Below, one piece after another: positions 1 through 64,000 of a stretch of 64,000 nucleotides of DNA (the first letter of the stretch is position 1; every line of letters begins with the position of its first letter). Location: IMG/VR virus record IMGVR_UViG_3300046507_000639, positions 1 through 64,000 of that record; one strand, 5' to 3'. The notes under the pieces were generated by a model. That model searched no databases, had not been told where the DNA came from, and saw only the letters and a program-made list of their open reading frames with translations. The stretch comes from a virus (Duplodnaviria; Heunggongvirae; Uroviricota; Caudoviricetes). The translations under genes and the position numbers were made by a program.

Positions 1-468
1 CCGCTCCTCGCGGCGTACTCAGTGGTCGCGGGCGTCACGAAGCTCCCGGGCTTCCTCCAGTACTTCTCGACTCTCGACGACGACCTCGACGGCGGCCAGC
101 ACCAGCACGCTGACCTCTACCCGGCAGGCGCCACCGGACTCAAGCTGTGGTGGCAGCGTACTCGCTGGATCTGCCGCAACCCGGCGGCCGGCTGGAACGC
201 AGTCGTCCTCGGCTTCGACACCGCGGGCCACACCGTCGTCTGGGAGTCTGCCCCGAACCCGACCTCGATCGACTTCGGCAAGGGCGGCAAGGTCTACGCC
301 AACGTGATGCAGTCCGCGAACGGGACGAGGTACTTCACCTACCGTAGGAACTGGTCCCTTGGGTCGACGAAGTACCTCAAGCAGTGGTTCGGCTGGAACT
401 ACATGGCCTATGACGGGAAGCACCTCCCCGTTAACTTCATGCCTATTAGCATCAAAGCCGTTCAGTAA
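1..468 (+). CDS. hypothetical protein (5'-partial; continues upstream of the window)
   Basis: Frame is open from base 1 and stops at 466-468. High GC3 coding signature. Only clear + strand gene at the left edge. The minus ORF 19..423 is read as a mirror artifact. Confidence 0.5.
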   Translation, partial: PLLAAYSVVAGVTKLPGFLQYFSTLDDDLDGGQHQHADLYPAGATGLKLWWQRTRWICRNPAAGWNAVVLGFDTAGHTVVWESAPNPTSIDFGKGGKVYANVMQSANGTRYFTYRRNWSLGSTKYLKQWFGWNYMAYDGKHLPVNFMPISIKAVQ

Positions 469-666
469 CTAGATCGTGAACACGTCAGGGATTTCGCGAC
501 CGTCTCGTAGACGGAGCCATCCCTCACCGTTACGCCAGAACTCCTTGATTACTTGAACCTCGGTGCCGGCAGGTATGCCCTCTTTCGAGGGGTTGTTCCA
601 GATGACGACCGAGGGGACGTCGCGGGTGATCACTTCGGTCTTCGGTGTAACGATGCGCTTAGTCAC
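469..666 (-). CDS. small hypothetical protein (65 aa; GTG start inside the longer ORF 469..708)
   Basis: sigma70-like promoter TTTACA-N16-TATGAT (697..724) and SD GAAGGAG sit upstream of an in-frame GTG. The first 14 codons of the ATG-extended ORF are AT-rich and overlap the promoter. Confidence 0.45.
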   Translation of the reverse strand: MTKRIVTPKTEVITRDVPSVVIWNNPSKEGIPAGTEVQVIKEFWRNGEGWLRLRDGREIPDVFTI

Positions 667-696
667 GTGGTTTACTCCTTCAGATTTGATAGTTCT

Positions 697-724
697 ATCA
701 TATACCATATCTGAAAGATGTAAA
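697..724 (-). promoter_or_regulatory. sigma70-type promoter (TTTACA-N16-TATGAT)
   Basis: Hexamers read on the minus strand. An SD and a GTG start follow. Confidence 0.45.
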
Positions 725-733
725 CCACTATTT

Positions 734-1318
734 TTATCTTTGTTGCAGGTGGTAGGCGTAGTGGCGCTCTGACGCCTCTGCCATGTTCTTCGGGAACGGC
801 AGCGCGTTCAGGACGTCGTTGATGCCGGCGAGCATCATGGACACCGCCCACTCAGGCCGCATCTGACCAGTCAGGGTCCCCAGGCCGGGAGTCACGACGT
901 CCATGAGTCCAAACGCTAGAGCGTGGTAAACCGCGGCGCGCATCGCGAGCCGCACCGAGATCGGGTCAGGGATCGTCATCGGCACCCGCATGGTCGGCGT
1001 CGAGATCATGATGGGGAACTTCTCGTCGTCCGTCGGTATCAGCAGGGCTTCTCCGACCAGGAGCTCGCCGAAGGTGCGAGTCTTGATCTGCTCCTGCAGC
1101 CTCTTCTCGACCTTCTTCCCGAACTTGTGGACGTACACCGCGTCGATGCCGCCGTCCATGAAGCCGAAGGAGTTCGCGGGAGACACGATCGCGTCTCCTG
1201 AGAGGTCGAATATGTCTCCGAGGTAGAAGTCGTAGTGGGTCGACGCCTTCCAGACGGCGATGAGGTCCTCGTTGTAGTCGGCGAGGGTTATCTTAAAGTC
1301 TTCGAATTTAGCCATCAC
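734..1318 (-). CDS. macro-domain protein (ADP-ribose binding / MacroD-like)
   Basis: Motif IVSPANSFGFMDGGIDAV matches the macro-domain signature (xNAANxxLxxGGGV). 194 aa. Confidence 0.6.
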   Translation of the reverse strand: MMAKFEDFKITLADYNEDLIAVWKASTHYDFYLGDIFDLSGDAIVSPANSFGFMDGGIDAVYVHKFGKKVEKRLQEQIKTRTFGELLVGEALLIPTDDEKFPIMISTPTMRVPMTIPDPISVRLAMRAAVYHALAFGLMDVVTPGLGTLTGQMRPEWAVSMMLAGINDVLNALPFPKNMAEASERHYAYHLQQR

Positions 1319-1794
1319 TCGTGACTGTGCTCCTCAGTGGTGAAACCCTCGCGGGTGTAGACGACAGAGACGTGGTCGTCGAAGATCATCTCCATGTAGG
1401 CGTCCTCGATGGAGCGGATGACCTTGCTCAGTTCATCGAACTCGTTGAACGCGCGCTCGACTTCGTCTTCCGTGACGTCGTCGTACGTCGAGACGATGTC
1501 CTCCACGCTCTGGTCCTCTTCACCCTCTTCGAAGCCGAGGTCGTCGATGGCCTCGTCCGAGAAGTAGAGGTGCGGCTCGCCCACGCGGAAGTAGGTCGAG
1601 TCACCGTCGTTCCAGTAAGGGGTGAACTGCACCCACGCGACCGCGTGCGCCTTGGGGTTGCTCGTGAAGAACTCTTCGAAGACGGACGCGATCATCTTCT
1701 GGGTCTCACCCCGGATTTCTTCCTGCAGCGCGTCTATCTTCGCCTGCAGCTCGTCGTACTTGGCCTTGAGGGCCGTCGTGTCTACCTTAGTCAT
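1315..1794 (-). CDS. hypothetical acidic protein
   Basis: 159 aa ORF with high GC3. ATGA overlap with the downstream gene. Confidence 0.6.
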   Translation of the reverse strand: MTKVDTTALKAKYDELQAKIDALQEEIRGETQKMIASVFEEFFTSNPKAHAVAWVQFTPYWNDGDSTYFRVGEPHLYFSDEAIDDLGFEEGEEDQSVEDIVSTYDDVTEDEVERAFNEFDELSKVIRSIEDAYMEMIFDDHVSVVYTREGFTTEEHSHE

Positions 1795-2146
1795 ACGCGA
1801 GTTCCTTGCTCTCGACTCGTTTCTTCATTCCGCGGCCGCGCATCCAGTCCTCAGGAGGGATGCCCGACAGCCATTTCTCAATCGTTGGGATGAACCCGCA
1901 GTCCTCGACGACGTGGTCCTCCGCGACGTTCCTCACGTGCACCGTCTTGCCGTCGCTGTTGACGATCACGTGACCGAACAGCTGCTCGCACAGGTAGATG
2001 CCGAAGGTGTTGTGGAGGATCGCCCGGTGCCGGGTGTCGGCGTAGGCGCTCTTCGTCGAGTCGAACCAGTCGTGGATAGCGATGTAGTCTTCTTCCCGCC
2101 CTCCGTATCGCTTCACGGAGTTACGCGCGTGTGACCAGGGCTTCAC
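1787..2146 (-). CDS. hypothetical protein
   Basis: 119 aa ORF. GTG start overlaps the stop of an upstream micro-ORF (GTGA). Confidence 0.55.
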   Translation of the reverse strand: MKPWSHARNSVKRYGGREEDYIAIHDWFDSTKSAYADTRHRAILHNTFGIYLCEQLFGHVIVNSDGKTVHVRNVAEDHVVEDCGFIPTIEKWLSGIPPEDWMRGRGMKKRVESKELAYD

Positions 2147-2271
2147 AGTAAGATGATCAGCGCCACGAGCACGATGAAGGCCGCGGCGACGAGGAGCGGC
2201 CCGCGATCCCAGTTGAATGCCTTGCCGTTGGAATTGACGGTGTTCATTTTCTCAAGTTTAGTCACGTTCAT
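2143..2271 (-). CDS. micro-ORF, single-TM peptide (34-42 aa)
   Basis: MNVTKLEKMNTVNSNGKAFNWDRGPLLVAAAFIVLVALIILL. Hydrophobic C-terminus. Stop overlaps the next gene's GTG. Below the ORF-track length cutoff. Confidence 0.35.
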   Translation of the reverse strand: MNVTKLEKMNTVNSNGKAFNWDRGPLLVAAAFIVLVALIILL

Positions 2272-2614
2272 CTCCAAATGGTGCGTCATACGCGACGGTT
2301 CCCAGGAACTCGTCGATCGACTGCTTCGGTCGCTCGTCGAGCTTCTCGATGTGTTCCACGAAGGGGCCCGAGAGCCCCTTCTCTACTTCTGATATGCGCT
2401 CGTCGATACTCAGGGAGTACCATTTCTCGCCCGGAAAGACGTTGATGCGCGTGAAGTCGTTCTTGCCGATCTTGTACTTACCGACGATGCCTCCGCGGTA
2501 CTGGACCGTGAGGGTGTCGATCGTACGCTCGACGACGTATCCGAGCTCAGTCGGACGGACCGACGTGGTGACGTGGCAGAATTCTCCCGTGAACGGGACG
2601 ATCTTAGAAGACAT
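2258..2614 (-). CDS. hypothetical protein (start at internal Met MSSKIVPF)
   Basis: The Arg-rich N-terminal extension of ORF 2258..2698 overlaps the upstream gene in another frame. Confidence 0.5.
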   Translation of the reverse strand: MSSKIVPFTGEFCHVTTSVRPTELGYVVERTIDTLTVQYRGGIVGKYKIGKNDFTRINVFPGEKWYSLSIDERISEVEKGLSGPFVEHIEKLDERPKQSIDEFLGTVAYDAPFGDERD

Positions 2615-2855
2615 CGACGATCTTCGCCTTGACCGTGCAGCTGTAAGCCACGTTGCCGGCCGAGTCAGAGTCGGACGTCGCGACCGGCGAGGAAGCACAG
2701 TAGACCTTGTCCTCGTGAGCGGCGATGTGGTACTTGCCGAGGTGGTCAGCGCCGGCGACCGTCGCGACGCCGTAGATGAACGCGGCCGCGACCAGGAAGC
2801 CCTTCACGGGGATGTTGAAGAAACCCCAGTAGATGACTTTGAACGTCTTGTTCAT
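2604..2855 (-). CDS. hypothetical membrane/secreted protein
   Basis: N-terminal hydrophobic segment FLVAAAFIYGVATVAGA. Confidence 0.55.
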   Translation of the reverse strand: MNKTFKVIYWGFFNIPVKGFLVAAAFIYGVATVAGADHLGKYHIAAHEDKVYCASSPVATSDSDSAGNVAYSCTVKAKIVDVF

Positions 2856-3334
2856 TGCGCTTTCTCCTCGTATTCTACCTTCGAGCAGAACTTGCCCTTG
2901 TAGGACTCGTAGACGTGGGCGAGGAACTCGTCACCCTTGGCTTCGTCGGCTTTCTTCCAGAACCAGTCACGGACCTTACCGAGACCGAGGCCCGCGAAGC
3001 CCAGCAGCGCGATCGCTACCGCGAAGGCCGCGATGAAGCCGAAGACGATGCCGAAGCCGACTGCTCCCGACAGTCCCGCGAAGTACATCACGATGAACGG
3101 GAGTGACCAGGCGACCAGGTTGATGCCGAGGCGGAGGGCCGGCCACACCAGGACCGCGCGCCAGTAGGCACAGAAGTCGGTGGGCGGGAAGCGACGGTCA
3201 CGGTAGGTCTTCTCGGCGTCGTTGAAGTTCTTCAGGTCTGGCCAGTACCGTGAACCGCGACTCGTTGAGTCCAGGATCAGGCTGTAGTACACGAGCCAGC
3301 GGTAGTGCCAAGAGTCTCTCTTGACTTTAAACAT
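2852..3334 (-). CDS. hypothetical membrane protein
   Basis: 160 aa with two or more TM segments (LPFIVMYFAGLSGAVGFGIVFGFIAAFAVAIALLGFAGLGL). Confidence 0.6.
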   Translation of the reverse strand: MFKVKRDSWHYRWLVYYSLILDSTSRGSRYWPDLKNFNDAEKTYRDRRFPPTDFCAYWRAVLVWPALRLGINLVAWSLPFIVMYFAGLSGAVGFGIVFGFIAAFAVAIALLGFAGLGLGKVRDWFWKKADEAKGDEFLAHVYESYKGKFCSKVEYEEKAQ

Positions 3335-4055
3335 TCGTCACCTTTCCGTAGATTAGCTCCCGGCGATCGCCGAAGGACATTGACTTGAAGTCGACGTTGA
3401 GTTTCTCGACTCTATGGCGTACTATACCATCTTCTCGAAGAATGTCAACCCTTTTAATGAAGTTTCCCGGACGAATCTCGGGAGAACCGATCATCTCGTA
3501 CTTTTCTCGAGTCGAGACGCCGTGCAGCGCCTTGGCACCGAACTCGTGGTGCGCGTGGTCCTGGATCAGGTTGCGCTCGGCGTCCTTGTAGCGCCACACG
3601 AGCATGTTCGTCGCCTCGTCCTCGTCGGGCATCTCGCAGACGCGGGCGTCGAACGACACCTCGGGGATGAAGCCGAACCGCTCGTAGAAGTTCGAGACGA
3701 ACCTGGCCGTGAAGTAGGACGACACGACCGAGCAGAGCTTCATCACCTTGCCGTCGAACGGGAGCTGGGACACGTCGTTCTTCATTGGGTGAAAGAACAG
3801 GGAGACCTCGTCGCTCTGATGGAAGCCGAGGGCGAAGTGAAACTCCTCGACCGTATCTATCGTGGAGTTGACGAAAACCTGCTCGAAGCCCGAGTCGCGC
3901 GGCTTCACCAGCTGGGCGCGGCCGACGAGTCCCCTCGTAAACTTCGAGAACGAGCGCCCGTCGAGCCTCATGTAGACGGGTCTGGACCCGTCCACCTTCG
4001 ACACGAACGCGTCCTCGTAACCCTTCATCCGGTCACCGAACTCGTCTCTCTTCAT
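3327..4055 (-). CDS. Thg1-like protein (tRNA-His guanylyltransferase family / TLP)
   Basis: MKGYE..VYMRLDGRSFSKFTRGL resembles the Thg1 N-terminal palm motif (I/VVRIDGRxFxKF). Start is taken at internal Met (MKRDEF), giving an ATGA overlap with the upstream stop. Confidence 0.65.
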   Translation of the reverse strand: MKRDEFGDRMKGYEDAFVSKVDGSRPVYMRLDGRSFSKFTRGLVGRAQLVKPRDSGFEQVFVNSTIDTVEEFHFALGFHQSDEVSLFFHPMKNDVSQLPFDGKVMKLCSVVSSYFTARFVSNFYERFGFIPEVSFDARVCEMPDEDEATNMLVWRYKDAERNLIQDHAHHEFGAKALHGVSTREKYEMIGSPEIRPGNFIKRVDILREDGIVRHRVEKLNVDFKSMSFGDRRELIYGKVTNV

Positions 4056-4987
4056 TTCTTGTCTACCTCGATGAACGGTACGGCCGAGCCAGGCACCATC
4101 GTGGTCGGCAGGTTGCCGCTCCACTTCTCGGCCTTCGTGAGCTCGATGATGTTCGGGTTGTCCCGGAGGGCGTCACCCTTGGCACGGAGCGCCGAGGCTT
4201 CTGCCTCACCGATCGCCTTGATCGCGGTGGCCTGCGCGTCGCCTGCTACCTGGACCGCCTTGGCCTTCGCGGTGGCCTCTGCCAGCTGCGCGTCGGCGGC
4301 CGCCTGAGCGTTGATCACAGTGATCTTGGCCTGGACTTCCTGCTGCTGCCTCTGCTGCTCCAGCTTCTGGACCTCGACCTGAGCGGTCATGCGGGCCTCG
4401 ACTGACTTCTCGTAGGCGTCGCTGAAGTCGATGTTCTCGACCTGCACGCTGTCGATCTGCACGGGGCCGTCCATGCCGGCCTCGACTTCCTTCTGGACGT
4501 CGGCGTTGAACTGCGCGCGGTTCTGGATGACCGACACCGCGGTGTACTTGCCGAAGACAGTCTTGACGTCCTGCGGAGCGTGGCGGGCGATCAGTCGGCC
4601 CTCGAGGTTGTCGAGGTTCCCGTACTCAGAGTAGAGCTTGAGCGCGTCAGATGCCGGCACGTGCCAAGACACAGTCACGCGCATCGCGGCGGGCTGCTGG
4701 TCCTGTGAGTAGGCCTGCATCTCGGCGCGCTCTTCAGCACTGCACTGGGTGCCGGCGACGCAGGTCCAGTAGGTCACCTGCTGGGTGACCGGGACCTTCA
4801 CGACGCTCTCGAAGAAAGGTATCTTGAAGTGAAGCCCGGGCTCTGCAGTGGAGACGGCCAGACCATTGTGCAGGATGACGCCTCGCTCGCCCTGGTCGAT
4901 CGTGTAGAACGACCCGAACGAGAGCAACGCTATAGCAGCTGCGCCGGCGCAAAGCGCCACGAACCTCGGGTTGATTGTCTTGCTCAC
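4052..4987 (-). CDS. SPFH/band-7 (prohibitin/HflC-like) membrane protein
   Basis: N-terminal TM, then the SPFH core (GERGVILHNG..HFKIPFFE), then a long coiled-coil tail (Q/A/E-rich). Confidence 0.8.
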   Translation of the reverse strand: MSKTINPRFVALCAGAAAIALLSFGSFYTIDQGERGVILHNGLAVSTAEPGLHFKIPFFESVVKVPVTQQVTYWTCVAGTQCSAEERAEMQAYSQDQQPAAMRVTVSWHVPASDALKLYSEYGNLDNLEGRLIARHAPQDVKTVFGKYTAVSVIQNRAQFNADVQKEVEAGMDGPVQIDSVQVENIDFSDAYEKSVEARMTAQVEVQKLEQQRQQQEVQAKITVINAQAAADAQLAEATAKAKAVQVAGDAQATAIKAIGEAEASALRAKGDALRDNPNIIELTKAEKWSGNLPTTMVPGSAVPFIEVDKK

Positions 4988-5631
4988 TTAATGTCCTCTC
5001 TGTGAATGAAGAAGGTGTCCATCTTCGACGGCGCCAGCTCTCGGTAGCCCATCGGGTTCAGTAAGTCTCGTATCGAGCCGGAAGCCCTCTCCACGCCGAT
5101 GATCGGGTGGAACTCCTTGATGGTCTCGATAGCGCCAAGGAGCGCAAGGTACTCGTAGCCCTCGAGGTCGAGCCAGATGAGGTCGACCGGGACCCGCAGC
5201 TTGAACGCCTCGGAGTCGATGGTGGTCATCGGGACGTCGCCGTTCGGTGTGTCCACCACCTGGTGCATGCCGACGTTGTTCATCGTGAGCCGGTTCACTC
5301 CCACGAACTTGTGGGTGTCTCCCAGTGCAGAATTGGAGTACCACACGTTCGGCAGGCCCTCGCAGTTCATCTCGAGGAAGCTGAAGTTGATGGCGTCGGG
5401 CTCGAACGTGAGCACCTGGTCGTACATGCTCGACAAGAGAGCGGGGTACATGCCGCAGCACCCACCGGCCTGGATGACGCCCCGCTTCTTCTCGAAGGTC
5501 GAGATGAGGGGGCCGTGGCTCACTATCCAGTCGTCTACAGGTCCGTCCCAGGCTCCGTCGTCGGACTTAGGCCAGTACCATTTGACGAAGGGTGCGAGCC
5601 CCTCGTGGGTGCGTACGATCACGTCACTCAT
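4984..5631 (-). CDS. FkbM-family SAM-dependent methyltransferase
   Basis: VIQAGGCCGMY..FEPDAINFSFLEMN..DLIWLDLEGYEYLALLG matches FkbM-type MTase motifs. Confidence 0.55.
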   Translation of the reverse strand: MSDVIVRTHEGLAPFVKWYWPKSDDGAWDGPVDDWIVSHGPLISTFEKKRGVIQAGGCCGMYPALLSSMYDQVLTFEPDAINFSFLEMNCEGLPNVWYSNSALGDTHKFVGVNRLTMNNVGMHQVVDTPNGDVPMTTIDSEAFKLRVPVDLIWLDLEGYEYLALLGAIETIKEFHPIIGVERASGSIRDLLNPMGYRELAPSKMDTFFIHREDIK

Positions 5632-5863
5632 ATTTTATGTACTCCGTTTCTTTCTCAAAGTGTGCCCTGTTGGCTTCTCGCTCGCGGGCGATGCTCTTGA
5701 CGTAGGCACGAGCGTATTCGTCGTTGGTGTGGCTGTAGACCTTGAACCAGAAGTCGCGGCCCATGATCGTCTTCTTCTCTTCGGCGACGTAGCCCCTCAC
5801 TCGGTCTCGGACGACGGAGAAGGGGTTCTGGATGACGGCCGGTCTGATGCGGAACTCAGGCAA
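5624..5863 (-). CDS. hypothetical protein
   Basis: 79 aa ORF in the operon context. Confidence 0.5.
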   Translation of the reverse strand: MPEFRIRPAVIQNPFSVVRDRVRGYVAEEKKTIMGRDFWFKVYSHTNDEYARAYVKSIAREREANRAHFEKETEYIKYE

Positions 5864-6170
5864 AGTGCACCTCGTTGGAGAGCTTGTAGTAGAGCACTGC
5901 GATCTGCTCGTAGAACGTCTTGGTGAGCTCGGCGACGCGCTTCATCTCGGCGTCGGTCGCGACGATGCGCACGGGGATCATCCTCTCCTCGTAGAGCTTC
6001 CCGTCCTCAGCGGTGTTCACCCACTGTCCCTTGACCGGCTTGTAGACCGTGAGGCCGCCCGTGATGAGGCGGATGCGGCGGTCCCACTCGCGGTGGTGCC
6101 TGGTGCGGATCGGCTTACCGTTGTTCTTCACGGTCGGCACGTAAATCTCAAAGAGCGACTTAGACATCAC
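5856..6170 (-). CDS. hypothetical protein
   Basis: 104 aa ORF. Confidence 0.55.
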   Translation of the reverse strand: MMSKSLFEIYVPTVKNNGKPIRTRHHREWDRRIRLITGGLTVYKPVKGQWVNTAEDGKLYEERMIPVRIVATDAEMKRVAELTKTFYEQIAVLYYKLSNEVHFA

Positions 6171-6361
6171 GCGTTCTTCTCCTCCGGAAACTTCACGAGC
6201 CTCACTTCGGCCGGTTCAAACTGTCTGGAGCACCCAGGGTAGAACTCGACGAGGATGTACAGGTCCCTGACGTCGTAGTTGATGTGCTCGACGTAGCCGT
6301 AGTAGTCCACCTGCTTGATGGTGACTGCTACCAGGTCGTGCACTTCAGGCCAGTTATTCAT
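6167..6361 (-). CDS. hypothetical protein (start at MNNWPEV; ATGA coupling)
   Basis: The internal Met overlaps the stop of 6361..6570. Confidence 0.45.
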   Translation of the reverse strand: MNNWPEVHDLVAVTIKQVDYYGYVEHINYDVRDLYILVEFYPGCSRQFEPAEVRLVKFPEEKNA

Positions 6362-6570
6362 CAGAGCGACTCCAGGAACGATCGTTCCGCCTTGTTGTAC
6401 TCGATGACGGCCTTCCGCCACTTCTCGATGTACCCACGGAGGTTATCGCGCAGCTCAATTCGGCTGGCGCAGCATGCTGGGTCGCAGAGGTACTCTCGCG
6501 TCGCCTCGATGTCGTCCTGCAGCCTGTTGACCTTCTTCTTCAGCCTCGACAGCTCTTCTAGCGTGATCAC
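6361..6570 (-). CDS. hypothetical protein (GTG start)
   Basis: A promoter and SD GGGAGG sit 7 nt upstream of GTG. Coiled-coil-like. Confidence 0.55.
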   Translation of the reverse strand: MITLEELSRLKKKVNRLQDDIEATREYLCDPACCASRIELRDNLRGYIEKWRKAVIEYNKAERSFLESL

Positions 6571-6594
6571 GTGAGTCCCTCCCGTTTGGTATTT

Positions 6595-6621
6595 CTTATA
6601 TCATCTCGAGAAATTTGTCAA
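6595..6621 (-). promoter_or_regulatory. sigma70-type promoter (TTGACA-N15-TGaTATAAG)
   Basis: tgtcaa on the + strand at 6616-6621. Extended -10. Confidence 0.5.
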
Positions 6622-6879
6622 CGAGTTTTTCACTCTCTTCACCCTCGTGAAGGGGAACTCCTCGTCGATCAGGTTCTTCAGGGAGAAGAACTTGCGGCAG
6701 CCCTCGTACGTCCCGTCAACCTCTCGGAGGACCCAGCGGTCGAGGTGGGTGGGCTTGAAGCCGTTGGCGTACTTGACCGAGCCGTCGTTCCGTACCTTAA
6801 TCTTCGCGACCTTGTGGGTCACCCGATCGTTCAGGGTCACGTCGTACCTTCCTGGGCCAGTGCAGTGCAGCTCTATCAT
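6601..6879 (-). CDS. hypothetical protein
   Basis: 92 aa ORF with good GC3. Confidence 0.55.
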   Translation of the reverse strand: MIELHCTGPGRYDVTLNDRVTHKVAKIKVRNDGSVKYANGFKPTHLDRWVLREVDGTYEGCRKFFSLKNLIDEEFPFTRVKRVKNSLTNFSR

Positions 6880-7193
6880 GACTTCTTCCCTCCGGCGTAT
6901 CGAGCGTCGTCAGCTCGAGTAAACAGCATGGGTCCTTGCTTGTGGGGCGTCTGAACCGGGAAATTCTTTGCGTCGGGATGTTGGGCCCCGGAACGGGTCT
7001 TAAATCCGTTCCCAACGACGTCGGAGGTAGAGTACCTTGACTCGACTTTGAGGTTCGGGAAATCGGGTCTCTTGGACTTGCCATGCTTCGCTTTCAGCCT
7101 CGAGTAACCACACTGTTCCAGGACCTCTTCACGAGAGCCCTTGATGAACTCCCTAGACTTGGCCCGAGCATTCAGCTTACGTTGAGATATCAT
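6876..7193 (-). CDS. hypothetical basic protein (105 aa, start MISQRK; probably leaderless)
   Basis: Promoter TTGACA-N17-TATAGA ends 6 nt before the ATG at 7191-7193. The upstream part of ORF 6876..7397 overlaps the tRNA region and is rejected. Confidence 0.45.
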   Translation of the reverse strand: MISQRKLNARAKSREFIKGSREEVLEQCGYSRLKAKHGKSKRPDFPNLKVESRYSTSDVVGNGFKTRSGAQHPDAKNFPVQTPHKQGPMLFTRADDARYAGGKKS

Positions 7194-7199
7194 ACTATT

Positions 7200-7228
7200 T
7201 CTATAAACTAGTCGGGAGCATTTGTCAA
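7200..7228 (-). promoter_or_regulatory. sigma70-type promoter giving a leaderless transcript
   Basis: TTGACA(7223-7228)-N17-TATAGA(7200-7205). ATG lies 6 nt downstream. Confidence 0.5.
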
Positions 7229-7230
7229 CA

Positions 7231-7258
7231 AAAAAGGAGCCCGTGAGGACTCCTTTTC
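7231..7258 (-). terminator. rho-independent terminator closing the tRNA cluster transcript
   Basis: GGAGTCCTCACGGGCTCC hairpin followed by T6 on the minus strand. Confidence 0.45.
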
Positions 7259-7362
7259 GCAAGGGAAGTGGAGGAGAGCAGTGGGGACGATCCACATCCT
7301 CTTGCGAGGACTGACGGTTTAGCAAACCGCACCTGTCACCCGACAGGTTTACTCTCCAAATT

Positions 7363-7437
7363 TGGCTGAGGGACCAGGGTTCGAACCTGGGCTTCACGGG
7401 TCAGAGCCGAGCGTACTGCCGGTTATACGATCCCTCA
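7363..7437 (-). tRNA. tRNA-Gln(CUG)-like, CCA encoded
   Basis: Acceptor TGAGGGA/TCCCTCA. T-arm CCAGG-TTCGAAC-CCTGG. Anticodon loop CTCTGAC. One mismatch in the anticodon stem. Confidence 0.5.
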
Positions 7438-7441
7438 AAAC

Positions 7442-7516
7442 TGGTACTCCTACTCAGAATCGAACTGAGTCATGCCGGTGTGTGATACCGGTGCCTTCCC
7501 ACCTGGCGCTAGGAGC
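7442..7516 (-). tRNA. tRNA-Val(CAC), CCA encoded
   Basis: Acceptor GCTCCTA/TAGGAGT. Anticodon arm CCGGT-ATCACAC-ACCGG. T-loop TTCGATT. Confidence 0.6.
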
Positions 7517-7517
7517 A

Positions 7518-7592
7518 TGGTACGTCTGCGTGGAATCGAACCACGTCTTGTCGCCGTGTCATGGCGATGCCTTCCCACCTGGCTCCAGACGC
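7518..7592 (-). tRNA. tRNA-Val(GAC), CCA encoded
   Basis: Acceptor GCGTCTG/CAGACGT. Anticodon arm TCGCC-ATGACAC-GGCGA. T-loop TTCGATT. Confidence 0.6.
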
Positions 7593-7603
7593 ACATTAAA
7601 ATT

Positions 7604-7676
7604 TGGTCGGGGTAAGAGGAATCGAACCTCTCCACCACGGCTCCGGACCGCAGTAAAGCACCAGCTAGTCTACCCC
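7604..7676 (-). ncRNA. tRNA-like gene with atypical anticodon arm (possible Pro-CGG, C33)
   Basis: Perfect acceptor CGGGGTA/TACCCCG and T-arm AGAGG-TTCGATT-CCTCT. Best anticodon helix has two G-U pairs and loop TCCGGAG. Confidence 0.35.
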
Positions 7677-7684
7677 GTCGTAGT

Positions 7685-7807
7685 CTATTTATTCCTGTTC
7701 TTCACCGACTTGACTACGTCGATGAGTACCATTACCGCCGCGATCGCAAGCGAGGGGACGCATATCGCGAGCAGCACGGCGACTGTGATCGACGATAGCG
7801 TGAACAC
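7685..7807 (-). CDS. micro-ORF, single-TM peptide (40 aa, GTG start)
   Basis: SD GGGGAGG sits 7 nt upstream of GTG. VFTLSSITVAVLLAICVPSLAIAAVMVLIDVVKSVKNRNK. Start overlaps the stop of 7810..8109. Confidence 0.45.
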   Translation of the reverse strand: MFTLSSITVAVLLAICVPSLAIAAVMVLIDVVKSVKNRNK

Positions 7808-7809
7808 GA

Positions 7810-8109
7810 TCAGTCCTCCCCGTCGAGCAGTGCGAGCAGCTTGTAGGCCAGCATCGCTTCGCCTTCAGTGATCCCGTAGTCAAAGCCGTCCGAGTAGACA
7901 TCGTCGGCGTTGCCGTACGAGACAGGAACACCGTCGCGGTCGAGACCGAAGTAGAAGGCGCCGACTTGGTCCTCAGCGAGGCCGTCCGGCAGTCCGCGCT
8001 CTTGGATGTACGTCGCGACTTGTGCTTCATACGTCGCGATCATTTTCTCGAGCTCAATCTTGAGTATCGAACTGATGTCACTGTTCATCGCAATGCTGTC
8101 GTCTTCCAT
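7810..8109 (-). CDS. hypothetical acidic protein
   Basis: 99 aa, D/E-rich. The overlapping Ser/Thr/Arg-rich ORF 7689..8030 is rejected. Confidence 0.6.
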   Translation of the reverse strand: MEDDSIAMNSDISSILKIELEKMIATYEAQVATYIQERGLPDGLAEDQVGAFYFGLDRDGVPVSYGNADDVYSDGFDYGITEGEAMLAYKLLALLDGED

Positions 8110-8127
8110 TCACTTCCTCCATAAAAT

Positions 8128-8203
8128 TGGTACTGGGCGCCTGGATCGAACAGGCTCCTCGCGGTTCACAGCCGCGCTTGCACACCAGCTACACTAGCCC
8201 AGC
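8128..8203 (-). tRNA. tRNA-His(GUG) lacking G-1 (U-1/A73), CCA encoded
   Basis: Acceptor GCTGGGC/GCCCAGT. Anticodon arm CGCGG-CTGTGAA-CCGCG. T-arm GCCTG-TTCGATC-CAGGC. Discriminator is A; the nucleotide 5' of G1 is U. Confidence 0.6.
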
Positions 8204-8400
8204 ATATTCTCATCGGCACCCGCGTGGCTGACCAGTCGGTCGAGCATCTCCAGGGGCCAGGTTCGACGCAGCAGTCCAGTAGACCTCTCCGTCAGCAGTT
8301 CAATAGTCTCGGTCTCTTCGTCTACGATGACGACGGCACTGAGGTGCTTGATCATCTCGTACGGGTAGAACTTTACGGCGTCCCACCGGGCCTTGTCCAT
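8194..8400 (-). CDS. hypothetical protein (start at MDKARW)
   Basis: ATGA coupling to 8403..8627. The 3' end overlaps the tRNA-His 5' end by about 10 nt. Confidence 0.4.
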   Translation of the reverse strand: MDKARWDAVKFYPYEMIKHLSAVVIVDEETETIELLTERSTGLLRRTWPLEMLDRLVSHAGADENMLG

Positions 8401-8402
8401 GA

Positions 8403-8627
8403 TCAGCACGTTCCGCACTTTATCACCCTCAGTATCTCTCGAGACGAGACCAGCTCGCACTTCGCGGTGATCTCGTCGATGCGTCTCTTGGGCACGTCGT
8501 AGTGAGGGAACTTTCCACCGTGGAACCAGGACCGGGAAATCCCGAGGTCCCTCGCCATCTCGTGGAGGTTCTCTACCGAGAACGGCTCGCAGACCAGGTG
8601 TCTCTTGCCGTCCGTCAGGTACCTCAT
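8403..8627 (-). CDS. hypothetical protein
   Basis: 74 aa ORF. Confidence 0.5.
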   Translation of the reverse strand: MRYLTDGKRHLVCEPFSVENLHEMARDLGISRSWFHGGKFPHYDVPKRRIDEITAKCELVSSREILRVIKCGTC

Positions 8628-8710
8628 CTCAAGAACGAGTCTAGCATGATCATCGCCAGAGCCCCATAGTGGATGATGAAGTTCTCGTGTATCGGTACGT
8701 AAAACTGCAT
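8624..8710 (-). CDS. micro-ORF (28 aa) MQFYVPIHENFIIHYGALAMIMLDSFLR
   Basis: Consensus promoter TTGACA-N17-TATATT (8735..8763), SD GGAGAAA, ATG, and a stop overlapping the next ATG (ATGA). Confidence 0.45.
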   Translation of the reverse strand: MQFYVPIHENFIIHYGALAMIMLDSFLR

Positions 8711-8734
8711 CACTCGTTTCTCCATTCTGGAACT

Positions 8735-8763
8735 AATATAACTCATTCTGAAATGATTGTCAA
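8735..8763 (-). promoter_or_regulatory. sigma70-type promoter (TTGACA-N17-TATATT)
   Basis: tgtcaa on the + strand at 8758-8763. Confidence 0.55.
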
Positions 8764-8945
8764 CCGATTTCTTCATCAGTTTCGAATGGAGTGATGATGA
8801 AGCCGAACTTCAACGGGTCGAACTCGTCGAAGACGTCTGCCATCGTGTCCGTGTCAAGGAACTTCTCGAAGTCAACGATGACTTCTTCCTTAGACTCGAG
8901 GTCCACGACTACGATCTGGACGCGCTTGCCCTTCCAGTGCGACAT
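8760..8945 (-). CDS. hypothetical protein
   Basis: 61 aa. SD GGAGAG. Confidence 0.55.
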   Translation of the reverse strand: MSHWKGKRVQIVVVDLESKEEVIVDFEKFLDTDTMADVFDEFDPLKFGFIITPFETDEEIG

Positions 8946-8966
8946 TCAACTCTCCATGTTAAGGGG

Positions 8967-9056
8967 TGGAGCACGCGACAGGACTCGAACCTGCATCAGC
9001 CTCACGGCCACTCCGTTACCTTTGTGCACGTTCGAAGCGTGCGGGGATACGCGTGC
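8967..9056 (-). ncRNA. tRNA-like RNA A (non-canonical; family of three)
   Basis: Perfect 7-bp acceptor GCACGCG/CGCGTGC. T-arm GCAGG-TTCGAGT-CCTGT. Discriminator U, then CCA. Positions 15-31 form the hairpin GCACG-CTTCGAA-CGTGC. No canonical D or anticodon arm. Confidence 0.4.
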
Positions 9057-9057
9057 A

Positions 9058-9137
9058 TGGAGGTCACGGCGGGACTCGAACCCGCATTTTCATCCATTAC
9101 CTAACTCGAGCTTCGCAAGCTCGGCGGTTACGTGACC
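9058..9137 (-). ncRNA. tRNA-like RNA B (same architecture as A)
   Basis: Acceptor GGTCACG/CGTGACC. T-arm GCGGG-TTCGAGT-CCCGC. U-CCA 3' end. Hairpin CGAGC-TTGCGAA-GCTCG at positions 15-31. Confidence 0.4.
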
Positions 9138-9142
9138 GTATG

Positions 9143-9171
9143 TGTCTATTTATTACAGATCGACGCGATTG
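9143..9171 (-). promoter_or_regulatory. promoter for tRNA-like RNAs B and A
   Basis: TTGACA-N17-TAAATA ends about 5 nt upstream of the RNA B 5' end. Confidence 0.45.
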
Positions 9172-9353
9172 TCAACGGGTTTCTTCATGTAGATCGAGAT
9201 GAGCTCGTGGAAGTCACCCTGACAGCTCTTCATCTTGTTGTACCGGTCGACGACGCCGTCGTGGGCCATCATGAACTTATCGGAGTCGCCGCTCTTGGCT
9301 ATTTCCATCAGCTTGATGAAGTCATCGGCGAGGAACACGAACGGTGCGGCCAT
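9153..9353 (-). CDS. hypothetical protein
   Basis: 66 aa ORF. Confidence 0.55.
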   Translation of the reverse strand: MAAPFVFLADDFIKLMEIAKSGDSDKFMMAHDGVVDRYNKMKSCQGDFHELISIYMKKPVDNRVDL

Positions 9354-9535
9354 CAGAGGTACATCGCTTTCTGCACGGCCTTGACCGCCTTGTCGGCTGC
9401 TTCTGCGCTGTCGAACTCACCCACGAAGTTCTCGAAGGTGACCTCGGTGCCCTCGAAGGCCGAGAACTTTCTGACGTGAGAGGTCACGAGGAACTTCCCG
9501 TGACTCTCTTGTATCTGGAACCAGGTCTTGCTCAA
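9353..9535 (-). CDS. hypothetical protein
   Basis: 60 aa ORF. Confidence 0.5.
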   Translation of the reverse strand: MSKTWFQIQESHGKFLVTSHVRKFSAFEGTEVTFENFVGEFDSAEAADKAVKAVQKAMYL

Positions 9536-9702
9536 TCGAAACGTCTCCTGACCAGGTCTTCAGCGCGGGACAGGGCTTCTTCGCGTGAACAGTACGTCGC
9601 GTTGAGGATCAGCTTGGCGTACATCTTCACGACGCCTGGGCGTGCCTTCGCCCAACTCTCGCGAGAATTCTTTTGAACCTCGTCTCGGAGGCCCTGCGAC
9701 AT
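9532..9702 (-). CDS. hypothetical protein (start at MSQGL)
   Basis: The Arg-rich N-terminal extension is rejected. Confidence 0.4.
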   Translation of the reverse strand: MSQGLRDEVQKNSRESWAKARPGVVKMYAKLILNATYCSREEALSRAEDLVRRRFD

Positions 9703-9710
9703 GACGGCAG

Positions 9711-9884
9711 TCACAGGAGCCCCTTCGGCATGTAAGGAACGAAGATGACTGTCTCTTCTCTGTCTTCGGTGTATCGGACGTCGACGGCGGTGTGCCATCT
9801 GCACTCTTCGCCGTGCTTCATGGCTCCGGACTCGTCTCTTTGGGAACCGCAGTGTGAACAGGACTCACGGGGAACTTTCTTCAC
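9711..9884 (-). CDS. small Cys/His-containing protein (57 aa, GTG start)
   Basis: SD AAGGAG sits 5 nt upstream of GTG, with a GTGA overlap to the YqeY gene stop. CSHCG..C.WH pattern. Confidence 0.4.
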   Translation of the reverse strand: MKKVPRESCSHCGSQRDESGAMKHGEECRWHTAVDVRYTEDREETVIFVPYMPKGLL

Positions 9885-10303
9885 AGGAACTCCTTAGCGA
9901 TCTTCGACGCGAGGGTGCCGTCGTACAGGCCGGCGAAGTTGTCCTTGAGGTGCTTCATCATGAGGCCCAGGTTCGACTCGTCGAGCTCGGTGAAGATCTC
10001 ACGGATCTTCTCCTCGGTCAGCTGAGTCGGCAGGTACTTCTCGATGATCCCCTTCTCGAACTCGACCATCTTGATCGCGTTCTCTGGTAGGTTCTCGATC
10101 GCGAGCAGCTCAGCGTTCTTCTTGAGGTACGACTTGAGCACAGTCACGACGTGCTGCTCGGTCAGTTCGACTCTGCCTTCTGCCGTGATGGCAGCAGACT
10201 CGATCGTGCCGATCAGGGCCGACAGGAACGCCGCGGTCGACGACTCACGAGCCTTGCGGGCTGCCAGGAAGTCGTCCTTTATCGTCTGCAGTAGATCGCT
10301 CAT
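9881..10303 (-). CDS. GatB/YqeY-domain protein
   Basis: 140 aa. FLAARKARE..LSALIGTIESA..YLKKNAELLAIENLPENAIKMVEFEKGIIEKYLPTQLTEEKIREI fits the YqeY family pattern. Confidence 0.65.
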   Translation of the reverse strand: MSDLLQTIKDDFLAARKARESSTAAFLSALIGTIESAAITAEGRVELTEQHVVTVLKSYLKKNAELLAIENLPENAIKMVEFEKGIIEKYLPTQLTEEKIREIFTELDESNLGLMMKHLKDNFAGLYDGTLASKIAKEFL

Positions 10304-10526
10304 GTTTTCTCTTCTTTATCTGTGCGTTGATGATCAGGGCGGTGTATCGACCCTCGTGCTCGACCGTTCTGGGCTCCTTACCCGTGAACACCGCGTACTC
10401 GTTCATCGGGTACTCCACGCCGTCTTCGATGACGGTGCCGACGTAGCCGTTGAGGATGCACTCGAGGCGAAAGTCGAGTATCTTCAGGACTTCACCGTAG
10501 GTGCAATTGAGCGCGTAGGTCTTCAT
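10245..10526 (-). CDS. hypothetical protein
   Basis: 93 aa. The 3' end overlaps the YqeY gene by about 59 nt. Confidence 0.4.
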   Translation of the reverse strand: MKTYALNCTYGEVLKILDFRLECILNGYVGTVIEDGVEYPMNEYAVFTGKEPRTVEHEGRYTALIINAQIKKRKHERSTADDKGRLPGSPQGS

Positions 10527-10690
10527 CTCTTCTTCCTGGGTCGCGTGTCAGTCAGTCCCGGACACAGGTCAAACAGGAGCTCGCAGAAGACCGCGAGCGG
10601 CTTCAGCAGGCCGAACGTCAGCCCAAAGAGCACGATCCGGAACGGGATGAACGGGAACTTCCACCAGTTGGCCTTGAGGAACTCGATCAC
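10523..10690 (-). CDS. small membrane protein (55 aa, GTG start)
   Basis: VIEFLKANWWKFPFIPFRIVLFGLTFGLLKPLAVFCELLF. GTGA overlap with the upstream stop. Confidence 0.4.
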   Translation of the reverse strand: MIEFLKANWWKFPFIPFRIVLFGLTFGLLKPLAVFCELLFDLCPGLTDTRPRKKR

Positions 10691-11244
10691 TTGGCGTAGT
10701 CCCACATGATCGGCAGCTCGCCGACGGTGACGGTCGCGCTCTTCTTGAAGACGAGCAGCTTCTTGTTCATGTCTTTGCGGAGGATCGCGTCCACCTCGGC
10801 CTTGAGCGCAGCGGAGTTGCACATCTTCTCGACCTTGTAGCTCGTGGCCTCGATGATGATCATGTCGAGCTCGGCCTGCGACTTGGCAGGCTCGGGCGCC
10901 GGCGTAGCTCGGGACACGACTCGAAAGAACTTGGCCGATAGGAACGGAGTCTCGATGTACGCTTCTAGCTGCGCGCGGTCGAACTTGTTGAGCTTCTTCT
11001 GCTTGCCCCGGAAGATGAGGTTGCCTGTAGGACCGCGTCCGACCTCGATCACCTCGAGCGGTTGACCCTTGTTGAAGGAGTCGTACTGCTTGTAGCCCTG
11101 GTAGTTGAACTTGACGACGTCACCGACGGCGAGCTCACTGATGTCGTCGAAGTCTCCGACGGAGACCGCGTTCACGAGTGCATTCATATCATCATCCTCA
11201 AAATTGGAAAAAAAGTCCCAGACCCACTCATCACTGTCGTTCAT
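10687..11244 (-). CDS. hypothetical protein
   Basis: 185 aa. SD GGAG. Confidence 0.65.
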   Translation of the reverse strand: MNDSDEWVWDFFSNFEDDDMNALVNAVSVGDFDDISELAVGDVVKFNYQGYKQYDSFNKGQPLEVIEVGRGPTGNLIFRGKQKKLNKFDRAQLEAYIETPFLSAKFFRVVSRATPAPEPAKSQAELDMIIIEATSYKVEKMCNSAALKAEVDAILRKDMNKKLLVFKKSATVTVGELPIMWDYAK

Positions 11245-11262
11245 CGTGTTCTCCGGGAAATT

Positions 11263-11349
11263 TGGTGCGCGCAGAGGGACTCGAACCCTCGGTGGGCTTA
11301 CGCCATCCGGTTAAGAGCCGGAACCTATCGCCGCTAAGGTGATACGCGC
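11263..11349 (-). tRNA. type-II-like tRNA (long variable arm), anticodon loop CTCTTAA, identity uncertain
   Basis: Acceptor GCGCGTA/TGCGCGC. T-arm GAGGG-TTCGAGT-CCCTC. Anticodon arm TCCGG-CTCTTAA-CCGGA. Discriminator A, then CCA. Confidence 0.45.
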
Positions 11350-11574
11350 TTAGACTTTGTTGAACCTCTGTGCGTCGTCATCCGACACGCGGAAGTCCAA
11401 GATGACTCGACCGGTGGCCTTCGACACCCGCTTGAGGTGTGCGTTGGCTTCGATCAGGACCTCCTCGTGGGACTTACCGACGTTCAGGACGTTGAAGTAG
11501 TCCGTGCCAGCGATGTTCCCCGGGAACTCGAGGTCCTTGTAGGAGTATACGAAGAGTGTGTACTTTGCGTTCAT
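11350..11574 (-). CDS. hypothetical protein
   Basis: 74 aa. Promoter 11603..11631 and SD GGAAAGGG. Confidence 0.6.
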   Translation of the reverse strand: MNAKYTLFVYSYKDLEFPGNIAGTDYFNVLNVGKSHEEVLIEANAHLKRVSKATGRVILDFRVSDDDAQRFNKV

Positions 11575-11602
11575 GATGAAGTCCCTTTCCTATCGTAGTT
11601 CC

Positions 11603-11631
11603 ATCTTAAATGGAACCGACCGGTTTGTCAA
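11603..11631 (-). promoter_or_regulatory. sigma70-type promoter (TTGACA-N17-TAAGAT)
   Basis: tgtcaa on the + strand at 11626-11631. Confidence 0.5.
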
Positions 11632-11647
11632 CTACATCTTTAAATTT

Positions 11648-11731
11648 TGGTGGGCATGGTGGGACTCGAACCCACACGCGCTAGGCACCAGGCTCTCGAC
11701 CTGGCAAGGCTACCAATTTCATCACACGCCC
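11648..11731 (-). tRNA. tRNA-Leu(GAG)-like, type II, CCA encoded (C33 in anticodon loop)
   Basis: Acceptor GGGCGTG/CATGCCC. T-arm GTGGG-TTCGAGT-CCCAC. Anticodon arm CCAGG-TCGAGAG-CCTGG. Confidence 0.45.
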
Positions 11732-11743
11732 AATTATCGCCAA

Positions 11744-11811
11744 CGTCACGACGGGATTCGAACCCGCGTTTCCCCCTGAACGGGGGCGTTCTCTCCGCTA
11801 AACTACGGGAC
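11744..11811 (-). ncRNA. degenerate tRNA-Glu(UUC)-like element, no encoded CCA
   Basis: T-arm CGGG-TTCGAAT-CCCG. Acceptor has 2 mismatches (GTCCCGT/TCGTGAC). Anticodon-like hairpin CCCC-CGTTCAG-GGGG. Short D region. Confidence 0.3.
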
Positions 11812-11904
11812 TCAGGAGTCGGTGTTCCCGGCAAGGACCGCTTTCCCCTGTGGCTCAACCTACGGGATCGGCTTGCCGACCTACCCGCCTGGGTCTACTA
11901 AACT

Positions 11905-11985
11905 TGGAGCTTCCGACTGGACTCGAACCAGCATACGCCATTACGGTTTTAACGACCGCTTAGAAGGCGGTGCCGATACGGAAGC
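11905..11985 (-). ncRNA. tRNA-like RNA C (same non-canonical family as A and B)
   Basis: Acceptor GCTTCCG/CGGAAGC. T-arm GCTGG-TTCGAGT-CCAGT. U-CCA 3' end. Hairpin ACCGC-CTTCTAA-GCGGT at positions 15-31. Confidence 0.4.
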
Positions 11986-12070
11986 ATCGAAACGTTCGAT
12001 CGAGAAAGGTTTCCCTCCCCGATGGTGTTTTATTTATACCACAGGGGAGGGAGTTTGTCAACTGATTTCT

Positions 12071-12154
12071 TCAATTCGCGCCGAACATAATTCCGGCCCA
12101 GGCGGCCACTGCGATGATCAGCACCCACGCGAGAGTCCCGAGCGCGAAGGTCAC
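12071..12154 (-). CDS. micro-ORF, hydrophobic peptide (27 aa, GTG start)
   Basis: VTFALGTLAWVLIIAVAAWAGIMFGAN. GTGA overlap with the upstream stop. Confidence 0.3.
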   Translation of the reverse strand: MTFALGTLAWVLIIAVAAWAGIMFGAN

Positions 12155-12345
12155 AGCAGGTTCCTCAGGTTGAGCTGGCGCACGAAGTCGCCAGCCTCGA
12201 TCACCGTGAGACCGTGGCCGAGCGCCCAGCCGTAGGCCAGGGACTCCCAGTAGTGGTCACTTTTTGGGTCCACCTCTTCTGCCTGCGTGAAGACCTCTCT
12301 GATCCAGACGAGGATCAGCTCATGCAGCGACTGCCCGTTCACGGC
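12151..12345 (-). CDS. hypothetical protein (64 aa, GTG start)
   Basis: SD AAGGAGGGA sits 4 nt upstream of GTG. The Ser/Thr/Arg-rich upstream part of ORF 12151..12528 is rejected. Confidence 0.45.
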   Translation of the reverse strand, partial: AVNGQSLHELILVWIREVFTQAEEVDPKSDHYWESLAYGWALGHGLTVIEAGDFVRQLNLRNLL

Positions 12346-12823
12346 GTCCCTCCTTCTTGCCCCCGTAGGTGCGGAAGTGGTCGGCCGCGAAGCTCGACGC
12401 AAGTGCGTCCGGCTTGGCCACCGCGTCGATGCCGCAGACGCCTCGGACGTAACCCATGGCCTCGGCGTACGCGACGTTCGAGCCGTGTTTCTTGTCCTTG
12501 TTGATGTCGACGTGCAGCTCGATCTCACGGTCGCCGATGACTTCCGCGAGCTTCAGGTACATACCGACCGAGCGGTAGACCTCATTCATCATGCGCATGC
12601 GCGGCGCGTCCTTCTTCTGGTCGTAGTCGCGCTCAGTGTCGATGTCGCCGAAGACCCGGCAGCCGTTCTTGCCGTTGATGTGCACGACGCAGACGGTCGT
12701 GTAGCGGGCGTACCAGACGCCCTCCTTCTTGAAGCGGTAGGAGTCACAGCCGATGTAGACCTTCGTCTCCGGCGTCTGCCGGGCGATGAAGTCGCGGACC
12801 TCGTCGATGTCAAATTTCTTCAT
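12320..12823 (-). CDS. hypothetical protein (possibly RNase H-like fold)
   Basis: 167 aa ORF with coding GC3. VYIGCDSYRFKKEGVWYARYTTVCVVH. Confidence 0.55.
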   Translation of the reverse strand: MKKFDIDEVRDFIARQTPETKVYIGCDSYRFKKEGVWYARYTTVCVVHINGKNGCRVFGDIDTERDYDQKKDAPRMRMMNEVYRSVGMYLKLAEVIGDREIELHVDINKDKKHGSNVAYAEAMGYVRGVCGIDAVAKPDALASSFAADHFRTYGGKKEGRRERAVAA

Positions 12824-13053
12824 AAGCTTTCTGCCTCCTCGATAGTCTTGAGGTGCTTCCTGATCCAGCGCATCAGGAACACCGATTTCTCAACGGCGTT
12901 GAACGTGGCCGTGCCGGCGTCGTGGGTGGTGACCGGGAACCGGAAACCGTTCTCACACTCGTACCAGAGCTCGTTGTGCACCCAGTGGGTGAACTTGCAC
13001 CACTTTTCTTTGCCCACACAATCCTTGATGTCCATCACGCTGCCTCCATCCAT
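12820..13053 (-). CDS. hypothetical Cys-rich protein
   Basis: 77 aa. Confidence 0.55.
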   Translation of the reverse strand: MDGGSVMDIKDCVGKEKWCKFTHWVHNELWYECENGFRFPVTTHDAGTATFNAVEKSVFLMRWIRKHLKTIEEAESL

Positions 13054-13229
13054 TCTCGATAGTCTATATCATTTTCTTGAGCGAAGTCAACCAGCATTTC
13101 ACACTGGGACTTGCTGTACACCTCGAAGGGCGACTGCTCCTCGAAGACTGCCTCCCAGAGGTAGTGCGTGACGACGATCTTGCCGTCGAAGACTTCCCAC
13201 CCGCCGTCAAAGAACTGTACGATGCTCAT
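13035..13229 (-). CDS. hypothetical protein (start at MSIVQFF)
   Basis: ATGA coupling with 13226..13657. Confidence 0.45.
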   Translation of the reverse strand: MSIVQFFDGGWEVFDGKIVVTHYLWEAVFEEQSPFEVYSKSQCEMLVDFAQENDIDYREWMEAA

Positions 13230-13657
13230 TTGTGTAGCTCCAGGTGCTTGATGACCCGGTGTGCCGGCGAGTCCTTGTAACATAACACGTAGGCGCAGGT
13301 CTCGACGGGGATGTAGTGCGTGTAGCTGCCGTCGCGCAGCGGGTAGGTCGGGTCGAGGATGACGCCTGAGACCCCAGAGTCTTTCCTGACGGCGCGTTCG
13401 GCCTCGATCTGCGCGATGAGCTCCTTGATGTCGTCCATGGAGCCTCCGTCGAGCGTCAGCACGGTACCGAAGTCCTGAGAAGTCCCGAAGGCCCAGTAAC
13501 TGTACAGATCTTTCGCGTCACGCTCGGCGTGCTTCGCAGCCGCATTGGCGGCATGGGAACCTTGCGCGATCGCCTTGCCCGGGTTCATAGACTTCAAGTC
13601 GGTGCGCATTATGATGAACAGGATCGGAGTCCAACCCTTCTTTGCGTCGTCAGTCAT
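13226..13657 (-). CDS. peptidyl-tRNA hydrolase, PTH2 family
   Basis: ILFIIMRTDLKSMNPGKAIAQGSHAANAAAKHA matches the PTH2 signature (VvRtDLgMgkGKiaAQcsHAa). Confidence 0.65.
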   Translation of the reverse strand: MTDDAKKGWTPILFIIMRTDLKSMNPGKAIAQGSHAANAAAKHAERDAKDLYSYWAFGTSQDFGTVLTLDGGSMDDIKELIAQIEAERAVRKDSGVSGVILDPTYPLRDGSYTHYIPVETCAYVLCYKDSPAHRVIKHLELHK

Positions 13658-14046
13658 TTCATCCTCTTGTATTTATCGGTGAACTCGGCCAGAGCCGCGG
13701 CGTAGACGCCCTCGGACTGCTTGCCCTTCTTGGGGTTCTCGTACAGGTAGTCGAGTCGCACTTCTTCTGCGTAGAACAGCGCGTTCAGCTCGTGGGCCAT
13801 CCGGAGCCAGGCCAGGAAGAACTCCGCCGACATGTCGTAGACGGCGTACCTGTTGGCGTTCCTGACGTAGTCGCTCCACAGCCTCTCGACCGGGCCGTCG
13901 TCGATGCAGCACTCGTGCGCATGGATCAGCTGACGGTACGAGTACGTCTTGCCGTTGAGCAAGTGAATGAAATCCCACCGGACTTCCTCTTCGTTCCACG
14001 CCGGCTTGAAGCACTCGAGCGGGTCGCTCTGCTTGAAGTCACTCAT
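13654..14046 (-). CDS. hypothetical protein
   Basis: 130 aa with ATGA coupling. Confidence 0.6.
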   Translation of the reverse strand: MSDFKQSDPLECFKPAWNEEEVRWDFIHLLNGKTYSYRQLIHAHECCIDDGPVERLWSDYVRNANRYAVYDMSAEFFLAWLRMAHELNALFYAEEVRLDYLYENPKKGKQSEGVYAAALAEFTDKYKRMK

Positions 14047-14330
14047 CTCTTCACCCTGTTCACGTCGTTCACGGCGAACTTCTTGACGGCGTCCTTGACC
14101 CTGTAGACCACGTCGGCCTCGATCGTCGGCGAGTCAATGATCACCTCGGCCCGGACGTCGTCGTTCCTCAGCGGGTCGACGTGATCCGAGATACGTATCT
14201 TGTGGGTCGTACCGCGCCGCGTGTAGTACAGCGACGTGGTGTGCTTTCCTGAAATGCGAAAGAAGCCGTGGTTGACCGCCAGTACTCGGCAGGCCAAGTT
14301 GAGGGCTTCACCTTTAGTTAAGACTTTCAT
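14043..14330 (-). CDS. hypothetical protein
   Basis: 95 aa. Consensus promoter 14361..14389 and SD upstream. Confidence 0.6.
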   Translation of the reverse strand: MKVLTKGEALNLACRVLAVNHGFFRISGKHTTSLYYTRRGTTHKIRISDHVDPLRNDDVRAEVIIDSPTIEADVVYRVKDAVKKFAVNDVNRVKR

Positions 14331-14360
14331 TTCTCAACCCTTTCCGATTTGGTTGAGAAT

Positions 14361-14389
14361 AGTATATTCATTCTAGATAGAAATGTAAA
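14361..14389 (-). promoter_or_regulatory. sigma70-type promoter (TTTACA-N17-TATACT)
   Basis: tgtaaa on the + strand at 14384-14389. Confidence 0.55.
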
Positions 14390-14501
14390 CGACTATTTTT
14401 AGTCAAAGTTCTCAATGGCCTGGAGAGGCGATTCTTACGAAAACGCGGAAGATGGGTCGTCCCACATCCTCCGCGCCTTAAACGTCGTTAGTGAAGCCGG
14501 T

Positions 14502-15953
14502 TCAGATCGCGGCGCGCTCCCGGACCTCCTTGAAGGTCGTCGTGCGCAGGACCTTGCCTGCCTCCCACACCCGCTCGAGGTAGTTGTGGGCGCCGTGGTG
14601 GCCGACGGCGTTCGCCAGCTTGAGGTCGTCCTCCCGCATCGAGTGGTACGTCCCGTCGAAGTAGACGACTGCCTGGCGGCCGGCCTTGGACGCCTTAGAT
14701 GGGTCGGTCTTCGGCTTCTTCTGGACGTCCACCCAGTTCACGTGGCCCGCGACCTCGCCGGGACGGTAGTGGACCGCGTTGGTCTTCATCGCCCAGGACT
14801 GGTCGTCGCGCATCACGCCCTGGAGCAGCTTGCCGCCCATGCCGAACACGATGTTCTCACAGCTGAAGTCGGCGTCGCCGACCGCGATGAGGATCTCATT
14901 GATGGAGTCGTAGTTGACGCCGTCGCCCTGGATCACGCGCACCTTGGCGTTGAGCACCCTGTAGCCCTTCGAGTTGATCGTGCCGCCGAACTTCTCCCAG
15001 AGGAGATTGAGCACGCGCGGGACGATCTGGGTGGGCTCTCCGCTGTCGGGGCGCACCACGATGAACCCGTTGCGGTCCGTGATCGCAGCGTGGTTGTCGC
15101 GGCCGACGATGTTCGTCACGAAGTTGTCGAGGTCGTAGCTGTCGGCGACCAGGGATATGATCGGGAAGCCCATGCCCGTGAAGGTCTCGATCGTGGCGCC
15201 GATGAACTTCGACTCGCCCTCCGGGCCGTTGATGGTGGTGACGGAGTGCTCCGTGGCCGGCACCGACACGATGACCGGGCCGTCTCGATCGAGGTTGTGG
15301 TCGTAGTAGAGGACCGCCGCGTCGATCGCCTCGAACGTGTCGGAGCCGATGAAGTTGACCGCGTGCGCCAGACCTCCGAGCGCGGCCGACTCACCGCTCG
15401 AGACTCCTCGGGCGCCGAAGTCGTTGAGCATCGTGGGGAGCAGCACGTCGGGGTCGAGGTCAGAGTTGAGCTCGATGAAGACCTTGAGGTTCTTCTTGAT
15501 CTCACGCGAGAGCGTCGCGACCGACGACGGGTACCAGACGGCGCGGAGCAGCGATGTCTCGATCACGCTGATGAGGCCGGGGTACTTCTTGTCGTGCGAG
15601 GTGACCTGGACCACCGGGACGCCGTGCTTCACGGGTGTGCCCTCGGGCAGCGCCTGGATCGTGATCGGCAGGAAGCCGTTGTAGTGCGTGACGACGTGCT
15701 CCCACATCTCGCGTGGGAACGGGATCATGGCGGACTTGGCCTTGCGCTCCTCGCGGTCGATGTCCTCGACGGTGATCGGCTTCGAGAGGTACTCGCGGAC
15801 GTACGCCTGGAGACCGAAGAAGACGATCTCCTCGGCCCAGCCGTGGCGGGCCTCGATGTACGAGGTGAGGCCGTCGACCGACCGAGAGATGACGAACGGG
15901 TGCGAGAACTTGTAGCAGTCGCTCGCCGAGATAACGTTTCTGTTGAGCAGCAT
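14502..15953 (-). CDS. nadV: nicotinamide phosphoribosyltransferase (NAMPT/NadV)
   Basis: 483 aa. NAPRTase-family architecture end to end. The + strand ORF 14415..15977 is its mirror artifact. Confidence 0.8.
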   Translation of the reverse strand: MLLNRNVISASDCYKFSHPFVISRSVDGLTSYIEARHGWAEEIVFFGLQAYVREYLSKPITVEDIDREERKAKSAMIPFPREMWEHVVTHYNGFLPITIQALPEGTPVKHGVPVVQVTSHDKKYPGLISVIETSLLRAVWYPSSVATLSREIKKNLKVFIELNSDLDPDVLLPTMLNDFGARGVSSGESAALGGLAHAVNFIGSDTFEAIDAAVLYYDHNLDRDGPVIVSVPATEHSVTTINGPEGESKFIGATIETFTGMGFPIISLVADSYDLDNFVTNIVGRDNHAAITDRNGFIVVRPDSGEPTQIVPRVLNLLWEKFGGTINSKGYRVLNAKVRVIQGDGVNYDSINEILIAVGDADFSCENIVFGMGGKLLQGVMRDDQSWAMKTNAVHYRPGEVAGHVNWVDVQKKPKTDPSKASKAGRQAVVYFDGTYHSMREDDLKLANAVGHHGAHNYLERVWEAGKVLRTTTFKEVRERAAI

Positions 15954-15965
15954 TTGAAACTCCTT

Positions 15966-16295
15966 CTATTCTGCTAGGGTGTAGGGGATGTTGTAGAAAT
16001 CTGGTTCTTCGTCGGGAAAATCATCGAACGGCTTCTCCGACTTCTTGGTGTACGGGCCCATGCTGATCGTGACCTCTTCCACGATCAGGCGGCCACCGGA
16101 ATTGCACTTCTTGCAGTCGTACCGTATCGAGTCGTACTCGCCGCGATGGTAGTCTGTCAGTTCTTCCTTGTAGTAGCGTCCAGTGCCCTTACACAAGTCG
16201 CACATCACGACCGTCTGCTTCCTGTGCACCTTGATCGTCTTCGAGTAGTGGCGCATGAGTTGGTCATGCGTCTCTCGCGCTTCATTCTTTTTCAT
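15966..16295 (-). CDS. hypothetical zinc-ribbon protein
   Basis: CDLCKGTG ... CKKCNSGG. Confidence 0.55.
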   Translation of the reverse strand: MKKNEARETHDQLMRHYSKTIKVHRKQTVVMCDLCKGTGRYYKEELTDYHRGEYDSIRYDCKKCNSGGRLIVEEVTISMGPYTKKSEKPFDDFPDEEPDFYNIPYTLAE

Positions 16296-16307
16296 GATGT
16301 AGTGTCC

Positions 16308-17375
16308 TCAGAAGCCGAGCAGGTCGGCGATGACGTCCCAGTGATCCTCAAAGAAATAGTGCTCCATGTTCTGGACCAGGCTGATCGGGTACCAGTGAGC
16401 CTTCGCGGCGTCGTCCGAGCCGACGACCTTCGGCAGCTCACCGACGTTGCTCAGCTCGAAGAGGTGGGCGTGGGTGATGATGTGGGAGCGGTTGGAGCGG
16501 TAGGGGTCGTCGTAGACCTCTCGCTTCGTGATGGACCCGCGCAGCACCTTCTCGGGCACTTTCAGCCGCGTCTCCTCGCGGAGCTCACGGATGACGCCGT
16601 CGGTGACCTTCTCGCGTCGGTTCAAGAAACCTCCGGGTAGCGCCAGGAGACCTCGACCGTACTCGCGCCCGCGCTCGATGAGGAGGACGTGGCCGGCCTG
16701 GACGACGCAGGCGTCGACCGTGACGTGAGGACCCTTGCCGTAGACCGCTTCGTACTTCTGCTCGTAGGCCCAGTCTGCGAAGAGCCGGTCGAACTCGGAA
16801 CGGTCGTGCGTGATCATGTCCTCCATGAGCAGCCGTCCCGCGAGGACCATCTCGTGGTCGTAGCCGACTTCACCGGCGAACACCTTCTTGCGGATGTTCG
16901 TGGAGGAGAGGATCTGCTCGTCCACCTCCTCAGGTCGCACCGCGATCGAGTTGTCCCACTGCGGGAAGCTGTTGAGGTAGTAGCTCGTGCCGTCCTTGTA
17001 CATCCCGGCGAGGGCGACCTTGTGGTTGAAGTCCTTGAACGTGTTGTTCGTGAAGACGGCCACGTTGGAGTGCTGGGCGATGGCCTCGCTCACGGCGTGC
17101 TGCACGCCCGCGATCCAGCGAGTGTCGTTGTACCGGTAGTCGTTGCAGGAAGTGACGATGACCCGGCCGCGGTCCACTTCGGGGAGCGATGCCAGGATGA
17201 TGTCGCGCCTCTCGGCGAAGGTGAAGGGGACCCGTGTGTTCCTGGGGCGGTTGGCCGAGCCGACGACTACTATGACGTAGTCTGAGACGGTCAGGGCTTT
17301 CTCGATGACCCTGAGGTGTCCGAGGTGAAACGGGGAAAAACGGCCGATGAACACGGCGTAGTCATAGCTGATCAC
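16308..17375 (-). CDS. natV: bifunctional NMN adenylyltransferase / Nudix ADP-ribose pyrophosphatase (NadM-Nudix, NatV-like)
   Basis: N-terminal HxGH motif (FSPFHLGH). C-terminal Nudix box GGFLNRREKVTDGVIRELREETRL. GTG start with SD AGAGGAG. Confidence 0.8.
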   Translation of the reverse strand: MISYDYAVFIGRFSPFHLGHLRVIEKALTVSDYVIVVVGSANRPRNTRVPFTFAERRDIILASLPEVDRGRVIVTSCNDYRYNDTRWIAGVQHAVSEAIAQHSNVAVFTNNTFKDFNHKVALAGMYKDGTSYYLNSFPQWDNSIAVRPEEVDEQILSSTNIRKKVFAGEVGYDHEMVLAGRLLMEDMITHDRSEFDRLFADWAYEQKYEAVYGKGPHVTVDACVVQAGHVLLIERGREYGRGLLALPGGFLNRREKVTDGVIRELREETRLKVPEKVLRGSITKREVYDDPYRSNRSHIITHAHLFELSNVGELPKVVGSDDAAKAHWYPISLVQNMEHYFFEDHWDVIADLLGF

Positions 17376-17407
17376 GTAAAACTCCTCTACGTACGATGTT
17401 GCGGGAG

Positions 17408-17428
17408 CTTACCGTGGCTCCCGGCGCG
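17408..17428 (-). promoter_or_regulatory. 5'-UTR hairpin of the natV transcript
   Basis: GGGAGC-N8-GCTCCC sits between the promoter (17467..17495) and the SD. No U-tract follows. Confidence 0.3.
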
Positions 17429-17466
17429 CCTATTGAGTAGCGACCCTATCTCGTATTTATGGTGCG

Positions 17467-17495
17467 ATAGTACCACGAGAATTGAGAAATGTCAA
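17467..17495 (-). promoter_or_regulatory. sigma70-type promoter (TTGACA-N17-TACTAT)
   Basis: tgtcaa on the + strand at 17490-17495. Confidence 0.5.
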
Positions 17496-17644
17496 TAGAA
17501 TTCTTCATAGAGTTTCCGCGCGAGCTTGGTGTCGAGCGGGGCCGCGACGCGGGCCGAGAGGACGGCCAGGATGGCCTCCCTCACTTCCGTGTGCGTGTAA
17601 GAGGCGGTGTCCTTGATGATCGTCTTGGCAGTCCCGTAACGCAT
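17492..17644 (-). CDS. small hypothetical protein (50 aa)
   Basis: MRYGTAKTIIKDTASYTHTEVREAILAVLSARVAAPLDTKLARKLYEEFY. SD GAGAGG upstream. Confidence 0.4.
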   Translation of the reverse strand: MRYGTAKTIIKDTASYTHTEVREAILAVLSARVAAPLDTKLARKLYEEFY

Positions 17645-17685
17645 GCTAGTGCCTCTCGTGTGGTTTGATTGTTGAGAAAAGAGAG

Positions 17686-17910
17686 CTACTCGCTCTCTTC
17701 CTCCTCGTCTTCTTCGTCGTCGGTCTCATCGGGGACGATGAGGTAGCCATCGGCGTCTCGGATGCCGAGCTCGATGTCCCGCTTTTTCTCGGCCTCGATC
17801 TTTTCCTTGACCCATGCCGGCTTTTCCTTCTCCCAGCGCTCGATCTCTGCGATGCGCTCGGCGTCGTACTCGCCCATCAGCTCGTCGAGCGACTTAGGTT
17901 CCTTGCTCAT
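17686..17910 (-). CDS. hypothetical protein with poly-acidic tail (start MSKEPKS)
   Basis: ATGA coupling. C-terminus DETDDEEDEEEESE. Confidence 0.5.
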   Translation of the reverse strand: MSKEPKSLDELMGEYDAERIAEIERWEKEKPAWVKEKIEAEKKRDIELGIRDADGYLIVPDETDDEEDEEEESE

Positions 17911-18146
17911 CGCACGTACCCCTTCTTGATGATGTGGTCCACGACGACCATGTAGTTGGAGTTCTCGAAGTACTTGCCGCCCGCCGGCCAGAAGTAGTAG
18001 ACGGCCTTGCCTTCCCGGCAGAGTTCTCCGATGAGGCATTCCTTCTCGATCTTCCGCTCGAGGCGGTCCAGACGGTCGAGGAACCGGCTCTCGTTAGCCA
18101 TCCGGCGGTTCTGTTTTCCTTCGAGGAGACGGTCGTAGTCGATCAT
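17907..18146 (-). CDS. hypothetical protein (start MIDYDRL)
   Basis: Consensus promoter 18176..18204 and SD GGAAGGAA. Confidence 0.5.
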   Translation of the reverse strand: MIDYDRLLEGKQNRRMANESRFLDRLDRLERKIEKECLIGELCREGKAVYYFWPAGGKYFENSNYMVVVDHIIKKGYVR

Positions 18147-18175
18147 TTGTGGTTTCCTTCCTTTATGATAGTGAC

Positions 18176-18204
18176 AGTATATCACCATCTTAAAGTTTTG
18201 TCAA
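18176..18204 (-). promoter_or_regulatory. sigma70-type promoter (TTGACA-N17-TATACT)
   Basis: Perfect hexamers. Confidence 0.55.
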
Positions 18205-19109
18205 CCAGGAACGTTCTCGTCCTTCAACGTTTTTCGGTACTGGACCCAGCCGCGGAAGTTGCCGTGTAGCTCAGGGTTCTCGTACCGGTCTTCCCACTGG
18301 TCATTCCCGCGGAACCCACGGATGACGTAGTCGGGGGTCGCCTGGTGCTCGGCGGGCGAGGCGTGCAGGGGAGTCGAGCCCACCAGGAGGTCGTACCGCT
18401 CGAGCTCTCGCTCGATGGACGCGTCGCCATCGAAGGGCTTGTAGCTGATGCGTGCGCAGCGGGCCACGGAGAGCTTCTGCTGGACGTCGAGGGGGAGTCC
18501 CGCCTCGTCTGGGCTGATGTACGGGAGGTGCCACTCGCCCGTGTTGAGCTCCTTAGAGCGAGACCACGTCATCTCATCGAAGATCATGGCCGCGAGGTCG
18601 TGGAAGTGCGGCTCGGCGGCCTCGTGGTCCCTCAGGAAGAAGAAGTTGTTCCACTCGGTCGAGCTGATGAGGGTGTCGATGTAGGAGAACGGCTCGAGCA
18701 GCCGGTTGGCGACCTGCTTGTGGTAGCCCGCCTCCGTGAACGCCTGCGCTGAGCGGAGAGCCTCGTCTCGAGCGTTCAGCCAGGCCTCCTCGCGGGAGAC
18801 GGTCGAGCGGATGAGCGGCGAGTTGATGAACGCGTCGACCTTCGCGTCGCATTCTTCCGAGGCCTGCATGCCGCGCTGGTTCTTGCCCCAGTGCCACGGG
18901 ACGAACGGCGCCGTCTGGACTTCTCGGAGCATCGTCTCCACCGGGACTGCGCGAGACGATCGCGCGTTACGGCTGAACACCCGGTGCGTCATGAGCTCGG
19001 CGTGGATGATCCTCGGGTAGTGGGCGTGGATGGTAACGAGCCGCAGGCCCTCAGGTGACACCGAGTCGGCCACCACTCTCACGAACATGTCGTTCATATC
19101 AGACTCCAA
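18201..19109 (-). CDS. thyX: flavin-dependent thymidylate synthase ThyX-like
   Basis: LMTHRVFSRNARSSRAV fits the ThyX motif (RHRxxSxxxxSxR), with T replacing the first R. 302 aa, longer than typical ThyX. Confidence 0.65.
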   Translation of the reverse strand: MESDMNDMFVRVVADSVSPEGLRLVTIHAHYPRIIHAELMTHRVFSRNARSSRAVPVETMLREVQTAPFVPWHWGKNQRGMQASEECDAKVDAFINSPLIRSTVSREEAWLNARDEALRSAQAFTEAGYHKQVANRLLEPFSYIDTLISSTEWNNFFFLRDHEAAEPHFHDLAAMIFDEMTWSRSKELNTGEWHLPYISPDEAGLPLDVQQKLSVARCARISYKPFDGDASIERELERYDLLVGSTPLHASPAEHQATPDYVIRGFRGNDQWEDRYENPELHGNFRGWVQYRKTLKDENVPG

Positions 19110-19854
19110 ATTTTAGACGGAACTGTCGACGCGCGGCGATGACGTCGTTGTAGTAGTCGCCGCTCTTTTCCACGAACACCTGGGGCTCGTCGTGGTCCAC
19201 GGTGATGACCGTGACTATCTGGTGGACCGCGATGCCCTTCATCTCGTAGAGCATCATGGCGTACGCCGTCTCCTGGACGAAGTACTTCTTGATCCAGTCC
19301 CTCTCCTTCGGCCGCGACGACGTCTTGAAGTCGACGATCGAGAGGACGCCGTCGAACTCTGCTATGAGGTCGACTCGGCCGGCCATCTTCTGCCTCTTCG
19401 TGAAGAGAGGAGTCTCCTGCGCGTAGATCAGTCCCACGCGGGCGTCGAGGATCGGCTTCAGCTTGAGGAAGGAGTCGCGCTCGATGAACTGGTAGGGCGA
19501 GAGGTCGGTCAGGGAGTTCTTCAGGTAGAGCTCGCACATCTCGTGCACGGCTGTCCCCTTGATGGTCGCCCTCTTGGAGACCCGGGCGGCCTCCTCCTCT
19601 CCGACCCGCTTCTTCCACTCATCGAGCGCGGCGTTGTCGAGTGAGCCGAGGACGGTGGTCACCGAAGGGTAGACCGCGTCCCCGATCACGTACCCGCGAC
19701 CGTAAGGCATGTCGCGGGTGTTCACTTCTTCGAAGAGTACGTCAGTCCTCTCGAACTCTCGCGGGTTCTCTAATGAAACCTGGGAGGGCTGGCTCTTCGC
19801 TTTCAGCTGGGCGAATGTCGTACTCGGCGATGATGTATTCACGTATGAAGTCAC
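19099..19854 (-). CDS. PD-(D/E)xK nuclease superfamily protein
   Basis: DLIAEFDG..LSIVDFKTS fits the D..E.K motif arrangement. Confidence 0.5.
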   Translation of the reverse strand: MTSYVNTSSPSTTFAQLKAKSQPSQVSLENPREFERTDVLFEEVNTRDMPYGRGYVIGDAVYPSVTTVLGSLDNAALDEWKKRVGEEEAARVSKRATIKGTAVHEMCELYLKNSLTDLSPYQFIERDSFLKLKPILDARVGLIYAQETPLFTKRQKMAGRVDLIAEFDGVLSIVDFKTSSRPKERDWIKKYFVQETAYAMMLYEMKGIAVHQIVTVITVDHDEPQVFVEKSGDYYNDVIAARRQFRLKFGV

Positions 19855-20521
19855 TCCTCACGATGTCGTCGACGCCGAACTCAGTGAACGACACGGACGG
19901 CATCTTCTTCATGACACCCATGAGCTTGTCGATGCCCGACTCCTCGTTGAACCGCTTCGACGTCAGGTCGTCCTGTGCCCTGTCTGCACAGATGACCACC
20001 CTCGAGTTCCGCCCGGTGCGGGTGATCACCGACCTGATCTCCTGGTAAGACATGTTCTGTGCCTCATCGATGACGATGACGGCGTCTTCAATGTCCAGGC
20101 CGCGTATGAACGAGGTCGGCATGAACTCGATCAGCTTCTTCTGCTTGAGCACCTCGTACGCGTCTCCGCGCTCAAAGAGCTTGGTCGCGATAGCGGCGTA
20201 AGGCGCCTCGTAGTTTCTCATCTTCTCGCCGGCGGAACCGGGGAGGAAGCCTATGTCGCGGGTGGGCACCGCCGACCTAACGATCACTACCCTTTTCTGG
20301 GTCTTGTCGATCAGGACAGATTTAAGGGCGAGGTAGAGCGCGACGAACGTCTTGCCTGTACCGGGAAGCCCGTGTAGGAACGGTGTCTTAGCACGCCCGT
20401 AGTCCCGGAATGCCCTCTCTTGGTTAGTCGTCTTCGGAGAGATACTCTTGAGCGGCATGCTCATGTTCTCTCCGACGTTCCCCTGTTCTTGTTTCTTTTT
20501 TCGGGAAGGCTTCGACTGCAA
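19742..20521 (-). CDS. phoH: PhoH-like ATPase
   Basis: Walker A GLPGTGKTF. DE box VIVIDEAQN. Typical length. Confidence 0.8.
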   Translation of the reverse strand: MQSKPSRKKKQEQGNVGENMSMPLKSISPKTTNQERAFRDYGRAKTPFLHGLPGTGKTFVALYLALKSVLIDKTQKRVVIVRSAVPTRDIGFLPGSAGEKMRNYEAPYAAIATKLFERGDAYEVLKQKKLIEFMPTSFIRGLDIEDAVIVIDEAQNMSYQEIRSVITRTGRNSRVVICADRAQDDLTSKRFNEESGIDKLMGVMKKMPSVSFTEFGVDDIVRSDFIREYIIAEYDIRPAESEEPALPGFIREPARVRED

Positions 20522-20563
20522 GGTGTCTCCTGTCTTGTTTTGTCATGACGAAGAGACGAGGCT

Positions 20564-20800
20564 TCAATGGGTGTCGATGGTGTTGCCTCGATGTTTGCTC
20601 TTTACGGTCTTCAGCAGGTCTCGGAACTCCGAGTCCGGCTTGGTCCTCACGCCGACGCGAGTCGGGTCAGCGAGAGGGGTCGGGCTGAGTAGCTGGGTCA
20701 TGTTCGGGTTGTCGCGCTTGTAGGCATCGAGCTCGGCGATCTTCATCGTGAGCGTGACCTCGACGCCGTCGTCCCTGTTCATGAAGGTGTAGGTCGGCAT
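20564..20800 (-). CDS. hypothetical protein
   Basis: 78 aa ORF. Confidence 0.5.
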   Translation of the reverse strand: MPTYTFMNRDDGVEVTLTMKIAELDAYKRDNPNMTQLLSPTPLADPTRVGVRTKPDSEFRDLLKTVKSKHRGNTIDTH

Positions 20801-21216
20801 CAGAGGAACAGCTCCGGGAGGGCTTCCTTGACCAGCTTCTTGTCGATGGTCTTGAACGGCAGCTTGCCGGCGATCATGCCCGTCAGCAGCTTCGCGTCGT
20901 CCTTGTCGACGTACTCGAGGATCTGGATGAAGGCCGCCTCGCGCTTGTGCTGCGGCCAGCCCGGGAGGGCGCCGGCGACGAACGTGCGCTCGATCTTCCT
21001 GATCTCCTGGTAGATGTTGTTGTGCTCGTCGAACTCAGACGGCTTGTACGGAGGCGGCGTGTCAGGCAGGTCGAACTTGTACTCGCCGTAGGTCAGCTTG
21101 AGGAGGGTGTCGAACGTTACGGTCCGGTTCGCGCGGAGGTAGTCGATCTTCTCCTTGCGGGTCTTCAGGTCGTCGACGGTCTTGAAGTAGGAGTATGCGT
21201 GTAGAGTAGCCATCAA
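20800..21216 (-). CDS. hypothetical protein
   Basis: 138 aa ORF. Confidence 0.55.
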   Translation of the reverse strand: MMATLHAYSYFKTVDDLKTRKEKIDYLRANRTVTFDTLLKLTYGEYKFDLPDTPPPYKPSEFDEHNNIYQEIRKIERTFVAGALPGWPQHKREAAFIQILEYVDKDDAKLLTGMIAGKLPFKTIDKKLVKEALPELFL

Positions 21217-22085
21217 AAATCGCTCAATTGTTCGACCAGGCTCGAGAGCCGGTACTTGGTGAAGTAGGTAAGGAGTTTAAGTCGGGTCTTGCCGGCCTGG
21301 GCCTCGTAGGCCTCCATGATGCCGGCCTTTATCGTCTCGGGCGTGCGCGAGAGGTCGATCAGCAGCTCGTTGCGGAAGTAGCCGACCTCGGTGCAGGTGC
21401 CGGCTTTAACGGCGTCCTTGAGTCCTGCCATGCGCTTAGCGGTGAGGGTCATGTTGCGCCCGCCGGGCTTGATGAACGTCTCGTCGGCCGACATCGCGTT
21501 GGGGATGCCGTCGCCCTTGTCGCCCTTGATCACGTGCTCCAGGAGGTACTCCTCGGGGTCGTTGTTCGTGATGAAGCCGACCTTCATTCCGACCGGGCTG
21601 TACTGGCGGACGTTGCTGTACTTCTGGAGCTGGATGAAGTCCTTGTCTCCCGACAGGATGAGGACCTTCTCGCGGCCGTTGCCGAGGGGAACGCCGTACG
21701 CGTGGGCGAGGGTGCCTATGACGTCGTCGGCCTCGGCGCGGTCCACCTCGATGACGCGGTAGGGGAAGTACTCCTTCAGCTCGGCCTTCAGGTCGCGCAT
21801 GCACTCGAAGATGAAGGGCCAGTCGAGGTCGGACTCGTCGCGGCCCTTCTTTCGGTTGGCCTTGTAGTAGGGGAAGTAGTCCTTGCGCCAGCTGGCGTAG
21901 GTGTCACACGCGATCACCACGTCTCGACCGTAGTCGGAGCGGAACTTTGACACGTTCTTCCGGATCGTGTTCAGTATCATCTTCCTGAAGAGGTCCTTCG
22001 AGAGCTGTCCCTCGTCGTCCTTCAGGTTGGCGTACTGCACCATTATGTTGGCCAGGCAGACCTGGGAGAAGTCAAAAATAATCAC
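21213..22085 (-). CDS. rnh: T4-type RNase H / 5'-3' flap endonuclease
   Basis: FEN-family acidic clusters (AEADDVIGT, GDKDFIQL). Confidence 0.75.
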   Translation of the reverse strand: MIIFDFSQVCLANIMVQYANLKDDEGQLSKDLFRKMILNTIRKNVSKFRSDYGRDVVIACDTYASWRKDYFPYYKANRKKGRDESDLDWPFIFECMRDLKAELKEYFPYRVIEVDRAEADDVIGTLAHAYGVPLGNGREKVLILSGDKDFIQLQKYSNVRQYSPVGMKVGFITNNDPEEYLLEHVIKGDKGDGIPNAMSADETFIKPGGRNMTLTAKRMAGLKDAVKAGTCTEVGYFRNELLIDLSRTPETIKAGIMEAYEAQAGKTRLKLLTYFTKYRLSSLVEQLSDF

Positions 22086-22103
22086 GCGTCCCTCACGGGT
22101 TGT

Positions 22104-22520
22104 TCATATCTGGATGGGGTCCGGCATCTCGACGGCGTACTCTTCGAGCATGGCGTCTTCGGGAGTGGGACGGTCGTCCTCTATCTCGATCACCTTGTCG
22201 AACACGTCTTGAAGCGGGTGCGGCAGGTTCGCGTAGCGCAGGAGGGTAGAGAGGATGGTGTCTGACAGGGCGACCATATCCTTGATGTTCATCTTGTCGT
22301 GACGCGTGAGGAAGCCGTAGTTCCTCGCGATCGTCAGAACAGCCTCGAACGCCTCTTCGGCTGCTTCTTCTGCGTACTCAGTCCGGATGGAACTGACTCG
22401 CTCAACGAACTCAGATTGGTCTAGTGGGAGATCAGAGACACCGGGGAACTTAATGACGTTCGACATTGGGTATCCTAGTTCGGTCGGCTTGATCGCCGAC
22501 TCGCTATTATTTATAGGCAC
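22104..22520 (-). CDS. hypothetical protein
   Basis: 138 aa ORF. Confidence 0.55.
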   Translation of the reverse strand: MPINNSESAIKPTELGYPMSNVIKFPGVSDLPLDQSEFVERVSSIRTEYAEEAAEEAFEAVLTIARNYGFLTRHDKMNIKDMVALSDTILSTLLRYANLPHPLQDVFDKVIEIEDDRPTPEDAMLEEYAVEMPDPIQI

Positions 22521-22529
22521 CGATGTCTC

Positions 22530-23642
22530 TCAGTTCAGTGACTTCAGGATCAGCATGTTGTGGTTGAGCCGACCGTTCGGCTCTCGCGCCGGAGCGGGTA
22601 TGGAGTCCATGACCTTCTTGAGGGCGAGCTTGCCCTCCTTGAGCACGCGGTCCACGACGTCCTTAGACTTCCGCCCGGTCGACTTCTTGACCGACGCGGC
22701 CTCGTCGTAGTTGTAGATGGAGGTCCCCCTCACCTCGAAGCCGCCGTCCTTGGCGACGTACCTCGTGAGGTCCCTGTACCGGGCGTCGTAGACCCAGAAC
22801 TCCTTCGCGTCGAGTATGCACGAGGGGTGCTTGGAGACGAGCTGAAACTCGTCGAAGCGCGGCATGTACTGGACGTTCCCGACCTTCTTCTCGGCGGGCA
22901 CCATCTTTTTCTTTCGCGGCTTCTTCTCGGCGGTCTTGTTGTCGGCGTACCGGTCGCAGTCAGAGACGATCTTCTCATACTCCGCCAGGAGGTCGCGCAG
23001 GTCCCTCTTCGAGAGGTGGCGGTACCCTTCCTTCAGGTCTCGGTCCTTGCCGACGACGGCCTCCCTGAGCTCGGCGATCACGGGCGCGTAGTAGGCCGCG
23101 ATCTTGGCGGCGTAGCCCTTAGGGACCGAGTTAGCGGTGAGGTAGTCGTAGACCGACTTGTCGCCGCGTTTGTCGAGCAGCTCCTCGACGTCCCCGATGT
23201 AGAACCGCTCCTTCTCGGCGGCGCGGTCTACCTTGGGTTCATCGTCAGTTTTTTTTTCCACGGTCTCTTTGCCGTAGTACTTGGCGACCAGCTCAGAGAG
23301 GTGTGCGTCGATCTTGTCGACCGTGCCGGGAGGCAGAGTGGCCCCTCGGTCTATCAGACGAGCCAGCCAACACACCGAGGTCGAGACGAGTTTCTCGTTG
23401 ATGGTCTTGACTTTCTTGAGCAGCGGACGGTCGCGCTTCTCGAGGTAGTCAAAGAGGAACTCCATCGCCTCGGAGCGGTACATAACGTAGTTGTAGTAGT
23501 TGAGGATCTTCAAGAGCTCCATCTTCGTGAGCTCGGTGACCGGGAAAGCCGGCTCATCGCCGAAGTGCTTCTTGTCGAAGATCTTCGACTGAGCGGCGGT
23601 CATCCCGGTCTTCTTGGGCTTTTTTGATTTAGGCAGCGCCAT
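22530..23642 (-). CDS. hypothetical protein (370 aa), positioned where T4 carries gene 59/32
   Basis: Long ORF. The + strand mirror ORF is rejected. No motif recognised. Confidence 0.6.
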   Translation of the reverse strand: MALPKSKKPKKTGMTAAQSKIFDKKHFGDEPAFPVTELTKMELLKILNYYNYVMYRSEAMEFLFDYLEKRDRPLLKKVKTINEKLVSTSVCWLARLIDRGATLPPGTVDKIDAHLSELVAKYYGKETVEKKTDDEPKVDRAAEKERFYIGDVEELLDKRGDKSVYDYLTANSVPKGYAAKIAAYYAPVIAELREAVVGKDRDLKEGYRHLSKRDLRDLLAEYEKIVSDCDRYADNKTAEKKPRKKKMVPAEKKVGNVQYMPRFDEFQLVSKHPSCILDAKEFWVYDARYRDLTRYVAKDGGFEVRGTSIYNYDEAASVKKSTGRKSKDVVDRVLKEGKLALKKVMDSIPAPAREPNGRLNHNMLILKSLN

Positions 23643-23665
23643 GGTGGTTCTCCAATTCTGGTACC

Positions 23666-23694
23666 ACTATATCATTAAGTTTTAGAATTGTCAA
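23666..23694 (-). promoter_or_regulatory. sigma70-type promoter (TTGACA-N17-TATAGT)
   Basis: SD GGAGAA follows. Confidence 0.5.
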
Positions 23695-23702
23695 CCCATT
23701 CT

Positions 23703-24650
23703 TTAAAGGGAAGTGAGGAGGTCGATCCACCGCAGTTTGAGGAGGTCCCAGTTGTAGAACGTGTCAAAATACAGCTTCTGGGCGTTCAGGTAGGGCTGCA
23801 GGCTCGATCGGTCCTGGAACTTTAAGATGGTCCTGTGCATCCGCTGGTAGAAGACGTTGGCGTGCTCCTGAAGGTCCTCGGTCCACTGGTAGTCATCGGC
23901 CCACCGTGCGCACGTGTCGGTCAGACCCGCGTAGTTCGGCGCCACCACGATGTTGCGGGCGCTGAACGCCTCGATGGCCGCCAGGCAGGACGTCTCAGGC
24001 CAGATAGACGGGTAGGCGAATATGTCGGTCTTGGCGAGGGCGGCTCGGACCTCGTCGTTCGGACGAGTGCCGTAGTAGTTGATCTTCGGGTGGTTCTTAC
24101 AGACGTGGAACAGCGGCTCGTACGGCTTGTCGCGCTCACCCCACCCGTAGATGTCGAACGACGAGTAGACGTGAAGGCGGATGTTGTCGTGGACCCTGGC
24201 GAGCGCCTCGAAGACCGGGACGAGGATCACGAGGCCTCGGTGCGGCGTCGTGTGGTAGACGATGTTGATCTCGTCCTTCGATTTCTCGTGGCAGTCCGCG
24301 ATCGGGTAGATGCCGTTCTGGATGACGCAGGCCTCGGAGTAGGGGAGACCCTTGTGCGTGTTGTACGCCTGCAGCTGCCAGTCTGACACGCAGACGATCT
24401 TGTCGAACTGGGCGCGGAACGACGGGTCGGACAGCCTGTCGGACTCGGGGTCGTTCGGCAGGTCGTGGAGGACGAGGACTTTCTTGAGGGACGGGTCGAG
24501 GTCGCGTACGCGGGAGTGCACGATCTGGAAGCCCTTGAGCAGGTCCTGGGGGATCGACTCGACCATCCGCGTCGCCATCAGCTCGGTCCCGCCCATGGCC
24601 TTGTTCGTCAGCTCGTTGAACTTGAGCTCGCCTCGTATGATCTGCGTCAA
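23703..24650 (-). CDS. glycosyltransferase (GT-B fold, GT4-like)
   Basis: C-terminal ETSCLAAIEAFSARNIVVAPNYAGLTD resembles the GT4 E..G..EA...G.PvV signature. Confidence 0.55.
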   Translation of the reverse strand: MTQIIRGELKFNELTNKAMGGTELMATRMVESIPQDLLKGFQIVHSRVRDLDPSLKKVLVLHDLPNDPESDRLSDPSFRAQFDKIVCVSDWQLQAYNTHKGLPYSEACVIQNGIYPIADCHEKSKDEINIVYHTTPHRGLVILVPVFEALARVHDNIRLHVYSSFDIYGWGERDKPYEPLFHVCKNHPKINYYGTRPNDEVRAALAKTDIFAYPSIWPETSCLAAIEAFSARNIVVAPNYAGLTDTCARWADDYQWTEDLQEHANVFYQRMHRTILKFQDRSSLQPYLNAQKLYFDTFYNWDLLKLRWIDLLTSL

Positions 24651-24865
24651 ATCAGTTCTCGTTCTATTTCTTGGAGTGTGATCTCGACGCCGTCGCGGAG
24701 TATGAATGGGACGGCAGAGAAAGATGGGTAGAGCTCGTACAGCTCTTCGAAGGTGTAGTCCTCACCGAGCTCGTAGAACCGGTGGTCGATCTTCGAGGAC
24801 TTCAGCAGGGTCTTCAAGACAGCGCAGGTGAAGCACCCCGCGCTGTCCCCGTAAACTACGATCAT
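24647..24865 (-). CDS. glutaredoxin/NrdH-like redoxin
   Basis: MIVVYGDSAGCFTCAVL has a CxxC thioredoxin-fold start. ATGA coupling. Confidence 0.5.
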   Translation of the reverse strand: MIVVYGDSAGCFTCAVLKTLLKSSKIDHRFYELGEDYTFEELYELYPSFSAVPFILRDGVEITLQEIERELI

Positions 24866-25191
24866 CCGCCGACGATGTTCTCGGCCAGGACGTCTTCCCA
24901 GTAGTGAGGACGTGCGATGATGAACGTCTTGCCCGACCACTGGTAGTCGAACACGTTGTCGTTGACGAAAGAGCGCCAGTCATTTGCCTGGAGGTCGAAG
25001 TAGTTGGTGTACTTGGCGCCCGCCGGCGCGGGATGCTTCGGGTCCTTCGAGGCCGGCCACATCGACGGGTCGAGCGTGCCGTGGGCTACTCGCTCCGTGC
25101 CGTCGAGCTTGGTGTACTTGAAGTGGACGATGCCGCGGCGCAGCATGTCCTTGAACTCGTTGAAGCGATGCGCGTCAAGAGAAGTCGTCAC
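24862..25191 (-). CDS. hypothetical protein
   Basis: 109 aa ORF. Confidence 0.55.
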   Translation of the reverse strand: MTTSLDAHRFNEFKDMLRRGIVHFKYTKLDGTERVAHGTLDPSMWPASKDPKHPAPAGAKYTNYFDLQANDWRSFVNDNVFDYQWSGKTFIIARPHYWEDVLAENIVGG

Positions 25192-25426
25192 CGTAGCCTC
25201 CGTCTAGTTGTTCGACGAGAGACGTGTAGCCGTCGTCGAGGAGCTTGCCGTTCATGATGATCTGCGGGACGGTCTTGCGTCCCGGGAAGAGTTCTCGGAA
25301 CTCGTCGAGGCTCAGGTCCTCCGGTATCGAGTAGAACTCGTACTGGAGACCCTTCATCTCGAGGAGCGCCTTGGCCTTGGCGCAGTAGGCGCAGTGCGGG
25401 GTGGTGCGGCCGTAGACTTTGATCAT
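25175..25426 (-). CDS. grx: glutaredoxin
   Basis: MIKVYGRTTPHCAYCAKAKALLEMKG...TVPQIIMNGKLLDDGYTSL. The N-terminal extension of the ORF is rejected. Confidence 0.7.
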   Translation of the reverse strand: MIKVYGRTTPHCAYCAKAKALLEMKGLQYEFYSIPEDLSLDEFRELFPGRKTVPQIIMNGKLLDDGYTSLVEQLDGGYGDDFS

Positions 25427-25683
25427 CGAATCTCGAACGCCTTGACTTTGCGCGGGTCGCCCCAGACGGACGTAGCCTTCACGCGGATGAACTTGCGGTT
25501 GGTCTCCAGCGGGTTCGGGTTCGGGACGGTGAGGGTCGGGTTGCGGCCCTCCTTCCACGCCTGGCGCTTGTCGAGCGCGCGGTCGAGCGGGGTGGTGAGC
25601 GAGCGTCCGCCTGCGGCGCGGGCGTTGCTCACGCTCTTGCCGGTGCCCTTGGACGTGTACTTGGCACGCTTTTTCTTCGCCAT
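25423..25683 (-). CDS. hypothetical basic protein
   Basis: 86 aa, K/R-rich, high GC3. Promoter 25717..25743 upstream. Confidence 0.5.
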   Translation of the reverse strand: MAKKKRAKYTSKGTGKSVSNARAAGGRSLTTPLDRALDKRQAWKEGRNPTLTVPNPNPLETNRKFIRVKATSVWGDPRKVKAFEIR

Positions 25684-25716
25684 GAAGCATTCTCCGATGT
25701 GATTGGGAAATTACAG

Positions 25717-25743
25717 TCTATACCATTCTCGAAAGAATGTAAA
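25717..25743 (-). promoter_or_regulatory. sigma70-type promoter (TTTACA-N15-TGgTATAGA, extended -10)
   Basis: tgtaaa on the + strand at 25738-25743. Confidence 0.45.
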
Positions 25744-25968
25744 CTAGAATTTGTTGTCGCCGACCAGATCTTTCGTGGTCGTCTTGAACTTGCTCTCGCA
25801 GGCGATGCACTGGAGGAAGACGATCTGGTTCTTGGCCTTACGCTCACGCACGTTCGGGTGAGGCATGCGGTGGTATATGATGAGGGTGTTCTCGCCTCGG
25901 TGGCACGAGGAGCACTCCCCGATCACAGAAATGATGTCGTCATTAGATATCTCAACGTGGAGCGGCAT
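25744..25968 (-). CDS. hypothetical zinc-finger protein
   Basis: CSSCH ... CIAC. Confidence 0.5.
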   Translation of the reverse strand: MPLHVEISNDDIISVIGECSSCHRGENTLIIYHRMPHPNVRERKAKNQIVFLQCIACESKFKTTTKDLVGDNKF

Positions 25969-26380
25969 CGGTCACCCAGAGGGCCTTGACGTGGTTCCGG
26001 TGCACCTTGCACCCCACGAAGGCGTTGTAGTAGTCGTCGCGGAGGAGGGCGTCGGCGAGTATCTGCTCGCGGGCCTCGAGGTAGGAGCTCTCACCGGGAG
26101 TCTTGCAGAGGTGTAGTATCTCACGGGTGAAGTTCTCCACGCCGAGTTCTGCCACGTCTCTCTTCAGCTCTTCAGATGAACCGTAGTAGTCCTGCCAGTC
26201 GGACGGGGCGAAGACTCTCTTCTTCTTGCCCTTGAGGGTCTTCGTCCTCTTGAACAGGAACTTCTTCTTGCCGATGTACTTTCGACCGGTCACGGAGTTC
26301 GTGATGAGGTAGACGTAGGCTTTATAAGCGCCTACGTCCTCTTCGCTGAAGGGATTGCCCTGATAAGTCCATTCGTTCAT
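25952..26380 (-). CDS. GIY-YIG homing endonuclease (free-standing)
   Basis: YVYLITNSVTGRKYIGKKK matches the GIY-YIG motif. Adjacent to the RNR gene. Confidence 0.75.
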   Translation of the reverse strand: MNEWTYQGNPFSEEDVGAYKAYVYLITNSVTGRKYIGKKKFLFKRTKTLKGKKKRVFAPSDWQDYYGSSEELKRDVAELGVENFTREILHLCKTPGESSYLEAREQILADALLRDDYYNAFVGCKVHRNHVKALWVTDAAPR

Positions 26381-26387
26381 GCGATAT

Positions 26388-26717
26388 TTATCGCACGGAG
26401 AAGCAGACCCTCGAGTGTCCCCTCGATATCATTCCGAGCTCCACTGCTGCAGCCCGAGACAGGTCGATGACCCGTCCTCGTATGAACGGTCCGCGGTCGT
26501 TTACCCGCACGTCCACGGACCTTCCTGTCTGTACGTCGCTCACCCGCAAGACGGTCCCGAACGGGAGCCTCCGGTGAGCAGCAGTCTTCTTCTTACTGCT
26601 CAGTTTCTCGCCGCTGGCCGTCCTCCCTCCGGAGTCGTACCAAGAAGCCGTCCCGCACTCAGCGTGGGCGGCTCCCGTGGCCACGGCGAGAACCATGGCC
26701 ACTATGAGTAGTCGCAT
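26388..26717 (-). CDS. RlpA-like double-psi beta-barrel protein with signal peptide
   Basis: Signal peptide [19 protein letters not shown], then [16 protein letters not shown], which matches the RlpA motif. Confidence 0.65.
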
Positions 26718-26726
26718 TAACTCTCC

Positions 26727-28952
26727 TTAGAACAGCTCACATGCGCCGCCCGAGCATGCCGCTCCGGCGAGGGTGTCGGCGTCCACGAAGCGCTTGGCCG
26801 ACAGGTTGTTCACGAAGTCAACGTCCTTGAAGTTTTGCTGGATCTTCTCCCACCGATGGAGGAGCTGCACGTCCTTGAGGCAGTAGGAGGCCCGCTTGAT
26901 GTCGCCGTCAAAATAGTTGTCGGCGTATTTCTTGTAGCGGCGTATCCAGTCTGCCTGCACGTCGAGTCGCTCCTGTGACTGGATTTTAGGTGAGTGGGCG
27001 ACGTCGATGGCCCTCCAGAGGTTGGAGAACACCTTCAGTCCGTCCACGATGAGGCCCGAAGCGAACATCGAGCCCACTCCATACCTATCCAGAATCTCCT
27101 GCTCTGTCAACACCTCGGTGAAGGGAGCCTGTGCGAAGTCCTTGTCGCCGCTGTCCGCCAGGAAGGAGATGCCCGAGAACAGGAAGCGGTTCTCGAAGAT
27201 GTACGACTCGACCTCGTCCCACTGATCGGGACGGACCTGGACGGTGTTCGAGACGTTATGACGGATGCGCGGGTCGACGCAGAGGGACTCGTCGGTGCCC
27301 TCTTCGACCCAGACGCTCTGGACCAGTCGGACCTTCTCGAGCAGGGCGACGCCCGTGAGGTCCTTCTTGAAGATGGTGCCGGCCGGGGAGACTACCGGGA
27401 AGGAGATGACCCAGTCTGTACCGTTGGCCGACCAGACGGAGTCCTCGATCATGTACGGGTCGATCGCCTTGATGAGCTGGGCGACCTCCGACTCCTTGTT
27501 CATCTGGGCGTTGCGCAGGTACCTGCCGGAGTGCCCGCCGTGGATGCCCGACTCCGTCTCGAGGATGATCGACGCGGTGCCGGACGGCTTAACGCAGGTC
27601 GTGCGGGCCGCGGGGTTGATGCCCAGGAGATAGGCCATCTCCCTGTTGACGGCCTTGACGATCTGGGCGCCTCGGCGGAGGACCTCTTCGTCGAACAGGA
27701 CATCAGGGCTGTTCATCCAGCCGGTGACCGACACGCCGAGCAGGGCCTCACGCTCGAAGATGTTCTTCGTGGCCTCGGTCATGTACGGGAAGTGGGTGTA
27801 CCCCGCCTGGATCGTACCGAGGACGGCCGCGGCGACGCACGCTGCGTAGAAGTCATCGGCCGTCTTGACCTTGCCGCCGTTGATCTCCGAGAGGTTGCAG
27901 CCCTGGAAGCCTGACTGACCCGTCGAGAAGTCGAAGGGGTACATGCCGATCTCGAAGCACGGGTTGACCGCGAACTCGGTGGAGTCGAAGAACGCGAAGC
28001 CTGGCTCGCCGAACTGCTTGGTCCTCTCCATGATGTGGGCGAACTGCTCGGGCGTGACCTGGTCGCGTATGAGGACGACCGAGTTGTTCGATCGTGCGCG
28101 CTGCGGGTTCTCGGCGAACCAATTGCCCGTCTTGGCGTTCATCATTGACTCGTCGTCGAGGGAGAACAGGCAGATCGTGGCAGAGCGACGTACGCCGCCG
28201 GCGAGGACTGCGTCCGAGAGGTGCATGATGATGTCGTAGACGTGGATCGGCTCGAGCTTCTTGACGCCTCGCAGGATGAGACCCTGCAGCATGTGCTCGA
28301 CCTTGTCGAGTGCGCGGCGGAGAGGCTCTGGGCCGGGTGCCTTGAAGCCGCCCGAGATGAACGCGTTCTTGTCGCGGACCTTGGTGGTGTCGAAGTAGAC
28401 CCGGCGGCCCTCGAACTCAGGGTGGGTGCCTCCGCCTACGAAGAACGACGAGATGAGCACCAGGGCCGAGTCAGCCCACCCCTCGATGGAGTCCTCGATG
28501 ACGAAGAGCTTGGGCTGCTTCTTGCGCTCGGCGATGCCGGGGAGCTTGTCGACGTGGTGCTTCTGGACTGAGAAGCCGACGCCCGAGCCCGACAGAAGGG
28601 CCCAAAAAATTTCGCCGAAAGCGCGGACGCGATCGACGTAGGTAGAGGTGCAGTTGTAGAGCTTCATGTTGTTCTTGAGGATCTGTTCTCCCCCGAACTG
28701 GAGCGCTCTCTGGGCTCCGAGGACCTGCTTGGCCTTGTACGCGTCCTTCGCGATGTCGAAGTACGCTGCCAGCTCAGGTGAGTTCACGAGCTGCTTCGAG
28801 TACTTGACGGCGTGCATGGACATCACGCGGTCCACCGACTCTTCCCAGGTCTCGTACCGACCCTTCCCGTCGTCCCAACGCGAGTACGCGTCAAAGAACT
28901 TGGCCTCTGAGAGGAGGCGCGTCGTCGATACCTGGGAGTTACTTATCGTCAT
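26727..28952 (-). CDS. ribonucleotide reductase large (catalytic) subunit; class I NrdA-like or class II NrdJ
   Basis: 741 aa. NPCFEIG active-site segment. C-terminal redox pair CSGGACELF resembles the NrdA tail. Confidence 0.8.
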   Translation of the reverse strand: MTISNSQVSTTRLLSEAKFFDAYSRWDDGKGRYETWEESVDRVMSMHAVKYSKQLVNSPELAAYFDIAKDAYKAKQVLGAQRALQFGGEQILKNNMKLYNCTSTYVDRVRAFGEIFWALLSGSGVGFSVQKHHVDKLPGIAERKKQPKLFVIEDSIEGWADSALVLISSFFVGGGTHPEFEGRRVYFDTTKVRDKNAFISGGFKAPGPEPLRRALDKVEHMLQGLILRGVKKLEPIHVYDIIMHLSDAVLAGGVRRSATICLFSLDDESMMNAKTGNWFAENPQRARSNNSVVLIRDQVTPEQFAHIMERTKQFGEPGFAFFDSTEFAVNPCFEIGMYPFDFSTGQSGFQGCNLSEINGGKVKTADDFYAACVAAAVLGTIQAGYTHFPYMTEATKNIFEREALLGVSVTGWMNSPDVLFDEEVLRRGAQIVKAVNREMAYLLGINPAARTTCVKPSGTASIILETESGIHGGHSGRYLRNAQMNKESEVAQLIKAIDPYMIEDSVWSANGTDWVISFPVVSPAGTIFKKDLTGVALLEKVRLVQSVWVEEGTDESLCVDPRIRHNVSNTVQVRPDQWDEVESYIFENRFLFSGISFLADSGDKDFAQAPFTEVLTEQEILDRYGVGSMFASGLIVDGLKVFSNLWRAIDVAHSPKIQSQERLDVQADWIRRYKKYADNYFDGDIKRASYCLKDVQLLHRWEKIQQNFKDVDFVNNLSAKRFVDADTLAGAACSGGACELF

Positions 28953-29115
28953 TCTGGTTCGTTACCTTTTTCTTGATCGTTATCACGTCTTCGTCCAGCT
29001 CCCACAGGAGGAACTGGTCGTGACGGAGGTTCAGCTTCTCGAGGAAGCCTGGTGGGAAAACTATCGACGTCTGACCGTCGACTATCTCAACTTTCGTCAC
29101 GTACATTTTGCTCAT
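28939..29115 (-). CDS. small AbrB/SpoVT(MazE)-like protein (58 aa)
   Basis: IVFPPGFLEKLNLRHDQFLLWELDEDVITIKK. ATGA overlap with the primase stop. Confidence 0.4.
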   Translation of the reverse strand: MSKMYVTKVEIVDGQTSIVFPPGFLEKLNLRHDQFLLWELDEDVITIKKKVTNQNDDK

Positions 29116-30134
29116 ACTCTGCTCCAGTACTTCATCTTCAAGGAGGCCGTCAGGCCGGAGTAGCTGTTGGACGCGATAACGCGCTCCACCTCATCGGGAG
29201 TCATGCCTGACTTGACGGCGTCATTGATGTCCTTGTGCTTGAAATTTTCGGGCCAGACACAGACGCGCCAGCCGTCGAGGATGTATTTATTCACGTTGGC
29301 CACGATCTCGCGGTTGCGAGGCTCACAATCGAACACCACGGTGGTCAACTCTTTGTTCACGACCGAGTCGAGCCTGGCCTCGGAGCCGACCATCGCCAGA
29401 CAGTTGGGAAGGAAGAGCGAGTCGATAGGACCCTCGACCACGTAGGTCGGCTTCGTCAGGTCCCACCTGTTCATCCCGAAGATCTTGGGGTCGTCGGTGT
29501 CCTCGGTGCGAACAGTGACGTACCGGAGGGTCGAGTCGGGGTCGAGCGACCTCCCCTGGATGCCGAACACGGAGCCGTCTCGCCGCCGCAGGGTGAACAC
29601 GATCCTGGGCTCGTCCCTCTTGACCTTGAACTTGTCGGCCACGAGGGTCTCGTTGACCCACTTGAAGAACTCCTCCACGTAGTACACGTCGTCAAAGATG
29701 AAGTCGGGTATCTGTCGCCCTGTGACGTACCGCTTGGCGGGGTGCAGGTCCGACAGCTCCCGTATCGAGTGGGCGCCAGTGATCTTGAACTCTGTCTTCT
29801 CGACGGGAAGGGACTTGGCCGGCTCAGCTCGGCTGGTGGCCCGCATGGGTTCTCGCTTGAACTTCTCTACGCAGTACTCCCTATAGAGGGGCTGGTTCAG
29901 GTGCTCTAGCACCTTCCCGAAGGGAGGAGCTATCCCGCAGTTGAAGCACTTGTAGTGGAGGCGACCCTTGCTTTCAAATATCCAGCCACGAGTCTTGTAC
30001 TTCGACTTCTCCGAGTCCCCACAGAAGGGGCATCGAAAGTTTATCTTGTACGCGCCGTTGCTCTTGTCCTTCACCATTTCTAGTGACGAAGAGACGATGG
30101 CCGCGTACTTGAGGTCGACCCAAAGTTGTTCCAA
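29112..30134 (-). CDS. DNA primase (T4 gp61-like)
   Basis: N-terminal zinc ribbon CPFCGD...CFNCG, then a TOPRIM-like region. Confidence 0.7.
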   Translation of the reverse strand: MEQLWVDLKYAAIVSSSLEMVKDKSNGAYKINFRCPFCGDSEKSKYKTRGWIFESKGRLHYKCFNCGIAPPFGKVLEHLNQPLYREYCVEKFKREPMRATSRAEPAKSLPVEKTEFKITGAHSIRELSDLHPAKRYVTGRQIPDFIFDDVYYVEEFFKWVNETLVADKFKVKRDEPRIVFTLRRRDGSVFGIQGRSLDPDSTLRYVTVRTEDTDDPKIFGMNRWDLTKPTYVVEGPIDSLFLPNCLAMVGSEARLDSVVNKELTTVVFDCEPRNREIVANVNKYILDGWRVCVWPENFKHKDINDAVKSGMTPDEVERVIASNSYSGLTASLKMKYWSRV

Positions 30135-30331
30135 TGTATTTCCGGGAGTTTCTGACGGGTGAACGGCTCAGCCGTGAACACACTATGTCATTGAAGTGAT
30201 CGTGATTGACTCTATACTACTCGAGCCGATTAGTCAACCATTAACCACTTGTACTCAACAGCTCCATGAGCAAGCTCATGTCGAAGCAAGCTTCGTACTA
30301 CATGTGGTAATCTTATGGAGCAGCTAGAGCT

Positions 30332-30360
30332 ATTATACCAAAGTTGAGAAATGTTGTCAA
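30332..30360 (-). promoter_or_regulatory. consensus sigma70 promoter TTGACA-N17-TATAAT
   Basis: Perfect hexamers on the minus strand. Two palindromes follow in the leader (30240..30300). Confidence 0.6.
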
Positions 30361-30394
30361 CCCACAAAATGTGATCCTTACCGCCATTTAATGG

Positions 30395-30421
30395 TTTACT
30401 ATCTTCAAGAACTGGTATATC
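30395..30421 (+). promoter_or_regulatory. + strand promoter TTTACT-N15-TGgTATATC
   Basis: Divergent from the minus-strand promoters. Drives 30454..30699. Confidence 0.4.
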
Positions 30422-30453
30422 CTGGCTACGTCAAATAGGAAAGGAACCTGACG

Positions 30454-30699
30454 ATGACCAATATCAAACTTGCTTCTATCGATGTGGCACCCGCCTCAGA
30501 TGCGGAATTCCTGAAGTTCCTTGAGCAGCTCGGAAAGGATGGGTTCTATTACCGCATCGTCGCACTCGTCGGTCCTGGAGGCGGTAACCCGAACGTTAAG
30601 ATCCAGTACACCGACCGTGGCGCACTGGCAGCCTGGCTCCTCACCAACTATGATCCTGACATGACCGATGAAGACTTCGCACTGTACGCACCCGACTAA
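30454..30699 (+). CDS. hypothetical protein (rare + strand gene)
   Basis: SD GGAAAGGA sits 7 nt upstream of ATG. An intrinsic terminator follows immediately. Confidence 0.65.
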   Translation: MTNIKLASIDVAPASDAEFLKFLEQLGKDGFYYRIVALVGPGGGNPNVKIQYTDRGALAAWLLTNYDPDMTDEDFALYAPD

Positions 30700-30738
30700 A
30701 AAAGAAAAGCCCGGTCAACCGCCGGGCTTGTTTCTTCT
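30700..30738. terminator. bidirectional rho-independent terminator
   Basis: GCCCGG-TCAACC-GCCGGGC hairpin flanked by A-run and T-run. Confidence 0.6.
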
Positions 30739-30873
30739 CGTGAACTCGAGGAACCCTAACCGGTTCCTCTTTTTGTATCCGTCGGCGGTCGACTTGCTCA
30801 CCTTCAGCTTGTCGTCGGGGCCCTGAGAGCCTATGCCCGAGACGTTGGCGGTCACGTTTACTGGGACTGTCAT
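30715..30873 (-). CDS. small hypothetical protein (52 aa)
   Basis: ATGA overlap with the upstream stop. The 3' end lies inside the terminator hairpin. Confidence 0.3.
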   Translation of the reverse strand: MTVPVNVTANVSGIGSQGPDDKLKVSKSTADGYKKRNRLGFLEFTRRNKPGG

Positions 30874-31262
30874 ACTCGCTTCAGCACCTCCACCACGTCG
30901 TAGTTAACGGGCACGTCGGCCGAGGAGATCGTCAGGTTCTTGACGCTGACGTTGTACACCTTCGGCGGCATGTAGTTCAGGAACAGCAGGAACGCCTTGA
31001 GCTCGGGGTAGTAGCCGTCCATCTTCATGAACAGCATCCGCGTAGCGGGCACGGAGCCGAACAGGTTGTAGATCACTATTATGTGGTTCAGTATCAGCCG
31101 TTCCCGCAGGACTCCCGTCTCGCGGTACTTCTTGAACAGCTTCTTCAGGTACTTGAACCTCTTGAGGTCATCGAAGAACTCGATGTCGTCAAAGCAGTGC
31201 GGGTTGTCGTAGTGGCGCGCTGCGTACAGGATAAAGTTTGACTCATCGAGCTTCTCATACAT
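30870..31262 (-). CDS. hypothetical protein
   Basis: 130 aa ORF. Confidence 0.6.
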   Translation of the reverse strand: MYEKLDESNFILYAARHYDNPHCFDDIEFFDDLKRFKYLKKLFKKYRETGVLRERLILNHIIVIYNLFGSVPATRMLFMKMDGYYPELKAFLLFLNYMPPKVYNVSVKNLTISSADVPVNYDVVEVLKRV

Positions 31263-31537
31263 TATTTGAGCCGGGCGTCCATTCGTTCTTCGAGACGATT
31301 TATCGTTATCGTCAGGCTCACCAGCTGGTCATTGAGGTTGCCCACTTTGTCCGCCATCTTGGAGGTCTGCTCAGACACTGTCTTGTAATCGTCTTCTATC
31401 TTTTCGATCCTGTAGGCCCACCCGTTCACGGTTGAGAACACGCCAAAGATGACGCTCGCGAGCGTCACCAGTGACAGGATGAACCCGAGGCGCTTCGTAC
31501 TCAGTACGAGGCCTGTCTCTTCAGTGTCTTCAGGCAC
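31262..31537 (-). CDS. hypothetical membrane protein
   Basis: N-terminal TM segment plus coiled coil. Confidence 0.55.
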   Translation of the reverse strand: MPEDTEETGLVLSTKRLGFILSLVTLASVIFGVFSTVNGWAYRIEKIEDDYKTVSEQTSKMADKVGNLNDQLVSLTITINRLEERMDARLK

Positions 31538-31545
31538 TATTCACC

Positions 31546-32100
31546 TCACGCGTCAGGGAGGATGGTGTCGTCAGCGGTGCCGGTAGAGTTTGCCACGTTG
31601 GCGGTCGAGGTGTTCGCGAAGTCGGTTGCGTCGGTGTTGGCCGAGCTGAAAGACACGAGGGTCTCCCAGTGGACGCGACCGATGCGGCCGCCCATCACCG
31701 GGACGAGGTTGGCAGTGCTGCCCGTGCTCGTGGTGATGGCGAGGGTGCCGTTGGCCGTGAAGCCTGCGCCCTGGTTCGTGATGACGACCGAGGTGATGAC
31801 TCCGTTGCCGTTGGTGACGACGTTAGCGAGAGCGTTGGTGGTTCCACCCGAGACGACGATGGTGTCGGCGTTCGCGTAGGCGGTTCCGCCCGAGCTGATG
31901 GTGATCGACCGCACGAAGCCGGTGCCGACCCTGCGCTTGACCCAGCCTGAAGCCGCGATCGCGTGGTTCACGCTGGTCTCGATGTTGTCGGCCAGGAAAA
32001 CGTTGTTGCCGTAGTCCTGCTGTCCGGTGTGGCCGGTGGGCGCTGCGGTGACGAACTTCGGCGCGTCTGAATACTGGTCTCTGTTACCCCAAAGAGGCAT
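31546..32100 (-). CDS. Gly/Thr/Asn-rich repeat protein (structural or fibre-like)
   Basis: Degenerate repeats NG.G.ITSVVITNQGAGFTANG. Confidence 0.45.
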   Translation of the reverse strand: MPLWGNRDQYSDAPKFVTAAPTGHTGQQDYGNNVFLADNIETSVNHAIAASGWVKRRVGTGFVRSITISSGGTAYANADTIVVSGGTTNALANVVTNGNGVITSVVITNQGAGFTANGTLAITTSTGSTANLVPVMGGRIGRVHWETLVSFSSANTDATDFANTSTANVANSTGTADDTILPDA

Positions 32101-32158
32101 CGGTGTTCTCCCGTTATTGGTGTTTTCTTGCTTTATTTATAAAACGGGGATCCAGCCT

Positions 32159-32839
32159 TCACTTGACTCGCTTGACGGCCTTCTTCAAGACCTCGCGGGC
32201 GTGACGACGCTTCAGGGACTGCACTGTCTTGATGGACTCCTCGGCGGTGTAGACCGCGCGGACCTTCTCGGCTATCTCGTCGGCGTAACCAGCGAGTGAG
32301 TCAGGCAGGCCCCAGAGGACCCGGTCGGCGTCCTCCGATATGCACGCCTCGCGCACCATAGAGGCAGAGACGCCGTCGATGGAGTCAGAGTCTGCGCGTC
32401 GTGCGCCCGCGTCCACCACGGACCAGGACTCAAAGCCGAACTCCGACTCGTTGTACTTCTCGAACATGTCAGAGAACTCTTCGACGCGGTCTCCGCCGAC
32501 GACCATCACGACCCTCGGGTAGTCACGCGCGAGCGACTTGAGGGACTCGACGACCGTGCGGGAGTCCGACGGGACGATGACGTCACCGAATGCCTCGGTC
32601 GCGTAGAAGACCTTGTCCTCGTACGAGAGCGGGTTGCGCTTGCTGTTGGAAGAGTGGGAGAGGTGGATGACGTGGTCGCCCTCGATGGAGAGCACCGTCT
32701 CGACCAGCTTCTCGTGACCCTTGGTGGGAGGGTTCATCCTCGCCCAAGAGAAGACCACGGTCTCAGCGAGACGGGGCTTCAAGTCGATCGGCGTAGTCTT
32801 GTTTCCGGTCTTGGTTCGTTTTTGCGTAGTTCTGGTCAA
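32159..32839 (-). CDS. HxGH-motif nucleotidyltransferase (cytidylyl/adenylyltransferase superfamily)
   Basis: VVFSWARMNPPTKGHEKL resembles the (T/H)xGH signature. Confidence 0.45.
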   Translation of the reverse strand: MTRTTQKRTKTGNKTTPIDLKPRLAETVVFSWARMNPPTKGHEKLVETVLSIEGDHVIHLSHSSNSKRNPLSYEDKVFYATEAFGDVIVPSDSRTVVESLKSLARDYPRVVMVVGGDRVEEFSDMFEKYNESEFGFESWSVVDAGARRADSDSIDGVSASMVREACISEDADRVLWGLPDSLAGYADEIAEKVRAVYTAEESIKTVQSLKRRHAREVLKKAVKRVK

Positions 32840-33020
32840 TGCTGTGGACTTTCTGTTGTAGCCCAGCCACTGTAGACTCGAGCGTGCTTATCTGAGCGTC
32901 AAGCGTGCTGATGTCCCTCAGGAGATCGGTGTTGTTGGCCTCAGTGACTCCCGATAGCTCTAGGAGCAGCGCCATCGAGATTAACGACACACCGCAAAGA
33001 GCCCACAGTAGCTTGATCAT
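32763..33020 (-). CDS. hypothetical membrane/coiled-coil protein
   Basis: 85 aa with an N-terminal TM segment. Confidence 0.4.
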   Translation of the reverse strand: MIKLLWALCGVSLISMALLLELSGVTEANNTDLLRDISTLDAQISTLESTVAGLQQKVHSIDQNYAKTNQDRKQDYADRLEAPSR

Positions 33021-33037
33021 ATTCGCTCCGTTTTTTA

Positions 33038-34027
33038 TTATTTATTCAGTGACCAGCCTCGACGGTAGAGCGACCCGAAGTTGGCTGCGGAGAACTTGGC
33101 CCGGTTCACGAGCTTGCACGAGAAATCGCCGTCCCAGTAGACCAGCCCCTCGTGAGAGGTGTCGACTTCTGTCCCGTCTTCCTTCATGAAAGTGGTCTTC
33201 TCGTACCACGACTGCTCCGCCTCTAGGACCTGGCGGAGGAGCATGTTCTTCATCGATGAGACCCTTGAGTACGCTATCGAGACCTCGTCGTCGGCCGGGA
33301 AGGGGGTGCCCCTGCGGACGCACCCGTTCATGCTCTTCGTCGTGTGGGCTGTCTCGTACGAGGAAGGCGGCCGAATGCGGGTCATCATCGGCGACGCCGC
33401 CGGCAGCGGCCTCACGAGCTCGTTGCGCATCACGAAGACGTCGTGCGGCCAGTGGACCGAGAACTTGTCGCACCGCTTCAAGTCCAGAAACTCGTCGACC
33501 GCGTAGTAGCTGTGCGGGACTATCCCGACTCGACACCTTGAGACTTCTCTCGCGGCGTCACTCGATCCCCGGTAGTGGTACCGGATGACGTTCGGGTGGA
33601 ACGTGTAGTAGGACCTCGTCCGGCCTTTCTGGTGAGACCCGTCGTACAGAGTCGTCCACGTCACCTCTTCCTGCGAGCTGAACAGTAGCTCGCACTGGAC
33701 CGCAGTGCCGGTGCGAAGTCTGACGCCGACTGCCAGGACGGCCTTCATCTTCACGCGCAGGTCTTCGCGCGGGCACCGCAGGTCGATGTCCTCCTCGCAC
33801 CGGTAGACGATCGGCTTCTTGTTGAAGATTCCCTTGCTCGCGACGAACCGGTGCCCGTCCACGTCTGTGCCGAAGAAGACTGCCGGCGCGCCGTCGTACT
33901 TCATCGAGAAGCGAGGGGCGCAGTCGACTCCCGAGGTGAGGTCTCGGAGGACCTGCTCGGCCTTCAAGAAACCTACCTCCCCCTCTAGGAGGATCAGGTC
34001 TTCTAGGTGAGGTAGGTGGTCAGGCAC
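33038..34027 (-). CDS. ATP-dependent polynucleotide ligase (KYDG motif; DNA-ligase-like, RNA ligase not excluded)
   Basis: Motif I SMKYDGAPAVFF. Motif IV EGLVYWDG. Motif V KLVNRAKF. 329 aa. Confidence 0.6.
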   Translation of the reverse strand: MPDHLPHLEDLILLEGEVGFLKAEQVLRDLTSGVDCAPRFSMKYDGAPAVFFGTDVDGHRFVASKGIFNKKPIVYRCEEDIDLRCPREDLRVKMKAVLAVGVRLRTGTAVQCELLFSSQEEVTWTTLYDGSHQKGRTRSYYTFHPNVIRYHYRGSSDAAREVSRCRVGIVPHSYYAVDEFLDLKRCDKFSVHWPHDVFVMRNELVRPLPAASPMMTRIRPPSSYETAHTTKSMNGCVRRGTPFPADDEVSIAYSRVSSMKNMLLRQVLEAEQSWYEKTTFMKEDGTEVDTSHEGLVYWDGDFSCKLVNRAKFSAANFGSLYRRGWSLNK

Positions 34028-34316
34028 CGGCGGACTCCCTCGCTACCTCGTCGAACTTCGGACCGCCGACCAGGTAGCCCGGCGTCGCGGACATTAGGTT
34101 CGGATGAGTAATGTCGATGCAGACGTGAGGGAAGACGAGCGAGCCGTCTTCAACCGGTATCTCCATCATGTCAGTCTCTTGAGTGAGTCCTAACACAATC
34201 GCCAGTTCCCAGCACCTCGATGCCGAGACAGACGTTATGTCGTCCTCGTAGAGGCCGCAGAACAGGAAGCGGTTTCCGTCCTCGTCGACGAACACTGGGT
34301 ATCTGATCTTAGACAT
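34020..34316 (-). CDS. hypothetical protein
   Basis: 98 aa ORF. Confidence 0.5.
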   Translation of the reverse strand: MSKIRYPVFVDEDGNRFLFCGLYEDDITSVSASRCWELAIVLGLTQETDMMEIPVEDGSLVFPHVCIDITHPNLMSATPGYLVGGPKFDEVARESAGA

Positions 34317-35547
34317 GTTTCTTCCTGTGTATGTTGGCCGCGTCAGCCTTAGCCCTGTGCAGCACGTCCTTGCGGCGGTTTATCGGCATGGCCTCTATCT
34401 CGGCCGGGTCTTCGACCACGTCGGACAGCTTCACCTTCGAGACGGCGCGTATGACTGTCTTGGCAGTCTCGGCGTTCGGGTAGTCCCTGTCGGAGTAGAA
34501 GCTGGATCGACCGCGAGAGTCACACATGGACACGGTCGGCAGTATTTCCGCCAGACCCGGGCACTTTGGCAGCTGCAGGTCGTCGACCATGTCAGCTATC
34601 GTCGTGCCCTTCAGCAGGTGGAAGTTGTGCACGTGGGTGTGGTACTTCGCCACCACCGCGCTGGCGTGACGCCACTCCGACGGCATCTTCAACCGGTCGG
34701 CCATGTCTCGAGCTATGAAGTAGCCGCGCGCCTCGTGGCCGTAGTGGTGCGGCAGCACGTCGGCCGGAGTGGTGCCCTTGCCCAGGTCGTGGACCAGCGC
34801 GCAGTACCTCGTCAGCGGGTGATGTGAGGCCTTCGTGGCCTCGTCCAGAACCATCATGGTGTGAGTGAACGAGTCGCCCTCGGGGTGGTGCTCGTAGGAG
34901 CCCGCAGGGACTCCGACCAGTCGGTGCACCTCGGGGAAGACGACTTCCAGGGCGCCGACCATCTGCAGGAACACGAAGAACCGTGAGGGCCTCTTCTCGC
35001 CCAGCGCCTTGACCATCTCGGCCGAGACTCGCTCGGGAGTCAAGTGTGCCAGCTCGCCGGCCGCGACCATCTCACGGCACAGCTTCACGGTTGTCTTGTG
35101 GACAACGAAGTCAGTCCACCTCGACAGGAAGCGTGCCAGCCGCAGCACGCGCACCGGGTCTTCCTTGAAGCCCTCGTCGTCGACGTGGCGCAGGACGCCG
35201 TCGCGCAGGTCTCGCTCGCCGTTGAACGGGTCGTACAGGACGCCGTCGGCCATCGCCATGGCGTTCACGGTCAGGTCTCGTCGGCGCAGGTCGTCCTCCA
35301 GAGACACACCCTCGGTCTCGACCGTGAAGCCGTGGTAGCCGTTCCCGCTCTTCTTCTCGGTTCGGGCCAGCGCGTGCTCCTCGCCGGTCACGGGGTGCAA
35401 GAAGACCGGGAAGTCAGCCCCGACTTTCTTGTAGCCCATGTCCAGCATCTCCTGCTCGGACGAGCCGACGACGACCCAGTCGACGTCTTTGGCGTAAGCG
35501 TTCATGAAGGTGTCCCGCACGCAGCCGCCGACTTTATAGAACTTCAT
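34309..35547 (-). CDS. cca: CCA-adding tRNA nucleotidyltransferase (class II, with HD domain)
   Basis: Pol-beta head MKFYKVGGCVRD...GADFPVF. HD motif HSFTH...HDLGK. Confidence 0.8.
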   Translation of the reverse strand: MKFYKVGGCVRDTFMNAYAKDVDWVVVGSSEQEMLDMGYKKVGADFPVFLHPVTGEEHALARTEKKSGNGYHGFTVETEGVSLEDDLRRRDLTVNAMAMADGVLYDPFNGERDLRDGVLRHVDDEGFKEDPVRVLRLARFLSRWTDFVVHKTTVKLCREMVAAGELAHLTPERVSAEMVKALGEKRPSRFFVFLQMVGALEVVFPEVHRLVGVPAGSYEHHPEGDSFTHTMMVLDEATKASHHPLTRYCALVHDLGKGTTPADVLPHHYGHEARGYFIARDMADRLKMPSEWRHASAVVAKYHTHVHNFHLLKGTTIADMVDDLQLPKCPGLAEILPTVSMCDSRGRSSFYSDRDYPNAETAKTVIRAVSKVKLSDVVEDPAEIEAMPINRRKDVLHRAKADAANIHRKKHV

Positions 35548-35726
35548 GATACTACTCCTGCGAGGAATGCTGTTCCGGCCGCCATACAGAGGCAGACCAT
35601 GAATAAGACGACTGCGACGAAGGCGCCCTGCGGCGTGATCTCCTTGTTGAAGAGTGCTGAGCCGAAGAGGACGGCGAGGGCTATCGAACCGAGGGATATG
35701 CCGTAGAGTATGATGAGTGAGAGCAT
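35544..35726 (-). CDS. small membrane protein (60 aa, start MLSLIIL)
   Basis: Promoter TTTACA-N17-TATAGT and SD GGAAAGGAA upstream. Two TM segments. Confidence 0.5.
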   Translation of the reverse strand: MLSLIILYGISLGSIALAVLFGSALFNKEITPQGAFVAVVLFMVCLCMAAGTAFLAGVVS

Positions 35727-35774
35727 GACGAATTCCTTTCCATTTCTCAACACTATATTCTATCGAGAATGCGT

Positions 35775-35822
35775 TGTAAACGAAAAAGAGGCCCGGAGGC
35801 CTCTTTCTTTTAAAGTTTTTGT
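35775..35822 (-). repeat. 48-bp terminator-promoter cassette, copy 1
   Basis: tgtaaacgaaaaagaggcccggaggcctctttcttttaaa repeated at 36218..36265. Hairpin at 35787..35804. Confidence 0.6.
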
Positions 35823-35826
35823 CGGA

Positions 35827-36165
35827 TCAGTCAGAACGAGCTACCAGCTTCTTAGCGTAATCCGAAGTAGGGACTACGTACTCCTTGGCCTTTGAGGGCT
35901 CGTGGAGGAACCCACATGGAGAAGCCTTAGTAACGCTCCAGAGCCAGTTAGCGAGGTCGAGGGCCTCGTATGCGCACTGGAAGCACTTCAGCTTGCGGAC
36001 TGCTTCGTTGACTCGTTCGAGGTAGCGGTTAGCATCGATGATGTTCTCGAACTGGGCCGCTGAAGTGATCGTCTCGAACATGTCTTCCATTGGAGGGCGG
36101 AACATCACCTTCACGTAGAACTTACCGGTAGAGCGGTTCTTCATTACTTCGTTGAACTTGTTCAT
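35827..36165 (-). CDS. hypothetical protein
   Basis: 112 aa. Flanked by the two identical terminator-promoter cassettes. Confidence 0.6.
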   Translation of the reverse strand: MNKFNEVMKNRSTGKFYVKVMFRPPMEDMFETITSAAQFENIIDANRYLERVNEAVRKLKCFQCAYEALDLANWLWSVTKASPCGFLHEPSKAKEYVVPTSDYAKKLVARSD

Positions 36166-36217
36166 TGTGCGTTCCTTTCCGATTTGATAATTTAAAGATA
36201 TACCACTTCGGAGAGGA

Positions 36218-36265
36218 TGTAAACGAAAAAGAGGCCCGGAGGCCTCTTTCTTTTAAAATTTTTGT
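36218..36265 (-). repeat. 48-bp terminator-promoter cassette, copy 2
   Basis: Hairpin AGAGGCC-CGGA-GGCCTCT between A5 and T-run. Promoter TTTACA-N17-TATCTT at 36195..36223. Confidence 0.6.
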
Positions 36266-36269
36266 AGGG

Positions 36270-37559
36270 TCACTGCCAGACCTTCACCCACTCGATCGGC
36301 ATCTGGGCCGAGTAAGAAGTTGGGACGGCCGGCTTGGTCACCAGGCCACCCACCGCGATGTTGATCTGCAGGTAGCAGTCCTTGTCGGGGAACACGTTCG
36401 GGACAGCGAAGTACGGCACGTCGTCGCAGTAGAAGACCACCTCGTCGTCTCCCCAGTAGACTCCCCAGACGTGGGCGACGGCGACGTCGATGCCCAGCTG
36501 CTTGAGTCGTGACGAGAACAGCGTGTGGTTCCCCGTGGCGGCGTCCTTCCAGTGCACGGTCGTTCCGACCTGGTCGAGCGTGCCTGCCGTAGAGAAGAAC
36601 CCCTCGAACATGTCGAGCTCGATGGACGGCCAGGACTGGTCGGTCGCGACCATCCAGAAAGCCGGCCAGGAACCCTGTGCCAGGGGCATGGTCATCTTCG
36701 CCTCGACGTAGGAGCCGCGACGGATCGTGCCGAAGTTCTTCTCGGTCGTGACGATGCTGGCCGAGTACTTGAACGGCTGGATGACGTTGTTGACCACGTC
36801 CCAAGGGCACGGTATCTGCGCGCCGTTGACGTCGAGCACGCCCTCGGGGTGGTACGCCGAGTTGAGCACCAGCTTGCCCGAGACTATCGAGTAGGGAGTC
36901 GTGTTCGGGTTCACCGTCGAGTCAGCGTAGTAGCCCACTTCACGGTTGCCGGCCTGGGTGCGTCCCTGGTTCAGTCGCGTCCTCCAGCAGGGGGTGCCGT
37001 CGGCCTTGAAGCCGCTGTCGCTCGCAGCGAACGACGTGAACTTCTCGACGAACGCGAGTGAGAGGTTGGCCGGCCGCGGAGAGAGCGCTGACACCTTCGG
37101 GAGGGCTGCGCCGGGGTAGGTGACGGTGAGGTTTGAGCGGTCACCCGAGATCGTCGCCGTGCTGCGAGACAGGGTGAGGGGAGGGCTGTTCTGCGCCCAC
37201 CCGAGGATGAGGGTGAACTTCTTAGTGCCGAGGTCCTGGAGCAGCTTGACCGGGACTGACTTGACCTGCTCTCCGGGCTGGAAGGAGAGGTACCCGTCGG
37301 CTCGGCTGTACTGAAAGTTCTCGACCGCGGTGCCGTTCTGGCTCAGGTACCGGATCACCATGGTCTGTTCGGCCGGAGCGCTGAGCGCGACCGGCACGAG
37401 CACGGTCCGCTCGCCGGCTTCGACGAACGCGTCGTACACGGTCACCGTGAGTCCCACGTAGTTGAAGGCCGGGGCGGGGACTACCGTCACCTCCAGGGCC
37501 TTCGTCAAGACCGCGATCATGTCGCCCGCGGCAGTCTTCTGTTCGTCTGTGAGTTCCAT
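36270..37559 (-). CDS. GH16-family glycoside hydrolase-like protein with N-terminal beta-sandwich region
   Basis: GSWPAFWM...WPSIELDMFEG fits the GH16 ExDxxE catalytic motif. Start at internal Met MELTDEQ. Confidence 0.6.
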   Translation of the reverse strand: MELTDEQKTAAGDMIAVLTKALEVTVVPAPAFNYVGLTVTVYDAFVEAGERTVLVPVALSAPAEQTMVIRYLSQNGTAVENFQYSRADGYLSFQPGEQVKSVPVKLLQDLGTKKFTLILGWAQNSPPLTLSRSTATISGDRSNLTVTYPGAALPKVSALSPRPANLSLAFVEKFTSFAASDSGFKADGTPCWRTRLNQGRTQAGNREVGYYADSTVNPNTTPYSIVSGKLVLNSAYHPEGVLDVNGAQIPCPWDVVNNVIQPFKYSASIVTTEKNFGTIRRGSYVEAKMTMPLAQGSWPAFWMVATDQSWPSIELDMFEGFFSTAGTLDQVGTTVHWKDAATGNHTLFSSRLKQLGIDVAVAHVWGVYWGDDEVVFYCDDVPYFAVPNVFPDKDCYLQINIAVGGLVTKPAVPTSYSAQMPIEWVKVWQ

Positions 37560-37569
37560 CTGTTCCTCG

Positions 37570-38223
37570 TTAGAGATAGTGATACTTCGAGAGCGTCTGC
37601 TGCTCGTTCTCACGGCAGTCGCCCGTGATGTCTATGTCTATGTAGGAGTCGCAGTCAAGGACGACGAAGCGGCAGTCGTTGATCACTCGGTCGAACTTCA
37701 GGTGCCAGTGTCCCGCGAGCCACACCTTGGGCTGGTGGACCGCGAACATCTTGCCGAACGCCTCGCGCGTGCGAGACGGAACGTCGTAGATCTTGATGCC
37801 GAAGCCGTAGGGGAGGAAGTCGGGCACCTCGTGAGTGACCATCACCTTCGGCTTGATCGCGGCATACTCCTCGACGATCCTGTCGAGTTCGGACTGAGAG
37901 AGCTCCTCGTCCCTCCACCAGGACTTGCCCTCGGTGCGGTACGCCCAGTCGATCGACCACGCGCCGCCGACGTACATGACAGCGTCGCTCGTGCCGGGGA
38001 TCACCGTGACGGAGCCGTCGGGCAGCCAGTTCGGTTCAAAGACGCAGCCCTGCGGCCAGTCGTGGTTTCCACGGATGAAGGTGTGCTTCTCTACGTCGTA
38101 TTGCTCGATCGGGTTGCGGACGAAGCCGATCCCGAAGTCACCGACCTGGACTGACTCGTCCGCGCCGTCGATGAGCTGGAGGTAGCGCGACATCCCGCCG
38201 TGGACGTCTCCAATGAAACGCAT
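37570..38223 (-). CDS. calcineurin-like metallophosphoesterase
   Basis: Motifs GDVHG, GD..G, GNHD, GHWH. Confidence 0.7.
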   Translation of the reverse strand: MRFIGDVHGGMSRYLQLIDGADESVQVGDFGIGFVRNPIEQYDVEKHTFIRGNHDWPQGCVFEPNWLPDGSVTVIPGTSDAVMYVGGAWSIDWAYRTEGKSWWRDEELSQSELDRIVEEYAAIKPKVMVTHEVPDFLPYGFGIKIYDVPSRTREAFGKMFAVHQPKVWLAGHWHLKFDRVINDCRFVVLDCDSYIDIDITGDCRENEQQTLSKYHYL

Positions 38224-38234
38224 GATGATGATCC

Positions 38235-38603
38235 TTAGTTGACGGTCTTCTCGTAGTAGAGGATGGTGGCGTTCTGCTGGCGAATGTAGCGGAGCAGCTC
38301 GGCCTGGTTGTTCAGCAGCTTCTTGAAGTCCTCGGGCGAGACACCGTAGACGACGAAGTCCTTGTTGTTCGCGAGGAACTTCTTCTTGAAGTCGTTGTAG
38401 TTCTTGTCAGTGATGACGTACCACTTCGGGTTCTTCAGCTGGACTGCGCGTGGGTGTGGCTGTATCGTCACGTTCCGGGAGATCGGAGTCGTGGTGACCT
38501 GTACCTTAGCGACCTGACCGGTCGAGGCGCAGTTACTTAGCGACAGGGACAGGAGCGCCAGAAGCAGAAGTGAGCGAGTCATTGGAAGCACCGTATTCTT
38601 CAT
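38235..38603 (-). CDS. o-spanin-like lipoprotein (overlaps the i-spanin 3' end)
   Basis: Signal peptide plus LSLSNC lipobox-like. 71-nt out-of-frame overlap with 38533..38958. Confidence 0.5.
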   Translation of the reverse strand: MKNTVLPMTRSLLLLALLSLSLSNCASTGQVAKVQVTTTPISRNVTIQPHPRAVQLKNPKWYVITDKNYNDFKKKFLANNKDFVVYGVSPEDFKKLLNNQAELLRYIRQQNATILYYEKTVN

Positions 38604-38958
38604 TGATATCTTTCTCGACCGCGTCGGGGTCTGCGAGGGACTGCGCCACGAGGTCCTGGTCTTTGTTCTTCGAGACCGTAGCGAAGTTCTGGGCCTCGGC
38701 GTCCGACAGGGACTTCGAGAGCGCCAGGTTGGCGTCGGCCTGCTTGGCGGCCTGGTCTTTCTGGTACTGGATCGTCTGCTCGTTGAGCGAGACGGCCAGG
38801 TTGAGCTTGTCCACGTTGGACTGGAGCTGTGCCTTGTCGGCAGTCAGCTGTGCGACCTCAGCGTCCATAGTCTTCTTGTAGACGTAGAAGCCTACGCCTG
38901 AGAGGAGGATGAGGACCGCGAGGCCGGCGACTAGGTAGGACTGGATGCCGGTGAACAT
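38533..38958 (-). CDS. i-spanin (Rz-like)
   Basis: N-terminal TM, then a coiled-coil periplasmic domain. Sits immediately downstream of the endolysin. Confidence 0.6.
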   Translation of the reverse strand: MFTGIQSYLVAGLAVLILLSGVGFYVYKKTMDAEVAQLTADKAQLQSNVDKLNLAVSLNEQTIQYQKDQAAKQADANLALSKSLSDAEAQNFATVSKNKDQDLVAQSLADPDAVEKDINEEYGASNDSLTSASGAPVPVAK

Positions 38959-39783
38959 TTACTTCTTCATCTCCGCGTACGTCTTGGGACCGACGACTCC
39001 GTCTGCGACCAGTCCGTTCCTGGTCTGGAACGCCTTGACGGCAGCAGCCGTGCCCGGGCCGAACTTGCCGTCGGCTTCGATGCCGAGCAGCGTCTGGATC
39101 TCTTCTACCGCCGGGCCCGAGGAGCCGATCGTCAACGTCGTGAACGCCGGGCTGACGGGGGCCGGGGCAGCGCCGAGGACGGCCATGCCGCGGGCGTAGT
39201 ACTTCTTACGCTCGTCTAGCCCGTTAGTGCCGCCGTTGACGGCCTTCGAGCAGCCCACGATGTCGTGTGAGTCCGCGAAGCGGTTCAGGTTGTTAACCTT
39301 CCAGAACCAAGCGGCTGAGCGGGCAGCGCCCTCAGCGGTCTCGAGGTAGGAGGGGTCTTCCGTCAGGTCCATGCCGATCTCTTCGCCGAACGAGACGTAG
39401 TTGTTCTTGCCGGTGATCTGGATCAGGCCGCGGCCGCGAAACTTCCAGCCGTCCTGAGAGGCCTCGTTGCCGTTGCCCATGCGGTTGGCGTAGACTCGGG
39501 AAGCGATCTTGATAGGCTGCTTCGCGTGCGCGTTGGCCTCGGAGGCGTTACGGTAGTACTTCGGGAACGTCCTGAGCAGGCCGTCTGCCGAGTAGTTGAG
39601 GTTCTCGACGACGACCGAGAGAGCTCCCGACTCCGTCATGACCTGGGCCAGGAACATCACCTGGCGGTCAGAAGTGTCGATACCGAACTCGTGCATCGCG
39701 TTAAAGATTGGGTCGACGTAGGCTGCGATCTTAGACGAAGACGCGCCCGCCACGACTTTAGTGAACTGGTCTCTCGTGAGCAT
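38959..39783 (-). CDS. endolysin: GH19 chitinase-like muramidase plus C-terminal PG_binding_1 domain
   Basis: FLAQVMTESG matches the GH19 catalytic region. C-terminal IQTLLGIEADGKFGPGTAAAVKAFQTRNGLVADGVVGPKTY. Confidence 0.8.
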   Translation of the reverse strand: MLTRDQFTKVVAGASSSKIAAYVDPIFNAMHEFGIDTSDRQVMFLAQVMTESGALSVVVENLNYSADGLLRTFPKYYRNASEANAHAKQPIKIASRVYANRMGNGNEASQDGWKFRGRGLIQITGKNNYVSFGEEIGMDLTEDPSYLETAEGAARSAAWFWKVNNLNRFADSHDIVGCSKAVNGGTNGLDERKKYYARGMAVLGAAPAPVSPAFTTLTIGSSGPAVEEIQTLLGIEADGKFGPGTAAAVKAFQTRNGLVADGVVGPKTYAEMKK

Positions 39784-39823
39784 GTGATTCTCCTTTGTGA
39801 TATTTATAAGGAGGAGTCACGCG

Positions 39824-40090
39824 TTACGAAATAGTCAACTTCGCGAAGCCCGTGGCGGCCGCGGGGTCGGGGTGCAGGAGGGAGTCGGTCACGGCAGAGT
39901 CTCCGATGCAGACCACGTGGATGCCGTCTATGGACACCTTCCGGCCGTTCTCATTGAACGCGCCTCCGCCGTGGGACTCTACGTCGCCGACTCGGGCGAC
40001 GGCCTGGCCGCCGACGGTGACCTTGGACTGCGAGGCTATGGTGGAGGCCCCGCACGTCCTGAGGTCGGAGTTCCTATGGATGACGGCCAT
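39824..40090 (-). CDS. PAAR-repeat-like spike-tip protein (gp5.4-like)
   Basis: Gly-rich beta-strand repeats (VARVGDVESHGGGAF, GIHVVCIGDSAV) and a PAAA motif. Confidence 0.45.
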   Translation of the reverse strand: MAVIHRNSDLRTCGASTIASQSKVTVGGQAVARVGDVESHGGGAFNENGRKVSIDGIHVVCIGDSAVTDSLLHPDPAAATGFAKLTIS

Positions 40091-40274
40091 TCAGGTAGTT
40101 GTCCCAGTAGTCGTCGATGAGCTTCTTCATCGACCTCGGCCTATTTATCATCTCGGCCTTAAACTCCTCCTCGGTGACGTCCGAGAAGAAGACCCTGAAG
40201 TCGTCTGTCTTGACGTACCAGTCGAACACTTCGGTGAGGGTCTTCTGTTCCATCCTAATGCAACTTTTTGTCAA
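40074..40274 (-). CDS. hypothetical protein
   Basis: 66 aa ORF. Confidence 0.45.
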   Translation of the reverse strand: MTKSCIRMEQKTLTEVFDWYVKTDDFRVFFSDVTEEEFKAEMINRPRSMKKLIDDYWDNYLNGRHP

Positions 40275-40545
40275 TGTGTTCCTGAGACGTGACCAGGAAC
40301 ATCGTCCCGGTCGCGTTGGTGTAGTAGGCCGGGGTGAGGCCGTGCCTCGAGAAGAACGTCGCCCGGTCGATGATCTTGTCGTAGCCGGCCTCAGGCTCGT
40401 TACGGTAGTGGAACCACGCCTGGAGCACCGAGGTCTCGTCGATCGGGTACACGCTCGGGTAGTCCTTCAGGTTGAAGAGGTAATCGACGCCGGCGTAGAG
40501 CGCGACGTCTTCATCCGAAGCTAAGATTGCTGAATTTGCCTCCAC
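40255..40545 (-). CDS. hypothetical protein (GTG start; overlaps DnaB 3' end)
   Basis: SD AAAGGA sits 6 nt upstream of GTG. The Ser/Thr-rich N-terminal extension is rejected. Confidence 0.4.
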   Translation of the reverse strand: MEANSAILASDEDVALYAGVDYLFNLKDYPSVYPIDETSVLQAWFHYRNEPEAGYDKIIDRATFFSRHGLTPAYYTNATGTMFLVTSQEHIDKKLH

Positions 40546-41866
40546 TTGAGGTCCTTTCTCCAGTTGTGGTCTTGTCGAACACGGGCTCGTCGTTGTCGTT
40601 GGCGATGTCGTAGAACCGCATCTTGCCGCTGTCACGGCCGACGAGGAATTTCTTGTAGAAGTTGGGGTCGCCGTACCTGTTCTTGAGCTGCTTGAACATC
40701 ACCTGGTTGAGCTCCTCGAGCTCCTCCGTGACGATCAACGCTATCATCAGGTCGGCCGTCGCGGGCAGACCGAACGACTCAGAGGTGTCGGTCAGGTCGA
40801 TGTCGGATGCTCCGTAGCCTGATCGCGTGACCTGAGTCGCGCTGACGAGTGCCACGTTGAACTCGACCGCGAGCCCTCGGAGCTCTTCGGCGATGGCCTT
40901 GATGTAGGTGTAGGAGTTCACGTTTCCCGCCTTCAGTCGTGACGACGCGCAGAGGTTGATGTAGTCGACGTAGATGATGTCGGGGACGAAGTTCTTCTTC
41001 GTCTTCAGCTCGTTCAGGAGGAACCGGATGTGACCCGCGTGGGCCTGAGAAGTCGGGTACTCCTTGACGATCAGGCGTCCGAGCGTCTTCTCCTTAAGCT
41101 TGGCGATCTTCTTCTTGAAGACCTCCTTCGGCATGTCCTTGACCGAGTTCACGTTGACGTCGAGGAGGTTCGCGTCGATGCGCTCAGAGATCTTCTTCTG
41201 ACTCATCTCGAGGGTGATGTACAGGACGTTTCGCCCGTCCATCAGGTTGTTCGCGGCCTCGTGACACATGAGCATCGACTTGCCCGCGCCGGTGCCTGCC
41301 ATGTAGATGTTCAGCGTCTTCCTCGACAGGCCGCCGTGGGTGATCTTGTTCATCAGGTCGAGAGAGAACTTGATGCGCTCGTCGGTCTCGTTGTAGGAGT
41401 CAAAGCGAGCCTCGGCGTCCTCGAGGTAGTCGTGGCCAACTGACTCGTCGAAGGAGACCGCGAGGGCCTCCTGGAGCAGAGTCGGGATCGCTCCCTTGTC
41501 GAGCTTCGACTTGCCGTCGAGGATCTGGATGCTCTCGTGGATCGAGTTGTAGATCGCCTTGTCCTGGCAGAATTTCTCCGCCTGGTCGAGCAGCCAGTCC
41601 AAGTCGTTCGTCACGACCGTCGAGAGAGAACCTATCTTCTCGAGTGCTGAGTCGAAGATCGTCTGTGAGACAGACATGGTCTCCAGTTCGATCTTCAGTA
41701 TCTCTCGGTTGGGTAGCCTGTTGTACTTTCGAAAGAAAGAATCGATGAGTGAGTAGACGAGCTTGTCAGACGCGTCAGAGAAGTACTCCTCGCGGAGGTA
41801 CGGGATCGTCTTCCGAGCGAAATCCTCATTGAGGACGAGGCTCGAGAGTATGGTCTGTTCTATCAT
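40511..41866 (-). CDS. replicative DNA helicase (DnaB family, T4 gp41-like)
   Basis: Walker A GTGAGKSM. DnaB C-terminal RecA-like fold. 451 aa. Confidence 0.8.
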   Translation of the reverse strand: MIEQTILSSLVLNEDFARKTIPYLREEYFSDASDKLVYSLIDSFFRKYNRLPNREILKIELETMSVSQTIFDSALEKIGSLSTVVTNDLDWLLDQAEKFCQDKAIYNSIHESIQILDGKSKLDKGAIPTLLQEALAVSFDESVGHDYLEDAEARFDSYNETDERIKFSLDLMNKITHGGLSRKTLNIYMAGTGAGKSMLMCHEAANNLMDGRNVLYITLEMSQKKISERIDANLLDVNVNSVKDMPKEVFKKKIAKLKEKTLGRLIVKEYPTSQAHAGHIRFLLNELKTKKNFVPDIIYVDYINLCASSRLKAGNVNSYTYIKAIAEELRGLAVEFNVALVSATQVTRSGYGASDIDLTDTSESFGLPATADLMIALIVTEELEELNQVMFKQLKNRYGDPNFYKKFLVGRDSGKMRFYDIANDNDEPVFDKTTTGERTSSGGKFSNLSFG

Positions 41867-41916
41867 TCGTCGCCGGAGAGTATGAGGGGAGGGAGCGTGG
41901 TGAGGGCGCTAGGCCC

Positions 41917-42972
41917 TCACTCTTCTTCGCTCGAGGGAGAGTCCTCTTCGAGGATCTTCCCGGTACCGATGGAGTACTTGGCCTTAATATAATCGGCCAT
42001 GTCGGTGTTTGTCAACACTTCTTTCCAGAAATCTCCGTTGTTGACGATCTGCTTCTCGCGGTACTTCTCACCCACGAGCTCGCCCGTCGTGCGGTCGACT
42101 AGCTGGTACCAGCCGTTCGACGGCTTGCCGACGTACTGGCCCTCGAGCGCGAGGTCGAGGAAGCCCGACCACTTCATGATGCCGTTCTCGTAGGAGACGC
42201 TGATCGGTATCTTGGACTTCTCCTTGACGTAACGGCTCTTCTCGATGTTGATCACGAAGTGCCATCCCTTGATCTCGGTGCCTTCCTTGTCCTGCTGACG
42301 ACCGATGATCCAGATGTTGTCGGCGGAGTAGTAGATGCCCGTGCCGCCCGACACGACGTCCTTCGAGTAGAGCTCTTGGGTCTTGTACGTGTGGTTCACC
42401 ACGATCATCGGGATGTCCTTGATCGTGAGGTGCGGCGTGATCATCCTGAAGAGTGACTTCAGCTGCTTCGCGCGAGACATGTCTGCCACGCTCTTGCCCT
42501 CGAGCGCGTCCTCGACTTCCTTCTTGGAGGCCAGGTTGCCGATCGAGTCGACCATGATGAAGACCTTGTCCTTGCGGTCGAGGCCGTCGAGCTGCGCCAT
42601 GATGTCGAACTTGAGCTGCTCGATGTTCAGCAGCGGCGTGTGGACGACCTTGTCGGGGTCGATGCCAAAGCTCGAGATGTACGACTCGGGGGTGCCGAAC
42701 TCAGAGTCGTAGAACAGGATGATGCCGTCGGAGTACTGCTTCAGGAAGGCCGAGGCCATGAGCAGCGTGTAGGCGGTCTTGAAGTGTTTGGAGGCGCCGG
42801 CGATGACCGTGAGGCCGGGAGTGATGCCGCCGTCCATGCGGCCCGAGAGGGCGACGTTGATCATCGGCACTTGCGTCGGGATCATGTCCTTGTGACCGTA
42901 GATCTTCGACTCTGAGAGGATGGCGGTCTCTTTGATGGTGGAGTTCTTAAGCAGCTTATCCCTGAGGCTCAT
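41917..42972 (-). CDS. uvsX: RecA/UvsX-like recombinase
   Basis: Walker A region GLTVIAGASKHFKT. RecA-core architecture. Confidence 0.75.
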   Translation of the reverse strand: MSLRDKLLKNSTIKETAILSESKIYGHKDMIPTQVPMINVALSGRMDGGITPGLTVIAGASKHFKTAYTLLMASAFLKQYSDGIILFYDSEFGTPESYISSFGIDPDKVVHTPLLNIEQLKFDIMAQLDGLDRKDKVFIMVDSIGNLASKKEVEDALEGKSVADMSRAKQLKSLFRMITPHLTIKDIPMIVVNHTYKTQELYSKDVVSGGTGIYYSADNIWIIGRQQDKEGTEIKGWHFVINIEKSRYVKEKSKIPISVSYENGIMKWSGFLDLALEGQYVGKPSNGWYQLVDRTTGELVGEKYREKQIVNNGDFWKEVLTNTDMADYIKAKYSIGTGKILEEDSPSSEEE

Positions 42973-43141
42973 TATCTTCCTTGTATCTCTTCAGTTCTTC
43001 CTGGTATATGTATACCCGGCGCCCGCCCACGCAGTTGCACCGGTCTTCTCCGCAGTACGCGAAGCACAGCTTCTCGACCAGCTCTCCCGTGAGGAGCATC
43101 TGGTCGATCCGCGCGTCTGTTATGGCGTCCAGGTCACGCAC
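42956..43141 (-). CDS. small Cys-rich protein
   Basis: CFAYCGEDRCNC. Confidence 0.4.
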   Translation of the reverse strand: MRDLDAITDARIDQMLLTGELVEKLCFAYCGEDRCNCVGGRRVYIYQEELKRYKEDNEPQG

Positions 43142-43757
43142 CGTGTGGCTCCGCGATGCGGGTTCGCTCCAGCACGTTGTAGTGGCGCAGGAACCTGTTG
43201 AGGAACGCCGCCTTGGCCCGCTCGGGCGTCCAGCACTCGATCTCGACCCCGAGCGGCTCGAAGCCGATGAGGTACCAGTCCTGGTCGCATTCGTACATCA
43301 GCGCGGCCTTCTCGTCCACGATGATGCTGTTGTCGAGCTGCTTCACGCGTACGTGGAACGGGAACGGCAGCCCGAACTTCTTGAAGATGACCCGCTCGAT
43401 GTTCTCCTCGATTCCCCTGTACTCCGTGAGGTACGGCTTGACCGGGCGCGGCACGTCCACGAGGTACGCCTCGGCGGCGTCGTGCATCAGGGCAGCAAAC
43501 TTGTGCTCGTCCTCGATCGCGTCGTGGATGTGACAGCAGTGCTCAGCGATGGAGTAGAAGCGCATCGAGTGGCCGGCGTACCGACACTGGTGAGCGAGCG
43601 AGTGGGCGATGTCGCCGATGTGCACGTCCTCGGGCCTCGGGTCCAACGGGTAGAAGCACCCGCCGGAGTAGACCTGCATCCAGTTTCCGATGCGGTCAGA
43701 ATAGTCTTTGGTCATGAGAAAAACTCCTCTAACGACAGCCGCTTCTCGTACGACCAA
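43134..43757 (-). CDS. HD-domain phosphohydrolase (5'-deoxynucleotidase-like)
   Basis: H..H...HD.AE motifs (HSLAHQ, HDAIE, MHDAAE). Confidence 0.6.
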   Translation of the reverse strand: MVVREAAVVRGVFLMTKDYSDRIGNWMQVYSGGCFYPLDPRPEDVHIGDIAHSLAHQCRYAGHSMRFYSIAEHCCHIHDAIEDEHKFAALMHDAAEAYLVDVPRPVKPYLTEYRGIEENIERVIFKKFGLPFPFHVRVKQLDNSIIVDEKAALMYECDQDWYLIGFEPLGVEIECWTPERAKAAFLNRFLRHYNVLERTRIAEPHGA

Positions 43758-44686
43758 TCGATCTCTTTCAGGATGATGTTGAGTGGGCTTATGAACGTCT
43801 TGTCGAACTGCGTCTCGTAGTCGATGTACTGCTCGAGGTTGAGGCTCGGCGGCAGGGACGACGAGACCGCGAAGACGTTCTCACGGATCGGGTTCGGGAC
43901 CTTCATGTACGTGAACTTGATCTTGTCGCCGTCGTTGATCAGCGGGAACTTCTTGTCGAGGCCGTGCTCCTTGATGGTCGCGTTGTAGACCAGCGCGGCC
44001 CGGACGTGCATCGGGGTGCCCTTGCGGTAGACGGTGTGCTTGTCGGCGTAGTCACGCATCCCGTTGACGCCTGACGGCTTGCCGACCTCCTCGAAGCGCA
44101 TCTTCGAGAACTCGTCCCGGCACTTCGCGACGTACTCGTGGAGCTGCTCCTCGGTGCCGTTCATGATGATGCTGATCGACTTCTTGATGTACTCGCGGCA
44201 GACGTACGGGGTGTTGGACCGCACGGCCTCGATGCCAGTCATCTTGACCTTGGGCTCCTTGTACCGCACGTTCTCGGAGTCCCACACGTTCATGACGTAC
44301 TTCTTCTTGCCCGTCCAGATGGCGACGTCCGCGATGTTCTCGCGCTTCATCTTCATCTTCTGGGAGAACGCGTTCATCATGTCGGCGAGCTCTTGGTACG
44401 ACTCTTCGACGTAGGGCTCGAGGACTTCACGACAGAACTTGTCCACGAAGTTGACGACCTTCTCCTTGTCGGAGGTCTCGCCGAAGACTTTCTTGACGAG
44501 CAGGTCGAGCTTGATGTAGTTGGAGTCTGTGTCGACCGCGAGGACGTAGTCAACTCCGTCCGTCTTGAGCACCCGGTTGAGGTACTCGTTGAACTTCTTC
44601 GCGATCCACTTGATCGAGAGCTGGCCGGACAACGTGATGCTCTCGGCCAGGACGTCTGAGTAGTACAGGAAGTACTGGTTACTCAT
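43712..44686 (-). CDS. family-B DNA polymerase, C-terminal part (43B-like; palm motif C plus thumb)
   Basis: Motif C LAVDTDSNYI and a KKYVMNVWDSE..KMTGIE region. The frame stays open and coding-like upstream to 44871, including motif B KKILLNSCYG, but has no ATG/GTG/TTG. Confidence 0.8.
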   Translation of the reverse strand: MSNQYFLYYSDVLAESITLSGQLSIKWIAKKFNEYLNRVLKTDGVDYVLAVDTDSNYIKLDLLVKKVFGETSDKEKVVNFVDKFCREVLEPYVEESYQELADMMNAFSQKMKMKRENIADVAIWTGKKKYVMNVWDSENVRYKEPKVKMTGIEAVRSNTPYVCREYIKKSISIIMNGTEEQLHEYVAKCRDEFSKMRFEEVGKPSGVNGMRDYADKHTVYRKGTPMHVRAALVYNATIKEHGLDKKFPLINDGDKIKFTYMKVPNPIRENVFAVSSSLPPSLNLEQYIDYETQFDKTFISPLNIILKEIDWSYEKRLSLEEFFS

Positions 44687-44837
44687 AGCGCCGTAGCAGG
44701 AGTTCAGCAGGATCTTCTTGGCGAGCTGGATGTTGTGATACTTAGAGACCTTGACTTCAGTCTCACGGCGCAGAGTTTTGAGCTCTGCGTCGGTCAGAGT
44801 TGAGTAGTCGATGGGGAATGTCCTTGAGAAAGATCTA

Positions 44838-44866
44838 GTATAAACTATTCCGTCGAGAATGTAAAC
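44838..44866 (-). promoter_or_regulatory. sigma70-type promoter (TTTACA-N17-TATACT) inside the polymerase-splitting insert
   Basis: Points into the 43B reading frame. An AAGGA SD-like element follows. Confidence 0.5.
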
Positions 44867-45033
44867 AGTTTAGTAGCACTTCGCGATCTGGATGGTCTGA
44901 CTGCGAGTGGACTCAGACGTCGTCTTGAGCTCTGCGAGTGCCTGCTCACACTTCTCTTGAGAAGAGAAAGTGGTGGACACGTTCACGTAACCGCCGGCCG
45001 CCCAGTTGAACGCCACGAACACTAGCGTGTAGA

Positions 45034-45573
45034 TCATCCGAACGTCTCCTCGATCAGCTTCTTGTGCTCATTGATCACGTCCTCGAGCAGTACCGGCGCG
45101 TAACTCGTCTTCTCGACCGACACGTTGACGTGACGCGTCGTCGGTGCGTCGTTCTGGTGGATGTGGCCGTGGACGTTGTACGTCACCTTGTAGAGGGACG
45201 ACTCGTGCTGCGGCGTGTGGCTGAGCAGCAGGTCGAGCTCCGGCACGAAGCGCCACATCATGATCTTCTGGAAGTGACGCTGCAGGACGGGGCACTTGCC
45301 GTCGTCGTGGTTGCCCAGGATGAGACGCTTCTTCCCGTTCAGCCGAGCGAGAATTTTATCAGCATCATCGCGATGACCAAAGTAAACGTCCCCAAGGTGA
45401 TAAACATGGTCGCTCACTCCTACGACTCGGTTCCAGTTCTCGATCATCGTCTCGTTCATGTGCTCGACGGACTCGAAGAGCTCGCCTCTGAACTTGATGT
45501 GGTGTCCGTCCTCGAAGTTGAGGATGTTCTTGTGGTTGAAGTGCGTGTCGCTTACGACGAAAAGGTCTCTCAC
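45034..45573 (-). CDS. metallophosphoesterase inserted between the two DNA polymerase cistrons
   Basis: DTHFNH, GDVYFGH, GNHDD, HGHIH motifs. Its ATG overlaps the 43A stop (ATGA). Confidence 0.7.
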   Translation of the reverse strand: MRDLFVVSDTHFNHKNILNFEDGHHIKFRGELFESVEHMNETMIENWNRVVGVSDHVYHLGDVYFGHRDDADKILARLNGKKRLILGNHDDGKCPVLQRHFQKIMMWRFVPELDLLLSHTPQHESSLYKVTYNVHGHIHQNDAPTTRHVNVSVEKTSYAPVLLEDVINEHKKLIEETFG

Positions 45574-47060
45574 GTGAGTATGCCTCTCTTCTTCATCTCG
45601 GCCTCTATGGCCTCTAGGTTCTGTTTCTCTTCGATCATCATGGACTTGAACTTCGATCGGTCGTTGTACATCTGCTCCATGAGGACCGGCACGAAGCCCT
45701 GCTTCTCACGGGAGTAGAGGGCGCCGCCGGCAGTCAGTGCGAGGTTGGCCTCCCTCAGCTGGGCCTGCCTCTCGTCGTTCATGAAGCCGTTGATGATCCG
45801 GTCCGGTGAAGTTTCGTCCGACGGCAGCTCGTCCAGCACGTCGACGAACGTCTCGGGCGATATGTTGTACTGCATGATCAGGTGCGGGTACAGGGAGTTC
45901 AAGTCGAAGCTCGCCACCCACTCATGTCGGCCCGTGATGGGCTCCTTGACGTACCCGCCCGCGATCTGCTTCTCCTTCATGGAGTGCTTCTTGGGCGGCG
46001 ACACGATGCCCTGTCCGAGCAGGTAGTTGTGCATGATGATCTCCCAGATCTTCACCGACGTGAACGTGTCAGCGAAGTTGACCAGGGAGTCGTACGCGAT
46101 GGCGAATACCTGCTCGATGAACCCGAGCTTGTCGTTGATCCGCGACACCAGCATGACGTCGTGGATGTTGTAGTCCATGTACTTCTTGAAGTCGTTCTTG
46201 TAGAGGTCGTTGAGCGACTCGTACTCGGAGTAGTCCAGCTTCTTCTCGCCGATCACCACGAACGCGATGTTGTCGAGTCGGTAGGACTCCTCGTTGGAGA
46301 ACGAGAACTTCTTGTAGAGCGGGAGGTAGTCGAGGGACGTGATGCCCACGAGCTCGTACAGGGTCTTGTTGGACCCGTGGTAGAACACCGTGCTCTCTTT
46401 GATCTTCTTCCACGGCGAGAGCAGCAGGACGGAGTCGTCGCCGAGCAGCTTCTTGACGCGGTTCACGATGTACGGGATGTCGAAGTAGTCGATGTTCCAG
46501 CCGGTCACCACGTCGGGGTCGAAGTTGAGCCAGATCTGGATGAACTTGTCGAGGAGGTCGTTCTCGTTCTTACACAGGATGTAAGTGACGTTCGGCAGGC
46601 TCGGCTCGTACGGCATGAGCCCCAGCGAGTAGACCTTCTTGTTCTTCTCGATGGTGATCGCGGTGATCGGCCAGTCGGCCTTCCAGGGGTCGGGGAACTC
46701 ATCGGCTCCGACTTCGATGTCGACGTTGACCACGCTGATCTGCTTCGGGTCGTAAGGCACGTCCCGGTACTCGTCATAGAGGTACACGTACGGCCAGTTA
46801 GTCGACCCGTAGACCTCGAAGTTGTGGACCTCGTCGTACCTCTCGACGAACTCCTTGGCGTCGTAGATAGAGTCGAAGTCGACCTTCTCTACTGGCTGGC
46901 CTCGGAGGGTCCTGTAGCTCGTCGTCGACTCGAGGTTCCTCGAGCGAGTGAAGAGGTACGGCTTGTAGGGGATAGACTCTTGAAAGCGGCGGCCGTTGTT
47001 CCATCCACGGACGCGTACTCGTCCGCCCCAGTGGGCGACGTTCGTATAAAATTTTAGCAT
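45570..47060 (-). CDS. family-B DNA polymerase, N-terminal part (43A-like; 3'-5' exonuclease plus motif A)
   Basis: Exo I VDIEV. Motif A DLNSLYPHLI. The polypeptide ends ...KKRGILT before motif B. Confidence 0.8.
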   Translation of the reverse strand: MLKFYTNVAHWGGRVRVRGWNNGRRFQESIPYKPYLFTRSRNLESTTSYRTLRGQPVEKVDFDSIYDAKEFVERYDEVHNFEVYGSTNWPYVYLYDEYRDVPYDPKQISVVNVDIEVGADEFPDPWKADWPITAITIEKNKKVYSLGLMPYEPSLPNVTYILCKNENDLLDKFIQIWLNFDPDVVTGWNIDYFDIPYIVNRVKKLLGDDSVLLLSPWKKIKESTVFYHGSNKTLYELVGITSLDYLPLYKKFSFSNEESYRLDNIAFVVIGEKKLDYSEYESLNDLYKNDFKKYMDYNIHDVMLVSRINDKLGFIEQVFAIAYDSLVNFADTFTSVKIWEIIMHNYLLGQGIVSPPKKHSMKEKQIAGGYVKEPITGRHEWVASFDLNSLYPHLIMQYNISPETFVDVLDELPSDETSPDRIINGFMNDERQAQLREANLALTAGGALYSREKQGFVPVLMEQMYNDRSKFKSMMIEEKQNLEAIEAEMKKRGILT

Positions 47061-47066
47061 TGACTG

Positions 47067-47096
47067 ATTCTATACCGATCTCAAGAAAATGTCAAC
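47067..47096 (-). promoter_or_regulatory. promoter TTGACA-N17-TAGAAT giving a leaderless DNA polymerase mRNA
   Basis: The -10 ends 6 nt before the ATG at 47058-47060. Confidence 0.5.
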
Positions 47097-47543
47097 TCAA
47101 TTGAACATGAGTCGACGAACGTATCCGCTGTAATGCGGGTGCGGCACAAAATGTCCTTCTTCCTGGTTGAGGACCAGGCCTGACACCTTCGTCGCTCCCG
47201 TGAAGTACAGGTAAGTTGCGTTCACGTCGGCGTCAAACTGGACGTCGATCACATCGCGGGCGGCGAGCTTGAAGAGGTCTGCGATAAACGTCGAGTTCGT
47301 GATGACAGTCCTCGCAGGAGCTTGACGGTACCTCGTCGTCATCTCTTTACCGAGTCGCAGTACATCCATGCACGTCTCGACGTTCACTTCCTCAACCCCT
47401 TCGAGCGAGTTGATTAGCTCGGCGACGCTGCCGAATGTCTGCGAGACAGGGAAAGACTGCACGACGAAGGAGAGCTCTTCCGTCCCTCCTTCGCTCGATC
47501 TCGACTCGTACGCGAGGTAGAACCACTTCTTCACGTCGCTCAT
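47097..47543 (-). CDS. hypothetical protein (start MSDVKKW)
   Basis: The Arg/Pro-rich N-terminal extension of the ORF is rejected. Confidence 0.5.
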   Translation of the reverse strand: MSDVKKWFYLAYESRSSEGGTEELSFVVQSFPVSQTFGSVAELINSLEGVEEVNVETCMDVLRLGKEMTTRYRQAPARTVITNSTFIADLFKLAARDVIDVQFDADVNATYLYFTGATKVSGLVLNQEEGHFVPHPHYSGYVRRLMFN

Positions 47544-47712
47544 TCTCCACTCCTCGACGCGTCTCGCGCGAGCCTCCGTATGTCGCAGCGTGACACTCCC
47601 ATGTCTCGGAGGTCGCGGTCGCTCAGGGAATCGAGCTCCGAGACGGTCTTCCTGTACTTGCGGTATCGTTCTATGCGTCCTAGCATGGGGACTTCCTTTC
47701 GATAAATAGCGT

Positions 47713-48024
47713 ATGAAGAGAGAAATAGAAAACGTATTCCAGAAACACTGGCGAGCAGCGATCGGATGGGCCTTCGTGGTGATCATCTTGTTCGACTTCG
47801 TAGTCGCGCCAAGCATCGTGCTGACGATGATAAAGGCGGGGATAGCGATAGCCCCCTGGACGCCGCTCACTATGGACGGCGCGGGGACTTTCTACCTGGC
47901 TATCGGTGCGATCCTCGGCGCCACCACGTGGCAGAAGGGCCGAGAAGAGATCGAGCGCGCGAAGCGCTCGTACGACTTCGGGAAAGACTCAGGACCCACC
48001 GAGGACCCCGGTCCTCCGCAGTGA
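47713..48024 (+). CDS. hypothetical membrane protein (+ strand)
   Basis: 103 aa with 2 TM segments and coding-like codon usage. No clear SD. Confidence 0.4.
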   Translation: MKREIENVFQKHWRAAIGWAFVVIILFDFVVAPSIVLTMIKAGIAIAPWTPLTMDGAGTFYLAIGAILGATTWQKGREEIERAKRSYDFGKDSGPTEDPGPPQ

Positions 48025-48297
48025 TCAGTCTTCGCTGAACTCAGAGATGAACGACTCGATGTCTAGACGGCCAGGAACTTTCCAGTTCGTGATCTGGCCC
48101 GTCTCGATGTCGATGATCAGGTGCATGTATTCGCTGTACTCCCCCGGGATCAGAGTGTGAGGGACGTAGCCCTCGTAGTTCACGACCGTGTCTCCCTGGG
48201 CGTCCTTCAACAGGAAGTGCATCTCGTCGCACACCTTAAGGTACATGTCGATCGTCTTCACGTCGACGTTCACGGTCTTCTTCATCCCGATGATCAT
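48025..48297 (-). CDS. hypothetical protein (start MIIGMKK)
   Basis: TGATG coupling to the upstream small ORF. Confidence 0.45.
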   Translation of the reverse strand: MIIGMKKTVNVDVKTIDMYLKVCDEMHFLLKDAQGDTVVNYEGYVPHTLIPGEYSEYMHLIIDIETGQITNWKVPGRLDIESFISEFSED

Positions 48298-48467
48298 CAC
48301 AGCTCCTTGATGCGGTAGTTCACGACTCGACTGTCGATCTTCTTGAGGTTGGACGCGAAGAAAGACGCGCTCTCGTAATCGTCGAGGTGGTACTTCTCTA
48401 CGACGGTCAGGGAGTTCGTCTTGATCTTGTTTGAGATGAAACGTTCGACGATCGCTACACAAGCCAT
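48297..48467 (-). CDS. small hypothetical protein (57 aa)
   Basis: Consensus promoter 48500..48528. MACVAIVERFISNKIK... Confidence 0.4.
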   Translation of the reverse strand: MACVAIVERFISNKIKTNSLTVVEKYHLDDYESASFFASNLKKIDSRVVNYRIKEL

Positions 48468-48499
48468 GGCATGCTCCCTACATTCTCAGTATTTATCGC

Positions 48500-48528
48500 A
48501 TTATAACACTTCTTTTGAGAAATGTCAA
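48500..48528 (-). promoter_or_regulatory. consensus sigma70 promoter TTGACA-N17-TATAAT
   Basis: Flanked by the duplicated 14-mer tcttttgagaaatg (48513..48547). Confidence 0.55.
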
Positions 48529-48707
48529 CCATTCTTTTGAGAAATGGAGGCAGCGAGGCGTTCTAGCTGGCCGATGCACTCCCGCCGCTCGAGCTCGTTC
48601 TGAGCCCTCATGGACGGGTCGACCCAGTCCTGGCGGAAGTTGAAGAAGGTGAGGGAGTCGCTGAGCTGGCCCATGAGGACCAGCATTTCTTCTACGGTAT
48701 AGTTCAT
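48525..48707 (-). CDS. hypothetical protein
   Basis: 60 aa ORF. Confidence 0.5.
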   Translation of the reverse strand: MNYTVEEMLVLMGQLSDSLTFFNFRQDWVDPSMRAQNELERRECIGQLERLAASISQKNG

Positions 48708-48752
48708 GTCATCCCAGGAGTTAGAGTAGGGGAGCCGAAGCTCCCCGGTGTG

Positions 48753-49709
48753 TCAGGCCGCCATCTCGAGGGCGATCTGGAGTGCTTCGATCTTCTTCTG
48801 CTGGTACCGGCCGAACCACGAGGAGTCCAGCCGGGTGTCGGCCGAGATGCCGAGCTTGTGGTCGGTGGCGTAGGTCACCGCGTTGAAGAGGTTCCAGAAC
48901 GTACCGGGCGCCAGGTTGGCTCCGGGCTGGGTCTCGATGACGTCGTACACCACCTTGGCCGGCTTCGTGAAGTCGCGGTCGGGGCGTACCGAGCCCTCGC
49001 CGATCGGGAAGAGCCGGTTGAGGTACTCGTGGATCTGCTCCTTCGTGCAGTGCTTCGTGGCGAGGAACCGCGAGCGCTCCTTGTAGATCTCGGTGTTCGC
49101 CTTGGTGAAGCCCAGGGTCTCCTTGACCATCTCGGCGTCGAACTTCCTCGAGTGGTTCAGCCGGATCATGCTGTTCGCCTTCTTGGAGAGGGCGTAGGTC
49201 AGCGTGTTGTTGCAGACCACCCGGATGTTCGTCGCCCGGACCTCGATGGAGCGTCCGTACTGGTGCGGGTTGGAGAAGAGGAGGAAGGACTCCACCTTGT
49301 CTCCCTTGACCGCGTCGAAGGCGCCGTCCTTGATCTTGGCGAGCGCCCAGATCATCCGGCCTCCGCGGAGCGAGCCGGCGGTGTTCATCTCCATGTCGCC
49401 TGCCATGACCCAGTCGTGGAAGAAGCCGAAGGCCTCAGCGTTCTGGACCGGCTCCCAGTCGTTGGAGATGACGTCGAGTACCCGGTCGTCCCTGTCGCGG
49501 ACGAGTGCCGAGCGGCTCGTGGGGAGCCTCTTGCCGTTCCGTTCCGCGAAGAGCGGGACCTTCACGACCGACCAGTCAAGCTGGGCGGCCTCGAGCATCT
49601 GCGTGGGAGTCAGGTCGGCCGGGACAGGCTTTCCGAGGCCGTGCCAGGGTACCTCACCGGCGTACGCAATAGCCGCCTTGCCGTCGATGAATTCCAATTC
49701 GTGTGCCAT
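48753..49709 (-). CDS. DUF932-like (phage/plasmid-like protein) family member
   Basis: About 320 aa. VISNDWEPVQNAEAFGF region. Promoter 49738..49766 and SD AAAGGAGAG upstream of MAHELEF. Confidence 0.55.
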   Translation of the reverse strand: MAHELEFIDGKAAIAYAGEVPWHGLGKPVPADLTPTQMLEAAQLDWSVVKVPLFAERNGKRLPTSRSALVRDRDDRVLDVISNDWEPVQNAEAFGFFHDWVMAGDMEMNTAGSLRGGRMIWALAKIKDGAFDAVKGDKVESFLLFSNPHQYGRSIEVRATNIRVVCNNTLTYALSKKANSMIRLNHSRKFDAEMVKETLGFTKANTEIYKERSRFLATKHCTKEQIHEYLNRLFPIGEGSVRPDRDFTKPAKVVYDVIETQPGANLAPGTFWNLFNAVTYATDHKLGISADTRLDSSWFGRYQQKKIEALQIALEMAA

Positions 49710-49737
49710 GCTACTCTCCTTTCGTTGTCGATATAGA

Positions 49738-49766
49738 GAGTATATCACCAGTCGTGAGGATTGTCA
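49738..49766 (-). promoter_or_regulatory. sigma70-type promoter (TTGACA-N17-TATACT)
   Basis: Perfect hexamers. Confidence 0.55.
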
Positions 49767-49777
49767 ACCAACTATTT

Positions 49778-49933
49778 TTATTTTTGTTTGGAGAGGTTTT
49801 CCGCGATGGCGTTGGCGAAGATCATGATGACGTAGGCGATGATGGTCACCGGCCAGTTGGCGACGGTGATGCCCAGACCTACCGTGAGGAACAAGTAGTA
49901 GGCGACGATGCTGATGGCGGCGAAAATGAGCAT
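49778..49933 (-). CDS. small membrane protein (51 aa, 2 TM)
   Basis: MLIFAAISIVAYYLFLTVGLGITVANWPVTIIAYVIMIFANAI. The alternative ORF 49764..50006 is rejected. Confidence 0.45.
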   Translation of the reverse strand: MLIFAAISIVAYYLFLTVGLGITVANWPVTIIAYVIMIFANAIAENLSKQK

Positions 49934-49935
49934 TT

Positions 49936-50433
49936 TCAAGAGTGTTTCTCCTTGATGAACCAGATGAAGTTCTCAGACGAGTGACCGTCGAGGTGCTTCG
50001 GGTCATCTATCGGCTGACGGTACTGCATGGAGACGATCTGGTGGTCGTTGATCGCGATGATCTTCTTCCAGACCTTGGCGTTCCGCTGGTTCTTGCAGCG
50101 GACGAAGTCACCCACCGCGATCTCATCGATCCACGCGTTCCATCCCTTGGCCTCCTTGAGCGGCGGTCGCACGAGGGCCTCGCGAGCGAAGTCTTCGAGC
50201 GGCACGTCGACGTGGTTGAGTGGCCAGCGATACAGCCGCACGATCGCCGGGATGAGCCCGGGCTCAGTCCACTTGTTGTCGACGCGGAACTGAGTTATGA
50301 CGGAGGCACGCTGCGCTTCGACGTCACGGAACTTGACCTCGCAGCCCATGCTCTGGACGAAGTAATTGTGAGGCGCGACCTTGAACTTCTCGATGTCGAC
50401 CGGCTGCCAGTCTGTAGATACTCTCTTGCTCAC
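49936..50433 (-). CDS. hypothetical protein
   Basis: 165 aa ORF. Confidence 0.6.
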   Translation of the reverse strand: MSKRVSTDWQPVDIEKFKVAPHNYFVQSMGCEVKFRDVEAQRASVITQFRVDNKWTEPGLIPAIVRLYRWPLNHVDVPLEDFAREALVRPPLKEAKGWNAWIDEIAVGDFVRCKNQRNAKVWKKIIAINDHQIVSMQYRQPIDDPKHLDGHSSENFIWFIKEKHS

Positions 50434-50813
50434 AGGAAGTCCTTGAAGTTGTCAAACTCGTACGAGGTGAGGGTGACAGCGCTGTCGGCGGCATTAGCGG
50501 CCATGTCGAGGTACGTGAGGGTCCTGGACAGCTTATACGGCAACCAGTCGTGGTCATCGAGCTCGGCTGCCGTGACTAGCCCTTCGCTCACGAGCGTGTA
50601 CCCGCAGAGCTCCACGGCGTCGTAACGCGTGAGCGTCCACTCGGTGTAGGTCGTGACGATCATCTTGACCTTCCGGAGAGACTTCCACCGCCACTTGCGG
50701 TAGGCCCTCCCGACGACTGCCTTCTCGATGCTCTGTCGGGCTTTACTCACTCGTGCCGACATCACGTCGCACGCTGCTTTCAGCTGGTCGTACGTAAACT
50801 TAGCCTCAGCCAT
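50430..50813 (-). CDS. hypothetical protein
   Basis: 127 aa with ATGA coupling. Confidence 0.6.
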   Translation of the reverse strand: MAEAKFTYDQLKAACDVMSARVSKARQSIEKAVVGRAYRKWRWKSLRKVKMIVTTYTEWTLTRYDAVELCGYTLVSEGLVTAAELDDHDWLPYKLSRTLTYLDMAANAADSAVTLTSYEFDNFKDFL

Positions 50814-51795
50814 TCCTGCCTCCGATCCTGTTCCGGATGACTTCCCACTCGTAGTGGTCGTTCCTCAGGTTGTCCATGAACTCGACGTCCGGCTTTGCCG
50901 GCAGAGTCGAGCTGTGTCCGAGCTGCTCGACCGTCTCGAGCAGGTAGTCGAGGTACGGTGCGATCTCGTCGTAGGGCACCTCGCCGCGCTTGATCGCTTT
51001 GAGACGCTCAGCGTTCGGTCGAGGGAAGACGATCTCGCCGGTCATTAGGAGGTCTACCGCCTGCTCGCCGATGCGGACTGCGTGGGAGACGGCTTTCCAG
51101 TCGAGCCCCTCGTTGGTCGCAGCGGCGCGGGCGCGGGCGCCGTAGTTGTCCAGGACCCTCGAGTACACGTCGAGCGCGGTCTTGATCGTCGCCGACAGGG
51201 GAACTTTTCGGTCGCAGCACACGAGGTGGAACAACTCACGTCCGTTGTTAGTGATGAGTTCCCACGACGTGAACAGCTTGCCCTCGCAGAACGCCTTGAG
51301 TTTCTGCTCCACTCCGGGGACGTCTTGGAGCTTCGTTCCGGTGTTGTAGCCCCACAGCTCGTTCAGCAGGTGGTCCACGAGGGCTTGCACCTCGTTGAAC
51401 CTCTCACCGCGCACCCCGTAGGTCGCGGCCTGGCGCTGCACGTAGCCGACGAAGCCCCTGCACTCGCGCGTGAGCATCCTGTCGCGGTTCTTCACGATGT
51501 GGTTCCAGTCAATGGACGACCCGTCATGCGGAGCGAACAGCATCTCGTAGGCGTTCATGTCGCCCTTGATGAGCATGTCGAAGAACTTGTGGAGCGAGTA
51601 GAGCTCGCGGTCGACGTCCTCGGCGGTGTTCTTCACGGACGAGGAGCCGGTGTTGAAGGTCTTCACGTCGGGAGTCTTCGGCAGGAGTATCTCCCGCGCA
51701 GAAGGGAGGTAGACGCCCTTGAAGTCGTGGTCAGAAGTCGGCGTGCTCGTACCGTAGAGGTGCGAGCCGAAGACGGTCTCGAACAAAATTCTCAT
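50806..51795 (-). CDS. predicted minimal nucleotidyltransferase (GS..YG...SDhD N-terminus)
   Basis: FGSHLYGTSTPTSDHDFKGVY resembles the Pol-beta-type NTase signature. Promoter 51821..51849. Confidence 0.5.
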   Translation of the reverse strand: MRILFETVFGSHLYGTSTPTSDHDFKGVYLPSAREILLPKTPDVKTFNTGSSSVKNTAEDVDRELYSLHKFFDMLIKGDMNAYEMLFAPHDGSSIDWNHIVKNRDRMLTRECRGFVGYVQRQAATYGVRGERFNEVQALVDHLLNELWGYNTGTKLQDVPGVEQKLKAFCEGKLFTSWELITNNGRELFHLVCCDRKVPLSATIKTALDVYSRVLDNYGARARAAATNEGLDWKAVSHAVRIGEQAVDLLMTGEIVFPRPNAERLKAIKRGEVPYDEIAPYLDYLLETVEQLGHSSTLPAKPDVEFMDNLRNDHYEWEVIRNRIGGRNG

Positions 51796-51820
51796 GCGAT
51801 TCTCACGTTGATTGAGAATC

Positions 51821-51849
51821 AGATATAACTCATTTCTAGACGTTTGTCA
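51821..51849 (-). promoter_or_regulatory. sigma70-type promoter (TTGACA-N17-TATATC), preceded by a terminator-like hairpin
   Basis: Hairpin GCCCCGG...CCGAGGC plus T-run at about 51855..51895. Confidence 0.5.
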
Positions 51850-51953
51850 ACTGAAAAGCCCCGGTTTACACCGAGGCTTCTGCTACTTTTTGGGAAATGA
51901 AGAGGGCCATCTCGAACCCTCCGAGGGCCGCCAGGACGGCCAGGATGATGAAC

Positions 51954-52193
51954 TCAAATGTTCGCGTCACGCGAGTCTCCATACTTTCGTTTCTCGCCCG
52001 CCCGCTTCTTTGCGGCCGCGAGCACTCTCTTCTTCCACTCGGCTTCCACGTGGGCCTTCATGTGAGCCGCCGCGTTGATGTGCTTCGTCCCGTGTTTCAT
52101 GGCGTGGGCGATGATCTCCTGTCGGAGCTTCATCTCCCTAGCGTCCTTCGCCTTCTGTTCGGGCGTCTTACCCACGGGTGGTTTGTATGCCAT
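51954..52193 (-). CDS. hypothetical basic protein
   Basis: 79 aa, K/A/H-rich. Confidence 0.5.
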   Translation of the reverse strand: MAYKPPVGKTPEQKAKDAREMKLRQEIIAHAMKHGTKHINAAAHMKAHVEAEWKKRVLAAAKKRAGEKRKYGDSRDANI

Positions 52194-52223
52194 GACTTCT
52201 TCTCCTGTTTGGAGTATTTATAG

Positions 52224-52634
52224 TCAGGCCTTCTTCTTGAAGTAGTGGAGGACGTAGCGCTCGTCGCAGACGTAGGTCTTGCCGTCGAGGCCGGACTTGA
52301 AGAGGAACGGCTTCGAGTACTTCTTGGAGTTGTACCCGACGAGCTCGTCACCGCGGTCGTTCTTTATCGTGACGAACTCCTTGAGGAGCTTGAAATCAGT
52401 CGTGCCGGGAGGAGAGATCAGAGAGTTGAGCTTAAGCTCAAGGGCCTCGGCGAACTTGTCTTTGCCGCCGACGACCTTCGCGGTCACCTTGATCTCGACT
52501 TCACCGGCCAGGAACTTCATGTTGCCGACCTCGAAGTTGAGGTTGATCGACGCCCCGTACTTAGAGAGGAGCTCGTTCATCTCCTTGCGGAGTTCGTTGA
52601 GGTTCTGCTTGTCGAATGAGGTTACTTTCTTCAT
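52224..52634 (-). CDS. hypothetical protein
   Basis: 136 aa. Promoter TTTACA-N16-TATATT (52662..52689) and SD GGAAAGGA. Confidence 0.6.
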   Translation of the reverse strand: MKKVTSFDKQNLNELRKEMNELLSKYGASINLNFEVGNMKFLAGEVEIKVTAKVVGGKDKFAEALELKLNSLISPPGTTDFKLLKEFVTIKNDRGDELVGYNSKKYSKPFLFKSGLDGKTYVCDERYVLHYFKKKA

Positions 52635-52717
52635 TGTCGCGGTCCTTTCCGTTACCGTTTTGATATTTTCAATATAAACGGTTTCTCAAGGATGTAAACG
52701 ACTATTTTGAAAAAAGT

Positions 52718-53113
52718 TTAGATCGCTATGCCGATCAAGAGACGGGCGGCCTTCGACGGGAGCGCTGCTGCTCCCACGACGCAGTCGTCCTTTGAAAAGA
52801 CGACGATGCCGCCCTGCTTGGCGTCTTCATCGTTTGAGAGCGTGAACACGAGCACCGCGTCGTACTCCCACGGGATGGGGGCGCCGGCGATGGCTTCAAT
52901 CTTCTCTTTGGCGTCGTCGAACGATGAGTCCTTCGAGTCTATCTTCGCCACGACCTGGGCCTGGGGAGCGTTGGCCTGGGCGAACTCCACCTCTGTCTTT
53001 CCGCCCTTCGCGTGGCATGCCGCCGCGTGATCGAGCGACGGCGCCGGTCCCGTCGGGGAAGCCAGCGCCGCAAAAATTCCTAGCATTACTCCGGTGAACG
53101 GATCAATCATCAA
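52718..53113 (-). CDS. hypothetical secreted protein
   Basis: N-terminal signal-like segment MMIDPFTGVMLGIFAALASP. Confidence 0.5.
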   Translation of the reverse strand: MMIDPFTGVMLGIFAALASPTGPAPSLDHAAACHAKGGKTEVEFAQANAPQAQVVAKIDSKDSSFDDAKEKIEAIAGAPIPWEYDAVLVFTLSNDEDAKQGGIVVFSKDDCVVGAAALPSKAARLLIGIAI

Positions 53114-53411
53114 AGACCTCCTTAAGGTCTACGCCGAAGTAGTCGGCGATCTTCTTGAGAACTGCGACTTTGTCCTCAGCCTCACAGTGTGGCTGTCCTG
53201 TCTTCTCGTCGTAAGCCTTTGCGGCCAGGAGCAGAGTCTTGAGCTCTTCCACCTTCGCCTTGAGCTCTTCAAACTCTTCGCGGCTCACCGGCTTGGGCGG
53301 GACCACGTACGGGCCGAGCGCGGGGTATCCCGTCGTGCCTGGCTGAGGCTTGAAGACCCAGTCCTCCCACTCGCGGCGGGCGTAATCCGATACGTATGAT
53401 ACTGTGCACAT
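53103..53411 (-). CDS. hypothetical protein
   Basis: 102 aa. The ATG lies directly after an AT-rich -10-like element, so the mRNA may be leaderless. Confidence 0.55.
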   Translation of the reverse strand: MCTVSYVSDYARREWEDWVFKPQPGTTGYPALGPYVVPPKPVSREEFEELKAKVEELKTLLLAAKAYDEKTGQPHCEAEDKVAVLKKIADYFGVDLKEVFDD

Positions 53412-53456
53412 TTTATATCACCCTTTCTAGATGTCAACTCAGAAATTAACTAATTC

Positions 53457-53963
53457 TCAATCCCACAGTGAGGAATAATATTTGCCGAACAGCCTGAAGC
53501 CGTTCTGCATCCGCGCGTGGTGAGCCTGCCAGCCTTCTCGGTCGAACCTGTAGGTGCTGCCCGACTTCTGACGCCACGTCACGGTGCCGTCGTCGTTGTC
53601 GATGAACTCGTCGTCGAACTTGCCGTGGTGGAACTGGTTCTCCCAGTTCGGATCGGCGATCTCCTGACCGAACGCCCAGATCATCTCATCGAGGATCCAG
53701 TCCCAGCGCTTGAAGTGAAGCGCGTCGGTGTCCCAGTCGTTCTCCTTCGGGGCAGCGGCCGTCGAGCGGAGGTGCTCGGGAGCGTCCTGATCGTCAGTGT
53801 TCGGCGCGCCGTGCTTGATCTCTCGAAGTCTCACGAGTGCGGGGTGGACGATGTGTGCAAGCGTGTTGTCGAACGACCACACGTCGTGGTCGTGGATCTC
53901 GACCTTTATCTTGCGCTCTTTCTTAGAGCGCGCGGACGGGTACTTCCCGATGTGTACTTTCAT
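53457..53963 (-). CDS. hypothetical protein
   Basis: 168 aa ORF. Confidence 0.6.
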   Translation of the reverse strand: MKVHIGKYPSARSKKERKIKVEIHDHDVWSFDNTLAHIVHPALVRLREIKHGAPNTDDQDAPEHLRSTAAAPKENDWDTDALHFKRWDWILDEMIWAFGQEIADPNWENQFHHGKFDDEFIDNDDGTVTWRQKSGSTYRFDREGWQAHHARMQNGFRLFGKYYSSLWD

Positions 53964-54023
53964 TCTGTCTCCTCACGTCAACTGTCACTAGAGTCACGAA
54001 CATCACCAGTATGATCAGACCCA

Positions 54024-54422
54024 TCACTTCTTCCCCACCGTGTACTTCGCGGACAGCGTCCAGTCCTTCTTGTCCTTGAACGCCACGACCTTTATCTGGC
54101 TCATCGGCGCCACGTCGGCGACGTCCTGGCCAGGCACGATGGTGACCAGCCCCCACTCGTGGAGCAGCTTCGCGATGGAGTTCCGTCGAGCCACGTCGTT
54201 CTCCGTCACGTCGGAGTACTTCCCGTCGAGGACGAAGAGCTCCTTGAAGTGTATGATCGCGTACTCGCCCTGCTTGTGGAGTATGTGACAGGACTGGTAG
54301 AGCGTCTTGTCCTTCTTCGAAGCGAACCCGATGCGAGTCAGCGTCTCCATTACCTTGAGGAAGTCGTCGGGGTTCTTGAGTGTCACTTTGACTCCCAGAC
54401 CTCGGAAGACGTCTCCGTTCAT
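54024..54422 (-). CDS. regA: RegA translational repressor
   Basis: Collinear similarity to T4 RegA (KNPDDFLKVMETLTRIGFASKKDKTLYQSCHILHKQGEYAIIHFKEL...LLHEWGLVTIVPGQ). Confidence 0.85.
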   Translation of the reverse strand: MNGDVFRGLGVKVTLKNPDDFLKVMETLTRIGFASKKDKTLYQSCHILHKQGEYAIIHFKELFVLDGKYSDVTENDVARRNSIAKLLHEWGLVTIVPGQDVADVAPMSQIKVVAFKDKKDWTLSAKYTVGKK

Positions 54423-54808
54423 TTCAACCCGCCTTTGTTTGTTATGTTCTTCACGGCTTCGATGTCTTCACGAGACATCAGCGAGAGGTACTCCCTCGCT
54501 CGGTTGATATTTATACCGTAGGCCTCGGCTACGAGCGCGGCGGTCGCGTCGGCTTCTGCCTTGTGCCACTTTGAGAATCGCTTCTTGGACCTCACTGCTG
54601 CCTTGTAGTAGTCGTGCTGCAGCAGGTTGTCGATGCCCGAGGCGCGGTTCATCTCGTTGGCGTGGAGGACTGTGTCGGGGTAGTACGAGAAGGCCCGGTT
54701 CACCATGAAGGGCGAGTACGCCTTGGCAGCGGCCTCGCGGTCGTCACTCGAGCGTATCAGGTCCTTCTTCGCCTGGGAAAGGTCGTTCACGAAGTCGAAC
54801 GGGTTCAA
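54419..54808 (-). CDS. clamp-loader small subunit (gp62-like)
   Basis: YSPFMVNRAFSYYPD...KRFSKWHKAEADATAALVAEAYGININRAREYLSL is similar to the T4 gp62 core (YSKFMVENALSQFPE...KRYGKWAKL). Confidence 0.75.
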   Translation of the reverse strand: MNPFDFVNDLSQAKKDLIRSSDDREAAAKAYSPFMVNRAFSYYPDTVLHANEMNRASGIDNLLQHDYYKAAVRSKKRFSKWHKAEADATAALVAEAYGININRAREYLSLMSREDIEAVKNITNKGGLK

Positions 54809-54950
54809 GGGTGTCTCCTTCTCGCATTATCTCTTCGGCGTGGGGCAGGCAGAGGTATGCGACTCGCTCGCCGGCAGCAGTCATGTACCGGACTTCGTCG
54901 TACTTCCTCCAGAGTCGCTTCCTGCAGACTAGGCATCTCTTCAGAGCCAT
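54744..54950 (-). CDS. possible small Cys-containing protein (68 aa) in the 44-62 gap
   Basis: Fills a 132-nt gap and overlaps gp62 by 65 nt. CLVCRKRL...CLPH. Confidence 0.3.
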   Translation of the reverse strand: MALKRCLVCRKRLWRKYDEVRYMTAAGERVAYLCLPHAEEIMREGDTLEPVRLRERPFPGEEGPDTLE

Positions 54951-55897
54951 ACCGCCTCCACCATGAACTCCGTCAGGAACGACGTGACGTTGATCTCACT
55001 GTCGACCACGAAGGCCGCCCAGTACTGGTAGCGGGCCGCCAGGACGACGATGGCCGCGATGCTCTGGGGAGTCAGTAGACCGTCGGCCGAGTCGTAGACC
55101 TTACGGATGATGTCGTTGGTGTCGAGGTGGGAGTTCTCGGCCACCCACTTGCGCATCTCGTTGAACTTCTTGTCCTTGAGGATGTTCACGAGCTTCGAGA
55201 AGTTTTCCTCCATGAAGTTCAGCAGTACGCCCGAGTCGATCTTGCCGTTCGCGGAGTACCGCTCGACCTCGTTGATGATGCGTCGCATGTCCGGGAAGTG
55301 CTTCTTGATCAGCTCGATCAGGACGTTCTTGTCGTACTCTATGCCCTCGTTCTCGAGGATGAACTTCAGCCGCTTGAAGAACTGCAGCTTGAGCATGTCG
55401 ACTTCCTTCGGCGACGACGAGAAGTCCACGCCGACGAGTCTCGAGTGGAGAGGCTCGATGATGCGGTTCTTGTAGTTACAGGTAAGGATGAAGCCGCAGT
55501 TCTTGCTGTACTCCTCCATGAAGTTACGCAGGGAGGGCTGGGTGCTGTTGGCGTTCAGGTAGTCCGCCTCGTCGAGGATGACGTACTTGCGGCCCGACTT
55601 GAACAGGGAGACTGAGGACGCGAAGTCCTTGATCTCGTTCCTGAGGGTGTCGATGTTGCCGTTGAGAGACCCGTTGACCACGATGTAGTCGGCGTCGAGC
55701 TCTCGGAGCATCGCGCGGGCCACGGTAGTCTTGCCGATGCCCGGGCCGCCGTGGAGCAGCAGGTTGGGGATGTTCCCCTTGTCGACGAAGCCACGGAAGG
55801 TCTTCTTCAGGTCATCGGGCAGTATGCAGTCTTCAATCTTCTGTGGTCGGTACTTCTCCACCCACAGCGCGTTCTTCAACGTTTCGCTCAGTTCCAT
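54941..55897 (-). CDS. clamp-loader large subunit (gp44-like, AAA+ RFC family)
   Basis: Walker A LLHGGPGIGKTT. DEAD box ILDEADYL. Sensor and arginine-finger regions. Confidence 0.85.
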   Translation of the reverse strand: MELSETLKNALWVEKYRPQKIEDCILPDDLKKTFRGFVDKGNIPNLLLHGGPGIGKTTVARAMLRELDADYIVVNGSLNGNIDTLRNEIKDFASSVSLFKSGRKYVILDEADYLNANSTQPSLRNFMEEYSKNCGFILTCNYKNRIIEPLHSRLVGVDFSSSPKEVDMLKLQFFKRLKFILENEGIEYDKNVLIELIKKHFPDMRRIINEVERYSANGKIDSGVLLNFMEENFSKLVNILKDKKFNEMRKWVAENSHLDTNDIIRKVYDSADGLLTPQSIAAIVVLAARYQYWAAFVVDSEINVTSFLTEFMVEAVWL

Positions 55898-56033
55898 CGT
55901 TAAGCCTCATGATCTCTTCGAGCACCCGCGAGCGCAGCGTGCCCACCTGCAAAAGTTCTGACCCGCGGATAGAACCGCGGGCCGCCATGGCGTCAATGAA
56001 CTCCAACGTGAAGTTCAGCTCGTCTCTGTTCAC
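55833..56033 (-). CDS. possible small protein (66 aa) in the 45-44 gap
   Basis: Fills a second 132-nt gap and overlaps gp44 by 65 nt. Confidence 0.25.
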   Translation of the reverse strand: MNRDELNFTLEFIDAMAARGSIRGSELLQVGTLRSRVLEEIMRLNDGTERNVEERAVGGEVPTTED

Positions 56034-56674
56034 TTGGCCTCGCCGATGATGAAGTACTTCAGGTCGCCCGAGACGAACTCAGCGAGTCCCGACTTCGACA
56101 TCGTGACGGTGTAGTCCCGCTCGAGGAGCTTGAAGTTTTCCTTGTTGAAGTACACCTTGAACTCGGCGTCAGCGTCAGCGAGCTTGACCGAGAACTCGTC
56201 GGCCGAGGGGTTCTTGCTGTTGGCAGCCGCGATGTAGACCGACTGGCCGTCACCGTAGACCGCGATCTCGGGCAGGCCGAGGACGCCCAGGGACTTCAGC
56301 AGGCTCTGGATGGTGGCGCCGGACACCGCGAACGAGACGAGCTCGTCGGGCAGCTTGATGTCTTTCGTGGGGGCCACGACGATGGTGGAGGGGTCACAGA
56401 AAGTGTACCGGATCTTCGTCGAGTTCTCAGATATGGTAACGTATTTCTCACTGAAAGTCAACTCGGGAGACGAGAAGAGGCTCAGGGCGCCGAGGAACTT
56501 CGGCAGCTCGTAGATTGCGAACCCGGTCTCGAAGTTCTCCGTGACGGTCGTCTTGGCGAAGATCGTCTTCGCGGGGGAGATCGTCGCGATCACGTTGCCG
56601 GCCTTCACCTCGATCGCCTTGTTGATCGTGGAGAAGTTCTTCAGGATGTTGACGGTCTGTTCACTCAGTTTCAT
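56030..56674 (-). CDS. sliding clamp (gp45-like)
   Basis: MKLSEQTVNILKNFSTINKAIEVKAG...AIYELPKFLGALSL is collinear with T4 gp45 (MKLSKDTTALLKNFATINSGI...AIYDLNGFLGILSL). Confidence 0.85.
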   Translation of the reverse strand: MKLSEQTVNILKNFSTINKAIEVKAGNVIATISPAKTIFAKTTVTENFETGFAIYELPKFLGALSLFSSPELTFSEKYVTISENSTKIRYTFCDPSTIVVAPTKDIKLPDELVSFAVSGATIQSLLKSLGVLGLPEIAVYGDGQSVYIAAANSKNPSADEFSVKLADADAEFKVYFNKENFKLLERDYTVTMSKSGLAEFVSGDLKYFIIGEAK

Positions 56675-56825
56675 TCTTATCCAGGTCCTTTTTTACCCAT
56701 GCGTGGATGGTCTCGGCGAGGGCCAAGACTTTCTTTTCGTAGTTTCCGTGGTGATTTATGCCGGCGTCGAGCAGTATCTTGCGGGCGTGGTCTATCAGAG
56801 AGAATTTATACTCAGTGTTGTCCAT
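56664..56825 (-). CDS. small hypothetical protein (about 53 aa) upstream of gp45
   Basis: MDNTEYKFSLIDHARKILLDAGINHHGNYEKKVLALAETIHAWVKK. Stop overlaps the gp45 start region. Confidence 0.4.
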
Positions 56826-57000
56826 TGTCAAATAGTCCTTCTTGCTCCAGTAACTCTAGGAGGTACTCGCGGAGCACTTCCATGAGCTGTTCGTGAGTCT
56901 CGATGTTGCGCCCCGCGACGAGGTCTCGGATGACCGAGGTCTCTATCTCGATGTCGATGGTGTCGGTCTCGTCTTCTTCGTTCACTACGGTGAGGATCAT
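56812..57000 (-). CDS. hypothetical acidic protein (start MILTVVN)
   Basis: ATGA coupling. Confidence 0.45.
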   Translation of the reverse strand: MILTVVNEEDETDTIDIEIETSVIRDLVAGRNIETHEQLMEVLREYLLELLEQEGLFDNGQH

Positions 57001-58007
57001 TTCTTGACCTTCTTGATGGCGTCCTTGTCGACCGTAGCGGAGGCGCCGATGGCCGCGAGGGCCGCCAGCTTGCCGCCGAAGGTGTAGAATCCGCTGTGCT
57101 TGAGTTCGATCCAGGGGCACATCCAGACCTTCATGCCGGCGCGGCGCACGTTCTGACAGAACATGTAGTCCTCGCTCAGGTACCGCTTCGAGCTGTGTTT
57201 CTCACGCTCGCGGATGTCCTTGACCTTGGCCTGGAGGCTCGCTATCGTCAGCACGGAGTCCTTGCCGTCCTCGGCGTCGGTCTCGAGTATCTCGTCCATA
57301 ATCGCCTCGAACTCGCTCTCCTTGCGGTTCTTGTCGATGAAGCAGTCAAAGTACGTCATGATCTGACGGCTGCCGTCGAAGTTCTCCGAGCGGGCGTGGT
57401 CGGGCACGTACATGTACTCGGGGTAGGCCTTCGCGTACTTCTCGAACGTCTCGCGCGAGATGAGCATGAAGCCGGTGCCGGCCTCAGAGACCTCAGCGGG
57501 CTCGTTCAGCGGGATGGAGGTGCCGCTCGCGGGGTTGAAGACGAAGTCGCCCACGAAGTCCTCGAGGACGTTCGGGTCGTTGTCCGCGAAGCCCTTGTCG
57601 ACCGCGGCCTTGATCTTCTCCCAGGTAATGCACTTCTTGGGGTACGCCGCCGCCACGACGTTCTTGTTCTCGGGGTCCATCAGCTGCGTCGCGACCAGCG
57701 CGATGACGTCGTTCGCGTTGAACGTGATGTCGGCGTCGATGAACATCAGGTGGGTGGCGTCAGAGCGGAGGAACTCGTCCACGCAGTAGTTGCGGGCGCG
57801 GGTGATGAGGCTCTCGTTGAAGAGGAAGTAGGTCCTCATCTGCATGCCGTACTTGGAGCAGAGCGCCGTCAGGTCCATCATGGACCTCGTGAAGTTGCCC
57901 GTGCACATGCCGCCGTACTGGGGGCTGGCAACGAACAGCTTGCACTCGCGGAGCTTCTCAATGGATATTTCAAACTGCAAGGTCGTATCTCTCGATCTCT
58001 GTTTCAA
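56997..58007 (-). CDS. GT-A-like glycosyltransferase (DxD motif)
   Basis: LMFIDADITF DxD-type motif. LFVASPQYGG N-terminal beta strand. Confidence 0.45.
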   Translation of the reverse strand: MKQRSRDTTLQFEISIEKLRECKLFVASPQYGGMCTGNFTRSMMDLTALCSKYGMQMRTYFLFNESLITRARNYCVDEFLRSDATHLMFIDADITFNANDVIALVATQLMDPENKNVVAAAYPKKCITWEKIKAAVDKGFADNDPNVLEDFVGDFVFNPASGTSIPLNEPAEVSEAGTGFMLISRETFEKYAKAYPEYMYVPDHARSENFDGSRQIMTYFDCFIDKNRKESEFEAIMDEILETDAEDGKDSVLTIASLQAKVKDIREREKHSSKRYLSEDYMFCQNVRRAGMKVWMCPWIELKHSGFYTFGGKLAALAAIGASATVDKDAIKKVKK

Positions 58008-58215
58008 AGTCAGTCAGCTGACGGAAGATCTTGGTGAGCTCCTCCGTGCTGGGTTCAACGGTGGGCTCTGAGTCGAACAGGAACTCGTACTGCACAGGAG
58101 AGTCGCAGGTCCCCGTCAGCACGTAGCCGAACGTGCTCATGATCTTTGCGACCTCGCCGAACAGCCACAGGAGCTGGAAGTCGCGGTGGTTCAGGACTCG
58201 GACGGAGGTGTACAC
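57970..58215 (-). CDS. hypothetical protein
   Basis: 81 aa ORF. Confidence 0.45.
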   Translation of the reverse strand: MYTSVRVLNHRDFQLLWLFGEVAKIMSTFGYVLTGTCDSPVQYEFLFDSEPTVEPSTEELTKIFRQLTDFETEIERYDLAV

Positions 58216-58439
58216 TCTTCTCTCTCCCTCTTGATGCGTTCGAGCTCTCGCTTGGCGAAGAAGATGATCTTCTCCAGGTCGTACACGTCTGACGTGCCTT
58301 CCTTGAGTCCGAGTCGGAAACAGCTCTTGAAGATGTTGCCTCGGGCGAAGTTCATCCCGCGAAGCTCGATGAGGTCTTGGAGCTCTCGCGCTCCCTCAGG
58401 TATCTTGTAGTAGTCAGCGTCACTTCCGCTAAACTTCAT
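58191..58439 (-). CDS. hypothetical protein
   Basis: 82 aa ORF. Confidence 0.5.
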   Translation of the reverse strand: MKFSGSDADYYKIPEGARELQDLIELRGMNFARGNIFKSCFRLGLKEGTSDVYDLEKIIFFAKRELERIKREREECTPPSES

Positions 58440-58471
58440 ATAGTCTCCATAGTGTTGAGATAGTATACCGG

Positions 58472-59659
58472 TCAGACCGCGAAGTCAACCAGAGTCCTGG
58501 TCGGGTAGAGAGTCTCTTCCACCTTCTGGTGGATGTTGTCCTGGACTACGTAGCGGTGGCCCGAGGACTTCCTGTTACCGAGCAGTGCTTCACGGACCTC
58601 GGTGGCCATGTCGGTAGCGGTCTGCACCGGCACGTTCTGACAGATGTGGTTGGTCGACTTCTTCGGGTCGCCGAGGATGAAGTCTTGCGGCAGTCCCATG
58701 ATGGTCATCGCCTCGCGGTAGTCGATGTACCGGTCGTAGTCGGGGTGCTTGATCGAGGACGGCATGTGGCCCACGAAGGCGCCGATGTAGTCCTTGGCGA
58801 TCACGAGGTCTTTCTTCATGTACCCCTTGTGGTCGTCGAGCTTGGCCTGGCGCCGGCGAGAAGACTTGGCCTCGCGGTCGTAGCCGTTGGCCTCCATCCA
58901 CTCAGCACAGGTGGTCCAGTCAGACTCACGTTCAATCACGTCGATGACGCCCACAGACTTCTCGAGCGAGTCGTAGAACTCCTGGAAGGTCTGCTTGCGC
59001 ACACTCTCGAGGATGAACTTGAGGTACTTGTTGTCGGAGGGCTTGCCCTGACCGATCGGCTCGCGCTGGGTGTTGGAGGTGACTCCGCGCAGGAGGTCCT
59101 CGAAGCGCACGTGTGGGCGGCTGTAGTAGTCGAACAGCGGCGCGTCCATGCCCTGCCAGAAGAAGTAGAACGACCGCACCCTGATCTGCGGCAGGCCGTG
59201 CACGAGCGACTTCGTCTTGATGACGCTCATGGAGTAGTCGTTCTCGAAGGCGAGGTCACGGAGCTTCTCACGGATCTTCGTGCCCTTGTTGGTCGCGAAC
59301 TGCGGGGCGTTCTCACCCCAGAGGACCTTGGGCTTGACGTTCTCGAAGACGTACTTCGCGGAGTCGAACATCCAGTCGTTCGTCTTGGAGTCTGCCGAGG
59401 AAGTCGGCGAGAGAGACGAGAGGCCGGCGCAGGGGCAGACGGCGTTGACGACGTCAACGCGCTTCGGCGTGAAGCCCTCTTCCTTGTCGATCAGGTGGTA
59501 GGGCACCTCGTTGTCGTAGTAGTTCAGTAGGTGGAGGTCGTTCGCCACGAAGGGCGAGTAAGAGAGGATGTACTCAGGTCGAGTGCCGAAAGTTCTCTCC
59601 ATGGCGATGGTCTCGCCGCCGATGAGGGGAACTATGCTCCCCCAGGTAAAGTCACTCAT
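58472..59659 (-). CDS. DNA (cytosine-5)-methyltransferase-fold enzyme
   Basis: Motif I SIVPLIGGET. Motif IV AVCPCAGLS (PC catalytic Cys). Motif VI FENV. Confidence 0.55.
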   Translation of the reverse strand: MSDFTWGSIVPLIGGETIAMERTFGTRPEYILSYSPFVANDLHLLNYYDNEVPYHLIDKEEGFTPKRVDVVNAVCPCAGLSSLSPTSSADSKTNDWMFDSAKYVFENVKPKVLWGENAPQFATNKGTKIREKLRDLAFENDYSMSVIKTKSLVHGLPQIRVRSFYFFWQGMDAPLFDYYSRPHVRFEDLLRGVTSNTQREPIGQGKPSDNKYLKFILESVRKQTFQEFYDSLEKSVGVIDVIERESDWTTCAEWMEANGYDREAKSSRRRQAKLDDHKGYMKKDLVIAKDYIGAFVGHMPSSIKHPDYDRYIDYREAMTIMGLPQDFILGDPKKSTNHICQNVPVQTATDMATEVREALLGNRKSSGHRYVVQDNIHQKVEETLYPTRTLVDFAV

Positions 59660-59727
59660 TCAGTCAATTTCCAGTTGCATCGTATGACCTTATTTATAGG
59701 TCGGAGACGACGCAGAACGGAAATTTA

Positions 59728-60813
59728 TCAGAAGTTGAGGACCTTTGACGACAGGTAACGCACCAGGTCGAGGCGCGTCTCTTCGCGCATCTGCATCGTC
59801 GGAGTGACGTCCGACGGGTTCACCACGAGCGAGCGGAAGGTCCCCTCGTCGATGTCGAAGCTGTCGACAAACTCCCTCCACGGGCACGTCTCGAAGACGA
59901 GCGGGAGGCAGCCGACCTTCAGTGCTTCCTGGTAACGGAAGGGTGAGAATATGCCAGGCTCGTACGCCGGCGCCACGAACGTGAAGCGAGACCTCGAAAG
60001 CAGCTTCACGTACTCGCCGCGTGGGACGGACGTGTCGACGTCGTTGATCTTGTCCTTGATGAGGAACCTCGACCGGAACTCGGGAGACACGGCCGAGATC
60101 ACTCTCTGGGCGTACTCGTGCGAGGCCTTTCGGTCCTTGGTCATGTAAGAATAACCGAAGACGACGTCGTAGTCAACCGTTTCTTCATCGAACGGTGAAC
60201 TCTCGGGCAGTACCATGCCGTCCACGAAGAACGGATGCTTCTCGATGCCCAGGCGCTCTATGCCGTAGCCGTGATAAACGTGGGTGTCGACGGGCCGTAT
60301 GTCGTCTCCCAGCTGTGCCACAGAATTTTCTCCAGGATCGTAGCACATCTCGAGGAACCTGGCTCCAGATAGGTTTGCGACCTTAACTGCAGCGTAGGCC
60401 ACGAAGTAGTGCTTGGCGACGCTGACGAAGGTGATGAATTTGTTAGTGTCGAGGTTCTTCTCGAGGCCGTTCTTCTTACGCTTGAGTGCTCCTCCGTCAG
60501 AGAGGGGTGCGCCAAACAGGTAGACGTCGTCAAAGTCTCCGAAATAGACCGCAGGGTCGAACGCTTCATAGAAGTCTCTCCAGGTCTTGAACTGGTTGGT
60601 GGTGCACTTGTCGAACCACTCCTGGACAGAGACCGACTCGTGAACGGTGATCCTCGCGGTCTTCTCCACGAAGTCCTTGATCTTGTCTGTCTTGTACGCG
60701 TGGAAGAGCACGACGCGGTCGTACTCCCTCAGGAAGTGCATTGACTCGTACAGGGAGGTGAAGTCAGAGCTGAAGGCTCTAGTCGTGAAGATAGCGGCTG
60801 TTCGCAATGTCAA
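59728..60813 (-). CDS. glycosyltransferase resembling T4 DNA beta-glucosyltransferase (BGT family)
   Basis: RFTFVAPAYEPGIFSPFRYQEALKVGCLPLVFE parallels the BGT C-terminal FITLRVWETMASDAVMLI region. Similar length (361 vs 351 aa). Confidence 0.45.
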   Translation of the reverse strand: MTLRTAAIFTTRAFSSDFTSLYESMHFLREYDRVVLFHAYKTDKIKDFVEKTARITVHESVSVQEWFDKCTTNQFKTWRDFYEAFDPAVYFGDFDDVYLFGAPLSDGGALKRKKNGLEKNLDTNKFITFVSVAKHYFVAYAAVKVANLSGARFLEMCYDPGENSVAQLGDDIRPVDTHVYHGYGIERLGIEKHPFFVDGMVLPESSPFDEETVDYDVVFGYSYMTKDRKASHEYAQRVISAVSPEFRSRFLIKDKINDVDTSVPRGEYVKLLSRSRFTFVAPAYEPGIFSPFRYQEALKVGCLPLVFETCPWREFVDSFDIDEGTFRSLVVNPSDVTPTMQMREETRLDLVRYLSSKVLNF

Positions 60814-61858
60814 ACTTCTTGGCTGTCTGGAGGGCGATGTTCACTGCCTGGTGCATGTCGAGGTAGGCGTAGAGACCGGTCCGGCCGATGAACGTCACCT
60901 TCTCGTTTGGAATGGCTCTGTACTTCTCGTAGACCTCACGGTTCTTGCCGTCTCGGTCCTTCACCGGGTAGTACCGCTCCATGTCGTTGTCGCGGTAGTC
61001 GCAAGGTATTTCGGCGGTGAACAGACTGTAGTTCTCGGCTTCAGCCTTAGGAGAGTTCGGGAGCTTGTCCCAGCAGGTGATGCGGGTGTACGGGCCGTCG
61101 TCGGTGTAGTTGACTGTCGCGACGTCTTCTGGCCAGTTGAGCAGGCCGGGAAAGTAGCCTGACTTGTGCATCGCGAGCGTCGCCAAGATTTTGAACTTGA
61201 TGGACCGGTACGGGAGCTCGCCGTGCTCGAAGTCGTAGTACTCATCGATCGGCATCGAGTTGAAAACGTGAAAGTATTCCGCTTCCATACTCTTGTCAAA
61301 CGCCGTGTTGATCCTGACATAAATGCTGGGATGGTCCAGCATCTCTTGTACCAAGCGAGTGTATCCTATGGACGGGAGGCCCTGGAACTCGTCGTTCGGG
61401 AAGTAGAACTCGTTGTCGTCGTCACGGATCGGCACGCGGGAGGCGATGGACGGGTCGAGCTCATCGAGGCTGACTCCCCACATCTTCTTGGTGTACGGGC
61501 GAAAGAAGACGTCGAGGACGTTCTCTTCGCCGACTGCTTCCTTAGTGGCCCGGTTGACCGGGAGGGTCAGGAACTGGCCGCGCCAGTAAGCCTTCACCTT
61601 GTGCTTGTACGGGATCCAGTGGGTGAACTTCGCGAGGTACTCCCACACCGCCCGGTTGTTCGTATGGAACAGGTGAGGTCCGTACTTGTGTACGCGCGGC
61701 CCTACGCTGTGTTCGTAGTCGTAGGCGTTGCCCGCGACGTGCGACCTCTTGTCGATGACGTGCACGTCCCAGCCGAGCTCGGCCAGCTCACGGGCGATGG
61801 TGGCGCCCGAGAAGCCGGCACCGACTACGAGTATGCGTCTGTTCTTATCGGGGTGCAT
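60779..61858 (-). CDS. glf: UDP-galactopyranose mutase (Glf)
   Basis: FAD fold ILVVGAGFSGATIA. HVIDKRSHVAGNAYD...GPHLFHTNN...VWEYL. 359 aa. Confidence 0.8.
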   Translation of the reverse strand: MHPDKNRRILVVGAGFSGATIARELAELGWDVHVIDKRSHVAGNAYDYEHSVGPRVHKYGPHLFHTNNRAVWEYLAKFTHWIPYKHKVKAYWRGQFLTLPVNRATKEAVGEENVLDVFFRPYTKKMWGVSLDELDPSIASRVPIRDDDNEFYFPNDEFQGLPSIGYTRLVQEMLDHPSIYVRINTAFDKSMEAEYFHVFNSMPIDEYYDFEHGELPYRSIKFKILATLAMHKSGYFPGLLNWPEDVATVNYTDDGPYTRITCWDKLPNSPKAEAENYSLFTAEIPCDYRDNDMERYYPVKDRDGKNREVYEKYRAIPNEKVTFIGRTGLYAYLDMHQAVNIALQTAKKFDIANSRYLHD

Positions 61859-62951
61859 CGAGCGCCGCCGTGAGTTCAGAGCGAGTCACTGCCTTGTCGA
61901 GCGGGTGTACCGAATAGATCGCCTCTCGCTGCCACTGCGCCAGCTTGGTCAACTGCGAGTCAGTGAGGCTCTCGATCGTGGACGCGCTCTGAATGAGTGC
62001 GGCGTCCTTGTAGTAGACCATCAGCTCTCGCTTGTCGCCTACGAGGATCGAGCCGGCGTCGGCCACCTGGAGCGGTCGCGCCCTCCACCATCCGGAGCCG
62101 GAGTGGAAGTAGCCGGGCATCAGTACGCCCCACTGGGCGTTGAACTTCTTGCACATCTGGTCCTCGGTGAGGCGCTCGCACTTTTCTTCATTGCGCTTCG
62201 AGCCGTAGTAAGTGATCGGCCAGGACTTGACTCCCTGGGACTCGACCCACTTGCGGGTCTTCTTCTGCACGAGCGAGGCGAAGTTCCACTCCCGCTTCTT
62301 GCCGGCGTCTTCCTCGTCAACTCCGAAAAAGTCGTCAAAAGTCGCGACCTTCTCGACGCCGTAGTTGTTCTCAGGCGTGCGGTTGAAGTGATACGGGTTC
62401 GGGTTGAAGGTGAACACCTCACCCTTCCAGTTCAGCTTGAGCAGTGAGAGGTCTCCGCCCGCGAAGGCCGAGATCAGGAGCCGGTTCTTACGCTCGAGGA
62501 TGAGCTCGCACGCTTCCTTGTACTGGGCAGCGTACTTCGCGACCTCTTCCTTTGACTCCTTGCCCTGCCAGAGGTCGAAGTAGTAATCCTTGAACGCCTT
62601 GTCCAGGTCTCCCGCGACGAAGTAGTCGTGGTAAGACTTGATGCTGTACATGATCTGGTCGGTCTGCCAGTCGTCGAACGCGAAGATCGCGTCCTGGCGG
62701 GCGTAGACTGCCCAGAGTCCTGACCAGAGGAACTGACAGAACGCCTTGGGAGAGTGGATGTAGGTGATGACCTCGTCGTACTGTGACAGGTCTTCCCCGA
62801 TCACGACGGGTCGCTGGTCTACCTCGAAGCCCATGTCCTCGAGCGCGTGCGCCAGGGCGTAGTGGCTCGGGACCACCTTCAGCTCCTGCTTGCGCCAGAA
62901 ATCGCGGACGCATTGATTTTTGTTCAGTCCGTTGATGAGGATTTTCTTCAT
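61845..62951 (-). CDS. GT-B glycosyltransferase resembling T4 alpha-glucosyltransferase (AGT-like); start MKKILING
   Basis: SWPITYYGSKRNEEK vs AGT IPYEYYGNREIDK. ATGA coupling with the dCMP deaminase. Confidence 0.45.
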   Translation of the reverse strand: MKKILINGLNKNQCVRDFWRKQELKVVPSHYALAHALEDMGFEVDQRPVVIGEDLSQYDEVITYIHSPKAFCQFLWSGLWAVYARQDAIFAFDDWQTDQIMYSIKSYHDYFVAGDLDKAFKDYYFDLWQGKESKEEVAKYAAQYKEACELILERKNRLLISAFAGGDLSLLKLNWKGEVFTFNPNPYHFNRTPENNYGVEKVATFDDFFGVDEEDAGKKREWNFASLVQKKTRKWVESQGVKSWPITYYGSKRNEEKCERLTEDQMCKKFNAQWGVLMPGYFHSGSGWWRARPLQVADAGSILVGDKRELMVYYKDAALIQSASTIESLTDSQLTKLAQWQREAIYSVHPLDKAVTRSELTAALDAPR

Positions 62952-63397
62952 GCTATAGTGACTTTCACTCCGGCTTCGTTGAACATGGCTTGGGAGCTCT
63001 CCCATTCTTCTCGCCACTTGTCGGACCTATTTATGTCTCTCTCACGGACGACCACGCGCTTTATCCCGCTCTGGATGACCCCGAGGGCGCACTGAGAACA
63101 GGTGGGTAGTCCGGAAGTGTAGAGGGTGGCGCCCTTCAGTGAGACGCCGGAGAGTGAAGCGTTGTAGATGACGTTCATCTCAGCGTGCACTATCAGTTTA
63201 TACTTTTTCTCACGGTCTGTCAACCGGTCGTCGCTGTCTTCGATGCCGCGCGGAAACCCGTTGTAGCCCAGCGAGAGTACTTGGCCGTGCTCACCGATCG
63301 CGACTGCGCCGATCTTGGACGAGGGGTCCTTAGACCAGCCCGCAACGTGCTCAGCGAGGTCGAGGTACCGACCGTGCCACTTGCATTCTTCACACAC
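62948..63397 (-). CDS. dCMP (deoxycytidylate) deaminase
   Basis: Zinc motifs HAEMNVI and PCSQCA. Confidence 0.8.
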   Translation of the reverse strand: MCEECKWHGRYLDLAEHVAGWSKDPSSKIGAVAIGEHGQVLSLGYNGFPRGIEDSDDRLTDREKKYKLIVHAEMNVIYNASLSGVSLKGATLYTSGLPTCSQCALGVIQSGIKRVVVRERDINRSDKWREEWESSQAMFNEAGVKVTIA

Positions 63398-63533
63398 TCT
63401 TCATCACCGCCTTGATCTGGACTGGACATTGTGACTTCGGACACGAGTAGTGCTCCTTCGAGGACACCTCTCGCTTGCACGACGGACACTTCCCGATCGG
63501 TCGGCTGGGTTCAAACTTGACCCAGAGTCTGTC
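63390..63533 (-). CDS. possible zinc-ribbon peptide (about 47 aa, non-ATG start)
   Basis: CPSCK...CPKSQC in the C-terminal part of ORF 63390..63704. The N-terminal Arg/His-rich part is rejected. Confidence 0.3.
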   Translation of the reverse strand, partial: DRLWVKFEPSRPIGKCPSCKREVSSKEHYSCPKSQCPVQIKAVMKSV

Positions 63534-63541
63534 TTTCTTGT

Positions 63542-63787
63542 TCAAGCCTTCATCTCCATGGTCGCCAGGAAGCCTAGAGTGCAGCCGGCGAAGGTCGCGA
63601 GGGACATGCACAGGACGGGCGACAGCAGTGCCATGCAGGCGATCGCGGCGATCACGAGGGTGCCGACCGAGAGCAGGACGATGAGCGACCAGACCGTGGT
63701 GCACACCAGCGCGGAGTCAAGTGAGTCTGCGAAGCTTCTCGAGCCGCGAGCAGAATTCTCTTTCTGTGAGTACTGTTTCTGAGGCAT
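63542..63787 (-). CDS. hypothetical membrane protein
   Basis: Hydrophobic core VCTTVWSLIVLLSVGTLVIAAIACMALLSPVLCMSLATFAGCTLGFLA. Confidence 0.45.
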   Translation of the reverse strand: MPQKQYSQKENSARGSRSFADSLDSALVCTTVWSLIVLLSVGTLVIAAIACMALLSPVLCMSLATFAGCTLGFLATMEMKA

Positions 63788-64000
63788 CGTTGTGTCCTAT
63801 CGAGTGGGTCAGGGTTGAGTTTCCTGTGGCGATTAGAGCCCTTCGGAAACCTTCGTTCTGAGTATAAACGGCTTCGTACACTTTGTCAAGGAATTCTTGA
63901 TAGAAATCAGAATGCCGGTTCATAGGTACGCCCTTCCACCAGAGGGTCTGCTGTCGCTTCCACGCCTTGTTGCGCTTCTTGCCTCGGTACTTCGCCTCGA
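63717..64000 (-). CDS. hypothetical protein (5' end beyond the window)
   Basis: The frame stays open past the first Met to the window edge. Confidence 0.4.
   Translation of the reverse strand, partial: EAKYRGKKRNKAWKRQQTLWWKGVPMNRHSDFYQEFLDKVYEAVYTQNEGFRRALIATGNSTLTHSIGHNDASETVLTEREFCSRLEKLRRLT

Follow-up and report, generated by a model that had tools for sequence, protein, structure and literature searches.

How a family-B DNA polymerase is made from a gene broken in two, when no canonical start codon precedes an essential motif of the second half, is the question raised by a locus of an uncultured, T4-like phage (IMG/VR record IMGVR_UViG_3300046507_000639), of which we analyzed positions 1 to 64,000, referred to here as the window. 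We consider it quite probable that the locus encodes a two-subunit polymerase of the T4 gp43 type on two minus-strand cistrons, called 43A and 43B below, and that translation of the second starts at an AUC codon. Encoding this polymerase as two separate proteins is an arrangement already known.

A polymerase broken at the fingertip

The two cistrons and the predicted promoter of the first lie as follows:

47067..47095, minus strand: predicted sigma-70-type promoter of 43A, TTGACA-N17-TAGAAT, 11 of 12 consensus matches
45570..47060, minus strand: 43A-like cistron, 496 aa, with the N-terminal domain, the 3'-5' exonuclease motifs, motif A and the first finger helix (phrog_262, phrog_2062, PF03104, PF00136)
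43712..44812, minus strand: 43B-like cistron, 366 aa if started at ATC, with the second finger helix including motif B, motif C and the thumb (phrog_262, phrog_1918, alignment to RB69 and T4)

Exonuclease motifs and polymerase motifs A, B and C are all present across the two halves, which places the protein in the T4 gp43/RB69 type of family B. 43A starts with the ATG at 47060, aligns to RB69 gp43 residues 2-501 and carries Exo I (DxE), Exo II (Nx3FD) and Exo III (Yx3D), aligned to the RB69 motifs, as VDIEV, TGWNIDYFDIPY and YNIHDV, together with motif A (DLNSLYPHLI, 45905..45876, minus strand). It matches PF03104 (E 6e-21), positions 12-146 of PF00136, positions 6-497 of the 856 in phrog_262, and phrog_2062. 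Its C-terminal end, ...EAEMKKRGILT, is closed by a TGA. 43B aligns to RB69 gp43 residues 554-901 and T4 gp43 residues 528-897, matches positions 498-851 of phrog_262 as well as phrog_1918, and contains motif B (KKILLNSCYG, 44719..44690, minus strand) and motif C (LAVDTDSNYI, 44542..44513, minus strand). The earlier note on this DNA had described a family-B polymerase interrupted between motifs A and B, and our analysis agrees; the alignment to T4 and RB69 gp43 maps the break to the fingertip, between the two finger helices, from RB69 residue ~501 to ~528-554.

The full-length profile phrog_262 is cut cleanly at position 497/498 between the halves, and PHROGs holds a separate family for each of them, phrog_2062 for N-halves and phrog_1918 for C-halves. 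Where the gene is a single uninterrupted ORF, as in 129 related loci, the residues corresponding to ~483-494 of 43A abut those corresponding to ~2-21 of 43B in frame, so no conserved sequence has been lost at the break. Other relatives share the split: the only close one, L001 (79% amino acid identity), has both the arrangement and the ATC, and the arrangement recurs with varying cargo in the environmental loci L157-L170. Among cultured phages, the nearest relatives are cyanophage, Stenotrophomonas and Sinorhizobium myoviruses, which share about 52-66% identity. Across the split junction, the window is matched at 100% identity by five further contigs that come from five separate sequencing runs or samples, which means that the split is no assembly artefact; judged from these comparisons, it is real and old.

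Purifying selection acts equally on the halves, with a dN/dS of 0.23 for 43A and 0.24 for the whole of 43B between the window and L001, consistent with both products associating into an active polymerase. In the window, 6 nt separate the -10 element of the predicted 43A promoter from the ATG at 47060, and the relative L161 has the same promoter-to-ATG spacing; the earlier suggestion that the 43A mRNA is leaderless stands as a matter of geometry only.

The start of the second cistron

Three further elements precede or begin the 43B reading frame:

44837..44865, minus strand: predicted promoter of 43B, TTTACA-N17-TATACT, 10 of 12 consensus matches, one of a repeated promoter family
44821..44825, minus strand: Shine-Dalgarno sequence AAGGA, 8 nt upstream of the ATC
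44810..44812, minus strand: ATC, the likely initiation codon of 43B, aligned with Met1 of stand-alone homologues and next to the Shine-Dalgarno sequence; the coding signature begins there

Read from its first ATG, the 43B ORF (44686..43712) encodes 324 aa and loses motif B, and this is the version in the JGI gene call P0001, annotated as 'hypothetical protein'. As had been noticed before, motif B lies upstream of that Met in the same frame, which stays open back to a TAA at 44872..44870, the stop of a 55-aa ORF; all 61 codons between this TAA and the ATG at 44686 are free of ATG, GTG and TTG. The start of 43B is most likely the rare ATC codon, and this would be why automatic gene callers cut off motif B, the essential nucleotide-binding motif. 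Of the non-canonical codons proposed in the earlier note for a gp43B-like subunit (ATT, ATC or CTG), the comparisons below favor the ATC at 44812..44810.

The 42 codons from the ATC to the first ATG have a dN/dS of 0.16 at a dS of 0.87 between the window and L001 and are, by this measure, under purifying selection. Upstream of the ATC, neither the frame nor the amino acids are conserved between the two genomes, and the conserved blocks are the -35, the -10, AGGACAT and CCC-ATC. The I-D-Y encoded in the window aligns exactly with the M-D-(L/F) N-termini of the stand-alone homologues P0002, P0004, P0007 and P0008, and in related environmental contigs 43B starts with ATG or TTG at the ATC position or a few residues away; at the DNA level, seven related split loci have an ATG or TTG of their own for 43B, immediately behind the preceding stop codon. 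L001 also has ATC at this position, with an in-frame TAA 8 codons upstream, and its first canonical start past the ATC is a GTG inside motif C, so that no canonical start gives a functional protein there. The Shine-Dalgarno spacing, the lack of a usable canonical start, the positional homology and the coding signature beginning at the ATC are those of a non-canonical AUH start, and from them we infer that AUC is the codon used. The ATC is known from two phage genomes only, the window and L001, and at a dS of about 0.6-0.9 between them, retention of this single base is weak evidence for selection. In E. coli, the one host for which a measurement exists and perhaps not that of this phage, AUC is a poor initiator: it initiates at 1-2% of the level of AUG and gives an N-terminal Met (10.1101/063800).

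The promoter before 43B belongs to a family with 12 matches in the window, all on the minus (coding) strand, against 0.03 expected, so the match is not due to chance. Downstream of other promoters of the family come a Shine-Dalgarno sequence and, 6-9 nt later, an ATG. In L001, both hexamers are identical to those of the window while the spacer between them has diverged, and the AGGACAT block is kept, with the Shine-Dalgarno sequence 9 nt from the ATC. From its consensus and family membership, the promoter probably fires. The earlier note had recognized the promoter motif but placed it off by one, at 44838..44866 (the hexamers span 44865..44837); the AAGGA element that it described is present at 44825..44821.

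We think it improbable that a separate 43B subunit starts at another near-cognate codon, whether the ATT (44860) or ATA (44848) upstream or the CTG (44797, codon 6) downstream. In the window, 19 codons of open frame precede the ATC, the ATT and ATA among them, and CTG initiation is about equal to AUC initiation in E. coli. None of these codons is conserved in L001, however: the upstream frame there is closed by the TAA, with no near-cognate codon within the 8 codons, and the CTG is a CTC, leaving the ATC as the only near-cognate codon adjoining the Shine-Dalgarno sequence. The ATT and ATA of the window lie within or between the promoter hexamers and would be absent from a transcript of that promoter. 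The 8-9 nt between the Shine-Dalgarno sequence and the ATC in both genomes, and the homologues starting at exactly this position, likewise argue against another codon.

With initiation at the AUC (44812..44810), most likely read as fMet by the initiator tRNA, 43B would be transcribed from its own early-type sigma-70 promoter and translated using its own Shine-Dalgarno sequence. The N-terminal domain and the exonuclease would come from the 496-aa 43A, along with palm motif A and the first finger helix; the 366-aa 43B would add the second finger helix, on which the dNTP-binding motif B lies, as well as palm motif C and the thumb. Like the split polymerases that have been tested, the two may assemble non-covalently into the active enzyme, and the weak AUC codon could offset the strong private promoter, keeping the amounts of the subunits in balance.

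Cargo between the halves

The gap between 43A and 43B is 757 nt long and is filled by two ORFs and a 57-nt spacer:

45034..45573, minus strand: calcineurin-type metallophosphoesterase, 179 aa (phrog_547 phosphoesterase, E 1e-46)
44870..45037, minus strand: 55-aa ORF with a hydrophobic N-terminus, ending ...AKCY-stop, with homologues in L001 and L164

The phosphoesterase start overlaps the 43A stop, as the earlier note had claimed, although the codon is GTG and not ATG, and the overlap GTGA (45573..45570) and not ATGA. Among solved structures, Aquifex aq_1665 (1xm7, E 2e-9) comes closest to it. The phosphoesterase has a dN/dS of 0.33 between the window and L001, and its homologues occupy the gap between 43A and 43B in L001, L157-L160 and L164-L167. 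The 55-aa ORF, absent from the earlier description, starts at an ATG that overlaps the phosphoesterase stop (ATGA), lies ahead of 43B and is conserved; its ...KCY-stop ending is kept in the window, L001 and L164, and Pfam and PHROGs searches gave no hits for it. Among split relatives the cargo varies, being an Fe-S protein, a 65-aa ORF or a phosphoesterase. An ORF of the size of an HD phosphohydrolase follows 43B in some split loci.

The window has the small ORF, the 57-nt spacer and 43B in a common frame, interrupted by one TAA, and the 43B start of the relatives directly follows the previous stop, so that the ancestral state looks like translational coupling. Both features would suit production of 43B by read-through of that TAA, as a fusion with the small ORF, or by long-range termination-reinitiation, but we regard either as very unlikely. 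L001 has a second in-frame TAA in its spacer, which at 56 nt puts the small ORF out of frame with 43B; the small-ORF stop differs between the genomes (TAA vs TGA), the spacer peptide is not conserved, and reinitiation would still require the ATC. TAA is, moreover, the least leaky stop codon.

The second reading offered in the earlier note was RNA splicing or translational bypassing. One full-length polymerase would then be made, either by splicing out a group I or group II intron that carries the phosphoesterase and the small ORF, or by bypassing. No canonical start precedes motif B, self-splicing group I introns occur in T4-type phages, one of them reported in gene 43B of Aeromonas phage 25, and T4 gene 60 is an example of bypassing. 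Against this, covariance searches with the Rfam intron families gave no match in the whole window at the gathering threshold, nor at E<=10 in 44500..45900, and L001 gave no intron family match either. Only 57 of the 757 nt are non-coding, the remainder being two ORFs conserved as protein. The cargo differs among relatives, and in all of them the homologous codon is an ATG or TTG from which 43B can start by itself; the seven split loci mentioned above show such a start. The split relatives all keep the 43A stop after ...KKRG(x)3, and the promoter and Shine-Dalgarno sequence directly precede the ATC. Joining of the halves is, on these grounds, hardly credible, and the second reading is not upheld.

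Two other kinds of insertion were considered and rejected. A split mediated by a homing endonuclease of the mobE/seg type does not fit a cargo of metallophosphoesterase and 55-aa ORF, with no free-standing HNH or GIY-YIG gene; L063 does have an HNH ORF, but at a different split site. An intein does not fit either, as 43A ends in TGA and each inserted ORF either lies in another frame or has a stop of its own, and Pfam and PHROGs detected no Hint or endonuclease domain.

Equally far-fetched is a second half decaying or truncated to the ATG at 44686, without motif B, and replication by another polymerase: gene callers picked exactly this 324-aa ORF, but the invariant motif B is encoded in the strongly constrained 42 codons upstream of it, a Gln replaces that Met in L001, where no canonical start occurs until motif C, the whole of 43B is as constrained as 43A, and the examined parts of the 64-kb window contain no second polymerase gene.

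Known split polymerases and non-canonical starts

The closest published parallels to a two-subunit polymerase started at AUC are the fingertip-split gp43A/gp43B of Aeromonas phages 44RR, 31, 25 and 65 and Acinetobacter phage 133, which, as recounted in PMC3061061 and PMC2988022, are two independently translated cistrons 2 bp to about 3 kb apart (Petrov et al. 2006 J Mol Biol 361:46; 2010 J Mol Biol 395:457). The gp43A and gp43B of phages 25 and 44RR co-purify and are active (PMC2988022). The enzyme family, the break in the variable fingertip and the distribution of motifs (A in 43A; B and C in 43B) are as in the window, although the window belongs to a different, distant T4-like lineage. Its cargo is a metallophosphoesterase and a small ORF rather than an untranslated linker or a homing endonuclease, and its 43B differs in having a private predicted promoter and an apparent AUC start. 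To our knowledge, no published 43A/43B case has an AUC start.

Family-B polymerases working as two non-covalently associated fragments, as we propose here, include the naturally split PolB of Methanothermobacter thermautotrophicus (Kelman et al. 1999, as related in PMC3061061) and Pfu polymerase engineered with a fingertip split, which keeps full activity (PMC3061061). The former is, in that account, split in the palm with genes 85 kb apart, unlike the window, and the latter near the fingertip, like the window, but artificially and with AUGA coupling. E. coli infC and pcnB, for which 10.1101/063800 describes non-canonical AUU initiation, resemble 43B as proposed here in being important genes with an AUH near-cognate start and a normal Shine-Dalgarno sequence, where the weak codon lowers or regulates output; their codon is AUU, whereas the likely codon of 43B is AUC, in a phage replication gene, and IF3-type autoregulation belongs to the E. 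coli system.

Also close are the environmental split loci L157-L170 (proteins P0002-P0008 and P0097), whose break region is as in the window and whose gene order is the same, with a YjiS-like gene, 43A, the cargo, 43B, UvsX and a DnaB-type helicase. Their 43B starts with ATG or TTG right after the preceding stop, suggesting translational coupling, whereas the window and L001 have a promoter-bearing spacer of 56-57 nt and an ATC.

The polymerase locus and the site of the break

The family-B DNA polymerase is encoded as two cistrons placed around a phosphoesterase gene, as the earlier note had described, with motif A in a 496-aa ORF (43A, the N-terminal half) and motifs B and C in a downstream frame (43B, the C-terminal half). 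The order in the window is as follows.

47095..47067, minus strand: sigma-70-type promoter, TTGACA-N17-TAGAAT, its -10 ending 6 nt before the ATG
47060..45570, minus strand: 43A ORF, 496 aa, with three exonuclease motifs and motif A
45573..45034, minus strand: metallophosphoesterase ORF, 179 aa, its GTG start overlapping the preceding TGA
45037..44870, minus strand: small ORF, 55 aa, with an ATGA overlap with the preceding gene
between the small ORF and 43B, minus strand: spacer of 57 nt
stop at 43712, minus strand: 43B open frame with motifs B and C, its first ATG, GTG or TTG being the ATG at 44686

The overlap at the phosphoesterase start is GTGA and not ATGA, as first read, and the 55-aa ORF at 45037..44870 (minus) between the phosphoesterase and 43B was absent from that account. 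The claim that motif B lies upstream of the first Met of the 43B frame held, as KKILLNSCYG (44719..44690) precedes ATG 44686 and no ATG, GTG or TTG occurs before that codon. Across the polymerase region the window is matched at 100% identity by five contigs, each from a different further sequencing run or sample, so the arrangement is not an assembly error. Matching contigs came from SRR26077930, SRR26076590, SRR26076633 and JGI 3300046457, 3300046474 and 3300046694.

Alignment to T4 and RB69 gp43, proposed in the earlier note, placed 43A on RB69 residues 2-501 and 43B on RB69 residues 554-901 and, from 43B residue 4, on T4 residues 528-897; these limits locate the break at the fingertip, a variable region that separates the two long finger helices. 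Of the 856 positions in the full-length PHROG polymerase profile, 43A covers 6 to 497 and 43B covers 498 to 851, and PHROGs holds families for the separate N-halves (phrog_2062) and C-halves (phrog_1918). The comparison with related genomes for an uninterrupted gene 43, likewise proposed, found the polymerase as a single continuous ORF in 129 related environmental loci, where window 43A residues ~483-494 abut 43B residues ~2-21, and thus nothing is missing from the window's enzyme. Both halves are under equal purifying selection between the window and its closest relative, L001. With its family-B motifs and its break at the fingertip, the predicted enzyme is a split PolB of a known kind.

The probable start codon and promoter of 43B

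The window reads I-D-Y-S-T-L-T-D-A-E-L at the start of 43B, and stand-alone homologues among the database matches begin M-D-L-S-K-L-T-N-E-E-L (P0002), M-D-F-S-S-L-S-N-D-E-L (P0007) and M-D-L-A-T-Y-T-D-E-Q-L (P0008). Since I-D-Y stands opposite their M-D, an ATC codon (44812..44810) aligns with their Met1. In the DNA of split relatives 43B starts directly after a stop, as TAA|ATG (L161), TAA|TTG (L164) or TGA|TTG (L157, L158), and the stop-start junctions of L165 and L166 are TAAT|ATG and TAAC|ATG. L001 also has ATC at this position, with an in-frame TAA 8 codons upstream (TAA CTT CAG CTA GGA CAT ACT CCC ATC), and its frame has no further canonical start before a GTG within motif C, which leaves ATC as the sole near-cognate codon positioned to yield a product that includes motif B. 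Between the window and L001, the 42 codons that run from ATC up to the first ATG of the window have a dN/dS of 0.16 at a dS of 0.87, and the remainder of the polymerase 0.23-0.24; these codons are as constrained as the rest of the enzyme and therefore translated. Upstream of ATC, neither peptide nor frame is kept between the two. Taken together, the sequence comparisons argue strongly that 43B is translated independently of 43A, and its apparent start is AUC.

ALTERNATIVES. The alternatives that we weighed were read-through, an intron, a start at ATG 44686 and other near-cognate codons. Read-through of the small ORF's TAA would fuse that ORF to 43B, and the frame permits it in the window, but it is excluded in L001, where the spacer is 56 nt long and a TAA closes the frame 8 codons ahead of ATC, and we rejected it on these grounds. 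An intron joining the halves had been one reading of the earlier note, and the covariance-model search it called for gave no match: no Rfam intron reached the gathering threshold in the whole window, L001 or five other interrupted loci, and none reached E<=10 over 44500..45900. Furthermore, only 57 of the 757 intervening nucleotides are non-coding, and relatives with other cargo start 43B independently. A start at ATG 44686 would leave out motif B, and L001 has Gln there. No other near-cognate codon is conserved between the window and L001.

Four blocks ahead of 43B are identical in the window and L001 (TTTACA, TATACT, AGGACAT and CCC-ATC), with AGGACAT and ATC 5 nt (window) or 6 nt (L001) apart. 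By this conservation they probably mark a promoter, a ribosome-binding site and a start codon. The promoter and SD-like element noted earlier are thus conserved in L001, and the promoter belongs to a family: the window has 12 matches to the pattern TT(T/G)ACA-N17-TATAnT, with at most one mismatch, every one on the coding (minus) strand, against 0.03 expected.

8763, 14389, 18204, 23694, 25743, 30360, 35780, 36223, 44865, 48528, 49767, 63889, minus strand: first base of the -35 of the 12 family members
47095, minus strand: first base of the -35 of an additional promoter outside the 12-member count

Most copies are followed within about 15-35 nt by an SD and an ATG, 6-9 nt apart, and the copy ahead of 43B has the same layout with ATC replacing ATG. 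The family looks like the early promoter set of the phage, judging from its pattern. For 43A, the leaderless layout suggested for the polymerase mRNA was borne out in its geometry (47095..47058, minus), with TAGAAT ending 6 nt before the ATG and no SD. The same spacing occurs in L161 (about 3880..3923; TTGACC-N17-TACATT, 6 nt, ATG), and the 43A starts of L157 and L158 are ordinary and SD-led.

Initiation at AUC occurs in E. coli at 1-2% of the AUG level and gives an N-terminal Met (10.1101/063800), so initiation at ATC is feasible but weak; the confirmed non-canonical starts of E. coli are two AUU genes only (10.1101/063800). A scan of all long GC3-rich open frames in the window, for sequence that looks coding before any canonical start, gave no other convincing case, with weaker candidates at 40466 and 2803. 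The best candidate besides 43B, at 38843, proved to be a putative overlapped spanin gene pair. The ATC looks specific to this gene and does not seem to reflect how the phage translates its genes in general. Around the start, the SD and ATC fall within an unpaired 5′ region, and the hairpin that comes after it (z = -2.65 in the window but only -1.1 in L001) is not clearly conserved and was therefore not used as evidence. A tRNA cluster at 7363..11813 (minus) holds nine genes (Gln, Val x2, Pro, His, Arg, Lys, Leu and Glu) and no initiator tRNA.

Split relatives, their cargo and neighbouring genes

The polymerase split is shared with other phages and old. L001, a 126-kb IMG/VR contig with 79% aa identity, has the order N-half, an extra 80-aa ORF, phosphoesterase, small ORF, 56-nt spacer and C-half. 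More distant split contigs, with C-half identities of 52-63% aa, have a similar neighbourhood: in all the long ones 43A, cargo and 43B precede UvsX and a DnaB-type helicase, and in some an ORF the size of an HD phosphohydrolase comes after 43B. As cargo between the halves, L157-L160 and L164-L167 carry the phosphoesterase, L161-L163 an Fe-S-biosynthesis-like protein plus a 58-aa ORF, and the marine cyanophage-like contigs L169 and L170 one 65-aa ORF. Among the best 120 protein matches to the C-half, 88 are of stand-alone size (355-395 aa), some of them possibly fragments. Fingertip-split PolB is thus common in environmental T4-like phages, beyond a few Aeromonas and Acinetobacter phages, and the break site is a landing pad for varied cargo genes. 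In L169 and L170 (2344..5164, contigs up to 191 kb) the fingertip split reads 487 aa, 65-aa ORF and 387 aa, and 43B is extended at its N-terminus by 20 residues (MGYLIGG...); this type accounts for many of the stand-alone C-halves in Tara and ENA data.

Closer relatives were sought by a protein-pattern scan of IMG/VR, a metagenome scan, a search of 5.8 billion proteins and a degenerate DNA pattern of the junction in IMG/VR. These scans yielded one other ATC-bearing phage only (L001 and L168, the same contig), and no cultured phage exceeded about 66% nucleotide identity.

The order 43A, metallophosphoesterase, 43B is kept across phages sharing only about 50-70% protein identity, and no phosphoesterase homologue lies near an unsplit polymerase in the 129 relatives (0/129), with flanks fetched to at most 6 kb on each side. 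The window's phosphoesterase has no Pfam match; it matches phrog_547, the Aquifex aq_1665 structure and, below threshold only, PdeM. The plainer view is that it is cargo in a permissive site, because other split relatives hold unrelated cargo there. It is very improbable that it is a working partner of the split polymerase, as a nuclease or phosphodiesterase accessory subunit. Small subunits with phosphoesterase domains are found in archaeal PolD (DP1) and eukaryotic B-family polymerases; a partner phosphoesterase would parallel both, and the weak AUC on 43B would in that case adjust the proportions of the three components of the enzyme. Just upstream of 43B, three split genomes (window 45037..44870, minus; L001 5786..5944; L164 701..883) carry the small ORF (55-60 aa); its N-terminus is hydrophobic, its ...KCY-stop ending is conserved, and it matched no family. 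In L157, a metagenome-assembled contig from NCBI, the match to the phosphoesterase is broken into two pieces that lie in different frames (5414..5931), either a frameshifted pseudogene or a sequencing error; its gene caller took the second TTG as the 43B start, and another TTG directly follows the preceding TGA.

The surroundings of the locus hold the following genes.

47686..47540, minus strand: YjiS-like ORF (DUF1127, PF06568), 48 aa, by Pfam
43715..43134, minus strand: HD-domain protein, 193 aa (phrog_318, deoxyribonucleoside 5′-monophosphate phosphatase; weak YfbR-like Pfam match)
42972..41917, minus strand: UvsX, after the HD-domain gene
39783..38959, minus strand: endolysin-like ORF, 274 aa, by sequence inspection
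38958..38533, minus strand: membrane-anchored ORF, 141 aa, by sequence inspection
38603..38235, minus strand: lipoprotein ORF with lipobox, 122 aa, partly overlapping the 141-aa ORF, by sequence inspection

The split relatives L157, L158 and L166 also have a YjiS-like gene, with the same Pfam match, upstream of their polymerase. The ATG of the HD-domain gene overlaps the 43B stop (ATGA), and ORFs of 178-193 aa, alike by size, follow 43B in L157, L158 and L164 and not in L161 or L166. The 141-aa and 122-aa ORFs look like an i-spanin/o-spanin pair, and 39783..38235 (minus) is a putative lysis cassette.

Other interruptions were also seen. In L063 (1075..4310) a 430-aa N-part ends shortly after motif A and is followed by a free-standing HNH-endonuclease-like ORF (2371..2955) and a 452-aa C-part with its own ATG; it resembles a split associated with a homing endonuclease, at a second site, and the interruption had no Rfam intron match. 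Similar gaps occur in L065 and L043. L061 (about 4110..5110) and L075 (about 202..1226) carry a ~1 kb same-frame insertion near N-half residue 190, which may be an intein.

Proposed mechanism and comparison with known split polymerases

The comparison with L001 shows a conserved cassette of putative promoter, SD and ATC ahead of 43B. We propose that transcription of 43B would begin at an early-type promoter of its own and translation at AUC, with fMet, and that 43A and 43B would assemble into an active polymerase by way of the two finger helices and the palm they share, by analogy with phages 44RR and 25 and split Pfu. In the lineage of the window and L001, the promoter cassette would have been inserted between the preceding stop and the 43B start, replacing translational coupling. 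Speculatively, the weakness of AUC may counterbalance the strength of the private promoter, keeping 43B roughly matched to 43A with its leaderless geometry.

The main practical consequence is that automatic annotation truncated this essential gene. Automatic calls give 43B 324 aa in the window (P0001, 'hypothetical protein') and 275 aa in the relative (P0005), losing motif B, or B and C, because the apparent true start is not ATG, GTG or TTG, and the same start-calling error probably conceals further genes in phage genomes from metagenomes. Confirmation would make this a natural AUC start, retained in evolution, on an essential protein of replication, and a tractable case for asking whether weak initiation balances the subunits of a split enzyme. 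The accepted working of the polymerase itself is unaffected by these findings.

Natural fingertip splits of gp43 are described for the T4-like phages 133, 44RR, 31, 25 and 65, with cistrons 2 bp to 3 kb apart (PMC3061061), and the two split products co-purify with polymerase activity present (PMC2988022); both sources cite Petrov 2006 and 2010. The window phage belongs to a different lineage from these published 43A/43B phages. Whereas the published cases have an untranslated linker or a homing endonuclease between the halves, the cargo here is a metallophosphoesterase, and 43B differs from them in its putative private promoter and its apparent AUC start.
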